Assembly: GCA_977017575.1 (NCBI GenBank)
Contig: CDRNVI010000017.1
Coordinates: 12,836-76,835 of the forward strand
Direction of reading: 5' to 3'
From: Paramoeba atlantica
Taxonomy: Eukaryota > Protista > Discosea
DNA length: 64,000 nucleotides
Position numbers and translations under genes: made by a program. Shown here piece after piece: positions 1-64,000 of the stretch. How positions within the stretch are numbered: position 1 is the first letter of the stretch; every line of letters starts with the position of its first letter. A model generated the notes under the pieces. That model searched no databases, was not told the origin of the DNA, and saw only the letters and a program-made list of their open reading frames with translations.

Positions 1-1433
1 CTGCTAGCTAGTTTTGGAAGAGTTTTCGATGCAGCGATCAATGAGGAAGAGAATCTGCCCCATCGATTAGTTTCTTCGGATTCTTTCTGGGATCTTTTAC
101 ATGGAGCACGCATAGCTGCTTTGACACTTGCATTAAATTTTTGACTTGTTTCTGAATTTTTAAGAGAGTCCCAATATGGCCTATCCTCCTGTTCTCTGGC
201 CTTGGTTTTCCAACGAATTTGGAAATTTACAATGACTGCACAATGGGGTGTCGGACAAGGGGCCATCATTACTCGTTGTAAACGTACAGCTGAACAAAAG
301 CGCGAATTAAAAACTATGTGATCTAATTGTTTTGTCTTCCCGTCTGGGTTTTTTCTGGTTGGTGGAAAACGAAAAGTCCATTTCCGAGGCGAGGTACAGG
401 TCTCGTGGGCTGATTTCGCACCCAAACTCTCAAGAAACTCTCTTAAAGCCTTAGCTCTCTTTGACGAGCATTTTCGGCCCGACGGATTCTGTAGAGGAGC
501 GTTAAAGTCACCACAGATAATTTTTAGTGCTGCATTAGACTCGTGCCAAGCGTCAAACAGTGACTTATTAAAATCCTCCTGAATATCTTGTTTTGAAGAA
601 GCAATGGGGGAATAAACATTGAATAGCGTTGCTTTTGTGCTTCCAAAACGAACCGTCCCTTTCATAATTCTGTCAGAGACCTTTTCAACAAATAATTGCA
701 TGCGGCTAATAAATGCCATACCATTATATCCATTTATTGCGCTCATAAGATATACATGTAGCCAAATGCCTTCAATATAGAGTTTACGATGAACTATCGG
801 TTCGCTGCTTTCAAAAGTGAGCCTAGTTTCTTGCAATCCAAAGATAGGAGCCTTACAGCTCTTCATAAAAACAACCACCTTTTGCAATCTGAGACACTTC
901 CGCAGAGCGTTTACATCAGCGCTTTTAACCTTCAACGTGTCAATATTTAAGGTACCGATATTCAACCCCTCGTTCATAGCTGATATCATGGGCTTCTGCT
1001 CTCGGACGCCGCGCCGAGAGCAGCATTTGCGATTCCTAAACCTTTTGCGATATACCTTTACCTTCAGAGTTGCTACTTTTCCGCCTTGAATTAAAATTCG
1101 GGAATCCTTCGGAGGGAATGGAAAAAGACAATCCTTAGCTACATCGTATCTGATCAGGCTGGACCCGTTCCCACACGATATAACCGTCCCTTCCCATAGC
1201 CTCGTACACTTATCATACGTAGTACACCACGCGACAGCAAAGCGCTTCCCTGAAGATAAAGATAAAGCCAGCCGGCTCAGGGCCCGCGGCCGGAGTAAAG
1301 CTACTCCCTCTCTCTGCCGAGGAGGCAAAAAGAGGTTTCCCCGCTTGAACGTGGCCCTTCGAAGTTTGTCCTGGATCAAAAGCAAAGATTCAAAGGGTCC
1401 GGACGCCTCCGCCCGAATTTTATCAATTTCCAT
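1..1433 (-). CDS. APE-type non-LTR retrotransposon ORF, family C, N-terminal part (runs off window start; absent from ORF track)
   Basis: Manual translation from ATG at 1433 is open to base 1: MEIDKIRAEASGPFES..LWEGTV..FPFPP..IGTLNIDTL..GLQETR..NVYSP..ICGDFNAPL..QLDHIVF..PTPHC. These are APE endonuclease motifs, homologous to families A and B. Confidence 0.9.
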   Translation of the reverse strand, partial: MEIDKIRAEASGPFESLLLIQDKLRRATFKRGNLFLPPRQREGVALLRPRALSRLALSLSSGKRFAVAWCTTYDKCTRLWEGTVISCGNGSSLIRYDVAKDCLFPFPPKDSRILIQGGKVATLKVKVYRKRFRNRKCCSRRGVREQKPMISAMNEGLNIGTLNIDTLKVKSADVNALRKCLRLQKVVVFMKSCKAPIFGLQETRLTFESSEPIVHRKLYIEGIWLHVYLMSAINGYNGMAFISRMQLFVEKVSDRIMKGTVRFGSTKATLFNVYSPIASSKQDIQEDFNKSLFDAWHESNAALKIICGDFNAPLQNPSGRKCSSKRAKALREFLESLGAKSAHETCTSPRKWTFRFPPTRKNPDGKTKQLDHIVFNSRFCSAVRLQRVMMAPCPTPHCAVIVNFQIRWKTKAREQEDRPYWDSLKNSETSQKFNASVKAAMRAPCKRSQKESEETNRWGRFSSSLIAASKTLPKLAS

Positions 1434-1540
1434 TAATAAAATTTACAAGCTTAATAAAATTTACAAGCTTAATAAAATTTACAAGCTTAATAAAATTTAC
1501 AAGCTTAATAAAATTTACAAGCTTAATAAAATTTACAAGC
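1433..1540. repeat. 6 x 18-nt tandem repeat TTAATAAAATTTACAAGC at head-to-head junction of family C (-) and family B (+)
   Basis: Read directly; gives the NKIYKL repeat in ORF 1345..4404. Confidence 0.95.
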
Positions 1541-4500
1541 TCTCTTGGGCCTTTCTATTTACACTCTCTTGGGCCTTTCTTCGAAACAGTGAAAATCGTC
1601 AAGCATTTATTACCAAAGTTCACTCTCAATCTGAGAAGGGGGGTAATATCAAGCAAGGGTGGGAACGACTTTCGAACAGTATAATAACCGCCGCCAAAAA
1701 TTTTAAGAAGCCACAAAAACGTACGATAAACAGAGAACCTATTAAGCATGTGAAGATAAATAACCTGCGGGGCCTTTATCAGAGAAGCAGACAGAAGACT
1801 ACGTTTAATGAGTTAATAAAAGAACATAAAAAAGATATTGAACAGACCATTTCGGAAGAATGCTTAGAACTTGAGAACAAGCTTCGCAAGAATCACTCAA
1901 ATCCATGGAGAACTCTTCGGCAAATATGTGGACAATACCGTACTCAGTTCAATACAAATGGTGAGACGCGTGATATGAAACTACAAGCGATCGGTGAACA
2001 TTTCTTAAAATTCAGTAATTATGATGCAGGAGATCCAAATATCAGTTTCGACCCTATTCCACCATTATTCGTGCCGATCGAGGGTGGCCCATTTATTGTT
2101 GAGGAGTTGACTTTGTCAGTGAAGCATTTTGGGAGAGGACGAGCACCCGGAAGCGACGGAATACCTATGGAGGCCCTACAAGCTATCGCAAGTCACGAAG
2201 TTCTAAGAGAGCATCTTTTAGGTATAATAAACAAAGTTTATGAGACCGGGTCTACGGATGAAGCTTGGCGAATGACACTCCAGATACCCATACCAAAGAA
2301 AGGGGATCTCACTGACATTTCAAACTGGAGGCCGATATGTGTGGTGAATAGCGTTGTTAAACTGATGAATCACATGATTCTTTCACGCATTCGGCCCAGC
2401 GTAGAAGGTTTCCTACGCGATAATCAGTATGGGTTTCGGCCAAACAGATCTACAGCTGGCGCCCAAATCATTATGAACGAGGTTAAAACCAAGGCTTTTC
2501 GAAAAGACGGAATAATGGTAGCCTTTGTAGATTTTGCTAAAGCATTTCCCTCCGTATCCTTTGCTGCTATAAAAGCCTGCCTAAATGCTTTCCGAGTTGG
2601 CAATCGATTGTCCACCACAATCTTGTCCATCTATCGCGACTTGAAAGGAACAGTTCGAACGCCGTTTGGTAATACTGAACCTTTTCCAATCACCACAGGG
2701 ATTCTACAAGGGGATGTATTAGCTCCCTATCTATTCGTTATGGTGATGGACAGGATTCTACACAAGGCTCTCGACGACGGATCAGATGGTGTTCTTCTGA
2801 AATCTAGAGGTACACGAAAGCGAGGGTTAAACGAAAAACGACTGAGTGATATCGATTATGCCGACGACGTCGCGCTATTTAGTGATTCGAGGGAAGGTTT
2901 GCAAAATATGATAAACAGCGTTTCTCGGGAAGCAGTCAAAGCTAATCTACGACTTGCGGTTGGTCAAACGAAAACTGCATGGATGTCTTTTGGTAAAGTT
3001 GCACGTTCCGAAAACGACCCCGTCATCTACAACAACAACTTGGAGGTACCAAAGGTGGGGTCATACAGGCATCTGGGGCAACGTCAAGATCAAGATTTTT
3101 CTTCCACCGTAAAAGATCGATTAAAGCTTGCATTGGGATCACTCCATCGTTTAAATGGAATTTGGTCTTCTCCTCTAAGTGAAGGGATGAAACTTCGACT
3201 TTATGATGCCTTAGTTTACCCTGTGCTGAATTTTGGAATGGGAGCAGTTCATATTTCTCAAAAGGAGCTCCGTAAAATTGATATTGAGGTCAACACAATG
3301 AGAAGAATTGCCACCCGTTCAAACAAAGTTGATGAGTACGGGTTATGCTACCCCAACGCTTCTCTCTATGTTAATACCGACCGGTTTTCTACTATTCATA
3401 AAGTACAGCGAGCAAAACTGGTGGGACATATGATCCGTCATTCTTCAGACTTTCGGGAACTGATTCAATGGAAACAACGTAGCAACGCTAGATTACCTTC
3501 CCCAAGTGAAGCTTGTGTTAAAGATCTTGGCATTACTATTGAACAAGCATTGGTTTACGCCATGGACCGCGAGCATTGGTTCAGAATTACAGAACAACTT
3601 CGTGACAACCTTGAACCAGCTGCAACCTATATAAAATCTGGCACGCAAAAGTGGAGAACCGCCGTCACAAAAGCCAAGAAGACTAAAGACTTGCGCGAGT
3701 TACAGTATATTGAAGAGTCAACGGATCCTTTCCCTAACTTTAAAGCTATGCAGATATATACGGATGCTTCTATTAAGAGTATGGTTAGTTCTCAGGAAAT
3801 TCGAAGTGGCGCTGGTATTGTGGTTATACCAACGAAAAAAGATCCAATAAGATGTTCAATCCCACTGGAAGTTACAACAATTGAGAGAGCAGAACTTCAA
3901 TCGTTTTATTTAGCTCTCAACAAATTGCCAGAAAATTCATGCGCGTGCTTGTTTCACACAGATTCGCATTACGTTTGGGACTTCTTTCACAATTTACGAA
4001 ATAAACGGCGCATTGTGGGATACACTGGGACAAAAAATGGCGACCTAATGTATGATGTGGACGCAAAGCTCAGGTTACTAAAATTCCATTCGTATAATAT
4101 ATATTTGTGCAAGGTAAAGGCGCACATTGGAAACAAATGGAATGAGGAGGCAGATGGTCTAGCACTTTTGGCATCACGAAAAGTGGCACGGGCTCCGACC
4201 CAAAAAAGGAGAAAAACGACTGCTAACTCGGAGGATAGTGAGAATTCACAACCGTTATGGTCTTTGAAAGCCTTACTCAAAAGGAAGTCCCTTGGAAATA
4301 AGCAAGCACGAGACATTCCATCATCCAAGCGCGAAGCTGAGGCGGAAGGGGTATTTCGAGGGAAGGTTGCGAGAGCTGGCGGTAATAGGAAACCGTCTAA
4401 GTAAGGAGAGAATTGATGGAATTATTTCTTTGCCAACTTAGAATACCTTGAGGATTATTCATAGGTTATCGGAAAAATATTGTTTGTTTGTACCGTATCA

Positions 4501-4605
4501 GACACATATAAACTCTGAACGTGGAAGCGATAGATGAAAGCTTTCAAGGTGTAAACATTAAGTTTTTCAACCGACTTTACGTCGGTCTTTTGGATTGGAT
4601 TGGAT
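1540..4605 (+). mobile_element. 5'-truncated APE-RT-RNase H element, family B (APE lost), ending in stem-loop + (GGATT)n tail
   Basis: Near-identical to 44609-47648; ends CCGACTTTACGTCGG-TCTTTT-GGATTGGATTGGAT. Confidence 0.92.
1564..4404 (+). CDS. Reverse transcriptase + RNase H of truncated family B copy (no genuine start)
   Basis: NWRPI, QYGFR, VDFAKAF, QGDVLAPYLF, YADD; RNase H YTDAS, RAEL, HTDS, AH..NEEAD. Confidence 0.9.
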   Translation, partial: LSWAFLRNSENRQAFITKVHSQSEKGGNIKQGWERLSNSIITAAKNFKKPQKRTINREPIKHVKINNLRGLYQRSRQKTTFNELIKEHKKDIEQTISEECLELENKLRKNHSNPWRTLRQICGQYRTQFNTNGETRDMKLQAIGEHFLKFSNYDAGDPNISFDPIPPLFVPIEGGPFIVEELTLSVKHFGRGRAPGSDGIPMEALQAIASHEVLREHLLGIINKVYETGSTDEAWRMTLQIPIPKKGDLTDISNWRPICVVNSVVKLMNHMILSRIRPSVEGFLRDNQYGFRPNRSTAGAQIIMNEVKTKAFRKDGIMVAFVDFAKAFPSVSFAAIKACLNAFRVGNRLSTTILSIYRDLKGTVRTPFGNTEPFPITTGILQGDVLAPYLFVMVMDRILHKALDDGSDGVLLKSRGTRKRGLNEKRLSDIDYADDVALFSDSREGLQNMINSVSREAVKANLRLAVGQTKTAWMSFGKVARSENDPVIYNNNLEVPKVGSYRHLGQRQDQDFSSTVKDRLKLALGSLHRLNGIWSSPLSEGMKLRLYDALVYPVLNFGMGAVHISQKELRKIDIEVNTMRRIATRSNKVDEYGLCYPNASLYVNTDRFSTIHKVQRAKLVGHMIRHSSDFRELIQWKQRSNARLPSPSEACVKDLGITIEQALVYAMDREHWFRITEQLRDNLEPAATYIKSGTQKWRTAVTKAKKTKDLRELQYIEESTDPFPNFKAMQIYTDASIKSMVSSQEIRSGAGIVVIPTKKDPIRCSIPLEVTTIERAELQSFYLALNKLPENSCACLFHTDSHYVWDFFHNLRNKRRIVGYTGTKNGDLMYDVDAKLRLLKFHSYNIYLCKVKAHIGNKWNEEADGLALLASRKVARAPTQKRRKTTANSEDSENSQPLWSLKALLKRKSLGNKQARDIPSSKREAEAEGVFRGKVARAGGNRKPSK

Positions 4606-4609
4606 ATAT

Positions 4610-5209
4610 TGGGACCCTTACGGAAAAGCAGGCTACAAATAAATTGTATGCCGAATTGAATGTGACCCTCATGCGAGCACAGGCTCGTATGATGGTTACA
4701 CGCATGGCTGTGCCCGACCCGAACGAGCCCATCACGGAAGGATAGTGTCGGACCCAACGGATCCTATGGTGGTGACATAGGCCACGGGTGCTGGTCGGGT
4801 CGACAGAGTCTATGCTCACGCCTAGCCCGCGAGGGCTAGGTACCCCAAGTGAGGTAGTACACGGGTAGTGAATCTCCTCCCCGTCGGCCAGCATCCTGTT
4901 TCGCGACCGTGTCGCTGTCGACACAGGCCCGCGCCTGCGCCCTCCCATATAGCAAGGGAAGGGTTCACAAGTCAGGCCGTGGAGTGGTCGAAAGACCCGG
5001 TCCGGAACGCGCGGATGGATTGGGCGTGGATTGCTTCCTTTTTTATTATTATTGTTATCAGAATCATAAATAGCTTAAGGCAGGTTGAATTACTAGTTTT
5101 GGGCCACAACATGTGAAATTGCTAATTTGATTGCTTGTTTACAAATGATATACCCCCCCCCCAATGGACCTTCATGGTTCATGTATTGGGTAATAAAAAA
5201 AAAAAAAAA
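4610..5209 (+). mobile_element. 3' fragment of CRE family D (last ~45 codons, structured 3'UTR, poly(A) 5195-5209)
   Basis: Matches 41700-42110 (..PDPNEPITEG stop 4745); the distal UTR instead resembles 15560-15680. Confidence 0.88.
4786..5018 (+). ncRNA. Conserved structured 3'UTR RNA element (copy in D fragment)
   Basis: GGGTGCTGGTCG/CGGCCAGCATCC stem, CTCAC-hairpin-ACCCCAA-GTGAG module, GGTC-GAAA-GACC hairpin. Confidence 0.6.
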
Positions 5210-5289
5210 GCGGACGGGGTCCTGGGGTTTGGAGGTTGTCCCTATAATTTTGGAAGGTTATGGATGTTAATCGGTTAACAGCTCTTTAT

Positions 5290-5520
5290 TCTCACGCCTT
5301 GTTTTTTCGGAAGCAAGGTTCCCCAATGTGAGGTAGAGATGAGTAAAGGTTTCCTTTGCTCTGCGGTTAGCGCCTTAATGTTTTTTAGCCGCGTCACTGT
5401 TGACACGGCCCTACGCATCACGCCTAGTTGCTCTACACTTCTAGGTACACAAGTTGGTCTAGGGCAGGGGTTAAAAGCGTAACCTGCGTAGCTCGTGTGA
5501 GCTTGTAAAGGGCGTGGCAG
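5290..5520 (+). ncRNA. Diverged copy of the structured 3'UTR RNA element from an otherwise unseen family
   Basis: CTCACG-CCTTGTTT(TTCG)GAAGCAAGG-TTCCCCAAT-GTGAG and CCGCGTCACTGTTGACACGGCCC, resembling the consensus. Confidence 0.5.
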
Positions 5521-5650
5521 TGGACTGGTCATCTATTGCTATCGTTATCCTTTTGTGAGTTCTGGGATGGTATATGAAAAATTATTTTACTATGTGATTG
5601 GGCATTTCTTTGTTATTTTATTTTGATTGTGTGACGTGTGTGTGGGCAGG

Positions 5651-6730
5651 TTGGCCGAGGGTTCCGGTGGGGGGGAACCCCGTTAACAACGTGACACATT
5701 ATTATTGGTTCTATGCAGGCTTTCTTTTGAACTATGTTTGTGCATGTGAATTCTATCTATATATCGTATTATGTGTTCTTTGATTTTGGGACGATTTGGA
5801 AGTGTGATTATATTAGTCATATGTATTTACTTTATATGTATTTATTTTTTTGAGGCTTTTGGGAGATATGATTCAGGTACGTAATCACCTCCAGGCTCTT
5901 ATTCTGTTGCTATCTGGTTTTTGATCGAACTACGGCACTGCCCGGTACCAAACATAACAAGGTACTAAACAACTAGGGTGAGTGACCTGCATGCTTATTT
6001 TCATGTTTTCTTATTCTACATTTCACATTGTAGATTCTTTTATTGCTGTCCGGTTTCGATTTGATTGTGGCACCATCCGGTACCGAATATAACAAGGTAC
6101 TACACAACTAGGGTGACTGCCACACAGGATTTTTTTTCGGTTCGCGAGGCGAGTGAGTGTTCCTTATTGTAAGACCTTTCCTTATTGTAAGACCTTTCCT
6201 TATTGTAAGACCTTTCCTTATTGTAAGACCTTTCCTTATTGTAAGATTTACTTATATTTGTTTGTTACTTATAAGTTTCATGGAGCCCCCTCGGCTTGGA
6301 TTTCTAATAGTCCACGTTTTGAAATTTAGCCGAGGGGCTGTTATATATTTGCCTGCTGGCCCTTCGTGGCACATAGTTTCTTCGAATTATGATTTGTATT
6401 CAGAATTTTACATGGGATGGGTATTTACTATTATCTTATATATCCTTGTTAGGTTGTTATTTTACTTTGCTTTAAGTTTTTGTGCCCACCCACCAAGCCC
6501 CCAGCCATTTGGCCGAGGGTTCCGGTGGGGGGGAATCCCGTTAACAACGTGACACATTATTATTGGTTTTATGCAGGCTTTCTTTTGAACTATGTTTGTG
6601 CATGTGAATTCTATCTATATATCGTATTATGTGTTCTTTGATTTTGGGACGATTTGGAAGTGTGATTATATTAGTCATAGGTATTTACTTATATTTGTTT
6701 GTTACTTATAAGTTTCATGGAGCCCCCTCG
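5651..6730. repeat. AT-rich non-coding mosaic with internal direct duplications
   Basis: ~5651-5820 repeated at ~6508-6678; ~6246-6295 at ~6682-6730; ~5944-5980 at ~6079-6115. Confidence 0.8.
6160..6246. repeat. ~4.8 x 18-nt repeat TTCCTTATTGTAAGACCT
   Basis: Read directly (FLIVRP repeat in ORF track). Confidence 0.92.
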
Positions 6731-9181
6731 GCGTGGATTTCACAAGTAAAAATCTTCGCATTCATCGACGACATAAACCTAGCATCTGAGGACCAACTTT
6801 GAACACATGGAAGCGGGAGAACATCTTAGTGAGGCACAACGTCTGGAATTGGAAATCGACCGTCGCTCGATAAGGAATGCACTACAAGCGGCCAAGGCGG
6901 ACAACCTCAGCAAGGCAACAAGAATTCTAGACAATATATACAAAGATTCATTCCTCAATGCTGATGAGAAGTCGAACAAGCTTAGCGACCTTCACCCCAA
7001 AGGTCCCTTACCACAAAACATCGATGGAGACTTCCCTCGAATCGGGGTAGTTGATCAATCGGAGTTGCGTCAAGCGACGGCAAGGCTATCAAAAGGATCA
7101 TCGCCAGGGCCCACAGGATTCAGTGAAAACATGATGAGACTTCTAGTAGAGGATGAGGAATCGTGTCTCGCACTCTGTCACATGTTCCGCGACGTCATCA
7201 ACGGAGATCTCGCAGAAAACGTTCGTCAACGCCTAACTCGCTGCAGGATCATCGCGTTAGCAAAACCTCAGAACGGGATACGACCAGTGGCAATGGGAGA
7301 CACTATCCTCAAGATCTGCGGAACGATTCTTTTAATGCGACACAGCAATACAGTGGTTCCAGAAGGTTTTCCATTACAGTGGTTCCAGAAGGCCCCTCCC
7401 TGCGCTACCCAACCACTTCCATTAGAATCTTTGGGGGTAAACTTTCGGACGGATGCCATTAAGATTCTTGGTGCTTACATTGGCGCGGACCAGGTGGTAG
7501 AAAGTTTGCTTCTTCAAAAACTCGAGAAACACAAATGTCTGTTCCGCAGACTCCTAAAGATGGGTCCGAGCAACCTCTCACTGGCCATTTTGCGACGCTG
7601 TACAATTCCGCGACACGATTATCATCTTCGCGTACACAGACCGAATGCCACTCTTCATTTAGCGCATGTTTTCGACACAGAGGTGGGTAAGGTCTTGGAA
7701 AAGTGGTGCGGAGCTGACTCCAATGCTTTGCAACTCGCAGCACTTCCAAAAAAATTTGGTGGTTTAGGTATCACATCCACGATTCTGAAACACAAGTACT
7801 TCTTTGAAGCTGCCCAAACATCTATCGAAGAGCACCCAAAACCCATTAACGCTCCGGTAGGTTATAAAGGTAGCGACAAAGGTCAGAAGAAAATGCAGGA
7901 TCGAAAAGAGGTGGCACGAAAACTTCTGAAGAAGAACTTAAACACGGAGTATGAAAAGCAAGTCGCAGAACTTAAGAAACATTCGCATTTAGAGCTCATT
8001 CTGAACCGAAGCAAAGAAGCGAACTTACATTTAGAGAGTACGAATAACTATGTGAATCCTTACCTTTTCCGCTACACCCTAATGATGCGACTTGGAATAA
8101 GTCTACCGAAAGCGCCAATAAACGTCGTATGCCCGGGATGCTGTGGTCCAGAAACATCTTTTAGTATTATTCCACATATCGCAGGATGCTCGAGATGCTC
8201 AGGTATGAACTGCACTCGTAAACACTCTCACATCGTGCGCTATCTAGCTGACTTGTGCGCGAAGGCAGGACTTCCGTGTGTTATCGAACCGCGAATTCAC
8301 TCCTCATTTTATTGTACAAAGTGTAAATGCTCTATTTCTGCGGAGGTTTCTGACCAACATCCATGTAAGGCGCGCAGGATTCGATCTGGCCCCGACCTCG
8401 CTATCATGTGGCCCCATATGGGAGAAGTCCTCTATGATTTCACAGTGGTTCACACTTGCTGCAACAGTTACAAGAAACAAACAAGCAACTACCTACTGCA
8501 GCAAGCCCAGGAAAGGAAGTTCAAGAAATATGTGACAGAGAAAGGTGTGGACAGTGAGGCATTTCGTTGCATCGCCGCCTCAGATTGTGGTGTGTTGCAC
8601 AACGACACAAAACAACTATTAAAGGCGTTGGCTCAGCGCGCGAATCGAAAATATGAAAACGTGCGTGAGGCTTTTCAGCTGGAACTTGAAAAGCTATCGG
8701 CTTACACGGTAGTGTCTCAACTCCGAGATTACATCACCGATGAAAAGTGGATTGGGAGTTTACGACTCTAAAAGAGTTCACTACCACACGTATATCTCCG
8801 TACAAATAAGTATTGATTAGTTGCCTTCGAATATATTAGGTCCTTTCGAATGTATTAGATACTGCTACTTCTGCATTGATTCTTCATCACGTTTGACAAC
8901 AATTGGCGCGTATACAATAATTGATCCGGGAACTGTTCTTTTTTACTTTGAGGCTTTGCTGGTTTCGAGGGGACAAGTGTCATCCATGCTGTTTTATGCT
9001 GTTTTATGTGGTCCAACATATATTCGATTATTGAAAATTGTTGATCTTACCATGTGAATGGAACGATGCGTATTGCATCGGTACACGAACATTGCCCCGT
9101 AGTTTGTTCAAATTAGTTTCTACGGATAGTTGCCGGGGATTTCCAGACGGCGAGTAAGTTCAAAAAAAAAAAAAAAAAAAA
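6731..9181 (+). mobile_element. CRE-like family E, 5'-truncated and internally deleted, poly(A) 9162-9181
   Basis: Contains ORF 6807-8771, a 3'UTR and a poly(A) tail. Confidence 0.85.
6807..8771 (+). CDS. Family E protein lacking the RT core: RT domains 0-2, thumb, CCHC knuckle and RLE nuclease
   Basis: SSPGPTG and IRPVAMGD present; QQGD and YxDD absent; KILGAYIG, FGGLG, CPGC..H..GC, GPDL..YDFTVVH present. Confidence 0.85.
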   Translation: MEAGEHLSEAQRLELEIDRRSIRNALQAAKADNLSKATRILDNIYKDSFLNADEKSNKLSDLHPKGPLPQNIDGDFPRIGVVDQSELRQATARLSKGSSPGPTGFSENMMRLLVEDEESCLALCHMFRDVINGDLAENVRQRLTRCRIIALAKPQNGIRPVAMGDTILKICGTILLMRHSNTVVPEGFPLQWFQKAPPCATQPLPLESLGVNFRTDAIKILGAYIGADQVVESLLLQKLEKHKCLFRRLLKMGPSNLSLAILRRCTIPRHDYHLRVHRPNATLHLAHVFDTEVGKVLEKWCGADSNALQLAALPKKFGGLGITSTILKHKYFFEAAQTSIEEHPKPINAPVGYKGSDKGQKKMQDRKEVARKLLKKNLNTEYEKQVAELKKHSHLELILNRSKEANLHLESTNNYVNPYLFRYTLMMRLGISLPKAPINVVCPGCCGPETSFSIIPHIAGCSRCSGMNCTRKHSHIVRYLADLCAKAGLPCVIEPRIHSSFYCTKCKCSISAEVSDQHPCKARRIRSGPDLAIMWPHMGEVLYDFTVVHTCCNSYKKQTSNYLLQQAQERKFKKYVTEKGVDSEAFRCIAASDCGVLHNDTKQLLKALAQRANRKYENVREAFQLELEKLSAYTVVSQLRDYITDEKWIGSLRL

Positions 9182-9423
9182 GCGATGACCGTAAATTTCT
9201 GGTAGAGTGAAGTTCGAGTTGTGTCATCGCAACTTTCCTTTTGCGAGTGGAAAAAGGTTATAAGTCACTAGAGTAAAATAATGTATAGTATAGTATGCTA
9301 AAAGTATAATTACATGGTTCCCCCCGGAGGGGGCAAAATCAGGTACATATATGTATATGTGCCCCGTAGGGCCACGGTCAAAGAATAAATATTTTCTTCA
9401 AGCAATTCTTTCCGTAAACTCTA

Positions 9424-10069
9424 AGGATAACCGATCACCTAGGCGACCCTTGGAAACACGAAGGCAACACCAACAGACTATTAAGGACAGCACCCTCGGC
9501 GAACAAACGCCGACACGCTCTCAGCCAGCCCACCAGATCCAATCACCTCCAAAGCATTCCTCCGGCACAAAACCCATGACTAGCGAAACTGGTTGTTCCG
9601 AAGCACAATCGGACGGTAGGCGCGAAGACTTTGGCAACAGATATGCCCCACGAAACGGAAGCGACAAGCCCCCACCACTTCCGCAGAGCGCTCCCAAACA
9701 CCGCATCTGTCCTGCTGAAGGATGCGCCTGGCGCACGATTGCACATGGAGGGTCTTGGCAAGCATTTTATAACCACGTAGCGTACCACCACAGTACCGGC
9801 GTCCCGGCTGCATGGTGGGCAGCGGAAGGCAAGTTCCTTTGTGAAACGTGCGGCAAACACTACACGCTCAACCGTAAAACTACGCACCCGAAGACCTGCA
9901 TCGGTCAATCAAGTCAAGCAGCACAAATGTCAGTAGATATTTTTTCGCAGCACTCCATCGTAACAGAAACCGCCGAATTACCTACTTTGGCAAGTGTCTG
10001 CACACTCGCGAAGAGCACATGTAAAGACGTGCCCCACCGATGCCGTCAGCTGTGGGCGGAGATCTTAAC
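9424..10069 (+). mobile_element. Internal N-terminal fragment of family D (C2H2 and C2HC zinc fingers)
   Basis: Near-identical to 32893-33537. Confidence 0.9.
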
Positions 10070-10104
10070 CTCGGCAATTTTCTTCAACCTCGGCAATTTT
10101 CTTC

Positions 10105-10793
10105 ATTTCAGTGCTCCGGATGCCAGAATAGTGTAACCGAGGAAAATCTCACAGAACACCAGCGCAGCTGTCGCGGCAGTGTCCGCAGATCTGGGCCCGA
10201 CCTTATGATCTACTGGGCAGACGGTCCGATGTATTATGACCTAACTGTAGTTCACGAGTTTTCAGCAGCTCACATAAACAAAACGCCTCAAAAAATGATG
10301 AACGAAGTCATCACGAAGAAACGCGACCGTTACGTAACTTCTGGGATGATTGCGAATGATCGTTTCATGTGTATCCCTGTCCTTTCGGGTGGAGCGCTAC
10401 ATAAGCATACAAAACGTCTATTAACAGCTTTAGCAGATCGTTGCCTTATTTAGAATTCAGGAGCGATGTCTGACCCAGATGGAGCGATAACTCTAGAGCG
10501 CCCAAAACTCCCTTTCAGCTCGGGCTGTCGATCCACCAGGTTCAATTTCTCCTTACGCTTTTTAAGACTGAGAGGATAAAAATGGAGGCTCTCCAAGAAG
10601 ACGTGCAGAGCGGCAGTATTAGGGAAGTTGGAAAGAAGTGTGAAGGTGAGTAGTCAAAGGCTGCGAGTTGCAGCAAACAGATCGTGCGTCCTTCTAATGT
10701 TGAAGGCTTGAAAGTAGTAGTGCTTGATATGCTTTTTTTTGTTTACTAAAAGTTTACGAAAAGAATTGTACAATGGAAATTTTGATTTCTGAG

Positions 10794-10828
<35 letters not shown>
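10105..10828 (+). mobile_element. 3' fragment of CRE-like family F (RLE domain, 3'UTR, poly(A) 10798-10828)
   Basis: FQCSGC..EHQRSC..RSGPDLMI..YYDLTVVH, homologous to family E. Confidence 0.8.
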
Positions 10829-10830
<2 letters not shown>

Positions 10831-10864
10831 TTAACGATAAAGATACAGTTTCTGTACCTTGTTG
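10827..10864 (+). other. Spliced-leader-like exon at 5' end of element H
   Basis: AACTTTAACGATAAAGATACAGTTTCTGTACCTTGTTG; the 3' 19 nt match the trypanosomatid SL end (CAGTTTCTGTACTTTATTG, from memory) at 17 positions; no GT donor follows. Confidence 0.85.
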
Positions 10865-10900
10865 AATTATTTTTCTTTCCCTATTTCTTTTATCCGGACA

Positions 10901-13900
10901 ATGAGGGAGGCTGATTCATGCGGCTCGACGACGATACGAGAAGATGACCTTTTTGCCCAAGAGGAGAAAACACACACGCCAGGCTCCTGGGACCAGTTTG
11001 AGGGTAATCAGCATCTTATCGCTGCAACTAGTACATACGATGAATCCCTCTACACGACGCCCATACCAGAAAATATTACACCAGCCTGGCAAGACAAAAT
11101 GGAAACGGCACTACAATCTTTGCACCGAGAGAAGCAGACACCTGACACGGGGATGATTTTATCGGCAGACGAAGAGAGAAATCATTCCAGCGTATCAAGA
11201 GACTGTGCCCCCAATACGTCTGGCAAAGGTCAAGAAGTAACAAGCCAAACCCCAGAGCGGTACGAACCACATTCCATGGCCACAGCGAGGCTTCTCCCAC
11301 GAAAAAGCCCTCTTTCTAGCCAAAAGTCGACGCCCAAAATTTTCGAGAGAGGGGTTAGTAAAGATTCCAAGACTCGCCAACCAGCTAGACGAGACACAAT
11401 GAGACGTCGCACCTGTCCAGTCGAAGTGTGCAACTGGAGCACCGCATCACACGGAGGGAAGTGGCAGGCCTACTACCATCACGTCGCAAGCCAACATAGC
11501 GATACTGTGCCTTCGGAATGGTGGGAAAAAGAAGGACGTTTCTTATGCCCCTCATGCGGCAAGCACTATGATCACAATAAAAAAGCTTCCCATGAGGAAA
11601 AATGTCAAGACTCCTTGGGCTCTTACACCTCGTCGCTAACCTGTGAGCCAGAAACCGAAGAGGCTTCCATTTCCCAAATTTACAAGGATTCGCTCCCGTC
11701 TCTTGATTGTGTCTGCTCTTACGCCATCAACACATGCAAAGATGTACCATTCCGATGCAGACAACAGTGGGCCTCCGTTTTGACTCAAACAATGGCTGCA
11801 GTGGTTAGAGAGAACTCGGTTGAGGCCTGGACACGCTTAGCGATGCTCCCAAAATGTGTCCTGCCCGCGCCCAAAAGAGGGGGACGAAAAGGAAATTCGT
11901 CCTATACCACGAAAACGAGCCAACGCATGGATCGCTGGGAATCCAGGGAATACGCGGCACTGTGGAACGAATCTGTTGCGCAAATGGTAAAGAAGCGGGA
12001 GAGGAGCGATGATGAGGAAGTGGACGAGTCCGGCAAGGCGGCGAAACGAGCCGAGTTGCTGGCCAGACAAGGGGAGTTTTCCCGTGCGATGGCAGCCCTT
12101 ACAGCAGCACCGATGGCACCTGAATCCGAAGAAACTTACGAAAAACTCCAATCGAAGCACCCAGGTAGATTGCCTTTATCATCTTCCGTCACATTCCGAC
12201 CCATAGAAGGAGAGCCTTTACATCTATCCGAAGGCGAAGTTGAAAAGGCACTACGCAGTTTCCGGCGCGGAACATCGGCTGGCACCATGGGCCTCCGCCC
12301 TGAGCATCTCCAGAGCGCCTTAGCAGCACACCCTGATGACAAGGTACAGCCGCTTTTCTATCTCAAGGAAGTCATGAACCTCTTGCTGTCCGGGAAAGGT
12401 TGTCTCCAAGTCCAGAAGTTCTTCGGCGGCGCCAGACTATGTGCCTTAGAAAAAGGAGAAAATGATGTCCGTCCTATTGCTGCCGGCGAAACAATAAGGC
12501 GACTTGTGAGCAAAGCGGCCTGCTCCGCAGTAAAGGAAAAGGCAAGCAAACTACTCTGGCCTCATCAATACGGAGTCGCAACACCTGCAGGGGCCGAACG
12601 CCTGATCCACCTGTGTAGGCACGTGATGGCCTCTCAGGCGGGAAGTTCTGATTTCACGCTATGTAAAGTGGATCTGCGAAATGCCTTTAACAACATCTCA
12701 AGAACTGCCTTTGCTGCACTTACGAGGGAGCACTTCCCGGAGCTCTCCCCGTGGGTTGAATGGTGTTACACCACCGAGAGTATTCTCACTTACGGTTTCC
12801 GTCAGATTTCTTCAAAGGAGGGTGTGCAACAAGGGGATCCGTTGGGTCCTTTACTTTTTTCCCTCGTCATGCAAATGGTTACTACCGAGATAGATCGACA
12901 ACTTCCTGGTCTTCTTAAGCTTAATCTGTGGTATTTGGATGACGGCATTCTCGGGGGGAAGGCTCAAGACGTCAGACGAGCTTTAGACATCATCGAACGA
13001 GTCGGCCCACAGTGGGGCATCTTCCTAAACGCCAACAAGTGCGAGGCGATCACACATCCTGAATCCGCCGAACACCTGGACAGCTTCGGCAACATCCCGA
13101 CGACTAAAAAGACAAGCGAGGGAAATTTTTCAATTTTAGGTAGCCCTGTAGGAACGACTGATTTCTGCACAGAATTTCTCCGTGAACACACCCTGTTGCC
13201 TGCTGAAGAATCCCTAGCCGCGATCGAATACATGGAAGACCCGCAAGTTTCCCTCGCACTCATCCGACAATGTGCTGGTTTCAGCCAAATGGCATATTCT
13301 CTTAGAACCACACCCACCAATTCCGTCCATGAGCTATGCGAAGAACTTGACACAGCAATACTACATACCACGGAACGCTCTATATGTCCTTTAAATGAAG
13401 ATGCTGCCGCACAAGTACAACGTCCAAAATCTTACGGTGGATTCGGGCTGCGCTCTTCAGCGATGCATGCCTCATCGGCGTACGTTTCCTCAGTCTCTTT
13501 CGCAGCGGATAAGGACAACTGGAACTCCCTCGACGCAAAAGATTTTGCTGATGCAGTACTGGACGTCAATTCACGAGCGGGCACCAGCGTCCTGGAAGAG
13601 AAAACCGGTCTAATTTCCCCTCAGCACGCTTCCTCTCTCTCTCACCTCAAAAAAGTACTGGGTCTCCGTGGATCAAAACGACCTCTCCCGGCGAATCTTC
13701 CCGTAGCACCACCCGGAGACACGACGACCCCTTACTTTGAACAAACGAAACTCGACCACGAGTTTTCATCTTCCAACGACCGAGTCGCACGCCAAAAGGT
13801 GCTCAGCCGTGCAATTTCTTCCCGCGAGTACACCGATGCATATCAGAAAGCTGATCCTCAAACGAGGGCACGTTGGATATCTCAATCTGGAAAAGGGGCA

Positions 13901-14740
13901 GGTGACTGGCTGTTTGTCACGCCCTCCAGGGAAAAGGGGCACGCCTTTACTAAAACGGAGTTCCGCACCCTGTGCACCTGGTGGCTAGGACAAAAAGTAT
14001 ATCCAGAAACACACCCCTGTCCCGTCTCAGGCTGCACGCTTCCGATGGGACCACAAGGAGACCACGCATTGGTCTGTAAACACGACTACGGGATCTCTGC
14101 GAGGCATAATGCCTTGGCCCTCCAGTTCTTTGACGTTTGTCAAAAGGCCAATTTGTCTCCGAAAAGGGAGCACAGCCTCGGCAACAGAGGTCCAGGGGGG
14201 GCACTCACAAGACCAGGGGATGTGTTCCTTCCGAGCTACACGCTCGGTAAAGGCCTTGTCTTTGATTTTGCGGTGACCCACGTCCAGCAACAGAAATATA
14301 CGGACCTGGTCCGTTCTGCTGGCATGGTAGCTGCAGGGGCCTTCGCAGAGAAATATGCAACGAACCACAAGCGTGGACAAAGGCAAGAGGCTATAGAGGC
14401 CGGGCATGATTTCACCGCCATGGTAGTGGAATCGTACGGATCATGGAGTCCGACGTCCCTCCATATGCTGAAGAAGATCGCGGGAAAAAGAGCCGCAACA
14501 TGTAAGGGTGATATGTCCGAGCAAGCGTCAATGTTTTTTCTTCTCCAGGACATGAACGTTACGCTCATGCGGTCTCAGGCACGAATGCTTGTAAGACGCA
14601 TGGCAGACGTGTATATCCATGCCAGTCTCGCTTTACTGCACGAGGCACCCTCTGACACCACACCAAATCGTGCCAGCTGCGGACCGGCAGGAGCGATCGA
14701 GCCTACAGTGCCTATTCTCACGCCTCGCCTTCGTGAGTGA
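10901..14740 (+). CDS. Family H polyprotein, 1279 aa: LsmAD-like, 2 ZnF, RT, CCHC, RLE
   Basis: First ATG 10901 (track start TTG lies in the SL); GSWDQF..STYDESLYTT, VRPIAAGE, VDLRNAFN, QQGDPLGP, YLDD, CP..GC..DH..C, RHN, RPGDVF..FDFAVTH. Confidence 0.93.
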   Translation: MREADSCGSTTIREDDLFAQEEKTHTPGSWDQFEGNQHLIAATSTYDESLYTTPIPENITPAWQDKMETALQSLHREKQTPDTGMILSADEERNHSSVSRDCAPNTSGKGQEVTSQTPERYEPHSMATARLLPRKSPLSSQKSTPKIFERGVSKDSKTRQPARRDTMRRRTCPVEVCNWSTASHGGKWQAYYHHVASQHSDTVPSEWWEKEGRFLCPSCGKHYDHNKKASHEEKCQDSLGSYTSSLTCEPETEEASISQIYKDSLPSLDCVCSYAINTCKDVPFRCRQQWASVLTQTMAAVVRENSVEAWTRLAMLPKCVLPAPKRGGRKGNSSYTTKTSQRMDRWESREYAALWNESVAQMVKKRERSDDEEVDESGKAAKRAELLARQGEFSRAMAALTAAPMAPESEETYEKLQSKHPGRLPLSSSVTFRPIEGEPLHLSEGEVEKALRSFRRGTSAGTMGLRPEHLQSALAAHPDDKVQPLFYLKEVMNLLLSGKGCLQVQKFFGGARLCALEKGENDVRPIAAGETIRRLVSKAACSAVKEKASKLLWPHQYGVATPAGAERLIHLCRHVMASQAGSSDFTLCKVDLRNAFNNISRTAFAALTREHFPELSPWVEWCYTTESILTYGFRQISSKEGVQQGDPLGPLLFSLVMQMVTTEIDRQLPGLLKLNLWYLDDGILGGKAQDVRRALDIIERVGPQWGIFLNANKCEAITHPESAEHLDSFGNIPTTKKTSEGNFSILGSPVGTTDFCTEFLREHTLLPAEESLAAIEYMEDPQVSLALIRQCAGFSQMAYSLRTTPTNSVHELCEELDTAILHTTERSICPLNEDAAAQVQRPKSYGGFGLRSSAMHASSAYVSSVSFAADKDNWNSLDAKDFADAVLDVNSRAGTSVLEEKTGLISPQHASSLSHLKKVLGLRGSKRPLPANLPVAPPGDTTTPYFEQTKLDHEFSSSNDRVARQKVLSRAISSREYTDAYQKADPQTRARWISQSGKGAGDWLFVTPSREKGHAFTKTEFRTLCTWWLGQKVYPETHPCPVSGCTLPMGPQGDHALVCKHDYGISARHNALALQFFDVCQKANLSPKREHSLGNRGPGGALTRPGDVFLPSYTLGKGLVFDFAVTHVQQQKYTDLVRSAGMVAAGAFAEKYATNHKRGQRQEAIEAGHDFTAMVVESYGSWSPTSLHMLKKIAGKRAATCKGDMSEQASMFFLLQDMNVTLMRSQARMLVRRMADVYIHASLALLHEAPSDTTPNRASCGPAGAIEPTVPILTPRLRE

Positions 14741-14817
14741 GGTACCCCAAGGTGAGATAGGTAGGGATTCGGACTGACAGTCCTATTTCAGCACGAAGAC
14801 GCCATGGTATCCAGGAC

Positions 14818-15050
14818 GGGTGCTGGTCGGGTCGACAGAGTCTATGCTCACGCCTAGCCCGCGAGGGCTAGGTACCCCAAGTGAGGTAGTACACGGGTAG
14901 TGAATCTCCTCCCCGTCGGCCAGCATCCTGTTTCGCGACCGTGTCGCTGTCGACACAGGCCCGCGCCTGCGCCCTCCCGTATAGCAAGGGAAGGGTTCAC
15001 AAGTCAGGCCGTGGAGTGGTCGAAAGACCCGGTCCGGAACGCGCGAATGG
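14818..15050 (+). ncRNA. Conserved structured 3'UTR RNA element (H)
   Basis: Same helices as in D, I, J and G; preceded by an extra half-module at 14690-14765. Confidence 0.62.
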
Positions 15051-15193
15051 ATTGGGCCTGGATTGCTTGTTTTTATTTTTACTGTTTCTTGTTTGTCGTA
15101 TATACTTAGGGGAGATTGAATTGCTAGTTTTGGGCTTAGAAAAAAGAAAAAGAAAATATACTTCTGTGGAAATAAAAAAAAAAAAAAAAAAAA

Positions 15194-15864
15194 GACGGCT
15201 GCACGCAAACTCAAGAATATAGTATATAAGTTCTAAACACAATATCACTATAAGCTGAGTCAGCTTATAAAATTATATAGATTTCATTTTCGGGATAGTT
15301 TCTCTTTGAAAATTGAGAGAAGGGGGGAAGGTAAAAAAAAAAAAAAAAAAAAAAAAGCTCCTCAAGGGCTAGGTACTCCAAGTGAGGTAGGACATGGGTC
15401 GGGAACTAAAACTTCCTCCCCGTCGGCCAGCACCCTGTTTCGCGACCGTGCCGCTGTCGGCACAAGCCCGCGCCTGCGCCCTCCCATATAACAAGGGAAG
15501 GGTTCACAAGTCAGGCCGAGGAGTGGTCGAAAGACCCGGTCCGGAACGCGCGAATGAATTGGGCATAAATTGCTTCTTTTTATTATTATTGTTATCAAAA
15601 TCATAAATAACTTAAGGCAGGTTGAATTACTAGTTTTGGGATACAACATGTGAAATTGCTAATTTGATTGCTTGTTTAATAAAAATAAAAAAAAAAAAAG
15701 ATTAAAAGTTTACGGATTGAAATTCAGGAGGGATTATATTTGAATAGGGTTTGTTAATAATTATGTACGTGTATGAACTGTATGCATTTTCGCGTGAAAT
15801 TGATTTTATTCTTATGTGACAGTAAAAATATACTTCAAAAAAAAAAAAAAAAAAAAAAAAAAAA
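15194..15864 (+). mobile_element. Three short poly(A)-tailed 3'-end fragments in series (15194-15356, 15357-15699, 15700-15864)
   Basis: Each ends in an A-tract; the middle one is the 3' part of the structured UTR with GTGCCG/CGGCAC. Confidence 0.7.
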
Positions 15865-15928
15865 GTGAATCTCACTTTTTACACCCACATCAAAGATCTC
15901 CGATGAAGCTCGGACGCTCAAATCCGCA

Positions 15929-18900
15929 GTGAAGGATGCTCTTTCCCACCAAGGTCGAAACACTTCCCCATCGAAAGGAGTGACCAAAGCGGACTCGCGC
16001 TCGTCAAGGCGAACACCGGAGCCCCGGACATATTTCTCTTCACCGCGACACGCCGCAAACCAAAATAACTTCGCTGAAAAGACACAAACAAGAGAAGAGA
16101 CTCGGGAATGTCCGGCCATGGGATGCACTTGGAGAAGTCTGCCGCACGGAGGGTCTTGGCAAGCGTTTTATAACCACGTCGCGTGTCGCCACGGAAACGG
16201 AGTTCCCGCTACCTGGTGGGATGCAGAAGGCCGATTTCTTTGCAACTTATGCGGGCGCCATTATGACATCAACAAAAGGGAAGCTCATCCACAAGCCTGC
16301 AAAGGGAACGTTGCGAACCCCCAAATCCCATCGCGCGCAGCACACTCGAGCGACCCAAGCCACCTTCCGGGGACTCAAACTCATCACTCTGAACTTCCCT
16401 CGCTATCCTCTATCTGCACGCTGCGCCTGAACACTTGCAAGGACGTGCCTCCACGTTGCCGTCAACTGTGGGGAGAAATTATCACCAAAGCAGCCCAAAA
16501 CGCAGTCACCGAAAACTCTACAGCCGCGTGGACCCTATTCGCCATGCTCCCCAAGTGCTTACTACCCGCCCCACACCGAGGAGGACGTAAGAACCACACA
16601 ACTTACGCATCATACGTCCAGAAGTGCATGAACCGATGGCTCGCGCAAGATTATGTCTCCCTATGGAATGAAGCAGTAGACAACGCACTCAAGAAACAAT
16701 CTGTAGCCCCTACAACCGTTCACGACGAAGAGGAAAAGGCAGCTATCCGAGCAGAGCTTCTAGCTCGACAAGGCGAGTACTCTAGGGGTATGGCTGCACT
16801 CACGGCGGATGCTATGGCGCCTGACGACGAAGACACACTCCTCAAACTTCAGAGCAAGCACCCGCCCCGACATCCAGACAGTGACATCATCGACTATACG
16901 CCTCCGCCCACAGCGCCCCTAATAATGGATGAACCCGTGGTAGCGAAAACTATCAAGAGCTTTCACCGGGGTTCCTCGTCCGGAACCATGGGTTTACGAC
17001 CCGAGCACTTGCAAGCTGTACTCCTGGCGCACGTAGATAACACCGTGAAACCCCTTACTGCCCTTAAAAACCTCGTTAATCATCTACTAGCCGGGAAAGC
17101 ACCCCTAGAGGTACAACCATATTTTGCGGGAGCCAGACTTTGCGCGCTTGAAAAGGGCGAAAATGACGTCCGCCCCATAGCAGCGGGAGAAACGATACGT
17201 CGATTGGTAAGCAAAGCGGCTTGCAATGCAGTGAGGAGCAAAGCCAGGGAATTTTTTAAGGGACTACAGTTCGGCGTCGCGACACCGGCCGGTTCGGAAC
17301 GAATAATTCACACTTGCCGGCACGCAATGACAAATCATACGGACAACCCCGACATGGTATTATGTAAAGTCGACCTAAGCAACGCATTCAACAACGTTAG
17401 CAGAGCAACTTTCTTGAAACTTGTAGGCGATCATTTTCCGGAATTGTTCCCCTGGGCTAGCTGGTGCTATACGACAACTAGTGCTTTGACCTATCGTGAC
17501 CACACACTCCTTTCGGATGAAGGCGTCCAACAGGGCGATCCCCTGGGACCACTTTTCTTTTCACTGGTCTCCTTGGAACTTGCAAAAGAAATCTATCACC
17601 AGGCCGACCTGGACTTGCAGCTATGGTACCTAGACGACGGGATTCTCATTGGCAGGGCAGAAGACGTCAGGAACTCGTTGGATACAATCGCCAGAGTAGG
17701 TCCGCGATGGGGCCTATATCTGAACATGTCCAAGTGCGAAATAATCACCCCCCCTGCCTCGGCTAACGTTGTAACCATATTTCCGGACATACCCGACGCC
17801 AAAATAAACGTGTGCGGTAACTTTAGTGTCCTAGGAAGCCCAATTGGGTCCCCTGAGTACTGTACTGAATATCTGCTGACACACGCGGTTGAGCCCGCTG
17901 AAATGGCCCTTGATGCCATAACCAGAATCCGGGACCCCCAGGTAGCCATGGCGCTAATTCGACAATGTGCTGGATTCTGCAAATTGGTACATGCTCTACG
18001 AACGACGCCCCCGCAATCAGTTATGAACCTCTGCAAGCGGCTCGACGACTTCCTAATGCACGCGGTCGAATCCACTCTATGTCCTTTGCCTCCCTCCGCA
18101 CGCGCCCAAATTCAGCGCTTGAAAAGACACGGAGGTTTCGGTTTAAAATCGGCGACCGTGCACGCATCCTCCGCTTACGCCTCCTCTGTAGTTTTCGCGG
18201 CGGCCACGGACTCATGGGATGCTTCAGAAGTGGAGGGCTTTCTACAATCGATTGAAGACGTGAATTCGAAAGTTGGTATCAGTCTACTCGACTCAAACGG
18301 ACTCGTGCGTTCCATCCCGCGCCATAAATGTGAAGAACTCTCCCCCAAAGCTCGCTTCACCAAGAGATCTCGCGAGGGAGAAACCAGACATCCCTTTGAA
18401 CCCGCAAATCCGCCTTCCCTTCCTCGTGACCGCGCATTGCCTCATTCCGAAGACTTTCCACACGATACAAACCCCCTTTACGCATCCGAAGATTGCGTTG
18501 ACGCGCAGCCACCCGACTGGGCAAGTAATAGCGTCCCCCGCCAAAAAGACATAAGTTACGCGATCTCTGCCACAGAGTTCTCGCACGCATATGAAAACGC
18601 CGACGCCCGGACTCGCGCACGCTGGGCTTCTCAGTGTGGTAAAGGAGCAAGCAGTTGGGCGTTCGTAACTCCTTCCAGAGACACGGGCCACGCCTTTAAC
18701 CCCACAGAATTCCGCATCCTATCCCGCTGGTGGTTAGGTGTGCCCGTGTACGGGGAAGAAGGTACATGTCCCAAGGGGAACTGCACACTCCCATTGGACA
18801 TACACGGCGATCACGCTCTCACATGCAAGCACGGGGACGGTATCATCGGCCGTCACAACGCCTTGGCCGATCACTTTGCCGATACTTGCAGTAACGCACG

Positions 18901-19390
18901 CCTAGCTCCCCAACGGGAAAAAAGCCTCGGGAACCGGGGCCCCGGAGGCGCTCTGACTAGACCCGGGGACGTCTTCCTTCCGAGTCTCTTCCTCGGGAAA
19001 CCTATCGTGCTTGACTTCGCGGTCACTCACGCCCAGCAATCTAAATACACGGACACAGTCCGAAATGCTAGCTGGGTGGCCGCGGGGTCCTTCGCAGAGC
19101 ATTATGCCTCAGAGCAGAAAGTCCGGCAACGCCGTGAATCTGAAGATGCCGGAAGCGATTTCACAGCTATGGTGGTCGAGAGCTATGGCTCTTGGAGTGC
19201 CAGTGCTTTAGCCGTTCTCCGGAAGGTTGGAGAACGAAGGGCAAAAGCGTCCAACGGTATCTTGACAGACGAGGCCTCTACGCTCCGTCTCGTGACCGAC
19301 ATGAACGTAACATTGATGCGTTGCCAGGCGCGCATGATGATTACGCGCCTGCCGGCTGTGGACCCCTTGCCCCCTTTAATCGAGCAATAG
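15929..19390 (+). CDS. Family J polyprotein (ZnF-RT-CCHC-RLE), N-terminus missing
   Basis: CPAMGC..HVACRH, QQGDPLGP, YLDD, RPGDVF..LDFAVTH. Confidence 0.9.
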   Translation: MKDALSHQGRNTSPSKGVTKADSRSSRRTPEPRTYFSSPRHAANQNNFAEKTQTREETRECPAMGCTWRSLPHGGSWQAFYNHVACRHGNGVPATWWDAEGRFLCNLCGRHYDINKREAHPQACKGNVANPQIPSRAAHSSDPSHLPGTQTHHSELPSLSSICTLRLNTCKDVPPRCRQLWGEIITKAAQNAVTENSTAAWTLFAMLPKCLLPAPHRGGRKNHTTYASYVQKCMNRWLAQDYVSLWNEAVDNALKKQSVAPTTVHDEEEKAAIRAELLARQGEYSRGMAALTADAMAPDDEDTLLKLQSKHPPRHPDSDIIDYTPPPTAPLIMDEPVVAKTIKSFHRGSSSGTMGLRPEHLQAVLLAHVDNTVKPLTALKNLVNHLLAGKAPLEVQPYFAGARLCALEKGENDVRPIAAGETIRRLVSKAACNAVRSKAREFFKGLQFGVATPAGSERIIHTCRHAMTNHTDNPDMVLCKVDLSNAFNNVSRATFLKLVGDHFPELFPWASWCYTTTSALTYRDHTLLSDEGVQQGDPLGPLFFSLVSLELAKEIYHQADLDLQLWYLDDGILIGRAEDVRNSLDTIARVGPRWGLYLNMSKCEIITPPASANVVTIFPDIPDAKINVCGNFSVLGSPIGSPEYCTEYLLTHAVEPAEMALDAITRIRDPQVAMALIRQCAGFCKLVHALRTTPPQSVMNLCKRLDDFLMHAVESTLCPLPPSARAQIQRLKRHGGFGLKSATVHASSAYASSVVFAAATDSWDASEVEGFLQSIEDVNSKVGISLLDSNGLVRSIPRHKCEELSPKARFTKRSREGETRHPFEPANPPSLPRDRALPHSEDFPHDTNPLYASEDCVDAQPPDWASNSVPRQKDISYAISATEFSHAYENADARTRARWASQCGKGASSWAFVTPSRDTGHAFNPTEFRILSRWWLGVPVYGEEGTCPKGNCTLPLDIHGDHALTCKHGDGIIGRHNALADHFADTCSNARLAPQREKSLGNRGPGGALTRPGDVFLPSLFLGKPIVLDFAVTHAQQSKYTDTVRNASWVAAGSFAEHYASEQKVRQRRESEDAGSDFTAMVVESYGSWSASALAVLRKVGERRAKASNGILTDEASTLRLVTDMNVTLMRCQARMMITRLPAVDPLPPLIEQ

Positions 19391-19445
19391 CACGATGACG
19401 GATGTGCAAGATGGGCCGCTCAGCCGGAACCCGAACAGCTGGTCC

Positions 19446-19683
19446 GGATGCTGGTCGATGCCGGCAGGGTCTATGCTCACGCCTAGTCCGCCAGGGCTAG
19501 GTACTCCAAGTGAGGTAGGACATGGGTAGGGAACTTTGTTCCTCCCCGTCGGCCAGCATCATGCTCCGCGACCGTGCCGCTGTCGGCACAGGCCCATTGC
19601 TTGCGCCCTCTCGTACAACAAGAGAAGGGTTACCAAGGCAAGCTGGGAGAGGTCGAAAGACCCGGTCCGGAACGCGCGAATGG
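19446..19683 (+). ncRNA. Structured 3'UTR RNA element (J variant with compensatory changes)
   Basis: GCCGGCAG/CTGTCGGC, GTGCCG/CGGCAC, GCTTGC/GCAAGC, CCCTCTC/GAGAAGGG. Confidence 0.65.
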
Positions 19684-19956
19684 TTCGGGGAAAGTCTGCC
19701 CCTCCTAGCCGAGGGAGACCTTACCCTCCCTGGAAAGCTGGTAAGATTGGTAAGGGGAAGTGGGTAATATGGGAAAGCATGTATTTGCTAGTTATATATT
19801 TTGCTCGTTTTCAAAATGGGGGGAAGTGAGGGAAAGAAGTTGAGCAAGTGGGAAAGTAAGTGAGAAAGTCATACCGTACATACATATATAAAGTTAGAAC
19901 TCGTACTCTTCCCCCCCTATTATCTGCAAAAAAAAAAAAAAAAAAAAAAAAAAGAT

Positions 19957-19993
19957 ACTTTAACGATAAAGATACAGTTTCTGTACCTTGTTG
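19957..19993 (+). other. Spliced-leader-like exon at 5' end of element I
   Basis: ACTTTAACGATAAAGATACAGTTTCTGTACCTTGTTG. Confidence 0.85.
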
Positions 19994-20038
19994 AATTATT
20001 TTTATTAATTTGTTCTTTGTTACCCGGGTCGCGATCCC

Positions 20039-23000
20039 ATGCCCACATCCGTTGAAGAGCAAAATCCGACCTTCGAGGAGGAGGCGTCGTCTCACACACT
20101 TGGGTCCTGGGATCAATTTGCGGCAAACAAATCTTTAGCGAAGGGACCTAGCACGTACGATGAGCTAATCTACACCACAGCCCTCCCTAATGATATTCCT
20201 CAGGACTGGGAAAAGAGAACGGACGAAATCCTTCGAAGTATGAAGACGGCAACGCAGGACTCAACGCCAGATTTGGGGCATGCGAATGAACTATCAAGTG
20301 AAAGAACCGAGGAAGAGATACACTGCAGTGTGCGTCGGGACGATGAACCTTCCCCTTTCCATTTCGAGGGAACGCACTCAAATTCACCCAGCCAATTACA
20401 AACTTCAAACAGGGCTGTGAAGGAGAGATGCCTGCGTCGAACAAGGGGAATGGAAGGTGCCGTTGACACAGAGAACGCGATGATGTTTCCAGACCTCACG
20501 CCTACTGAACTTGACTTCACAATCACAACAAAACGCAAAGGTAGGAGAAAGAAGAAACGAATAAAACGAACGGCAACGACGTGTACTGACGGTACCAACT
20601 CTTCAAGCCCCGAGGGTGACGAGCACGAAGACAGCGTGACACCTGAGCCCACTCAAAACGGTAAACAAAAGCGCCGCCGAGACATAGCGAAAAGCTTCTC
20701 GAATTATTTTCCTACGACAGGTCACCGGACAGACAAAACACCAAGCGGCAAATCCCAACTTCCTCCGTCTGTAGCCGCATTCCGCAGCACGCCTCAGGAC
20801 TCTTTGAAAACTTGCCCAGTTAAAGGGTGCGTGTGGAAAACACTCGCTCATGGCGGCAGGTGGCAAGCTTACTACAACCACGTAGCTACAAGACACGCGA
20901 ATGAAGTGCCCGAATCCTGGTGGACGAACGAAGGGCGCTTTCTCTGCCAGAAATGCGGGCGACATTACGAAGAAGGCAAACGAGCAACACACGACAACGC
21001 TTGCAAAGGAACCTCGACTGACTCTGTAGCCAATCCCGCGAATAACTTGACGCAGAGTTCATTGGACCACGGTTCGCGCAGCACCGATGTCTCACAGAGT
21101 GTCCAACCTCTTCCTTTACCATCGCTTTCTGATATTTGCATGACTCCTATCAACACTTCTAGGGATGTTCCATTCCGATGCCGCTACCAATGGGCGAAAA
21201 CGCTCACCGATGTATTATCCTCCGTAGCCAGCGAGAACTCCGTAGCGGCATGGACCCGTCTCGGCATGCTGCCTAAATGCGTTCTACCGGCCCCGAACCG
21301 CGGGGGGCGCAAAGGTCGTCTTTCTTATGCCTCACATGTGACAAAAAGCCTAGAAAGGTGGGGAAAAGGGGAATTTACCGCTCTGTGGATTGAAGCGACC
21401 AAAAACAACACGAAGTCGTCGCACCCATCAACCAAAGACCAAGATCAAGACCAGGAGCTTGCGCAAGAAGTAAGAAGGGCAAAAGAACGATGCGAAAAAC
21501 TTGTACGCCAGGGTGAAGTCTCTCGTGGAATGAGTGCACTAACGGCGGCACCCTTTGCACCTGACAACGACGAAACGTACTGCAAGTTGATGGCAAAGCA
21601 TCCCACTCGTGCGCAGGACTGCATGCTTCAAGATCTCCCGTACCCTAACGCACCTCCCTTGAAAGTAAACGAAGAAGAAGTTAAGCACGCTTTGGGCAGC
21701 TTTCGCAAGGGATCATCTGGCGGAACGATGTCGCTGAGAGCTGAGCACCTTCAGATAGCACTACGTGCCCACGTGGACGAGAAAGTACACCCTCTCACCG
21801 CTCTTACAGACGTAGTCAATGTGCTTCTTTCTGGAAAAGCTCCATTCGAGATTCAGGAACGTTTCGCTGGGGCCAGATTGTGTGCACTTCAGAAAGGAGA
21901 ATGTGACGTCCGACCTATAGCCGCAGGCGAGACAATCCGTCGTTTGGTTGGTAAAGTGGCATGTCTAACAGCCAAGAAAAAAGCTAGTCGCTTGTTTAAA
22001 GGAATACAGTATGGGGTTGCCACGCCAGCCGGATCGGAGAGGGTGATCCACCTCTGCCGACAGACTATGTCCCGCCATGCCGATGACACGAACTTTGTGC
22101 TATGTAAGGTGGACCTAGCGAACGCGTTCAATAGAGTATCCAGATCTGCGTTCATCGCCTTACTTCGCAAACATTTTCCAGAATTGTCAGCATGGGTGGA
22201 GTGGACCTACTCCACGGATAGTCTCCTAACTTACGGTTCCAGAACTCTTCCATCATCCGAGGGGGTTCAACAAGGGGACCCCCTAGGGCCTCTCCTTTTT
22301 TCCCTCGTAATGCTCGAAGCCGCGAAAATGATCAAAGAAGCACTCCCAGGCAGTCTCCAGCTTCACCTCTGGTACCTCGACGACGGGGTAATAGCCGGTA
22401 AGGCCGAAGACGTCAGTTTCGCTTTAGAGACTCTTTCTCGAGTTGGTCCTAAGTGGGGTCTTCACATCAATACCTCTAAATGCGAAATAATAACGAACCC
22501 TGCCTCGGCACACCAAACTGCTCTTTTTTCCGATATTCCGGAACCCAAGATAAACCGCGAAGGAAATTTTGACATTCTTGGGAGCCCCATAGGCTCTGCT
22601 CAACATTGCATAGATTTCCTTACGACACACGCCGTGGAACCGGCAGAAGAGACCCTGGAAGCTATAGAAATGCTCGAAGATCCTCAAATTGCCTTGTCAT
22701 TGATCAGACAGTGTGCGGGTTTTTGTCAAATGGTCCATTCGCTTCGAACTACCCCACCACATGAGCTTTCTGCACTCTGTCAGCGCCTTGATGAAGCAGT
22801 CCTCCATGCGTATGAATGGAATATATGCCCGCTTAGCTCCTCAGCTCGATCACAAGTTCAACGCCCGAAACGGTATGGAGGTTTTGGTCTCCGATCTGCA
22901 TCTGCGCACCGCTCAGCGGCGTACGTGTCTTCAGTTGCTTTTGCTGCAGAGACGGATCGTTGGCTACCGTCAGATGCAGAAGGATTCTCTTCCGCAGTCC

Positions 23001-23980
23001 TGGACATCAATCGCCGGAGCGGAGGCCCCGTAGTTGATCCGGACACGGGAAGAGCATTAGAGGAGATCAGCTCCCCTTTTCCGACAGGATCTAGTCAAAG
23101 TACAGAAACGGACAATTCTTGCACCCCCCGTCAACGTGCCTTGAGCGACGCAATCTCGGCGCACGAATTTTCATGTGCGTACGCAGCGGCGGACAGTAGC
23201 ACTCGCGCGAGGTACACCTCTCAGACTGGAGATGGGGCCAGCAGCTGGGCATTTTGCATCCCATCAACAGAGCTTGGCCACGCTTACACACCCACAGAAT
23301 TCCGCGCCCTCTCCAGGTGGTGGTTAGGTGCCAAGGTCTACAACGAGTTGAGCACGTGCCCAATTAACACATGCCAACAACCTCTCGACCTCGAAGGAAA
23401 CCATGCAGTGTCTTGCAAAAGTGGGAATGGACTGATCTCCCGCCACAATGCGCTCATTACACAATTCACCGACACGTGCTCCAAGGCGAATTTATCACCT
23501 TCACGTGAGGTAAGCCTGGGGAACCTAGGGCCTGGCGGCTGTCCCACGAGGCCGGGCGATGTCTTTATTCCGGGCTATGAGAAAGCTCAAGGTCTGGTGC
23601 TTGATTTTGCTGTCACCCACGTTCAGCAACCTAAATACACGGACTTAGTCCGCAACGCTAACGGGGTGGCGGCAGGATCATTTGCGGAGCACTACGCCGC
23701 TTCTCACAAGGTGAAAGAGAGAGAGGAGGCGGAACAAGCAAAACATGTGTTTGTTGCCATGGTGGTAGAATCATATGGTGCTTGGAGTGCAAGTGCCCTA
23801 TCAATCCTTAGATGGGTTGGGAAGCATCGCGCCTCATGTTCCCAGGGGACTCTATCTCAAGAAGCAGCTACCCGTCAGCTGCTTCAAGAGCTTAACCTCA
23901 CCCTGATGCGTTCTCAATCGAGAATGCTTGTCTCACGCATGCCGGCTGAAGATCCACAACCGGCACTTATTTTGCAGTAG
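20039..23980 (+). CDS. Family I polyprotein, 1313 aa: LsmAD-like, ZnF, RT, CCHC, RLE
   Basis: GSWDQFAAN..STYDELIYTT; YLDD; RPGDVF..LDFAVTH. Confidence 0.93.
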   Translation: MPTSVEEQNPTFEEEASSHTLGSWDQFAANKSLAKGPSTYDELIYTTALPNDIPQDWEKRTDEILRSMKTATQDSTPDLGHANELSSERTEEEIHCSVRRDDEPSPFHFEGTHSNSPSQLQTSNRAVKERCLRRTRGMEGAVDTENAMMFPDLTPTELDFTITTKRKGRRKKKRIKRTATTCTDGTNSSSPEGDEHEDSVTPEPTQNGKQKRRRDIAKSFSNYFPTTGHRTDKTPSGKSQLPPSVAAFRSTPQDSLKTCPVKGCVWKTLAHGGRWQAYYNHVATRHANEVPESWWTNEGRFLCQKCGRHYEEGKRATHDNACKGTSTDSVANPANNLTQSSLDHGSRSTDVSQSVQPLPLPSLSDICMTPINTSRDVPFRCRYQWAKTLTDVLSSVASENSVAAWTRLGMLPKCVLPAPNRGGRKGRLSYASHVTKSLERWGKGEFTALWIEATKNNTKSSHPSTKDQDQDQELAQEVRRAKERCEKLVRQGEVSRGMSALTAAPFAPDNDETYCKLMAKHPTRAQDCMLQDLPYPNAPPLKVNEEEVKHALGSFRKGSSGGTMSLRAEHLQIALRAHVDEKVHPLTALTDVVNVLLSGKAPFEIQERFAGARLCALQKGECDVRPIAAGETIRRLVGKVACLTAKKKASRLFKGIQYGVATPAGSERVIHLCRQTMSRHADDTNFVLCKVDLANAFNRVSRSAFIALLRKHFPELSAWVEWTYSTDSLLTYGSRTLPSSEGVQQGDPLGPLLFSLVMLEAAKMIKEALPGSLQLHLWYLDDGVIAGKAEDVSFALETLSRVGPKWGLHINTSKCEIITNPASAHQTALFSDIPEPKINREGNFDILGSPIGSAQHCIDFLTTHAVEPAEETLEAIEMLEDPQIALSLIRQCAGFCQMVHSLRTTPPHELSALCQRLDEAVLHAYEWNICPLSSSARSQVQRPKRYGGFGLRSASAHRSAAYVSSVAFAAETDRWLPSDAEGFSSAVLDINRRSGGPVVDPDTGRALEEISSPFPTGSSQSTETDNSCTPRQRALSDAISAHEFSCAYAAADSSTRARYTSQTGDGASSWAFCIPSTELGHAYTPTEFRALSRWWLGAKVYNELSTCPINTCQQPLDLEGNHAVSCKSGNGLISRHNALITQFTDTCSKANLSPSREVSLGNLGPGGCPTRPGDVFIPGYEKAQGLVLDFAVTHVQQPKYTDLVRNANGVAAGSFAEHYAASHKVKEREEAEQAKHVFVAMVVESYGAWSASALSILRWVGKHRASCSQGTLSQEAATRQLLQELNLTLMRSQSRMLVSRMPAEDPQPALILQ

Positions 23981-24456
23981 CCTAAACCAAGGCTCGCGGA
24001 TCCCGGAATGTTCGAAGGCTGAGGGTGCTGGTCTCGTCGACAGAGTCTATACTCACGCCTAGTCCGTCAGGGCTAGGTACCCCAAGTGAGGTAGTACACG
24101 GGTAGTGAATCTCCTCCCCGTCGGCCAGCATCCTGTTTCGCGACCGTGTCGCTGTCGACACAGGCCCGCGCCTGCGCCCTCCCGTATAACAAGGGAAAGG
24201 TCCACAAGTCAGGCCGTGGAGAGGTCGAAAGACCCGGTCCGGAACGCGCGAATGGTTGAGGAGCCGCCTGCAGGCCGGGTGAGGCGAAGCTGAGGGAGAC
24301 CTTACCCCCCCTGAAAAGTTGAAAAGTTGGGTAGGGGAAAGCAGGAAAGTAGGGAGAAAGGTGGGAAAAGTATGTCAAGAGGTGAGAAAGAGGAGAAAGA
24401 GAGAGAAAAATTTTCTTTATTTGCATAAAAACAAAAAAAAAAAAAAAAAAAAAAAA

Positions 24457-24662
24457 GACTTTTCACTGCATTTCTCTTCAGGGAGGCGGCTTCGTGGGGG
24501 GAAATTGTTTGCTAGTTTGGGGTGGGCTGATTGCTTGTGGAAGGAGGAAAAACTAAGAAATTTACATACATTCATATCCCCCCCAATGGACCTACTTAGT
24601 TCGCATAATGGGTAATATAGAGGCAATGCCGCGTTTCATACATCTCCCCCCTTATTAATTGC

Positions 24663-24689
<27 letters not shown>
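24457..24689 (+). mobile_element. Short (~206 nt + polyA) SINE-like or 3'-end unit
   Basis: Same unit with the same start GACTTTTCACTG at 51713-51945 and 58977-59207. Confidence 0.6.
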
Positions 24690-24690
<1 letters not shown>

Positions 24691-24693
<3 letters not shown>

Positions 24694-24901
24694 ACGATAA
24701 AGATACAGTTTCTGTACCTTGTTGAATTAATTTTTCTTTCCCTATTTCTTTTATCCGGACAATGAGGGAGGCTGATTCATGCGGCTCGACGACGATACGA
24801 GAAGATGACCTTTTTGCCCAAGAGGAGAAAACACACACGCCAGGCTCCTGGGACCAGTTTGAGGGTAATCAGCATCTTATCTCTGCAACTAGTACATACG
24901 A
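24691..24901 (+). mobile_element. 5' fragment of family H (partial SL 24692-24724, 5'UTR, half of LsmAD) joined to family E RLE region
   Basis: Matches 10831-11040; junction microhomology CGA. Confidence 0.88.
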
Positions 24902-27432
24902 AGGCAGGACTTCCGTGTGTTATCGAACCGCGAATTCACTCCTCATTTTATTGTACAAAGTGTAAATGCTCTATTTCTGCGGAGGTTTCTGACCAACATC
25001 CATGTAAGGCGCGCAGGATTCGATCTGGCCCCGACCTCGCTATCATGTGGCCCCATATGGGAGAAGTCCTCTATGATTTCACAGTGGTTCACACTTGCTG
25101 CAACAGTTACAAGAAACAAACAAGCAACTACCTACTGCAGCAAGCCCAGGAAAGGAAGTTCAAGAAATATGTGACAGAGAAAGGTGTGGACAGTGAGGCA
25201 TTTCGTTGCATCGCCGCCTCAGATTGTGGTGTGTTGCACAACGACACAAAACAACTATTAAAGGCGTTGGCTCAGCGCGCGAATCGAAAATATGAAAACG
25301 TGCGTGAGGCTTTTCAGCTGGAACTTGAAAAGCTATCGGCTTACACGGTAGTGTCTCAACTCCGAGATTACATCACCGATGAAAAGTGGATTGGGAGTTT
25401 ACGACTCTAAAAGAGTTCACTACCACACGTATATCTCCGTACAAATAAGTATTGATTAGTTGCCTTCGAATATATTAGGTCCTTTCGAATGTATTAGATA
25501 CTGCTACTTCTGCATTGATTCTTCATCACGTTTGACAACAATTGGCGCGTATACAATAATTGATCCGGGAACTGTTCTTTTTTACTTTGAGGCTTTGCTG
25601 GTTTCGAGGGGACAAGTGTCATCCATGCTGTTTTATGCTGTTTTATGTGGTCCAACATATATTCGATTATTGAAAATTGTTGATCTTACCATGTGAATGG
25701 AACGATGCGTATTGCATCGGTACACGAACATTGCCCCGTAGTTTGTTCAAATTAGTTTCTACGGATAGTTGCCGGGGATTTCCAGACGGCGAGTAAGTTC
25801 AAAAAAAAAAAAAAAAAAAAGCGATGACCGTAAATTTCTGGTAGAGTGAAGTTCGAGTTGTGTCATCGCAACTTTCCTTTTGCGAGTGGAAAAAGGTTAT
25901 AAGTCACTAGAGTAAAATAATGTATAGTATAGTATGCTAAAAGTATAATTACATGGTTCCCCCCGGAGGGGGCAAAATCAGGTACATATATGTATATGTG
26001 CCCCGTAGGGCCACGGTCAAAGAATAAATATTTTCTTCAAGCAATTCTTTCCGTAAACTCTAAGGATAACCGATCACCTAGGCGACCCTTGGAAACACGA
26101 AGGCAACACCAACAGACTATTAAGGACAGCACCCTCGGCGAACAAACGCCGACACGCTCTCAGCCAGCCCACCAGATCCAATCACCTCCAAAGCATTCCT
26201 CCGGCACAAAACCCATGACTAGCGAAACTGGTTGTTCCGAAGCACAATCGGACGGTAGGCGCGAAGACTTTGGCAACAGATATGCCCCACGAAACGGAAG
26301 CGACAAGCCCCCACCACTTCCGCAGAGCGCTCCCAAACACCGCATCTGTCCTGCTGAAGGATGCGCCTGGCGCACGATTGCACATGGAGGGTCTTGGCAA
26401 GCATTTTATAACCACGTAGCGTACCACCACAGTACCGGCGTCCCGGCTGCATGGTGGGCAGCGGAAGGCAAGTTCCTTTGTGAAACGTGCGGCAAACACT
26501 ACACGCTCAACCGTAAAACTACGCACCCGAAGACCTGCATCGGTCAATCAAGTCAAGCAGCACAAATGTCAGTAGATATTTTTTCGCAGCACTCCATCGT
26601 AACAGAAACCGCCGAATTACCTACTTTGGCAAGTGTCTGCACACTCGCGAAGAGCACATGTAAAGACGTGCCCCACCGATGCCGTCAGCTGTGGGCGGAG
26701 ATCTTAACCTCGGCAATTTTCTTCAACCTCGGCAATTTTCTTCATTTCAGTGCTCCGGATGCCAGAATAGTGTAACCGAGGAAAATCTCACAGAACACCA
26801 GCGCAGCTGTCGCGGCAGTGTCCGCAGATCTGGGCCCGACCTTATGATCTACTGGGCAGACGGTCCGATGTATTATGACCTAACTGTAGTTCACGAGTTT
26901 TCAGCAGCTCACATAAACAAAACGCCTCAAAAAATGATGAACGAAGTCATCACGAAGAAACGCGACCGTTACGTAACTTCTGGGATGATTGCGAATGATC
27001 GTTTCATGTGTATCCCTGTCCTTTCGGGTGGAGCGCTACATAAGCATACAAAACGTCTATTAACAGCTTTAGCAGATCGTTGCCTTATTTAGAATTCAGG
27101 AGCGATGTCTGACCCAGATGGAGCGATAACTCTAGAGCGCCCAAAACTCCCTTTCAGCTCGGGCTGTCGATCCACCAGGTTCAATTTCTCCTTACGCTTT
27201 TTAAGACTGAGAGGATAAAAATGGAGGCTCTCCAAGAAGACGTGCAGAGCGGCAGTATTAGGGAAGTTGGAAAGAAGTGTGAAGGTGAGTAGTCAAAGGC
27301 TGCGAGTTGCAGCAAACAGATCGTGCGTCCTTCTAATGTTGAAGGCTTGAAAGTAGTAGTGCTTGATATGCTTTTTTTTGTTTACTAAAAGTTTACGAAA
27401 AGAATTGTACAATGGAAATTTTGATTTCTGAG

Positions 27433-27469
<37 letters not shown>

Positions 27470-30400
27470 TTAACGATAAAGATACAGTTTCTGTACCTTG
27501 TTGAATTATTTTTCTTTCCCTATTTCTTTTATCCGGACAATGAGGGAGGCTGATTCATGCGGCTCGACGACGATACGAGAAGATGACCTTTTTGCCCAAG
27601 AGGAGAAAACACACACGCCAGGCTCCTGGGACCAGTTTGAGGGTAATCAGCATCTTATCGCTGCAACTAGTACATACGATGAATCCCTCTACACGACGCC
27701 CATACCAGAAAATATTACACCAGCCTGGCAAGACAAAATGGAAACGGCACTACAATCTTTGCACCGAGAGAAGCAGACACCTGACACGGGGATGATTTTA
27801 TCGGCAGACGAAGAGAGAAATCATTCCAGCGTATCAAGAGACTGTGCCCCCAATACGTCTGGCAAAGGTCAAGAAGTAACAAGCCAAACCCCAGAGCGGT
27901 ACGAACCACATTCCATGGCCACAGCGAGGCTTCTCCCACGAAAAAGCCCTCTTTCTAGCCAAAAGTCGACGCCCAAAATTTTCGAGAGAGGGGTTAGTAA
28001 AGATTCCAAGACTCGCCAACCAGCTAGACGAGACACAATGAGACGTCGCACCTGTCCAGTCGAAGTGTGCAACTGGAGCACCGCATCACACGGAGGGAAG
28101 TGGCAGGCCTACTACCATCACGTCGCAAGCCAACATAGCGATACTGTGCCTTCGGAATGGTGGGAAAAAGAAGGACGTTTCTTATGCCCCTCATGCGGCA
28201 AGCACTATGATCACAATAAAAAAGCTTCCCATGAGGAAAAATGTCAAGACTCCTTGGGCTCTTACACCTCGTCGCTAACCTGTGAGCCAGAAACCGAAGA
28301 GGCTTCCATTTCCCAAATTTACAAGGATTCGCTCCCGTCTCTTGATTGTGTCTGCTCTTACGCCATCAACACATGCAAAGATGTACCATTCCGATGCAGA
28401 CAACAGTGGGCCTCCGTTTTGACTCAAACAATGGCTGCAGTGGTTAGAGAGAACTCGGTTGAGGCCTGGACACGCTTAGCGATGCTCCCAAAATGTGTCC
28501 TGCCCGCGCCCAAAAGAGGGGGACGAAAAGGAAATTCGTCCTATACCACGAAAACGAGCCAACGCATGGATCGCTGGGAATCCAGGGAATACGCGGCACT
28601 GTGGAACGAATCTGTTGCGCAAATGGTAAAGAAGCGGGAGAGGAGCGATGATGAGGAAGTGGACGAGTCCGGCAAGGCGGCGAAACGAGCCGAGTTGCTG
28701 GCCAGATAAGGGGAGTTTTCCCGTGCGATGGCAGCCCTTACAGCAGCACCGATGGCACCTGAATCCGAAGAAACTTACGAAAAACTCCAATCGAAGCACC
28801 CAGGTAGATTGCCTTTATCATCTTCCGTCACATTCCGACCCATAGAAGGAGAGCCTTTACATCTATCCGAAGGCGAAGTTGAAAAGGCACTACGCAGTTT
28901 CCGGCGCGGAACATCGGCTGGCACCATGGGCCTCCGCCCTGAGCATCTCCAGAGCGCCTTAGCAGCACACCCTGATGACAAGGTACAGCCGCTTTTCTAT
29001 CTCAAGGAAGTCATGAACCTCTTGCTGTCCGGGAAAGGTTGTCTCCAAGTCCAGAAGTTCTTCGGCGGCGCCAGACTATGTGCCTTAGAAAAAGGAGAAA
29101 ATGATGTCCGTCCTATTGCTGCCGGCGAAACAATAAGGCGACTTGTGAGCAAAGCGGCCTGCTCCGCAGTAAAGGAAAAGGCAAGCAAACTACTCTGGCC
29201 TCATCAATACGGAGTCGCAACACCTGCAGGGGCCGAACGCCTGATCCACCTGTGTAGGCACGTGATGGCCTCTCAGGCGGGAAGTTCTGATTTCACGCTA
29301 TGTAAAGTGGATCTGCGAAATGCCTTTAACAACATCTCAAGAACTGCCTTTGCTGCACTTACGAGGGAGCACTTCCCGGAGCTCTCCCCGTGGGTTGAAT
29401 GGTGTTACACCACCGAGAGTATTCTCACTTACGGTTTCCGTCAGATTTCTTCAAAGGAGGGTGTGCAACAAGGGGATCCGTTGGGTCCTTTACTTTTTTC
29501 CCTCGTCATGCAACTGGTTACTACCGAGATAGATCGACAACTTCCTGGTCTTCTTAAGCTTAATCTGTGGTATTTGGATGACGGCATTCTCGGGGGGAAG
29601 GCTCAAGACGTCAGACGAGCTTTAGACATCATCGAACGAGTCGGCCCACAGTGGGGCATCTTCCTAAACGCCAACAAGTGCGAGGCGATCACACATCCTG
29701 AATCCGCCGAACACCTGGACAGCTTCGGCAACATCCCGACGACTAAAAAGACAAGCGAGGGAAATTTTTCAATTTTAGGTAGCCCTGTAGGAACGACTGA
29801 TTTCTGCACAGAATTTCTCCGTGAACACACCCTGTTGCCTGCTGAAGAATCCCTAGCCGCGATCGAATACATGGAAGACCCGCAAGTTTCCCTCGCACTC
29901 ATCCGACAATGTGCTGGTTTCAGCCAAATGGCATATTCTCTTAGAACCACACCCACCAATTCCGTCCATGAGCTATGCGAAGAACTTGACACAGCAATAC
30001 TACATACCACGGAACGCTCTATATGTCCTTTAAATGAAGATGCTGCCGCACAAGTACAACGTCCAAAATCTTACGGTGGATTCGGGCTGCGCTCTTCAGC
30101 GATGCATGCCTCATCGGCGTACGTTTCCTCAGTCTCTTTCGCAGCGGATAAGGACAACTGGAACTCCCTCGACGCAAAAGATTTTGCTGATGCAGTACTG
30201 GACGTCAATTCACGAGCGGGCACCAGCGTCCTGGAAGAGAAAACCGGTCTAATTTCCCCTCAGCACGCTTCCTCTCTCTCTCACCTCAAAAAAGTACTGG
30301 GTCTCCGTGGATCAAAACGACCTCTCCCGGCGAATCTTCCCGTAGCACCACCCGGAGACACGACGACCCCTTACTTTGAACAAACGAAACTCGACCACGA

Positions 30401-31832
30401 GTTTTCATCTTCCAACGACCGAGTCGCACGCCAAAAGGTGCTCAGCCGTGCAATTTCTTCCCGCGAGTACACCGATGCATATCAGAAAGCTGATCCTCAA
30501 ACGAGGGCACGTTGGATATCTCAATCTGGAAAAGGGGCAGGTGACTGGCTGTTTGTCACGCCCTCCAGGGAAAAGGGGCACGCCTTTACTAAAACGGAGT
30601 TCCGCACCCTGTGCACCTGGTGGCTAGGACAAAAAGTATATCCAGAAACACACCCCTGTCCCGTCTCAGGCTGCACGCTTCCGATGGGACCACAAGGAGA
30701 CCACGCATTGGTCTGTAAACACGACTACGGGATCTCTGCGAGGCATAATGCCTTGGCCCTCCAGTTCTTTGACGTTTGTCAAAAGGCCAATTTGTCTCCG
30801 AAAAGGGAGCACAGCCTCGGCAACAGAGGTCCAGGGGGGGCACTCACAAGACCAGGGGATGTGTTCCTTCCGAGCTACACGCTCGGTAAAGGCCTTGTCT
30901 TTGATTTTGCGGTGACCCACGTCCAGCAACAGAAATATACGGACCTGGTCCGTTCTGCTGGCATGGTAGCTGCAGGGGCCTTCGCAGAGAAATATGCAAC
31001 GAACCACAAGCGTGGACAAAGGCAAGAGGCTATAGAGGCCGGGCATGATTTCACCGCCATGGTAGTGGAATCGTACGGATCATGGAGTCCGACGTCCCTC
31101 CATATGCTGAAGAAGATCGCGGGAAAAAGAGCCGCAGCATGTAAGGGTGATATGTCCGAGCAAGCGTCAATGTTTTTTCTTCTCCAGGACATGAACGTTA
31201 CGCTCATGCGGTCTCAGGCACGAATGCTTGTAAGACGCATGGCAGACGTGGATATCCATGCCAGTCTCGCTTTACTGCACGAGGCACCCTCTGACACCAC
31301 ACCAAATCGTGCCAGCTGCGGACCGGCAGGAGCGATCGAGCCTACAGTGCCTATTCTCACGCCTCGCCTTCGTGAGTGAGGTACCCCAAGGTGAGATAGG
31401 TAGGGATTCGGACTGACAGTCCTATTTCAGCACGAAGACGCCATGGTATCCAGGACGGGTGCTGGTCGGGTCGACAGAGTCTATGCTCACGCCTAGCCCG
31501 CGAGGGCTAGGTACCCCAAGTGAGGTAGTACACGGGTAGTGAATCTCCTCCCCGTCGGCCAGCATCCTGTTTCGCGACCGTGTCGCTGTCGACACAGGCC
31601 CGCGCCTGCGCCCTCCCGTATAGCAAGGGAAGGGTTCACAAGTCAGGCCGTGGAGAGGTCGAAAGACCCGGTCCGGAACGCGCGAATGGATTGGGCCTGG
31701 ATTGCTTGTTTTTATTTTTACTGTTTCTTGTTTGTCGTATATACTTAGGGGAGATTGAATTGCTAGTTTTGGGCTTAGAAAAAAGAAAAAGAAAATATAC
31801 TTCTGTGGAAATAAAAAAAAAAAAAAAAAAAA
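24899..31832 (+). repeat. Segmental duplication of 8260-15193 (offset 16639): E 3' part, D fragment, F fragment, SL 27466-27503, element H
   Basis: ORFs recur at a constant offset; at least five substitutions seen. Confidence 0.95.
27540..31379 (+). pseudogene. Second copy of family H ORF with premature stop
   Basis: CAA (12068-12070) is TAA at 28707-28709. Confidence 0.9.
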
Positions 31833-32361
31833 TCTCACGCATGCCGGCTGAAGATCCACAACCGGCACTTATTTTGCAGTAGCCTAAACCAAGGCTCGCG
31901 GATCCCGGCATGTTCGAAGGCTGAGGGTGCTGGTCTCGTCGACAGAGTCTATACTCACGCCTAGTCCGTCAGGGCTAGGTACCCCAAGTGAGGTAGTACA
32001 CGGGTAGTGAATCTCCTCCCCGTCGGCCAGCATCCTGTTTCGCGACCGTGTCGCTGTCGACACAGGCCCGCGCCTGCGCCCTCCCGTATAACAAGGGAAA
32101 GGTCCACAAGTCAGGCCGTGGAGAGGTCGAAAGACCCGGTCCGGAACGCGCGAATGGTTGAGGAGCCGCCTGCAGGCCGGGTGAGGCGAAGCTGAGGGAG
32201 ACCTTACCCCCCCCTGAAAAGTTGAAAAGTTGGGTAGGTGAAAGCAGGAAAGTAGGGAGAAAGGTGGGAAAAGTATGTCAAGAGGTGAGAAAGAGGAGAA
32301 AGAGAGAGAAAAATTTTCTTTATTTGCATAAAAACAAAAAAAAAAAAAAAAAAAAAAAAAA
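31833..32361 (+). mobile_element. 3' fragment of family I (structured UTR + poly(A))
   Basis: Matches 23931-24456. Confidence 0.9.
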
Positions 32362-32397
32362 CTTTAACGATAAAGATACAGTTTCTGTACCTTGTTG
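32360..32397 (+). other. Spliced-leader-like exon at 5' end of element D
   Basis: AACTTTAACGATAAAGATACAGTTTCTGTACCTTGTTG. Confidence 0.85.
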
Positions 32398-32439
32398 AAT
32401 TATTTTCTTTTTTCCTTTCCCCTTTTTGGTTCAACTAGT

Positions 32440-35400
32440 ATGTCCTGCCGCGAACGTCCATGTACACACTCCTCAGAAAATGAAGCGTCCTTCGCAAGAA
32501 TGGTGAACACAGACGACGTTACATTGAACGAGGCGGAGAAATCACACCTTCTTGGTAGTTGGAATCAATTTGAGGGCAACAGACATCTCATCTCAGCTCC
32601 CAGTACCTATGACGAAAGTCTGTACACAACGGAAATCCCGAGGAATATCCCTGCAGAATGGCTACGCCTCGCTGAAAAAAAATCAGACGACCGCGAAACA
32701 CCGGACACGGGACACCACCTAGCCGAGAATGAGGAAATACAACACTGCGCAGTACAACGAAAGGGTACGACAGCCAACCTTGCAGCTAGTATTTCTACTC
32801 TGAAATCAGGGCCAGCAATCAACGCTGCACTGAAGGATGCAATATCACGTCAACAGCGCAATGCGGATGGGATCAAAGGAGTTTCAAAGACGGATAACCG
32901 ATCACCTAGGCGACCCTTGGAAACACGAAGGCAACACCAACAGACTATTAAGGACAGCACCCTCGGCGAACAAACGCCGACACGCTCTCAGCCAGCCCAC
33001 CAGATCCAATCACCTCCAAAGCATTCCTCCGGCACAAAACCCATGACTAGCGAAACTGGTTGTTCCGAAGCACAATCGGACGGTAGGCGCGAAGACTTTG
33101 GCAACAGATATGCCCCACGAAACGGAAGCGACAAGCCCCCGCCACTTCCGCAGAGCGCTCCCAAACACCGCATCTGTCCTGCTGAAGGATGCGCCTGGCG
33201 CACGATTGCACATGGAGGGTCTTGGCAAGCATATTATAACCACGTAGCGTACCACCACAGTACCGGCGTCCCGGCTGCATGGTGGGCAGCGGAAGGCAAG
33301 TTCCTTTGTGAAACGTGCGGCAAACACTACACGCTCAACCGTAAAACTACGCACCCGAAGACCTGCATCGGTCAATCAAGTCAAGCAGCACAAATGTCAG
33401 TAGATATTTTTTCGCAGCACTCCATCGTAACAGAAACCGCCGAATTACCTACTTTGGCAAGTGTCTGCACACTCGCGAAGAGCACATGTAAAGACGTGCC
33501 CCACCGATGCCGTCAGCTGTGGGCGGAGATCTTAACTAGCGCTTTGAAGGCAGCAGTACAAGAAAACTCAGTAGCGACATGGACACTCCTTGCCATGCTC
33601 CCAAAGTGTGTGTTACCGGCCCCTCGACGCGGAGGGCGTAAAGGCTACATGGCGTACTCATCCCACGTTCGAAAGTGCATGGAGCGATGGATGGCAAAGG
33701 ACTACACTCAGTTGTGGAAAGAGGCAGCCGCTAATAGACGACAACGAAACCCTGACCCCATTTCGGAACAACATGAGGCCCAGAAAGCCGTCATCCGCGC
33801 AGAACTTCTAGTCAGACAAGGTGAATTCTCTAGAGGTATGGCTGCCTTAACCGCAGCGCCGATGGCAGATGAAAACGAAGAAACATATGCGAAGCTGTTG
33901 GAGAAGCATCCGGCACGTCAAACTACTACGGAAGCCCTCGCCGACCTTCCACCACACGTCAAACATTTGAACCTCGAAGAATCCGATATTAAAGTAGCCA
34001 TAAACAGTTTTCGTCGAGGATCTTCAGCAGGTACGATGGGTCTCCGCCCGGAACACTTACAATCCGCGCTTCTTTCCTACGAAGACAAGAATGTTCACCC
34101 GCTTCAGGAACTCACAAACCTAGCTAATCATCTTCTTTCTGGCAAAGCACCCATCGAAGTACAAGCATATTTCGCAGGTGCGCGACTATGTGCGCTCAAG
34201 AAGGGGGAAAACGACGTTCGCCCTATCGCAGCGGGGGAGACTATTCGTCGGTTAGTGAGCAAGGCCGCATGCAGTAGTGTCCGAATGAAAGCGGGGAAAT
34301 ACTTTGAAGCACAACAATATGGAGTGGCCACCCGAGCAGGGGCAGAACGTATCATTCACCTTTGTAGGCTTGCAATGGACACTGACACAACAAATTCCGA
34401 TATAGTTTTATGCAAAGTTGATTTGTCCAACGCATTTAACAACGTTAGCCGTGACGCATTCATCAGTCTCACCAGAGAGCACTTCCCGGAATTGTCCAGA
34501 TGGGTAGAATGGTGCTACGTCGAAACCAGTAGCTTAACTTACGGGCACCGTTTCGTACCGTCCGCGGAAGGGGTACAACAGGGCGATCCCCTCGGTCCTC
34601 TTCTCTTTTCCTTAGTCATGTTGGAGGTTACCAAACAAATTCAGTCGTACACGGAACTTCTTCTAAACCTGTGGTACTTAGACGATGGAGTTTTTATAGG
34701 GAAAGCAGAAGAAGTAAGAAAAGCCCTCGACATACTTGATCACCTCGGACCAGGTCAGGGACTACACCTCAATAGCAAGAAATGCGAGATCATCACACTA
34801 CCCTCATCTGCACACCAAACATCTCTTTTCCCAGATATACCAAAAGACAAGCAAAACACAGAAGGAAATTTCGACATCCTAGGAAGCCCTATCGGATCCC
34901 ACAAACACTGCGCCGAATACCTCATGACCAATGCGATCGAACCAGCAGAAGATACTTTAGTTGCTTCCAGTTTAATTGAGGACCCGCAGGTCGCCATGGC
35001 ACTGATACGACAATGTGCTGGCTTTTGTCAACTGGTCTACGCCCTACGTACAACACCCCCACAATGCATACAACGCGTTTGCGAACATCTAGACAATTCA
35101 CTGTTGAGCACAGCTGAGGAAATACTTTGCCCACTGAACGCCCCTGCCCGCGCTCAGATCCAACGCCTGAAGAGACACGGAGGTTTCGGTCTGCGTTCAT
35201 CGGAAATGTACTCGTCTTCAGCTTACGTAGCATCTGTGGTGTTCGCAGCAAGCAAGGACGGATGGAATCCACTGGACGCGGAAGGTTTTTCACCTGCCGT
35301 CAACGACGTGAACGCAAAAGCCGGAGGCACTCTCGTAGATCCCGAAACGGGTCGTTTCCTTTGCCCCACCACCCAACAGCGCGACCTATCACATCCCTCT

Positions 35401-35827
35401 TTTCCCCCAAAGCCACCCATTCACTCTTCCACACAGGTCGATACAGCCCGCGAGCCATCAGACACCGGACCTTTTTTAGATGCTGACCCGCCGTTGGGCG
35501 CTGACCTTGACATAGATATTGACCCGCCAGAATGGGACGAAAGTATCATCCCACGTCAGAAAGATATCATCCGCGCTATAGGGGAAAGGGAGTTTAATAT
35601 AGCATACTGTTCCGCTGATACACGAACGCGAACCAGATGGGTATCACAATCAGGGAAAGGGGCTAGCAGTTGGGCATTCGTCACCCCATCGAAGGACCTG
35701 GGCTATGCATTCAAACCCGCGGAGTTTCGAACCTTGTGTCGATGGTGGTTGGGGGTGGATGTATACGGAGAAACTCGTCCATGTCCCTCGGATGAATGCA
35801 AACTCCCTCTGGGTCCTGAAGGGGATC
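32440..35827 (+). CDS. Family D polyprotein, part 1 (LsmAD-like, ZnF, RT, start of CCHC)
   Basis: First ATG 32440; GSWNQFEGN..STYDESLYTT; YLDD. Confidence 0.9.
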
Positions 35828-36034
35828 CAATCCAATCCAATCCAAAATACCGACAAAGTCGGCTAAAATACTTAGCACTTTCACATCAAACACTTCCATC
35901 TCTATCACCTCCAAATTCAGAGTTTTTGTGCCTCCAATACTAGAGCACACAAACCGCATAAAGTAATGGAATATAAAAACTTCCTCAAGGCATATTCTAG
36001 CACACGTACGGAGATACACAGCAAGCACTCACAC

Positions 36035-39000
36035 TTACTTTGGTGTCCCCCTTCCACCGCCAGTTCTCGTAACTTTCTGGCGAATAACAACTCTTTCCTC
36101 TGCCTCACGTTTAGGCGCGGATGAGGCTTTCACTGCACGCTGACTTTTCGCGTTTCGTTTTGCAAACTGCTGAGCAGTGGTTTGCGAATTTGAAGACTTT
36201 CTTCTCTTTATTTCAGGTTCGCTTACTTTCTTTCTAGATGCAGACAATGCGAGCGAGTCTGCTGCCTCGTTCCAAGGATTTCCCGAGTGAGATTTAACTT
36301 TACACATGTATATTTGTACCCCTTGACCCTTCAACGCGCGTAATTTATGGTCGATTTGATCCATCAAGTCTCCATTTGCAATTCCGATGTAGCCTACAAC
36401 GCGAAAACGTGATCTTAAACTGTGAAAATATTGCCAAACGTAACAAGAATCAGTATGAAAAACGCAAGAGAGTGATCCTTCTGGAATTTTCGAAATAGCC
36501 TCACGAAATGCTAATAATTCGGCCCTCTCACTTGTTCCCACCTCCAACGGAATAGAGTAGTAATCAGGGTCACCCTTAATTTTCAAGAAAACAACACCAG
36601 CACCGCTACGCACCGTTTGTGTTCCGCGCAAAACTCTCACTGAACCATCCGTGTAGAAATGTATAGATTTAAGTTTGGGGAATGGCACGCTAGATTCTTC
36701 AATGAATTGTAGCTCTTTATAACTCTTGTTCTTGATAGCTGTGGCTTTCAATGCTTTCCATTTTTTTGTAGTAGCACGCTCGTAGTCAACCACTGGCTCA
36801 AGTGAAAGTTTTAGCTTTTCGGTGAGACGAAACCAATGTTCTCGATCTGTAGCATAAACCAATGCCTCTTCTAAAGTTATACCCAAGTCTGAAATACATG
36901 CTTCGCTTGGAGAAGGACGTCTCGAATTAGATTTATGTCTCCATTGCACCAGCTCTCGATAGTTCGAAGAATGTCTCAGCATGTGTCCGGTAAGTTTGGC
37001 TCTCTGAACTTTGTGAATGGTGGAAAATCGTGATGTATTTACGTAGAGAGAGTCTGTAGGATAGCAAAAACCATACTCGTCCAATTTGTTGCACTGAGAT
37101 GCGATTCTTCTCATCGTATTAATTTCGACATCAATCGAACGCAACATTTTTTGAGAAATGTGCAATGCGCCTGAACCAAAGTTCAGAATAGGGTATATAA
37201 GCACGTCGTATAGTCTGAGTTTAAGATGAGAGCTTAAAGATGAAATCCATATTCCTCGCATGCGGGCAAATGAGGACCAAGCAAGTTTCAAACGATCTTT
37301 GATTGTAGATGATGTTTCATTGTCTTGAAGATGCCCTAGATGTCGATACGAATCTACTCTAGGTACCTTTTCCAGTTCTTTTGTCTGGAGATTCTTATTT
37401 GAGCCGGCAACCTTACCGAAAGGTATCCATGCGGTTTTTGTAACACCTACAGCTATCTTTAGGTTCGCCAAGGAAGCATCCTTTGACGTTTCGTCAATCA
37501 TTTCCTGGAGACCTTCCTTTGTATCACTGAACAATACAATGTCATCTGCAAAATCAATATCAGAAATTCGTTTTTCCTGTAGGTTCCGTTTTCTTGTCCC
37601 GCTTGAACTCAAAAGTAATCCGCGATTTTCCAGGTCCAGCGACTTATTAAGAATGCGATCCATAACCATCACGAAAAGGTAAGGGGCCAACACATCCCCT
37701 TGGAGTATTCCTGTAGTTATCGGAAAAGAATCTGTGATACCAAAAGGTGTGCGGACTACTCCTTTCAGATTTGAGTACAATGACATGATCATTTCGGATA
37801 GACGAACGCCCACGTGAAATGCTTTCAGACTCGCTTTTATCGCAGCGAAAGATACAGATGGGAATGCCTTTGCGAAATCAATGAACGCTACACAAACACC
37901 TTTATTCCGAAATGCCTTGGACTTTATTTCATTCATGATTGTTTGCGCACCAGCGGTAGATCTATTTTGACGAAAACCGTATTGATTGTCTCGAAGAAGT
38001 GGTTCAACGCTGGGGCGGATGCGAGTAAGAATCATAAAATTCATCAGCTTGACTATACTGTTTACAAGGCAAATAGGGCGCCAGTTTGAAAGCTGCGATA
38101 AATCCCCTTTCTTTGGAATAGGTATTTGAAGAATGACTTTCCATGATGCTTCGGTAACGCCTGTTTCATGCACTTCATTGATTAGCTCCAGCAATAAATC
38201 TCTAAAATCCTGATGTGTCGAAATTGCTTGTAAGGCCTCCATGGGAATACCGTCCCCCCCTGGGGCTCTATTCTTCCCGAAGTGCGAAAGCGAATAAAAG
38301 AGCTCCTCGGCAGTAAACTTGCCATCTGAAATTGGTATAAAGGGAAGATGTACTTCATTAAAAGAAATGTTGGGGTCTCCCCGATCGTACCCTGTGAAAT
38401 TCATAAAGTGCTTACGTACCTCTTGGAGCTTATTTTTCTTTGCATTACCAGGCGTAGTGAAGGACACGCGGTAGGTTCCGCACACTTGCCGTAGTGTTCT
38501 CCATGGGTTCGAGTGGTTTTTCTTAATACTTTTTTCGAGCTCTACACATTCATTGGTGATTTCCGTCTCGACTTCTGCTCTATGCTCCTTAACCAGGCTC
38601 TTAAAAGTTGCTATACTTTTACTCTGTTGGTATAACTCTCTAAGCCCATGAGCCATGGACTCTCGTGCGGGCTTTCTATCAGAATTCCGTTTTTGTGGTC
38701 TGTGGAGCTCTCTGGCTGCTTGTAGAATGCATTTTGAGAGAGCTGTCCACTTGGTTGGTGCATCGCTATTTTGCTCATATTTCTTATGCACATTCTTGAC
38801 GTACTCCGCTCGTTTTGTTTCATCACGAAGTTGAAACCAAGGAATGATTTTTGATGCCTTTGAAGTACTTGATTTCCACTTGATTTTTACGAGCGCTTGT
38901 TCACAGCAGTGCGTTGTGGGAATAGGTGCCATAATAACTTTATGACGTTGTATTGCAGAAGCAAATCTGTTGCAAATACATATGTGATCCAATTGCCGCA

Positions 39001-40168
39001 AGACTCTCTTTGGCTTCTTGACGTTCGTTTGTTTTTCACTCTTTGGTGTGTTGTTTGGCAATTCGCATGTCCATGTTCGGCTGCTTGGACAGAGAGCATG
39101 AGCAGATTTGCATCCGATTGAACACAATAATCCCTTGAAACGTGCAATTGCATGTGGATCTAAATCCTTATTGGTCAAAAGTGTAAGTGGTGAGTTAAAG
39201 TCACCTAGAACGAAGAGAGGTCTGTGTAAATTGTTCTCCCGAATTCCTGCGCAGCAGGATTCTACATCCCCATGGAACTCTGTAATCTCTGTCTCGGCAG
39301 AGTCTCTAGTAGGAGAATAAACGTTGACAATGTGTCCAACTCCGTCCTCCATTTCAAATTCGCTTACCATGATTCGCTCAGTCAGTTTTGAAACATTAAT
39401 CAGTGGAGTGCTGCTAATAACACCCATTCCATTATATGCGTCTTTAGCGCGAGCCGATGTGAGGTAAAGATGATAATCCGTTTTCCGGTAACGTACTTTG
39501 CGATGTAGGACTTCAGCCATTTCGGTAGATGAAAACCTGTAGCGCGTCTCCTGCATACATAGTATATGAACTCCTTTCCGATTCATAAAACCAATCACCT
39601 CATACAGATGAGCACTTTTTCGTAGAGAAAATTCATCATCACCCTTCAGCTTTAGAGTAGTCACGTTTAATGTTGCAATGCTGAGCATTTTCTTCACAGC
39701 GAGGTCTCTTGGACCCTCCGAGTCGCGTAGAAAACGTTTGCCAGACTGTTTCCTCGATTTGCGATGTCGCTTTTTCTTGCGACAGACATCCCTAGGCACT
39801 CGCAGACGTGCTGCACACAGTACTACTACTGGATTATAAGGCGGAAAAGGAAGTGTTTCACGCGGACGTTGAGCATAGCGCACTCGCCAACGACCATCAT
39901 TACGAGGATATCCTGCACGGAAAGGACTCCAACGTTCAACGACCCCCTCCCATAGCTTAAAATCTGATGTATTCTCGAGCCTCCATACAACTGCCAGTTC
40001 GCACCCAGAAGACATCTGCCGCGCTAGTTGGCGCAACGACCTCGCGCGGAGTTTAGCAGGCCTTGATTTACCCACAGAAGGATAGAACAAAACCCCCCGA
40101 TCAAGCGTGGAACGCGAGAGAAGATTCATGATTTCAGTGGACTCTCGTGGCCCGGACGCGTCCGCCAT
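36035..40168 (-). CDS. Family A protein, 1377 aa: N-terminal W-rich domain, APE, RT, RNase H
   Basis: ATLNVTTL, CMQETR, LGDFNS, QLDHI; QGDVLAPYLF, FADD; YTDGS, RAEL, HTDS, SH..NEAAD. Confidence 0.94.
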   Translation of the reverse strand: MADASGPRESTEIMNLLSRSTLDRGVLFYPSVGKSRPAKLRARSLRQLARQMSSGCELAVVWRLENTSDFKLWEGVVERWSPFRAGYPRNDGRWRVRYAQRPRETLPFPPYNPVVVLCAARLRVPRDVCRKKKRHRKSRKQSGKRFLRDSEGPRDLAVKKMLSIATLNVTTLKLKGDDEFSLRKSAHLYEVIGFMNRKGVHILCMQETRYRFSSTEMAEVLHRKVRYRKTDYHLYLTSARAKDAYNGMGVISSTPLINVSKLTERIMVSEFEMEDGVGHIVNVYSPTRDSAETEITEFHGDVESCCAGIRENNLHRPLFVLGDFNSPLTLLTNKDLDPHAIARFKGLLCSIGCKSAHALCPSSRTWTCELPNNTPKSEKQTNVKKPKRVLRQLDHICICNRFASAIQRHKVIMAPIPTTHCCEQALVKIKWKSSTSKASKIIPWFQLRDETKRAEYVKNVHKKYEQNSDAPTKWTALSKCILQAARELHRPQKRNSDRKPARESMAHGLRELYQQSKSIATFKSLVKEHRAEVETEITNECVELEKSIKKNHSNPWRTLRQVCGTYRVSFTTPGNAKKNKLQEVRKHFMNFTGYDRGDPNISFNEVHLPFIPISDGKFTAEELFYSLSHFGKNRAPGGDGIPMEALQAISTHQDFRDLLLELINEVHETGVTEASWKVILQIPIPKKGDLSQLSNWRPICLVNSIVKLMNFMILTRIRPSVEPLLRDNQYGFRQNRSTAGAQTIMNEIKSKAFRNKGVCVAFIDFAKAFPSVSFAAIKASLKAFHVGVRLSEMIMSLYSNLKGVVRTPFGITDSFPITTGILQGDVLAPYLFVMVMDRILNKSLDLENRGLLLSSSGTRKRNLQEKRISDIDFADDIVLFSDTKEGLQEMIDETSKDASLANLKIAVGVTKTAWIPFGKVAGSNKNLQTKELEKVPRVDSYRHLGHLQDNETSSTIKDRLKLAWSSFARMRGIWISSLSSHLKLRLYDVLIYPILNFGSGALHISQKMLRSIDVEINTMRRIASQCNKLDEYGFCYPTDSLYVNTSRFSTIHKVQRAKLTGHMLRHSSNYRELVQWRHKSNSRRPSPSEACISDLGITLEEALVYATDREHWFRLTEKLKLSLEPVVDYERATTKKWKALKATAIKNKSYKELQFIEESSVPFPKLKSIHFYTDGSVRVLRGTQTVRSGAGVVFLKIKGDPDYYSIPLEVGTSERAELLAFREAISKIPEGSLSCVFHTDSCYVWQYFHSLRSRFRVVGYIGIANGDLMDQIDHKLRALKGQGVQIYMCKVKSHSGNPWNEAADSLALSASRKKVSEPEIKRRKSSNSQTTAQQFAKRNAKSQRAVKASSAPKREAEERVVIRQKVTRTGGGRGTPK

Positions 40169-40182
40169 TTTATCAAATTAAA

Positions 40183-41244
40183 TTAATAAAAAGGTTGATC
40201 TTAATAAAAAGGTTGATCTTAATAAAAAGGTTGATCTTAATAAAAAGGTTGATCTTAATAAAAAGGTTGATCTTAATAAAAAGGTTGATCTTAATAAAAA
40301 GGTTGATCTTAATAAAAAGGTTGATCTTAATAAAAAGGTTGATCTTAATAAAAAGGTTGATCTTAATAAAAAGGTTGATCTTAATAAAAAGGTTGATCTT
40401 AATAAAAAGGTTGATCTTAATAAAAAGGTTGATCTTAATAAAAAGGTTGATCTTAATAAAAAGGTTGATCTTAATAAAAATGTTGATCTTAATAAAAAGG
40501 TTGATCTTAATAAAAAGGTTGATCTTAATAAAAAGGTTGATCTTAATAAAAAGGTTGATCTTAATAAAAAGGTTGATCTTAATAAAAAGGTTGATCTTAA
40601 TAAAAAGGTTGATCTTAATAAAAAGGTTGATCTTAATAAAAAGGTTGATCTTAATAAAAAGGTTGATCTTAATAAAAAGGTTGATCTTAATAAAAAGGTT
40701 GATCTTAATAAAAAGGTTGATCTTAATAAAAAGGTTGATCTTAATAAAAAGGTTGATCTTAATAAAAAGGTTGATCTTAATAAAAAGGTTGATCTTAATA
40801 AAAAGGTTGATCTTAATAAAAAGGTTGATCTTAATAAAAAGGTTGATCTTAATAAAAAGGTTGATCTTAATAAAAAGGTTGATCTTAATAAAAAGGTTGA
40901 TCTTAATAAAAAGGTTGATCTTAATAAAAAGGTTGATCTTAATAAAAAGGTTGATCTTAATAAAAAGGTTGATCTTAATAAAAAGGTTGATCTTAATAAA
41001 AAGGTTGATCTTAATAAAAAGGTTGATCTTAATAAAAAGGTTGATCTTAATAAAAAGGTTGATCTTAATAAAAAGGTTGATCTTAATAAAAAGGTTGATC
41101 TTAATAAAAAGGTTGATCTTAATAAAAAGGTTGATCTTAATAAAAAGGTTGATCTTAATAAAAAGGTTGATCTTAATAAAAAGGTTGATCTTAATAAAAA
41201 GGTTGATCTTAATAAAAAGGTTGATCTTAATAAAAAGGTTGATC
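40183..41244. repeat. 59 x 18-nt tandem repeat TTAATAAAAAGGTTGATC (one variant at 40481)
   Basis: 1062 nt / 18 = 59 units. Confidence 0.96.
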
Positions 41245-41256
41245 CTGAAGGGGATC

Positions 41257-41834
41257 ACGCACTCGTGTGCAAACATGGACAAGGTATAATAAACCGGCAC
41301 AATTCCCTGGTTGAACATTTTTCCTCCTTCTGCGGGCATGCCTCTTTGGCACCCCAACGAGAGCACAGTCTTGGCAATCGAGGTCCCGGAGGGGGGCTCA
41401 CCAGGCCAGGCGATGTGTTTCTCCCCACGTATTCCAAGGCTAAAGGCATGGTCCTTGATTTTGCAGTTACCCACGCTCAGCAAACTAAATACACGGACAA
41501 AGTTCGTAACGCTAGCTGGGTAGCTGCAGGATCATTCGCCGAGCACTACGCCGCGGAAAAAAAGGTGCACCAACGGTTGGAGGCTGAGGAAGCAGGCCAT
41601 GAATTCACAGCCATGGTGGTAGAGAGCTATGGCTCCTGGAGCGTGAGCGCAACGTCCGTTCTAAAGGGAGTCGGAAAGAGGCGGGCACAGGCCTCAAATG
41701 GGACCCTTACGGAAGAGCAGGCTACAAATAAATTGTATGCCGAATTGAATGTGACCCTCATGCGAGCACAAGCTCGTATGATGGTTACACGCATGGCTGT
41801 GCCCGACCCGAACGAGCCCATCACGGAAGGATAG
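41257..41834 (+). CDS. Family D polyprotein, part 2 (end of CCHC + RLE)
   Basis: HALVCKH..RHN..RPGDVF..LDFAVTH. Confidence 0.9.
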
Positions 41835-41874
41835 TGTCGGACCCAACGGATCCTATGGTGGTGACATAGGCCAC

Positions 41875-42107
41875 GGGTGCTGGTCGGGTCGACAGAGTCT
41901 ATGCTCACGCCTAGCCCGCGAGGGCTAGGTACCCCAAGTGAGGTAGTACACGGGTAGTGAATCTCCTCCCCGTCGACCAGCATCCTGTTTCGCGACCGTG
42001 TCGCTGTCGACACAGGCCCGCGCCTGCGCCCTCCCATATAGCAAGGGAAGGGTTCACAAGTCAGGCCGTGGAGTGGTCGAAAGACCCGGTCCGGAACGCG
42101 CGAATGG
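41875..42107 (+). ncRNA. Structured 3'UTR RNA element (D)
   Basis: As for the other copies. Confidence 0.62.
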
Positions 42108-42278
42108 ATTGGGTCTGTATTGCTTGTTTTAGTTTTTACTGTTTCTTGTTTGTAGTATATACTTAGGGGAGATTAAATTGCTAGTTTTGGGCTGAGAAAA
42201 AACAAAAGGTACATCTGTGGAAACAAAAAGAATTGCTAATTTGATTGCTTGTTTTCAACTCAAAAAAAAAAAAAAAAA

Positions 42279-42483
42279 GACACGTGTGTTTCGTGGCCTC
42301 CACGTCTCCCACCCTCGTACGGCAACCAAAAGTATTTATTACTGCTAACGGGGTGGGAGCGGAGGTGCAGGACCATACGGGCCTGGGTGCATGCGGATCG
42401 GTGAGTGGGGTAGGGAGTGAGGGAAGGGAAGTACGAGAGGGCTAAGAGGAGTAGGTGTGGAAAGTAAAAAAAAAAAAAAAAAA
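42279..42483 (+). mobile_element. Orphan short poly(A)-tailed unit
   Basis: Lies between two A-tracts; stem CTCCCACC/GGTGGGAG; purine-rich 3' end as in the I, J and G UTRs. Confidence 0.5.
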
Positions 42484-42521
42484 CTCTTTAACGATAAAGA
42501 TACAGTTTCTGTACCTTGTTG
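42482..42521 (+). other. Spliced-leader-like exon at 5' end of element G (longest version)
   Basis: AACTCTTTAACGATAAAGATACAGTTTCTGTACCTTGTTG. Confidence 0.85.
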
Positions 42522-42565
42522 AATTTTTTCTATTTCATCTCTTTCCGAGGTACGGGTTAATTTTT

Positions 42566-45500
42566 ATGTCTGGTATCATCCCCCCCGCAGACACACTTCC
42601 TCCCATAGACGACAACAGCGGAAATCCGGACCACGAAGCCGAAGCCATGGAGACGGACGACAAATGCTTAGAAATTAATGGCAGAACTCACCGACCGGGG
42701 TCTTGGGACCAATTTAAAGGAAACGAACATTTAATCACGGGGACGAGCACATACCATGAAGACCTTTACACGACCCCCATCCCTCAGAATATTCCTGAAG
42801 ATTGGATCCGCCGAACGAACGCGATCGTAGGTGGGGTTAATGAAACACCGGACACAGGTCACACGGAGGTCGAAAATGAAGAGATGCAACACTCCGCTGT
42901 TATCAGGCAAGTAACGCCAGCGAAGAAGACGAAAGAGGCTTTGAATGCTACACAGCATCTAAGTACACCACTCAAAACTGCTCTATCCGCCCAAGCACGT
43001 AGCAATGAGGACATTAAAGGTCACTCCAAGAAAACCCCTACTCCACGGAGAAATAAGCTCATCCGATACCGGGTAGACCCAGAGACACCTTCACTCTTGC
43101 ATCCTTATGAACTTATTCCGGGTCCATCTCAAGAGCAACCAGGAAGAAGACACGAAACCCAGAATATTGAAAACGCTGGCGTTAGCCTCGCTGAGCCCAA
43201 CTCATTGTCCCAAGGAAAGTCTGCCGCGCTCCGAGAGTGCCCGGCCCAGGGATGTTCATGGCGCAGTCCGTCGCATGGCGGATCCTGGCAAGCCTTCTAT
43301 AACCATGTCGCATGCCGGCACGGTAACAGCATCAACCTTTTTGTAAAATTTTGCAAAATGGCGGATGCGTCCGGTGCGCAGGAGTCCACGCGCATTATGA
43401 ATCTTCTTTTGCGTTCCACGCTTGATCGGGGGGACTTGTTTCGTCCTCACAAGGGCGGGAGGAGTCCTGCTAAGCTCCGCGCGAGGTCGTTGAGACAGTT
43501 GTTGCTGCGTATGGAAAAGGGGGCGAGGCTGGCAGTGGTGTGGAGATACGGGTATAGTGATGATTTGAAGTTGTGGGAGGGGGTCGTCGAACGATGGCTT
43601 GGCTTGTGGCGCATTCGATACACCGAGCGCCCGCGTGAAACACTTCCGTTTCCCCCTTTAAGTCCTTTGATCGTTCTCTGCGCTGCTCGTGTTTTCAAAC
43701 CTTTTTCCCTGTCCAGCAGAAAAAAGCGACATCGCAAAAGTAGGGCATTGTCCGGCAAACGTGCTCTTCATGACTCGGAGGGTCCTAGAGGCCCCGCTGT
43801 GAAGGGAAAGCTTAACGTGGCAACCTTGAATGTGACTAGTCTAAAGCTAAAGGGTGAGGATGAGTTTAGTTTGAGAAAGTGCGGGCACCTGTATGAAGTA
43901 CTTAATTTTATGAATATGAAAGGAATCAATATTCTGGGAATGCAGGAGACAAGGTACAGATTTTCGTCTTCTGAAAAGTCGGAGGTACTTTGCCGCAAAG
44001 TACAATACCAGAATTCGGAATATTTCTTCAACCTCATTACAGCTCGCGCGAAGGATGCGTACAATGGAATGGGCATCGTAAGCTCAATGCCTATGTCCAA
44101 GGTATTTCGAGTAAGTGAAAGGATCATGGTTGGTGAATTTGAGATGGAAGACGGAGTTGGGACAGTTGTTAATGTTTATGCTCCTACAAGAGATTCTTCG
44201 GAACTCGCGCTATCAACATTTTACGGAGATTTAGAAAAGTGTTGCACAAAAGCATTAGAAAACAATCTGCGACGCCCTCTTTTCGTGATAGGAGATTTCA
44301 ACGCCCCCTTAACGCTTATATCAAACAAAGAAATGGACCCACTGGCTGTTGCTCGTCTCAAAGGTCTTTCCTGTGCTATGGGATGCAAATCCGCGCATAG
44401 TCTGTGCCCTAGTAGTAGGAAGTGGACGTGTGAGCTGCCAAACAAAACTTTGCGTCAATTGGATCATATATTTATAAGCAGCCGATTCGCATCAGCCATT
44501 CAGCGCCACAAGGTCGTAAAGGCACCAGTTCCCACAACGCACTGCTGTGTAATTGCCAGTGTAAAAATTAAATGGAGAGCAGTAAACCCGAAAGCTGCAA
44601 ATAATTATCTCTCTTGGGCCTTTCTTCGAAACAGTGAAAATCTTCAAGCATTTATTACCAAAGTTCACTCTCAATCTGAGAAGGGGGGTAATATCAAGCA
44701 AGGGTGGGAACGACTTTCGAACAGTATAATAACCGCCGCCAAAAATTTTAAGAAGCCACAAAAACGTACGATAAACAGAGAACCTATTAAGCATGTGAAG
44801 ATAAATAACCTGCGGGGCCTTTATCAGAGAAGCAGACAGAAGACTACGTTTAATGAGTTAATAAAAGAACATAAAAAAGATATTGAACAGACCATTTCGG
44901 AAGAATGCTTAGAACTTGAGAACAAGCTTCGCAAGAATCACTCAAATCCATGGAGAACTCTTCGGCAAATATGTGGACAATACCGTACTCAGTTCAATAC
45001 AAATGGTGAGACGCGTGATATGAAACTACAAGCGATCCGTGAACATTTCTTAAAATTCAGTAATTATGATGCAGGAGATCCAAATATCAGTTTCGACCCT
45101 ATTCCACCATTATTCGTGCCGATCGAGGATGGCCCATTTATTGTTGAGGAGTTGACTTTGTCAGTGAAGCATTTTGGGAGAGGACGAGCACCCGGAAGCG
45201 ACGGAATACCTATGGAGGCACTACAAGCTATCGCAAGTCACGAAGTTCTAAGAGAGCAGCTTTTAGGTATAATAAACAAAGTTTATGAGACCGGGTCTAC
45301 GGATGAAGCTTGGCGAATGACACTCCAGATACCCATACCAAAGAAAGGGGATCTCACTGACATTTCAAACTGGAGGCCGATATGTGTGGTGAATAGCGTT
45401 GTTAAACTGATGAATCACATGATTCTTTCACGCATTCGGCCCAGCGTAGAAGGTTTCCTACGCGATAATCAGTATGGGTTTCGGCCAAACAGATCTACAG

Positions 45501-47449
45501 CTGGCGCCCAAATCATTATGAACGAGGTTAAAACCAAGGCTTTTCGAAAAGACGGAATAATGGTAGCCTTTGTAGATTTTGCTAAAGCATTTCCCTCCGT
45601 ATCCTTTGCTGCTATAAAAGCCTGCCTAAATGCTTTCCGAGTTGGCAATCGATTGTCCACCACAATCTTGTCCATCTATCGCGACTTGAAAGGAACAGTT
45701 CGAACGCCGTTTGGTAATACTGAACCTTTTCCAATCACCACAGGGATTCTACAAGGGGATGTATTAGCTCCCTATCTATTCGTTATGGTGATGGACAGGA
45801 TTCTACACAAGGCTCTCGACGACGGATCAGATGGTGTTCTTCTGAAATCTAGAGGTACACGAAAGCGAGGGTTAAACGAAAAACGACTGAGTGATATCGA
45901 TTATGCCGACGACGTCGCGCTATTTAGTGATTCGAGGGAAGGTTTGCAAAATATGATAAACAGCGTTTCTCGGGAAGCAGTCAAAGCTAATCTACGACTT
46001 GCGGTTGGTCAAACGAAAACTGCATGGATGTCTTTTGGTAAAGTTGCACGTTCCGAAAACGACCCCGTCATCTACAACAACAACTTGGAGGTACCAAAGG
46101 TGGGGTCATACAGGCATCTGGGGCAACGTCAAGATCAAGATTTTTCTTCCACTGTAAAAGATCGATTAAAGCTTGCATGGGGATCACTCCATCGTTTAAA
46201 TGGAATTTGGTCTTCTCCTCTAAGTGAAGGGATGAAACTTCGACTTTATGATGCCTTAGTTTACCCTGTGCTGAATTTTGGAATGGGAGCAGTTCATATT
46301 TCTCAAAAGGAGCTCCGTAAAATTGATATTGAGGTCAACACAATGAGAAGAATTGCCACCCGTTCAAACAAAGTTGATGAGTACGGGTTATGCTACCCCA
46401 ACGCTTCTCTCTATGTTAATACCGACAGGTTTTCTCCTATTCATAAAGTACAGCGAGCAAAACTGGTGGGACATATGATCCGTCATTCTTCAGACTTTCG
46501 GGAACTGATTCAATGGAAACAACGTAGCAACGCTAGATTACCTTCCCCAAGTGAAGCTTGTGTTAAAGATCTTGGCATTACTATTGAACAAGCATTGGTT
46601 TACGCCATGGACCGCGAGCATTGGTTCAGAATTACAGAACAACTTCGTGACAACCTTGAACCAGCTGCAACCTATATAAAATCTGGCACGCAAAAGTGGA
46701 GAACCGCCGTCACAAAAGCCAAGAAGACTAAAGACTTGCGCGAGTTACAGTATATTGAAGAGTCAACGGATCCTTTCCCTAACTTTAAAGCTATGCAGAT
46801 ATATACGGATGCTTCTATTAAGAGTATGGTTAGTTCTCAGGAAATTCGAAGTGGCGCTGGTATTGTGGTTATACCAACGAAAAAAGATCCAATAAGATGT
46901 TCAATCCCACTGGAAGTTACAACAATTGAGAGAGCAGAACTTCAATCGTTTTATTTAGCTCTCAACAAATTGCCAGAAAATTCATGCGCGTGCTTGTTTC
47001 ACACAGATTCGCATTACGTTTGGGACTTCTTTCACAATTTACGAAATAAACGGCGCATTGTGGGATACACTGGGACAAAAAATGGCGACCTAATGTATGA
47101 TGTGGACGCAAAGCTCAGGTTACTAAAATTCCATTCGTATAATATATATTTGTGCAAGGTAAAGGCGCACATTGGAAACAAATGGAATGAGGAGGCAGAT
47201 GGTCTAGCACTTTTGGCATCACGAAAAGTGGCACGGGCTCCGACCCAAAAAAGGAGAAAAACAACTGCTAACTCGGAGGATAGTGAGAATTCACAACCGT
47301 TATGGTCTTTGAAAGCCTTACTCAAAAGGAAGTCCCTTGGAAATAAGCAAGCACGAGACATTCCATCATCCAAGCGCGAAGCTGAGGCGGAAGGGGTATT
47401 TCGAGGGAAGGTTGCGAGAGCTGGCGGTAATAGGAAACCGTCTAAGTAG
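42566..47449 (+). CDS. In-frame fusion ORF, 1627 aa: G N-terminus (LsmAD-like + ZnF1) fused to complete family B protein (own ATG 43358, 1363 aa; APE-RT-RNase H)
   Basis: 43358-42566 = 792 nt, in frame with no stop. Confidence 0.88.
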   Translation: MSGIIPPADTLPPIDDNSGNPDHEAEAMETDDKCLEINGRTHRPGSWDQFKGNEHLITGTSTYHEDLYTTPIPQNIPEDWIRRTNAIVGGVNETPDTGHTEVENEEMQHSAVIRQVTPAKKTKEALNATQHLSTPLKTALSAQARSNEDIKGHSKKTPTPRRNKLIRYRVDPETPSLLHPYELIPGPSQEQPGRRHETQNIENAGVSLAEPNSLSQGKSAALRECPAQGCSWRSPSHGGSWQAFYNHVACRHGNSINLFVKFCKMADASGAQESTRIMNLLLRSTLDRGDLFRPHKGGRSPAKLRARSLRQLLLRMEKGARLAVVWRYGYSDDLKLWEGVVERWLGLWRIRYTERPRETLPFPPLSPLIVLCAARVFKPFSLSSRKKRHRKSRALSGKRALHDSEGPRGPAVKGKLNVATLNVTSLKLKGEDEFSLRKCGHLYEVLNFMNMKGINILGMQETRYRFSSSEKSEVLCRKVQYQNSEYFFNLITARAKDAYNGMGIVSSMPMSKVFRVSERIMVGEFEMEDGVGTVVNVYAPTRDSSELALSTFYGDLEKCCTKALENNLRRPLFVIGDFNAPLTLISNKEMDPLAVARLKGLSCAMGCKSAHSLCPSSRKWTCELPNKTLRQLDHIFISSRFASAIQRHKVVKAPVPTTHCCVIASVKIKWRAVNPKAANNYLSWAFLRNSENLQAFITKVHSQSEKGGNIKQGWERLSNSIITAAKNFKKPQKRTINREPIKHVKINNLRGLYQRSRQKTTFNELIKEHKKDIEQTISEECLELENKLRKNHSNPWRTLRQICGQYRTQFNTNGETRDMKLQAIREHFLKFSNYDAGDPNISFDPIPPLFVPIEDGPFIVEELTLSVKHFGRGRAPGSDGIPMEALQAIASHEVLREQLLGIINKVYETGSTDEAWRMTLQIPIPKKGDLTDISNWRPICVVNSVVKLMNHMILSRIRPSVEGFLRDNQYGFRPNRSTAGAQIIMNEVKTKAFRKDGIMVAFVDFAKAFPSVSFAAIKACLNAFRVGNRLSTTILSIYRDLKGTVRTPFGNTEPFPITTGILQGDVLAPYLFVMVMDRILHKALDDGSDGVLLKSRGTRKRGLNEKRLSDIDYADDVALFSDSREGLQNMINSVSREAVKANLRLAVGQTKTAWMSFGKVARSENDPVIYNNNLEVPKVGSYRHLGQRQDQDFSSTVKDRLKLAWGSLHRLNGIWSSPLSEGMKLRLYDALVYPVLNFGMGAVHISQKELRKIDIEVNTMRRIATRSNKVDEYGLCYPNASLYVNTDRFSPIHKVQRAKLVGHMIRHSSDFRELIQWKQRSNARLPSPSEACVKDLGITIEQALVYAMDREHWFRITEQLRDNLEPAATYIKSGTQKWRTAVTKAKKTKDLRELQYIEESTDPFPNFKAMQIYTDASIKSMVSSQEIRSGAGIVVIPTKKDPIRCSIPLEVTTIERAELQSFYLALNKLPENSCACLFHTDSHYVWDFFHNLRNKRRIVGYTGTKNGDLMYDVDAKLRLLKFHSYNIYLCKVKAHIGNKWNEEADGLALLASRKVARAPTQKRRKTTANSEDSENSQPLWSLKALLKRKSLGNKQARDIPSSKREAEAEGVFRGKVARAGGNRKPSK

Positions 47450-47648
47450 GGAGAGAATTGATGGAATTATTTCTTTGCCAACTTAGAATACCTTGAGGAT
47501 TATTCATAGGTTATCGGAAAAATATTGTTTGTTTGTACCGTATCAGACACATATAAACTCTGAACGTGGAAGCGATAGATGAAAGCTTTCAAGGTGTAAA
47601 CATTAAGTTTTTCAACCGACTTTACGTCGGTCTTTTGGATTGGATTGG
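43334..47648 (+). mobile_element. Full-length APE-RT-RNase H element, family B
   Basis: 5' AACCTTTTTG, intact ORF, CCGAC/GTCGG stem-loop, GGATT tail, TSD. Confidence 0.94.
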
Positions 47649-47662
47649 ACGGTAACAGCATC

Positions 47663-50600
47663 CCTAATGAATGGTGGTACAGAGAAGGCCGTTTTCTATG
47701 CACCTCATGCGGACGCCACTACGACAACCACAAACGATCATCGCACACACACAGCTGCAAAGGAACGAAAACCGTCGCGCTCCTTTCTCCCGAACTTCTT
47801 ACTCCACCCAACGAAGTGAGCACCGCACCAACACCAGAGAACACCAACTTTGAGCTCCCACCTCTTCCTTCTGTCTGCTCTCTTCAGCTGAGTACGTGCA
47901 AAGACGTGCCTTATCGTTGCCGCCAGATCTGGGAAGAAATCCTCTCCTCCGCCATTCGGAACGCGGTCTCTGAAAACTCCTTACAGGCATGGACGCTTCT
48001 GGCCATGCTTCCCAAATGCGTTTTACCAGCTCCGCATCGAGGGGGCCGCAAAGGCCACATGGCATATGCCTCACATGCGTATAAATGCATGCAGCGTTGG
48101 GCGGAACAAGAGTACTCGGACCTATGGAGCGAAGCAATTGTAGCCTGTCGAAAAAAGCAAAAATCTCCAACGGAATTCCCTGACGAAGACGAGAAGGCAG
48201 CGATTCGAGCAGAACTCCTCGTCCGCCACGGCGAGCTCTCTAGAGGGTTGGCCTCCCTAACGTCAGATCCAATGGCGCCTGACGATGACGAGACATTTGA
48301 AAAATTGCTAGAAAAACACCCCCGTCGTCTTCAAATTGACTCGTGCGAAAACTGCCCGCCCCCGAACTGCGCTCCACTGGAACTTGACGAACGCGAAGTT
48401 GCAAAGACGCTGAAGAGCTTCAACAGGGGTTCCTCTGCCGGCACTATGGGATTACGCCCAGAGCACCTACAGGCAGCACTGCTCGTACACGGAAATGACT
48501 TTCTCCGATCCCTCACAAAGCTAACAAATCACCTCCTAGCTGGGAAGGCACCCTCTGAAGTACAGGCGCACTTCGCAGGGGCGCGCTTATGCGCCCTATC
48601 AAAGGGCGAAAATGATGTTCGTCCGATCGCTGCCGGTGAAACCCTTCGGCGATTAGCGAGCAAAGCCGTATGCAACGCAATCCGACCCAAAGCGAGCGAG
48701 CTCTTTGAAGGCAAACAGTACGGAGTGGCAGCGACAGCCGGGGCCGAAAGAGTCATTCACATGTGTCGCCTGGCCATGTCGTCCAATATGGAAAACCCGA
48801 ACTTCGTCATGTGCAAAGTGGACCTACGTAACGCTTTCAATAACGTAAGCAGGGCTGCCTTCCTTCCACTAGTACAGGAATATTTCCCGGAACTCTTCCC
48901 TTGGATCAATTGGTGCTATTCCGACCCCAGCTCTCTTACCTACGGGGCCCGATTCATCTCCTCCGAGGAAGGAGTACAACAGGGCGATCCCCTAGGACCA
49001 TTGCTCTTCTCGTTAGTGGCCCTGGAGCTCTCAGAAGCCATTAACCTTCAAACTGATATTCCCGCCCAACTCTGGTATCTCGACGATGGCGTCCTCGTTG
49101 GCCAGGCGCAGGAAGTTAGAGACGCCCTAGACACGATCGCCCGAGTAGGACCTCAATGGGGCTTGTATCTCAATACGTCGAAATGCGAAATTATTACTTC
49201 CCCCAGCTCGGCCCACCAGGCTGATTACTTCCCAGACATACCCGACGAGAAGATCAATTCGCAGGGGAACTTTGACATACTAGGGAGTCCTGTAGGATCC
49301 GCCGACCACTGCTCTGCTTATCTTCTTTCTCACGCCCTAGAACCAGCCGAGGATACCCTCGATGCCATCACCAACATTCAGGACCCCCAGGTCGCGCTTG
49401 CCCTAATTCGTCAATGTGCGGGGTTCTGTCAAATGGTGTATGCCATGAGAAGCACGCCCCCACAGTCCCTGATTCACCTTTGCTCCCGTTTAGACGACTT
49501 TCTCATGACCGCTATAGAGGCAATCATCTGTCCTCTGGACAGGTCAGCACAATCTCAAGCACAGCGACTGAAGCGTCATGGGGGATTAGGTCTGAGATCC
49601 GCAGCTCTCCACGCTTCCGCGGCTTACGTTGCATCCGTCGCCTTTGCCTCTGCCACAGATTCCTGGGATCCCACAGACGCTGAAGGTTTCTCGGAGGCCA
49701 TCCTCGACATCAATCAGAAGGCCGGCACTGCTCTCCTCGATCCCCGAGGTCGTGTTCTCACGACTCCCAACGCCCCATGCGAGAAGGCCCTGAGCGCGCC
49801 GTACTCCTACCGGAAGAGAAGGCGCCCTCCGCCAGGGAATGATCCTCACCCCCCGGACGAGCCTCCGGGACATATTCTTCGTACGACTTCCCGCACGGCC
49901 AACACACCCACGGATGCCTACCCACTCTCGACTCCCCTCTACGGTTCTGAAGAATGCCAGGACATGTTACCCCCACAGTGGCCCAAAGGGAAGATCCCGC
50001 GCCAGCGGGTAATCAGTTATGCTATTGCAGCCCATGCCTTTTCCCAGGAATATGAGACAACTGACGCACGAACCCGTGCAAGGTGGATCTCCCAGTGTGG
50101 CACGGGAGCGAGCAGCTGGGCCTTTGTGACTCCTTCGAAAGACCTTGGGCACGCCTTTACCCCCACACAATTCCGAACTTTGGCCCGTTGGTGGTTAGGC
50201 GTGGACATCTACCATGAAGATAGCACGTGCCCCATGCCGAAATGCTCGCTCCCCCTTGACAGCAAAGGGGACCATGCACTGTCTTGCAAACATGGCCATG
50301 GTATTGTGACCAGGCACAACGCTGTTACGGACCAGTTCGCGGACGTGTGCAGTCGAGCCCGCCTCGCCCCTCAACGAGAAAAGAGTCTCGGGAACAGGGG
50401 CCCAGGCGGGGCCCTCACCAGACCTGGCGACATATACTTGCCCAGCCTTTTTCTTGGAAATCCCATTGTGCTTGACTTCGCGGTCACCCATGCTCAGCAA
50501 TTAAAATATACGGACAAAGTCCGAAACGCTAGCTGGGTTGCCGCGGGGTCATTTGCCGAACATTATTCCTCAATGGAGAAGGGCAAGCAGCGTCGAGAAG

Positions 50601-50848
50601 CCGTAGAGGCAGGATGCGACTTTACGGCCATGGTTGTCGAAAGTTATGGCGCCTGGAGCCCCAGCGCTTCAGCCGTGCTCCGCAAAGTCGGTGAGAGGTG
50701 TTCGCACGCCTCGGGGGGTCTACTTTCGGAAGGTGAGGCAACGAGCCGAATCTTCGCTGAACTAAACATAACCCTTATGCGCTTTCAAGCGCGCATGATG
50801 GTTGCTCGTTCACCTTCCGAAGACCCCATCGCAACTCTGGAGGAATAG
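47663..50848 (+). CDS. Family G polyprotein, part 2 (ZnF2, RT, CCHC, RLE)
   Basis: FLCTSCGRH, QQGDPLGP, YLDD, RPGDIY..LDFAVTH. Confidence 0.9.
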   Translation, partial: PNEWWYREGRFLCTSCGRHYDNHKRSSHTHSCKGTKTVALLSPELLTPPNEVSTAPTPENTNFELPPLPSVCSLQLSTCKDVPYRCRQIWEEILSSAIRNAVSENSLQAWTLLAMLPKCVLPAPHRGGRKGHMAYASHAYKCMQRWAEQEYSDLWSEAIVACRKKQKSPTEFPDEDEKAAIRAELLVRHGELSRGLASLTSDPMAPDDDETFEKLLEKHPRRLQIDSCENCPPPNCAPLELDEREVAKTLKSFNRGSSAGTMGLRPEHLQAALLVHGNDFLRSLTKLTNHLLAGKAPSEVQAHFAGARLCALSKGENDVRPIAAGETLRRLASKAVCNAIRPKASELFEGKQYGVAATAGAERVIHMCRLAMSSNMENPNFVMCKVDLRNAFNNVSRAAFLPLVQEYFPELFPWINWCYSDPSSLTYGARFISSEEGVQQGDPLGPLLFSLVALELSEAINLQTDIPAQLWYLDDGVLVGQAQEVRDALDTIARVGPQWGLYLNTSKCEIITSPSSAHQADYFPDIPDEKINSQGNFDILGSPVGSADHCSAYLLSHALEPAEDTLDAITNIQDPQVALALIRQCAGFCQMVYAMRSTPPQSLIHLCSRLDDFLMTAIEAIICPLDRSAQSQAQRLKRHGGLGLRSAALHASAAYVASVAFASATDSWDPTDAEGFSEAILDINQKAGTALLDPRGRVLTTPNAPCEKALSAPYSYRKRRRPPPGNDPHPPDEPPGHILRTTSRTANTPTDAYPLSTPLYGSEECQDMLPPQWPKGKIPRQRVISYAIAAHAFSQEYETTDARTRARWISQCGTGASSWAFVTPSKDLGHAFTPTQFRTLARWWLGVDIYHEDSTCPMPKCSLPLDSKGDHALSCKHGHGIVTRHNAVTDQFADVCSRARLAPQREKSLGNRGPGGALTRPGDIYLPSLFLGNPIVLDFAVTHAQQLKYTDKVRNASWVAAGSFAEHYSSMEKGKQRREAVEAGCDFTAMVVESYGAWSPSASAVLRKVGERCSHASGGLLSEGEATSRIFAELNITLMRFQARMMVARSPSEDPIATLEE

Positions 50849-50865
50849 CCTCCAGAGCGGCCCGA

Positions 50866-51096
50866 GGCCGATCGAGCCGACAGTGCCTATCCTCACGCCT
50901 CGCTTTCACGAGCAAGGTACCCCAATGTGAGACAGGTATGGATTCGGAACATTCATCCGAATCCGGCGATCAAAACCCAACTTCGTGACCGTGCCGCTGT
51001 CGGCACATGCCCGCGCCTGCGCCCTCCCGCATAACAAGGGAAGGGTTCCCAAGCCAGGCCGTGGAGAGGTCGAGAGACCCGGTCCGAAGCGCGCAC
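50866..51096 (+). ncRNA. Structured 3'UTR RNA element (G variant)
   Basis: GCCGACAG/CTGTCGGC, CTCAC..ACCCCAAT-GTGAG, GGTC-GAGA-GACC. Confidence 0.6.
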
Positions 51097-51712
51097 TGCT
51101 GGAAGAAGGGGTGGAGCACTCGCGGATTGATTTCTGGGGGGAAGTGAGGGAAAGAGGAGGGCAAAGTTTGGAAGGCGCGGATGGATGCTCGGGGGGGGGG
51201 AAGTGAGGGAAAGAAGCGGGTGAAGTCGGAAAGTCGCGGATGGTTTCTTTGAGGGGTGGAGATAAGGGAGAGAAGCGGGCGAAGTTGATAAGGGCGAAGT
51301 AAAGTAAAAAAAAAAAAAAAAAAAAAAAGGTACCCGCATAACAAGGGAAGGGTTCCCAAGCCAGGCCGTGGAGAGGTCGAGAGACCCGGTCCGAAGCGCG
51401 CACTGCTGGAAGAAGGGGTGGAGCACGCGCGGATTGATTTCTTGGGGGAAGTGAGGGAAAGAGGAGGGCAAAGTTTGGAAGGCGCGGATGGATGCTCGGG
51501 GGGGGGGAAGTGAGGGAAAGAAGCGGGTGAAGTCGGAAAGTCGCGGATGGTTTCTTTGAGGGGTGGAGATAAGGGAGAGAAGCGGGCGAAGTTGATAAGG
51601 GCGAAGTAAAGTAAGTAGGAAAGTAAGTAAGAAAGGGATACCGTACATTCATAGAATATATTTTAGAAGAAAGAATTTTTCAGTCTTGAACGCATAAAAA
51701 AAAAAAAAAAAA

Positions 51713-51945
51713 GACTTTTCACTGCATTTCTCTTCAGGGAGGCGGCTTCGTGGGGGGAAATTGTTTGCTAGTTTGGGGTGGGCTGATTGCTTGTGGAAGG
51801 AGGAAAAACTAAGAAATTTACATACATTCATATCCCCCCAATGGACCTACTTGGTTCGCATAATGGGTAATATAGAGGCAATGCCGCGTTTCATACATCT
51901 CCCCCCTTATTAATTGCAAAAAAAAAAAAAAAAAAAAAAAAAAAA
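51713..51945 (+). mobile_element. SINE-like short unit, second copy
   Basis: Matches 24457-24689 (one substitution seen). Confidence 0.6.
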
Positions 51946-51947
51946 GA

Positions 51948-54275
51948 CAATATCTATCACTTTGGAACGAAACATGTAAGACTTTGAATCGTAAGAAACG
52001 TGCTGCGCAAGCAACAAGCCTAGAAGACGAGGGGAAGAAAGCGTGTCTTCGCGCGGAGCGACTGGCCCGCGACGGAGAACTTTCTCGCGCCATGACCGCA
52101 CTGACTTCTTCGCCGCTAGCACCAGACGACGACAACACGTACGCCAAACTTCAGGCCAAACACCCCCCACGAATCTCCGCATCCACAACATCCCCCAGCT
52201 TAACTCCGGAAACAGAACCACTCAAAGTCACCGAGGAAGAAGTCGCAGCTGCGCTCTCAACCTTCCACAGAGGATCATCAGGTGGCGCACTTTGCCTCCG
52301 CCCAGAACACGTGCAAGCGGCAATGCAATATCACAATGACGGGCACACAAATCCACTGGGCACGCTCACAAATTTCACCAACCATATGCTCGCTGGGAAG
52401 TTACCACTCGACGTTCAAGACCACTTTGCCGGAGGAAGGCTATGTGCTTTGGAAAAGGGAGAACACGACGTGCGCCCAATAGCCGATGGAGAAACGCTCC
52501 GCCGTCTGGTGAGTAAAGTGGCCTGCCTATCAGTAAAAGCGCGAGCCCGCAAAATTTTCAAAGGCCATCAGTACGGGGTAGCCACGCCCGCCGGGGCCGA
52601 GCGAGTTATACATCTGTGTCGCCAGGCCTTTGCTGCTCGCACGGAAGATGACGACTTTGTTCTCTGTAAAATCGACCTACGTAATGCCTTCAACCAAGTT
52701 TCAAGGGACTGGTTCATAGCACTAACACGCGAGCATTTCCCCACGCTTACTCCTTACGTCGAATGGTGCTACACTTCGGAAAGTAAGCTTACCTTTGGAA
52801 CACGCGTTATTAAATCTCGTGAGGGTGTCCAGCAAGGGGACCCCTTGGGCCCTCTTCTTTTCTCGTTAGTCATGAGGGAAGTCGCCTCAGAAATTCACGC
52901 AGCAGCCCCCAAATTAGACCTAAGCCTCTGGTACCTGGATGATGGCGTTTTGGCTGGCACTTCCTGTGATGTGCGACACGCGTTCGACGTTATCGAAATG
53001 AAGGGTCCACAATGGGGCCTACACCTCAACGCTGCAAAATGCGAGATTATTACCCACCCAGCATCTTCTCATCGTTCTTCTGTTTTTCCCGATCTCCCTG
53101 GCCCTAACAAAAACCTCGAAGGCAATTTTTACATTCTGGGAAGCCCCGTTGGATCGCCAGAGTTTTGTCGTGAATATCTCGTCAACAATGCAGTCGAAAT
53201 GGCAGAAGATTCTCTGGACGCTATAACGCACCTCGAAGACCCCCAGGTTGCCTTATCCCTCATTCGTCACTGCACTGGCTTCTGCCAGATGGTTTACTCC
53301 CTACGAACAACCCCAACATCTGAACTTCGGGATCTCTGTCGGCGCTTGGACGACGCCGTGCAACGCGCGGTAGAGAATTTTTTCCGTCCTCTGACCCCCG
53401 AGGCCCGCCGTCAAACACAACGAAACAAGCGATTTGGCGGGTTAGGACTCCGTTCCGCGGAAGAGCACTCTACTTCAGCCTATATCGCCTCTGTCGCATT
53501 TGCATCGGAGCTAGATCGCTGGGACCCCACGGAGGCAGAAGGTTTCGAAGAAGCCGTAAGCGATGTCAATAAAAGGGTGGGGAAAGACATCGTAGACATT
53601 CAATCAGGGAGAATACCGAAAGGTTTCGCCTTGTCATCCACTCCGCCTTTCAGTAAACGTGGCATTACAGAATCCAGTACCGAAACAGTAATCCCTCGGC
53701 AACGAGATCTAAGCGATGCAATCTCATCTCACGAGTTTCATCAAGCACTCTCCCTCGCTGACCCACGTACGAGGGCTCGATGGATTTCGGAAACGGGGCA
53801 CGGAGCAGCAGAATGGGCTTTTGTATTGCCGTCGAAAAAGAACGGCCACGCTTATACCCCAACCGAGTTTCGGACTCTGGTACGTTGGTGGCGAATCGTT
53901 GGTTACAAGGGGGTTTTAAATGGAGATTTGTTCTCCCAGTTAGACGGAAAATTACGGTCCTTAAAACATGATTTCTACTCAATATATATGTGCAAAGTCA
54001 AGGGTCACTCAGGAAATAAATGGAACGAGGAGGCAGATGGGTTAGCACTGATTGCAGCGCGAAAAGTTCCTCGACCGCCTGAGCAGAAAAAGAGAAAAAC
54101 AAGTAATGATTCCAACGCATCACAAATCGACAAATCCTTGGAAAAGCTGATAAAACATAGAACCTTGGAAAAGGGAAAGACGAAAACCAATCCAGCACCC
54201 AAGCGCGGCGCCGAGGCTAAAGTCAAGCTGTGCGGGAAGATTGCGAAAACTGGTGGGAAGAGGGCGCCTTCATAG
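51948..54275 (+). CDS. Chimeric frame: family K RT fused in frame to C-terminal half of family L RNase H
   Basis: ..FRTLVRWW|RIVGYKGVLNGDL..KVKGHSGNKWNEEAD; frame open from the poly(A) junction, no true start. Confidence 0.8.
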   Translation, partial: QYLSLWNETCKTLNRKKRAAQATSLEDEGKKACLRAERLARDGELSRAMTALTSSPLAPDDDNTYAKLQAKHPPRISASTTSPSLTPETEPLKVTEEEVAAALSTFHRGSSGGALCLRPEHVQAAMQYHNDGHTNPLGTLTNFTNHMLAGKLPLDVQDHFAGGRLCALEKGEHDVRPIADGETLRRLVSKVACLSVKARARKIFKGHQYGVATPAGAERVIHLCRQAFAARTEDDDFVLCKIDLRNAFNQVSRDWFIALTREHFPTLTPYVEWCYTSESKLTFGTRVIKSREGVQQGDPLGPLLFSLVMREVASEIHAAAPKLDLSLWYLDDGVLAGTSCDVRHAFDVIEMKGPQWGLHLNAAKCEIITHPASSHRSSVFPDLPGPNKNLEGNFYILGSPVGSPEFCREYLVNNAVEMAEDSLDAITHLEDPQVALSLIRHCTGFCQMVYSLRTTPTSELRDLCRRLDDAVQRAVENFFRPLTPEARRQTQRNKRFGGLGLRSAEEHSTSAYIASVAFASELDRWDPTEAEGFEEAVSDVNKRVGKDIVDIQSGRIPKGFALSSTPPFSKRGITESSTETVIPRQRDLSDAISSHEFHQALSLADPRTRARWISETGHGAAEWAFVLPSKKNGHAYTPTEFRTLVRWWRIVGYKGVLNGDLFSQLDGKLRSLKHDFYSIYMCKVKGHSGNKWNEEADGLALIAARKVPRPPEQKKRKTSNDSNASQIDKSLEKLIKHRTLEKGKTKTNPAPKRGAEAKVKLCGKIAKTGGKRAPS

Positions 54276-54482
54276 TAAGAGTTGGGCGGAAGACGTGCTT
54301 CCACCAGCAGGTTCGGAATACCCTGAGGAAGAGTTCAGGAAGATAAGGAAAAGTATTGTGTGAAAGTAAAATAGTAGGCACTACTAAACTCTGAACTGGA
54401 AGGCGAGGGAGTATAAGTTCGGGGGGAAAACATTTAACATTCTAACCGACATATGTCGGTCTTTTGGATTGGATTGGATTGG
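53893..54482 (+). mobile_element. 5'-truncated APE-RT-RNase H element, family L (590 nt)
   Basis: RNase H C-terminus, CCGACATATGTCGG stem-loop, GGATT x3 tail, 11-bp TSD. Confidence 0.9.
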
Positions 54483-54493
54483 ACGTTGGTGGC

Positions 54494-55161
54494 TAGGGGA
54501 GCAAATATATCCGGGTCCCCGATCTTGTCCCATGGAGAAGTGCACCCAACCGTTGGGTCCTGAGGGCGATCACGCATTGGCTTGCAAAAGTGGACATGGT
54601 ATCACCTCGCGGCATAATGCCCTGGCCGCAGAATTTTCTTCTGAATGTTCTAAGGCTGGGTTCACTACCCAGAGGGAAATGAGCTTGGGAAACAAGGGGC
54701 CGGGGGGCGCCCTCACCAGGCCTGGTGATGTCTTCATCAAAAATTTCGGGCTTGGCGAGGGTCTTGTGCTTGACTTTGCCGTCACCCATGTACAGCAACA
54801 AAAATATACGGACTCAGTCCGTGACGCTAACGGGGTGACGGCCGGGTCATTTGCGGAGCGCTATGCTACCGAGAACAAGAGAAGACAACGGGAAGAGGCT
54901 AACACGGCTGGGTACAAGTTCGCGGCAATGGTAGTAGAGTCCTATGGCGCCTGGAGTCCCAGCGCCATGGCGGTTCTTAGGGAAATTTCAACTAAAAAGA
55001 TGGCGAACTCAGGGGATACCCTCCCTAAAAGCGATGCCTTGCATCACCTCCTTTCATCTCTCAACATTACCCTCATGAGGTCGCAAGCTCGCATGCTTGT
55101 ATTACGATCCCCAGCGGCGGTCCCTGACACAGTGCTCTTAGGTTACGGAAAAGATGAGTAG
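54494..55161 (+). CDS. Family K C-terminus (CCHC + RLE)
   Basis: CPMEKC..DHALAC, RHN, RPGDVF..LDFAVTH. Confidence 0.88.
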
Positions 55162-55715
55162 GAGCTCAGTAGGAAAGTGAAGGAGTCGGTGTCAAGGGAG
55201 GAGGCCTCGTTTCTATTGGCTGGTTTTCTCGGGTGGTTTCTTTTTGGGGCTTTGGGTATTCGTTTTTTGGGGAAGGTTTTTTTTGGGGGTGGGAACGGGT
55301 TCTTATTTGCTGTTTTTTGGGCCGTTTGCTCGGTTGAACATTCTTTTACTTTTCGTACAGTTGCTTGTTTCTATTCTGAGCCTAACTTTAAAAAAAAAAA
55401 ATGTGAAATTGCTAATTTGATTGCTTGTTTACAAATCATATACCCCCCCCAATGGACCTACTTGGTTCGTCTACTGAGTAAAAATATAGAGGCAATGCCG
55501 CGTTTTATACTTCTCCCCCCCTATTTATTGCAAAAAAAGAGGAAAAAAAAAAAAAGTAGTAAAAAAAAGTAGTAAAAAAGTGTAAAAAGAAGTAGTATAT
55601 ACTTAGGGGAGATTAAATTGCTAGTTTTGGGCTGAGAGAAAAAAACAAAAGGTACATCTGTGGAAACAAAAAGATTTGCTAAAAAAAAAAAAAGAGGAAC
55701 TACTTAAAGAGGAAC

Positions 55716-58700
55716 TTACGCCCAGAGCACCTACAGGCAGCACTGCTCGTACACGGAAATGACTTTCTCCGATCCCTCACAAAGCTAACAAATCACCTCC
55801 TAGCTGGGAAGGCACCCTCTGAAGTACAGGCGCACTTCGCAGGGGCGCGCTTATGCGCCCTATCAAAGGGCGAAAATGATGTTCGTCCGATCGCTGCCGG
55901 TGAAACCCTTCGGCGATTAGCGAGCAAAGCCGTATGCAACGCAATCCGACCCAAAGCGAGCGAGCTCTTTGAAGGCAAACAGTACGGAGTGGCAGCGACA
56001 GCCGGGGCCGAAAGAGTCATTCACATGTGTCGCCTGGCCATGTCGTCCAATATGGAAAACCCGAACTTCGTCATGTGCAAAGTGGACCTACGTAACGCTT
56101 TCAATAACGTAAGCAGGGCTGCCTTCCTTCCACTAGTACAGGAATATTTCCCGGAACTCTTCCCTTGGATCAATTGGTGCTATTCCGACCCCAGCTCTCT
56201 TACCTACGGGGCCCGATTCATCTCCTCCGAGGAAGGAGTACAACAGGGCGATCCCCTAGGACCATTGCTCTTCTCGTTAGTGGCCCTGGAGCTCTCAGAA
56301 GCCATTAACCTTCAAACTGATATTCCCGCCCAACTCTGGTATCTCGACGATGGCGTCCTCGTTGGCCAGGCGCAGGAAGTTAGAGACGCCCTAGACACGA
56401 TCGCCCGAGTAGGACCTCAATGGGGCTTGTATCTCAATACGTCGAAATGCGAAATTATTACTTCCCCCAGCTCGGCCCACCAGGCTGATTACTTCCCAGA
56501 CATACCCGACGAGAAGATCAATTCGCAGGGGAACTTTGACATACTAGGGAGTCCTGTAGGATCCGCCGACCACTGCTCTGCTTATCTTCTTTCTCACGCC
56601 CTAGAACCAGCCGAGGATACCCTCGATGCCATCACCAACATTCAGGACCCCCAGGTCGCGCTTGCCCTAATTCGTCAATGTGCGGGGTTCTGTCAAATGG
56701 TGTATGCCATGAGAAGCACGCCCCCACAGTCCCTGATTCACCTTTGCTCCCGTTTAGACGACTTTCTCATGACCGCTATAGAGGCAATCATCTGTCCTCT
56801 GGACAGGTCAGCACAATCTCAAGCACAGCGACTGAAGCGTCATGGGGGATTAGGTCTGAGATCCGCAGCTCTCCACGCTTCCGCGGCTTACGTTGCATCC
56901 GTCGCCTTTGCCTCTGCCACAGATTCCTGGGATCCCACAGACGCTGAAGGTTTCTCGGAGGCCATCCTCGACATCAATCAGAAGGCCGGCACTGCTCTCC
57001 TCGATCCCCGAGGTCGTGTTCTCACGACTCCCAACGCCCCATGCGAGAAGGCCCTGAGCGCGCCGTACTCCTACCGGAAGAGAAGGCGCCCTCCGCCAGG
57101 GAATGATCCTCACCCCCCGGACGAGCCTCCGGGACATATTCTTCGTACGACTTCCCGCACGGCCAACACACCCACGGATGCCTACCCACTCTCGACTCCC
57201 CTCTACGGTTCTGAAGAATGCCAGGACATGTTACCCCCACAGTGGCCCAAAGGGAAGATCCCGCGCCAGCGGGTAATCAGTTATGCTATTGCAGCCCATG
57301 CCTTTTCCCAGGAATATGAGACAACTGACGCACGAACCCGTGCAAGGTGGATCTCCCAGTGTGGCACGGGAGCGAGCAGCTGGGCCTTTGTGACTCCTTC
57401 GAAAGACCTTGGGCACGCCTTTACCCCCACACAATTCCGAACTTTGGCCCGTTGGTGGTTAGGCGTGGACATCTACCATGAAGATAGCACGTGCCCCATG
57501 CCGAAATGCTCGCTCCCCCTTGACAGCAAAGGGGACCATGCACTGTCTTGCAAACATGGCCATGGTATTGTGACCAGGCACAACGCTGTTACGGACCAGT
57601 TCGCGGACGTGTGCAGTCGAGCCCGCCTCGCCCCTCAACGAGAAAAGAGTCTCGGGAACAGGGGCCCAGGCGGGGCCCTCACCAGACCTGGCGACATATA
57701 CTTGCCCAGCCTTTTTCTTGGAAATCCCATTGTGCTTGACTTCGCGGTCACCCATGCTCAGCAATTAAAATATACGGACAAAGTCCGAAACGCTAGCTGG
57801 GTTGCCGCGGGGTCATTTGCCGAACATTATTCCTCAATGGAGAAGGGCAAGCAGCGTCGAGAAGCCGTAGAGGCAGGATGCGACTTTACGGCCATGGTTG
57901 TCGAAAGTTATGGCGCCTGGAGCCCCAGCGCTTCAGCCGTGCTCCGCAAAGTCGGTGAGAGGTGTTCGCACGCCTCGGGGGGTCTACTTTCGGAAGGTGA
58001 GGCAACGAGCCGAATCTTCGCTGAACTAAACATAACCCTTATGCGCTTTCAAGCGCGCATGATGGTTGCTCGTTCACCTTCCGAAGACCCCATCGCAACT
58101 CTGGAGGAATAGCCTCCAGAGCGGCCCGAGGCCGATCGAGCCGACAGTGCCTATCCTCACGCCTCGCTTTCACGAGCAAGGTACCCCAATGTGAGACAGG
58201 TATGGATTCGGAACATTCATCCGAATCCGGCGATCAAAACCCAACTTCGTGACCGTGCCGCTGTCGGCACATGCCCGCGCCTGCGCCCTCCCGCATAACA
58301 AGGGAAGGGTTCCCAAGCCAGGCCGTGGAGAGGTAGAGAGACCCGGTCCGAAGCGCGCACTGCTGGAAGAAGGGGTGGAGCACTCGCGGATTGATTTCTG
58401 GGGGGAAGTGAGGGAAAGAGGAGGGCAAAGTTTGGAAGGCGCGGATGGATGCTCGGGGGGGGGGAAGTGAGGGAAAGAAGCGGGTGAAGTCGGAAAGTCG
58501 CGGATGGTTTCTTTGAGGGGTGGAGATAAGGGAGAGAAGCGGGCGAAGTTGATAAGGGCGAAGTAAAGTAAAAAAAAAAAAAAAAAAAAAAAGGTACCCG
58601 CATAACAAGGGAAGGGTTCCCAAGCCAGGCCGTGGAGAGGTCGAGAGACCCGGTCCGAAGCGCGCACTGCTGGAAGAAGGGGTGGAGCACGCGCGGATTG

Positions 58701-61700
58701 ATTTCTTGGGGGAAGTGAGGGAAAGAGGAGGGCAAAGTTTGGAAGGCGCGGATGGATGCTCGGGGGGGGGGAAGTGAGGGAAAGAAGCGGGTGAAGTCGG
58801 AAAGTCGCGGATGGTTTCTTTGAGGGGTGGAGATAAGGGAGAGAAGCGGGCGAAGTTGATAAGGGCGAAGTAAAGTAAGTAGGAAAGTAAGTAAGAAAGG
58901 GATACCGTACATTCATAGAATATATTTTAGAAGAAAGAATTTTTCAGTCTTGAACGCATAAAAAAAAAAAAAAAAAGACTTTTCACTGCATTTCTCTTCA
59001 GGGAGGCGGCTTCGTGGGGGGAAATTGTTTGCTAGTTTGGGGTGGGCTGATTGCTTGTGGAAGGAGGAAAAACTAAGAAATTTACATACATTCATATCCC
59101 CCCAATGGACCTACTTGGTTCGCATAATGGGTAATATAGAGGCAATGCCGCGTTTCATACATCTCCCCCCTTATTAATTGCAAAAAAAAAAAAAAAAAAA
59201 AAAAAAAGACAATATCTATCACTTTGGAACGAAACATGTAAGACTTTGAATCGTAAGAAACGTGCTGCGCAAGCAACAAGCCTAGAAGACGAGGGGAAGA
59301 AAGCGTGTCTTCGCGCGGAGCGACTGGCCCGCGACGGAGAACTTTCTCGCGCCATGACCGCACTGACTTCTTCGCCGCTAGCACCAGACGACGACAACAC
59401 GTACGCCAAACTTCAGGCCAAACACCCCCCACGAATCTCCGCATCCACAACATCCCCCAGCTTAACTCCGGAAACAGAACCACTCAAAGTCACCGAGGAA
59501 GAAGTCGCAGCTGCGCTCTCAACCTTCCACAGAGGATCATCAGGTGGCGCACTTTGCCTCCGCCCAGAACACGTGCAAGCGGCAATGCAATATCACAATG
59601 ACGGGCACACAAATCCACTGGGCACGCTCACAAATTTCACCAACCATATGCTCGCTGGGAAGTTACCACTCGACGTTCAAGACCACTTTGCCGGAGGAAG
59701 GCTATGTGCTTTGGAAAAGGGAGAACACGACGTGCGCCCAATAGCCGATGGAGAAACGCTCCGCCGTCTGGTGAGTAAAGTGGCCTGCCTATCAGTAAAA
59801 GCGCGAGCCCGCAAAATTTTCAAAGGCCATCAGTACGGGGTAGCCACGCCCGCCGGGGCCGAGCGAGTTATACATCTGTGTCGCCAGGCCTTTGCTGCTC
59901 GCACGGAAGATGACGACTTTGTTCTCTGTAAAATCGACCTACGTAATGCCTTCAACCAAGTTTCAAGGGACTGGTTCATAGCACTAACACGCGAGCATTT
60001 CCCCACGCTTACTCCTTACGTCGAATGGTGCTACACTTCGGAAAGTAAGCTTACCTTTGGAACACGCGTTATTAAATCTCGTGAGGGTGTCCAGCAAGGG
60101 GACCCCTTGGGCCCTCTTCTTTTCTCGTTAGTCATGAGGGAAGTCGCCTCAGAAATTCACGCAGCAGCCCCCAAATTAGACCTAAGCCTCTGGTACCTGG
60201 ATGATGGCGTTTTGGCTGGCACTTCCTGTGATGTGCGACACGCGTTCGACGTTATCGAAATGAAGGGTCCACAATGGGGCCTACACCTCAACGCTGCAAA
60301 ATGCGAGATTATTACCCACCCAGCATCTTCTCATCGTTCTTCTGTTTTTCCCGATCTCCCTGGCCCTAACAAAAACCTCGAAGGCAATTTTTACATTCTG
60401 GGAAGCCCCGTTGGATCGCCAGAGTTTTGTCGTGAATATCTCGTCAACAATGCAGTCGAAATGGCAGAAGATTCTCTGGACGCTATAACGCACCTCGAAG
60501 ACCCCCAGGTTGCCTTATCCCTCATTCGTCACTGCACTGGCTTCTGCCAGATGGTTTACTCCCTACGAACAACCCCAACATCTGAACTTCGGGATCTCTG
60601 TCGGCGCTTGGACGACGCCGTGCAACGCGCGGTAGAGAATTTTTTCCGTCCTCTGACCCCCGAGGCCCGCCGTCAAACACAACGAAACAAGCGATTTGGC
60701 GGGTTAGGACTCCGTTCCGCGGAAGAGCACTCTACTTCAGCCTATATCGCCTCTGTCGCATTTGCATCGGAGCTAGATCGCTGGGACCCCACGGAGGCAG
60801 AAGGTTTCGAAGAAGCCGTAAGCGATGTCAATAAAAGGGTGGGGAAAGACATCGTAGACATTCAATCAGGGAGAATACCGAAAGGTTTCGCCTTGTCATC
60901 CACTCCGCCTTTCAGTAAACGTGGCATTACAGAATCCAGTACCGAAACAGTAATCCCTCGGCAACGAGATCTAAGCGATGCAATCTCATCTCACGAGTTT
61001 CATCAAGCACTCTCCCTCGCTGACCCACGTACGAGGGCTCGATGGATTTCGGAAACGGGGCACGGAGCAGCAGAATGGGCTTTTGTATTGCCGTCGAAAA
61101 AGAACGGCCACGCTTATACCCCAACCGAGTTTCGGACTCTGGTACGTTGGTGGCGAATCGTTGGTTACAAGGGGGTTTTAAATGGAGATTTGTTCTCCCA
61201 GTTAGACGGAAAATTACGGTCCTTAAAACATGATTTCTACTCAATATATATGTGCAAAGTCAAGGGTCACTCAGGAAATAAATGGAACGAGGAGGCAGAT
61301 GGGTTAGCACTGATTGCAGCGCGAAAAGTTCCTCGACCGCCTGAGCAGAAAAAGAGAAAAACAAGTAATGATTCCAACGCATCACAAATCGACAAATCCT
61401 TGGAAAAGCTGATAAAACATAGAACCTTGGAAAAGGGAAAGACGAAAACCAATCCAGCACCCAAGCGCGGCGCCGAGGCTAAAGTCAAGCTGTGCGGGAA
61501 GATTGCGAAAACTGGTGGGAAGAGGGCGCCTTCATAGTAAGAGTTGGGCGGAAGACGTGCTTCCACCAGCAGGTTCGGAATACCCTGAGGAAGAGTTCAG
61601 GAAGATAAGGAAAAGTATTGTGTGAAAGTAAAATAGTAGGCACTACTAAACTCTGAACTGGAAGGCGAGGGAGTATAAGTTCGGGGGGAAAACATTTAAC

Positions 61701-62977
61701 ATTCTAACCGACATATGTCGGTCTTTTGGATTGGATTGGATTGGACGTTGGTGGCTAGGGGAGCAAATATATCCGGGTCCCCGATCTTGTCCCATGGAGA
61801 AGTGCACCCAACCGTTGGGTCCTGAGGGCGATCACGCATTGGCTTGCAAAAGTGGACATGGTATCACCTCGCGGCATAATGCCCTGGCCGCAGAATTTTC
61901 TTCTGAATGTTCTAAGGCTGGGTTCACTACCCAGAGGGAAATGAGCTTGGGAAACAAGGGGCCGGGGGGCGCCCTCACCAGGCCTGGTGATGTCTTCATC
62001 AAAAATTTCGGGCTTGGCGAGGGTCTTGTGCTTGACTTTGCCGTCACCCATGTACAGCAACAAAAATATACGGACTCAGTCCGTGACGCTAACGGGGTGA
62101 CGGCCGGGTCATTTGCGGAGCGCTATGCTACCGAGAACAAGAGAAGACAACGGGAAGAGGCTAACACGGCTGGGTACAAGTTCGCGGCAATGGTAGTAGA
62201 GTCCTATGGCGCCTGGAGTCCCAGCGCCATGGCGGTTCTTAGGGAAATTTCAACTAAAAAGATGGCGAACTCAGGGGATACCCTCCCTAAAAGCGATGCC
62301 TTGCATCACCTCCTTTCATCTCTCAACATTACCCTCATGAGGTCGCAAGCTCGCATGCTTGTATTACGATCCCCAGCGGCGGTCCCTGACACAGTGCTCT
62401 TAGGTTACGGAAAAGATGAGTAGGAGCTCAGTAGGAAAGTGAAGGAGTCGGTGTCAAGGGAGGAGGCCTCGTTTCTATTGGCTGGTTTTCTCGGGTGGTT
62501 TCTTTTTGGGGCTTTGGGTATTCGTTTTTTGGGGAAGGTTTTTTTTGGGGGTGGGAACGGGTTCTTATTTGCTGTTTTTTGGGCCGTTTGCTCGGTTGAA
62601 CATTCTTTTACTTTTCGTACAGTTGCTTGTTTCTATTCTGAGCCTAACTTTAAAAAAAAAAAATGTGAAATTGCTAATTTGATTGCTTGTTTACAAATCA
62701 TATACCCCCCCCAATGGACCTACTTGGTTCGTCTACTGAGTAAAAATATAGAGGCAATGCCGCGTTTTATACTTCTCCCCCCCTATTTATTGCAAAAAAA
62801 GAGGAAAAAAAAAAAAAGTAGTAAAAAAAAGTAGTAAAAAAGTGTAAAAAGAAGTAGTATATACTTAGGGGAGATTAAATTGCTAGTTTTGGGCTGAGAG
62901 AAAAAAACAAAAGGTACATCTGTGGAAACAAAAAGATTTGCTAAAAAAAAAAAAAGAGGAACTACTTAAAGAGGAAC
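55716..62977 (+). repeat. Second copy of ~7.26-kb tandem unit (48452-55715): G 3' part, SINE-like unit 58977-59207, K with L insertion 61155-61744
   Basis: ORFs recur at offset 7262-7264. Confidence 0.95.
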
Positions 62978-64000
62978 TTACGCCCAGAGCACCTACAGGC
63001 AGCACTGCTCGTACACGGAAATGACTTTCTCCGATCCCTCACAAAGCTAACAAATCACCTCCTAGCTGGGAAGGCACCCTCTGAAGTACAGGCGCACTTC
63101 GCAGGGGCGCGCTTATGCGCCCTATCAAAGGGCGAAAATGATGTTCGTCCGATCGCTGCCGGTGAAACCCTTCGGCGATTAGCGAGCAAAGCCGTATGCA
63201 ACGCAATCCGACCCAAAGCGAGCGAGCTCTTTGAAGGCAAACAGTACGGAGTGGCAGCGACAGCCGGGGCCGAAAGAGTCATTCACATGTGTCGCCTGGC
63301 CATGTCGTCCAATATGGAAAACCCGAACTTCGTCATGTGCAAAGTGGACCTACGTAACGCTTTCAATAACGTAAGCAGGGCTGCCTTCCTTCCACTAGTA
63401 CAGGAATATTTCCCGGAACTCTTCCCTTGGATCAATTGGTGCTATTCCGACCCCAGCTCTCTTACCTACGGGGCCCGATTCATCTCCTCCGAGGAAGGAG
63501 TACAACAGGGCGATCCCCTAGGACCATTGCTCTTCTCGTTAGTGGCCCTGGAGCTCTCAGAAGCCATTAACCTTCAAACTGATATTCCCGCCCAACTCTG
63601 GTATCTCGACGATGGCGTCCTCGTTGGCCAGGCGCAGGAAGTTAGAGACGCCCTAGACACGATCGCCCGAGTAGGACCTCAATGGGGCTTGTATCTCAAT
63701 ACGTCGAAATGCGAAATTATTACTTCCCCCAGCTCGGCCCACCAGGCTGATTACTTCCCAGACATACCCGACGAGAAGATCAATTCGCAGGGGAACTTTG
63801 ACATACTAGGGAGTCCTGTAGGATCCGCCGACCACTGCTCTGCTTATCTTCTTTCTCACGCCCTAGAACCAGCCGAGGATACCCTCGATGCCATCACCAA
63901 CATTCAGGACCCCCAGGTCGCGCTTGCCCTAATTCGTCAATGTGCGGGGTTCTGTCAAATGGTGTATGCCATGAGAAGCACGCCCCCACAGTCCCTGATT
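62978..64000 (+). repeat. Third, partial copy of the 7.26-kb tandem unit (family G RT fragment)
   Basis: Same junction GAGGAAC|TTACGCCCAGAG as at 55716. Confidence 0.93.

Follow-up and report, generated by a model that had tools for sequence, protein, structure and literature searches.

A homologue of the Ataxin-2 LsmAD domain at the N-terminus of Paramoeba atlantica retrotransposon proteins

The window considered here, a stretch of 64,000 nucleotides from a contig of a Paramoeba atlantica assembly, contains several retrotransposons, and all the features described below are on its forward strand. At the 5′ end of one of them, element H, is a DNA copy of a spliced-leader (SL) exon (10829-10864), directly abutted by the poly(A) tail of the preceding element (10798-10828) and followed by a 36-nt 5′UTR and the first ATG. 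The single ORF of element H (10901-14740) specifies 1279 amino acids comprising an LsmAD domain, a variable linker, zinc fingers, reverse transcriptase (RT) and a putative restriction-like endonuclease (RLE). Two zinc-finger-like motifs, C..C..H..H and then C..C..H..C, were identified by inspection 3′ of LsmAD and the linker (11414-11605). The RT core is matched by the Pfam family RVT_1 at 12452-13066, corresponding to residues 519-723 when the protein is read from 10898, with its YLDD at 12932-12943; RVT_1 matches in element ORFs score 65.5 bits (H) and 61.6 bits. The putative endonuclease (14018-14278), with CCHC plus RHN, RPGD and FDFAVT, was also assigned by inspection and is collinear with that of a relative, P0006. 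By inspection the C-terminal motifs CP..GC...GDHALVC, RHN, RPGD and FDFAVT are in the expected order, and they are conserved in relatives.

Each element opens with a complete SL exon joined to its own 5′UTR, and the poly(A) of the previous element is directly in front. The SL exon at the element 5′ end derives from trans-spliced mRNA, and new copies are located behind A-runs or poly(A) tails. An Rfam search with the SL-like loci gave no match, and the SL sequence did not turn up in a literature search. Insertion at a fixed site inside spliced-leader RNA genes, as is characteristic of CRE-type elements, was not seen for the elements here. The description ‘CRE-like’ in the sequence-only reading, made from the letters of the window and its open reading frames, is accordingly tentative, although the domain order fits an RLE element.

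That reading also drew attention to a block near the N-terminus that is common to four divergent families, here termed H, I, D and G, and the blocks are present where it had placed them. In the ORF of element H the block is in frame at 10982-11200 and reads GSWDQF...STYDESLYTT...DEERNHSSVSR. Pfam LsmAD (PF06741) is the top match for all four N-termini, with scores of 19.3-22.3 bits (E 2e-4 to 1.5e-3), each slightly below the Pfam gathering cut-off for this family of 25 bits. The domain in the first H copy is at 10973-11200 (22.3 bits, E 1.9e-4), and its motif is H..GSWDQF..N..L...STYDESLYTT.IP, a helix, TPDTG and then EE..HSSV.R. In element I it is at 20093-20338 (19.3 bits) in an ORF of 1313 amino acids (20039-23980), in element D at 32545-32760 (21.4 bits) in an ORF running from an ATG at 32440 to 35943, and in element G at 42689-42907 (20.7 bits) after an ATG at 42566. 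The ORF of element D has its C-terminal end cut off, and element G is interrupted at about 43300 by a LINE of the APE-RT-RNase H type, its 3′ half continuing at about 47600-50848. Alignment of the four N-termini reveals 28 invariant residues, with flanks that are not alignable. Two further H-type blocks, beyond those listed in the sequence-only reading, are present in the window: one at 27612-27839 in a second H copy, whose ATG is at 27540 and whose frame is broken at 28709, and one in a broken 5′ fragment (24834-24965) in which the LsmAD block ends after STYE.

With a domain this short, and with all four window copies under the Pfam cut-off, it could be argued that the block is no real domain, and is either a chance or convergent short motif or the result of elements having landed in PBP1 pseudogenes. 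The rest of the genome makes this exceedingly improbable. A genome search for LsmAD gave 102 matches, nearly all over the cut-off; about 96 of those over it are in elements, and the genome has at least about 96 element copies, 32 of them in open frames of at least 1200 amino acids. The carriers belong to ten or more families and number about 100 in all. Among family representatives, 16 of 17 N-termini match LsmAD and no other Pfam family, with a best E of 2e-8; a full element ORF (L033) has LsmAD at 28.9 bits together with RVT_1, and one N-terminus (L051) scores 31 bits. In every family LsmAD comes after the spliced leader, the short 5′UTR and the first ATG, from which it is separated by 25-120 residues, and before the zinc fingers. 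The domain is integral to the element.

The genome also has a cellular Ataxin-2/PBP1 gene, with SM-ATX (31.5 bits), LsmAD (49 bits) and PAM2, and this gene is retrieved, with an E of 1.7e-23, by a profile HMM made solely from the four blocks of the window. HHalign of the 17-family element profile against host PBP1 gives a probability of 99.4% and an E of 2.5e-21, and the region aligned, host residues 119-214, is LsmAD. Host and elements have in common H..GSWDQF(K)xNEHL..G.STYDE.LYTT.IP.N; of 36 core residues 20-27 agree, and the similarity extends to residues upstream of the Pfam model. The S, T, E, Y, T, T and EE of the STY/FDE.LYTT and (D/E)EE motifs are invariant across elements and host. 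The profile match, the exclusive matching of LsmAD by 16 of the 17 families, the fixed position of the block and the conservation of its amino acids despite saturated synonymous sites together refute the proposition that it is no real domain. As originally claimed, and as profile comparison confirms, the element block is a true LsmAD homologue; the yeast Pbp1 LsmAD string given in support of that claim is partly verified by quotation in PMC12898128.

By features as well as by fold, the ESM Atlas neighbours of the element domain are LsmAD/Ataxin-2 clusters, though as to shape the TM scores are only 0.26-0.38. PDB sequence searches found no LsmAD chain. The AlphaFold2 model of the element domain is non-globular with short helices (pLDDT 68, pTM 0.27); that of host PBP1 residues 1-230 shows the LSm part as helices, the alignment having been too thin for a usable model. 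A predicted complex of host PBP1 SM-ATX with element LsmAD scored 0.00 and, with the fold of the partner uncertain, is not evidence either way. From a database of 5.8 billion protein sequences an element LsmAD query retrieved only P0001, which is from an assembly of the same organism, and a host PBP1 query retrieved nothing; that blank says little, since E-values at 5.8 billion sequences are too harsh for a domain of 70 residues.

In a tree constructed without the LsmAD columns the carriers form one clade, in which the only rows lacking the domain are 5′-truncated or split copies, and this argues for one capture. The main groups of that tree are also those of the LsmAD tree. Unlike host PBP1 and the elements, the other LsmAD gene of the assembly (C163) is of the usual KELFGV..SF form. 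From comparison of the element domain with these two cellular genes, LsmAD, captured once, most likely came from an mRNA of the PBP1 gene of the host lineage, and the earlier proposal that an ancestor captured a host LsmAD is upheld to that extent. A second capture or gene conversion was considered for L061/L064, the core of which is nearest to that of the host (27 of 36), and was rejected as the LsmAD tree groups it with its neighbours in the RT tree and not with the host.

What was captured is LsmAD only: the SM-ATX that precedes it and the PAM2 that follows it in the cellular protein are absent. Searching the genome with PF14438 (SM-ATX) found only cellular genes and none in elements, which also speaks against the Tudor/SH3-like N-terminal domain of other families being the missing Lsm domain. 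A regular expression for PAM2-like sequences matched only host PBP1 (FLNPNARAFTP) and no element ORF, and neither MLLE nor MKT1-binding HNPY motifs were found when looked for in the LsmAD elements. Between families dS is saturated, dN is 0.07-0.5 and the ratios that can be computed are 0.03-0.32; despite the saturation of synonymous sites the LsmAD core is 46-87% identical. These substitution patterns indicate that purifying selection has kept the domain as the clade diversified into at least ten families, so that its retention under selection, also proposed in the sequence-only reading, is borne out. Nonetheless parts of the domain have been remodeled. Its center has an element-invariant TPDTGH in place of the canonical N.H.A.DRG and about 8 residues fewer than the host, and the last LsmAD motif, (D/E)EE..(Y/F)SGV, has drifted in elements to LFSSV or H(C/S).V.

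In the literature and databases searched no description of LsmAD in a retroelement was found, in keeping with the sequence-only reading, and on that basis the architecture appears to be undescribed. A 2026 survey treats LsmAD as a hallmark of, and exclusive to, Ataxin-2 (PMC12898128). The closest relatives outside this genome, from metagenomes, do not have LsmAD, and C-terminal to its RLE the closest outside lineage (P0005, P0006) has a genuine MLLE domain of PABP type. In the set of 150 closest relatives Prim-Pol is over the Pfam cut-off, as is MLLE, which is however C-terminal, and there are sub-threshold matches to OTU, Ulp1 and RNase H.

LsmAD is essential, and we know of no partner of any LsmAD. 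The best explanation for the whole, and a probable one, is a single capture of a host LsmAD that selection has kept; docking of the ORF protein to mRNPs is its proposed function, for which we see not quite an even chance. On this proposal the domain would fold poorly and act through its motifs (WDQF, STYDE.LYTT, EE...S.V) as a protein-docking module. This reading is suggested by the non-globular AlphaFold2 model together with reports that LSmAD by itself folds poorly and has no RNA-binding activity (PMC11898529) and that LSm/LSmAD is enough for polysome association in flies (PMC5485521). Being first to emerge from the ribosome, it may hook the nascent ORF protein to a putative conserved partner of PBP1’s LsmAD on translating, polyadenylated mRNPs. 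Such docking would keep RT on its own spliced-leader-capped and poly(A)-tailed mRNA, with consequences for cis preference, RNP assembly and perhaps mRNA stabilization, and insertion at A-runs would follow docking to the mRNA. The MLLE domain of the outside lineage belongs to the same PABP/poly(A) theme and was counted in favor of this proposal. To be set against docking, and against the suggestion in the sequence-only reading that the domain may direct the RT to poly(A) RNAs or RNP granules, is that the elements are without PAM2, the well-documented route to PABP and poly(A): the connection of Ataxin-2 to PABP and stress granules runs through PAM2 (PMC11898529, PMC11166328, PMC7946432), deletion of LsmAD in flies and human cells leaves stress-granule recruitment and mRNA target choice unchanged, and Lsm plus LsmAD alone gives no mRNA targeting (both PMC7946432, PMC11166328). 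No element sequence was found in one run of this organism, possibly of RNA.

The absence of both the LSm domain, by which PBP1 is joined to LSM12, and PAM2, by which it is joined to PABP, is also what might be expected of a decoy, with the element domain mimicking that of PBP1 and so titrating or displacing a silencing or sequestering host factor, for instance a DDX6/DHH1-type repressor or a granule factor. Contact of the ATXN2 LSm/LSmAD region with DDX6 has been reported, as cited in passages of PMC12345631 and PMC11166328, and with so many copies the dosage could be high. A decoy, however, could act without being fused N-terminally to the RT protein, as the domain is in every family. Moreover, non-LTR elements usually produce very little of their RT protein, and a decoy role is unlikely. 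The remodeled center and the drift of the C-terminal motif, to LFSSV in some families and HC.V in others, could instead be taken to mean that the module was re-purposed for a role apart from the partners of PBP1, such as intramolecular contact with the zinc-finger/RT body, binding of the folded, conserved 3′UTR RNA or acting as a localization signal. Yet the positions invariant among elements are those conserved between elements and the host protein, as expected if the ancestral contact was kept, and re-purposing too has a low probability.

That LsmAD has long been kept under selection without an LSm domain or PAM2 argues for autonomous activity, and the many diverged natural variants are material for mapping the residues that matter. 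The elements provide a clean case of a retrotransposon having captured part of a host mRNP scaffold, and the parallel capture of MLLE in the sister lineage suggests that the interface exploited is the poly(A)-mRNP. A wider possibility, though a doubtful one, is that a protist-wide RLE lineage repeatedly built in pieces of the host PABP/Ataxin-2 machinery, LsmAD N-terminally and MLLE C-terminally, which would lock RT onto polyadenylated mRNPs. In that event an element protein with LsmAD only would amount to a natural separation-of-function experiment showing that LsmAD works alone, and the element domain could help in finding the LsmAD partner. It needs to be kept in mind that most PF06741 matches here, and probably those in related genomes, belong to transposon ORFs and not to Ataxin-2 paralogues.

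Comparison with the LsmAD of Ataxin-2, yeast Pbp1 and kinetoplastid PBP1 shows WDQF..N, STY/FDE.LYTT, an amphipathic helix and (D/E)EE..(F/H)S.V in the same order and spacing, weak structure with helical prediction in both, and several element families over the Pfam cut-off. In contrast to the cellular proteins, each the product of one gene, the element domain has the N-terminus of an RT-endonuclease protein to itself and occurs in about 100 copies, with no SM-ATX in front and no PAM2 or long disordered tail behind. With the CRE clade (CRE1, CRE2, SLACS and CZAR) the elements have in common a kinetoplastid-type host, a poly(A) tail, a physical association with the spliced leader, and one ORF that has zinc fingers N-terminally, then RT, and a putative restriction-like endonuclease C-terminally. 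CRE elements are described as zinc fingers, RT and RLE without LsmAD (PMC12278014), and CRE inserts at a fixed site in SL RNA genes whereas the elements here carry a copy of the SL exon at their own 5′ end.

RLE elements frequently gain modules in their N-terminal region, and accessory domains are known from NeSL, with its Ulp1-type protease, and from R2, with its Myb domain and zinc fingers. Those additions are enzymes or nucleic-acid binders, in contrast to the non-enzymatic and non-RNA-binding piece of a host mRNP scaffold found here. L1 and Alu depend on the poly(A) tail and PABPC1, and, if the function proposed above holds, the likeness is in using the host poly(A)-mRNP to assemble the retrotransposition RNP on a polyadenylated template. 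For L1, PABP is a recruited host factor, whereas here, and in the sister lineage with its MLLE, the element itself encodes part of the PABP/Ataxin-2 machinery.

Element H, one of four RLE-type retrotransposon families of the window, encodes GSWDQFEGNQHLIAATSTYDESLYTT...DEERNHSSVSR at 10982-11200, where the sequence-only reading had placed it; sequence and reading frame agree, the block lying 24 codons into an ORF of 1279 codons (ATG at 10901, stop at 14740). A second H copy has its LsmAD block at 27612-27839, and there is a broken H-type 5′ fragment at 24834-24965. The blocks of families I (20102-20338), D (32554-32760) and G (42698-42907) are likewise the N-termini of their ORFs. The aligned N-termini of the four have 28 invariant residues while the flanks on either side permit no alignment, and the linker that follows is as unalignable as had been claimed.

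That the block is homologous to LsmAD is settled. PF06741 is the top Pfam match for all four window N-termini (E 1.9e-4 to 1.5e-3), with scores of 19.3-22.3 bits falling just below the curated cut-off of 25 bits, and such low scores are peculiar to these families. Scanned in all six frames, the assembly gave 102 PF06741 matches, nearly all above cut-off and 32 of them within open frames of at least 1200 aa; one complete 1401-aa ORF (L033) has LsmAD at 28.9 bits and RVT_1 at 56 bits in a single protein. Sixteen of the N-termini chosen to represent 17 families match LsmAD (best E 2e-8), and none of the 17 matches any other Pfam family. An HMM built from the four window blocks alone found the resident cellular Ataxin-2/PBP1 protein at E 1.7e-23, and hhalign of the 17-family profile matched it with 99.4% probability and E 2.5e-21, the 89 aligned columns falling on residues 119-214, exactly the host LsmAD. 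Pfam scores understate the likeness because WDQF..N, common to elements and host, is upstream of the start of the Pfam model, with Pfam alignments starting at STYDE. With language-model features the nearest ESM Atlas clusters were all LsmAD (0.92); the shapes nearest to a low-confidence AF2 model belonged to clusters of the Ataxin-2 family, with low TM values (0.26-0.38).

Every full-length copy has the same order: the preceding element's poly(A), 0-3 extra bases, a complete spliced-leader (SL) exon, a 5′UTR of ~30-60 nt, the first ATG, 25-120 variable residues, LsmAD, a non-alignable basic and Ser/Thr-rich linker, two zinc-finger motifs, RT (YLDD), a C-terminal CCHC together with the RHN, RPGD and FDFAVT motifs of a putative endonuclease, a structured 3′UTR and a poly(A) tail. 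LsmAD is therefore part of the element and not of a flanking gene. At the 5′ junctions at 19975, 24706 and 42503 the extra or variant bases between upstream poly(A) and SL copy (gat, g, ct) may have been added without a template, or may be variants next to the cap, in full-length insertions. Of the Ataxin-2 architecture the elements carry LsmAD only: SM-ATX (PF14438) and MLLE (PF00658) matches in this genome are confined to cellular genes, and a search of the element ORFs for PAM2-like or MKT1-binding HNPY-like motifs found none. The centre of the element domain has an invariant TPDTGH in place of the host N.QHAVDRG stretch, and the domain is shorter than that of the host by about eight residues. 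Another RLE family, upstream of the window (L034:90-3419, on contig C17), and the APE-type LINE splitting element G (43300-47449) both start with a small domain other than LsmAD; by Pfam it is not SM-ATX.

The two top genomic PF06741 matches, at 53 bits, come from two alleles of one cellular gene. In its 823-aa product SM-ATX (31.5 bits) comes first, then LsmAD (49 bits) and the PAM2-like FLNPNARAFTP, the canonical Ataxin-2/PBP1 architecture. The single-copy cellular genes PBP1, the PABPs and an Sm-ATX-like 355-aa ORF each occur twice, on separate contigs and with identical scores (C44 and C66, C39 and C40, C44 and C70), and the assembly seems to contain two haplotypes. A second, intron-split cellular LsmAD gene (L003, L032; G000:C163:169015-169329), of the usual WDQFSANKELFGV / DEEDLYSGV form, is on an AT-rich contig (34% G+C); such intron-bearing contigs suggest a second eukaryote in the assembly, from which this gene probably comes.

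In a maximum-likelihood tree of the element ORFs with the LsmAD region removed, all LsmAD carriers form one clade (SH-aLRT 82) of at least ten families, in which paths reach ~1.3 substitutions per site; its only members without LsmAD are two 5′-truncated copies and the 3′ portion of element G, which is split. The tree of LsmAD itself has the same main groups, and from both trees the simplest reading is one capture followed by vertical descent in the element lineage. The host PBP1 core has 20-27 of 36 residues in common with element cores, a likeness equal to that among element families, and these include the lineage-specific NEHL,.G.STY and IP.N. The KELFGV..SF form of the C163 gene differs at these, as does yeast Pbp1 (as quoted in PMC12898128), and so, with only two cellular comparators, the residues point to PBP1 of the host lineage as the source of the captured domain, in keeping with the proposal of an ancestral host capture. 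Retention under selection, also proposed, is supported. In the 46-codon core, synonymous sites are saturated in nearly all between-family pairs, with a non-synonymous divergence of 0.07-0.5; dN/dS could be computed for a few pairs and lies at 0.03-0.32. These values mean that the protein is under strong purifying selection and show that the region is translated.

A phmmer search of 1.84 billion cluster representatives, with residues 1-1200 of H as query, gave 16,033 relatives, and among the best 150 of these LsmAD is present only in the query's own cluster and in two ENA-only clusters, P0003 and P0046, presumably from the same-organism assembly that gave cluster P0001. The closest foreign relatives among those 150, P0005 (L039:529-5661, on a contig with 59% G+C from a JGI metagenome) and P0006, likewise from JGI, are 42% identical by phmmer (38% for P0006 by BLASTP) and collinear with the elements from zinc fingers through endonuclease. 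C-terminal to the endonuclease both have a genuine PABP-type MLLE (46.8 and 49.3 bits; cut-off 27), and P0018 has a weak MLLE-like stretch. The next group, P0008 (L040:810-4904) and P0012, has an N-terminal Prim-Pol (PF09250; 27.2 and 30.7 bits, above the Pfam cut-off), and other relatives have sub-threshold OTU, Ulp1 and RNase H matches. The end-domains of this RLE lineage are thus fluid, with ORF ends gathering varied host or viral modules, and two of them, LsmAD and MLLE, derive from the PABP/Ataxin-2 axis. One foreign relative starts directly behind an A-run (L040:700-760; 59% G+C, Logan run), so insertion behind poly(A) may extend beyond this genome to the lineage at large.

In Ataxin-2 the LSm domain is the contact site of LSM12 and PAM2 that of PABP, whereas LsmAD has no known partner (PMC11166328). 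By itself LSmAD folds poorly and shows no RNA binding, but it assists the LSm domain (PMC11898529). LSm/LSmAD suffices for polysome association in flies (PMC5485521); stress-granule recruitment does not need LsmAD, which is insufficient for mRNA targeting (PMC7946432, PMC11166328). The AF2 model of element LsmAD (pLDDT 68, pTM 0.27) lacks a globular shape and shows one long helix besides short ones. Since the residues invariant among elements are those in common with the host domain, we think that an ancestral protein contact may be kept; that element LsmAD acts as a decoy is unlikely, and that it has been re-purposed is improbable to a like degree. With the contact kept, the N-terminal LsmAD, leaving the ribosome first, would dock the nascent ORF protein on a PBP1-type component of translating, polyadenylated mRNPs and so favor RT assembly on its own SL-capped, poly(A) mRNA, a tentative scheme whose chances as a whole fall a little short of even. 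A direct link of LsmAD to poly(A), as raised earlier, or to PABP is not supported by present knowledge, as the elements are without PAM2; the MLLE-bearing sister lineage makes a poly(A)-mRNP theme plausible, not proven.

Literature searches for LsmAD in connection with retrotransposons or reverse transcriptases found nothing relevant, in accord with the suggestion that no such non-LTR element had been described; nor did those for MLLE in retrotransposons. A 2026 survey describes LsmAD as confined to Ataxin-2 (PMC12898128); its text and 14 supplementary files list many chimeras and nowhere mention a reverse transcriptase, RVT, a retrotransposon or an endonuclease. In a curated 2025 mobilome of 57 trypanosomatids CRE elements have ZF, RT and RLE only (PMC12278014), and the Perkinsela genome paper has retrotransposon-like sequences adjoining SL fragments, with their domains not described (PMC5601477). 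A clade of RLE non-LTR retrotransposons has a real, selected and host-derived LsmAD, a domain architecture new among LsmAD proteins and among non-LTR elements alike. Its chief interest is that it offers a natural way into the function of LsmAD.

The spliced-leader core, CAGTTTCTGTAC, is kinetoplastid-like, resembling the trypanosomatid spliced leader. The assembly has 163 dispersed copies (such as L036-L038 at G000:C2:38803, C3:18104 and C3:71391, plus 160 further sites) in which the SL exon's 3′ part is joined to a conserved SL intron (GTACATTTTGC...CCCGGAAACGGGC), their 5′ ends breaking off at differing points. These are SL RNA gene fragments resembling those of Perkinsela, the kinetoplastid endosymbiont of Paramoeba, whose genome is reported to be ‘littered’ with them (PMC5601477). 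We infer that the organism of the element-bearing contigs is Perkinsela-like: the dispersed SL fragments and the G+C of ~48% fit the published description of Perkinsela (PMC5601477), as does a PBP1 of >800 aa with an LNPNA..F.P PAM2 (PMC12898128).
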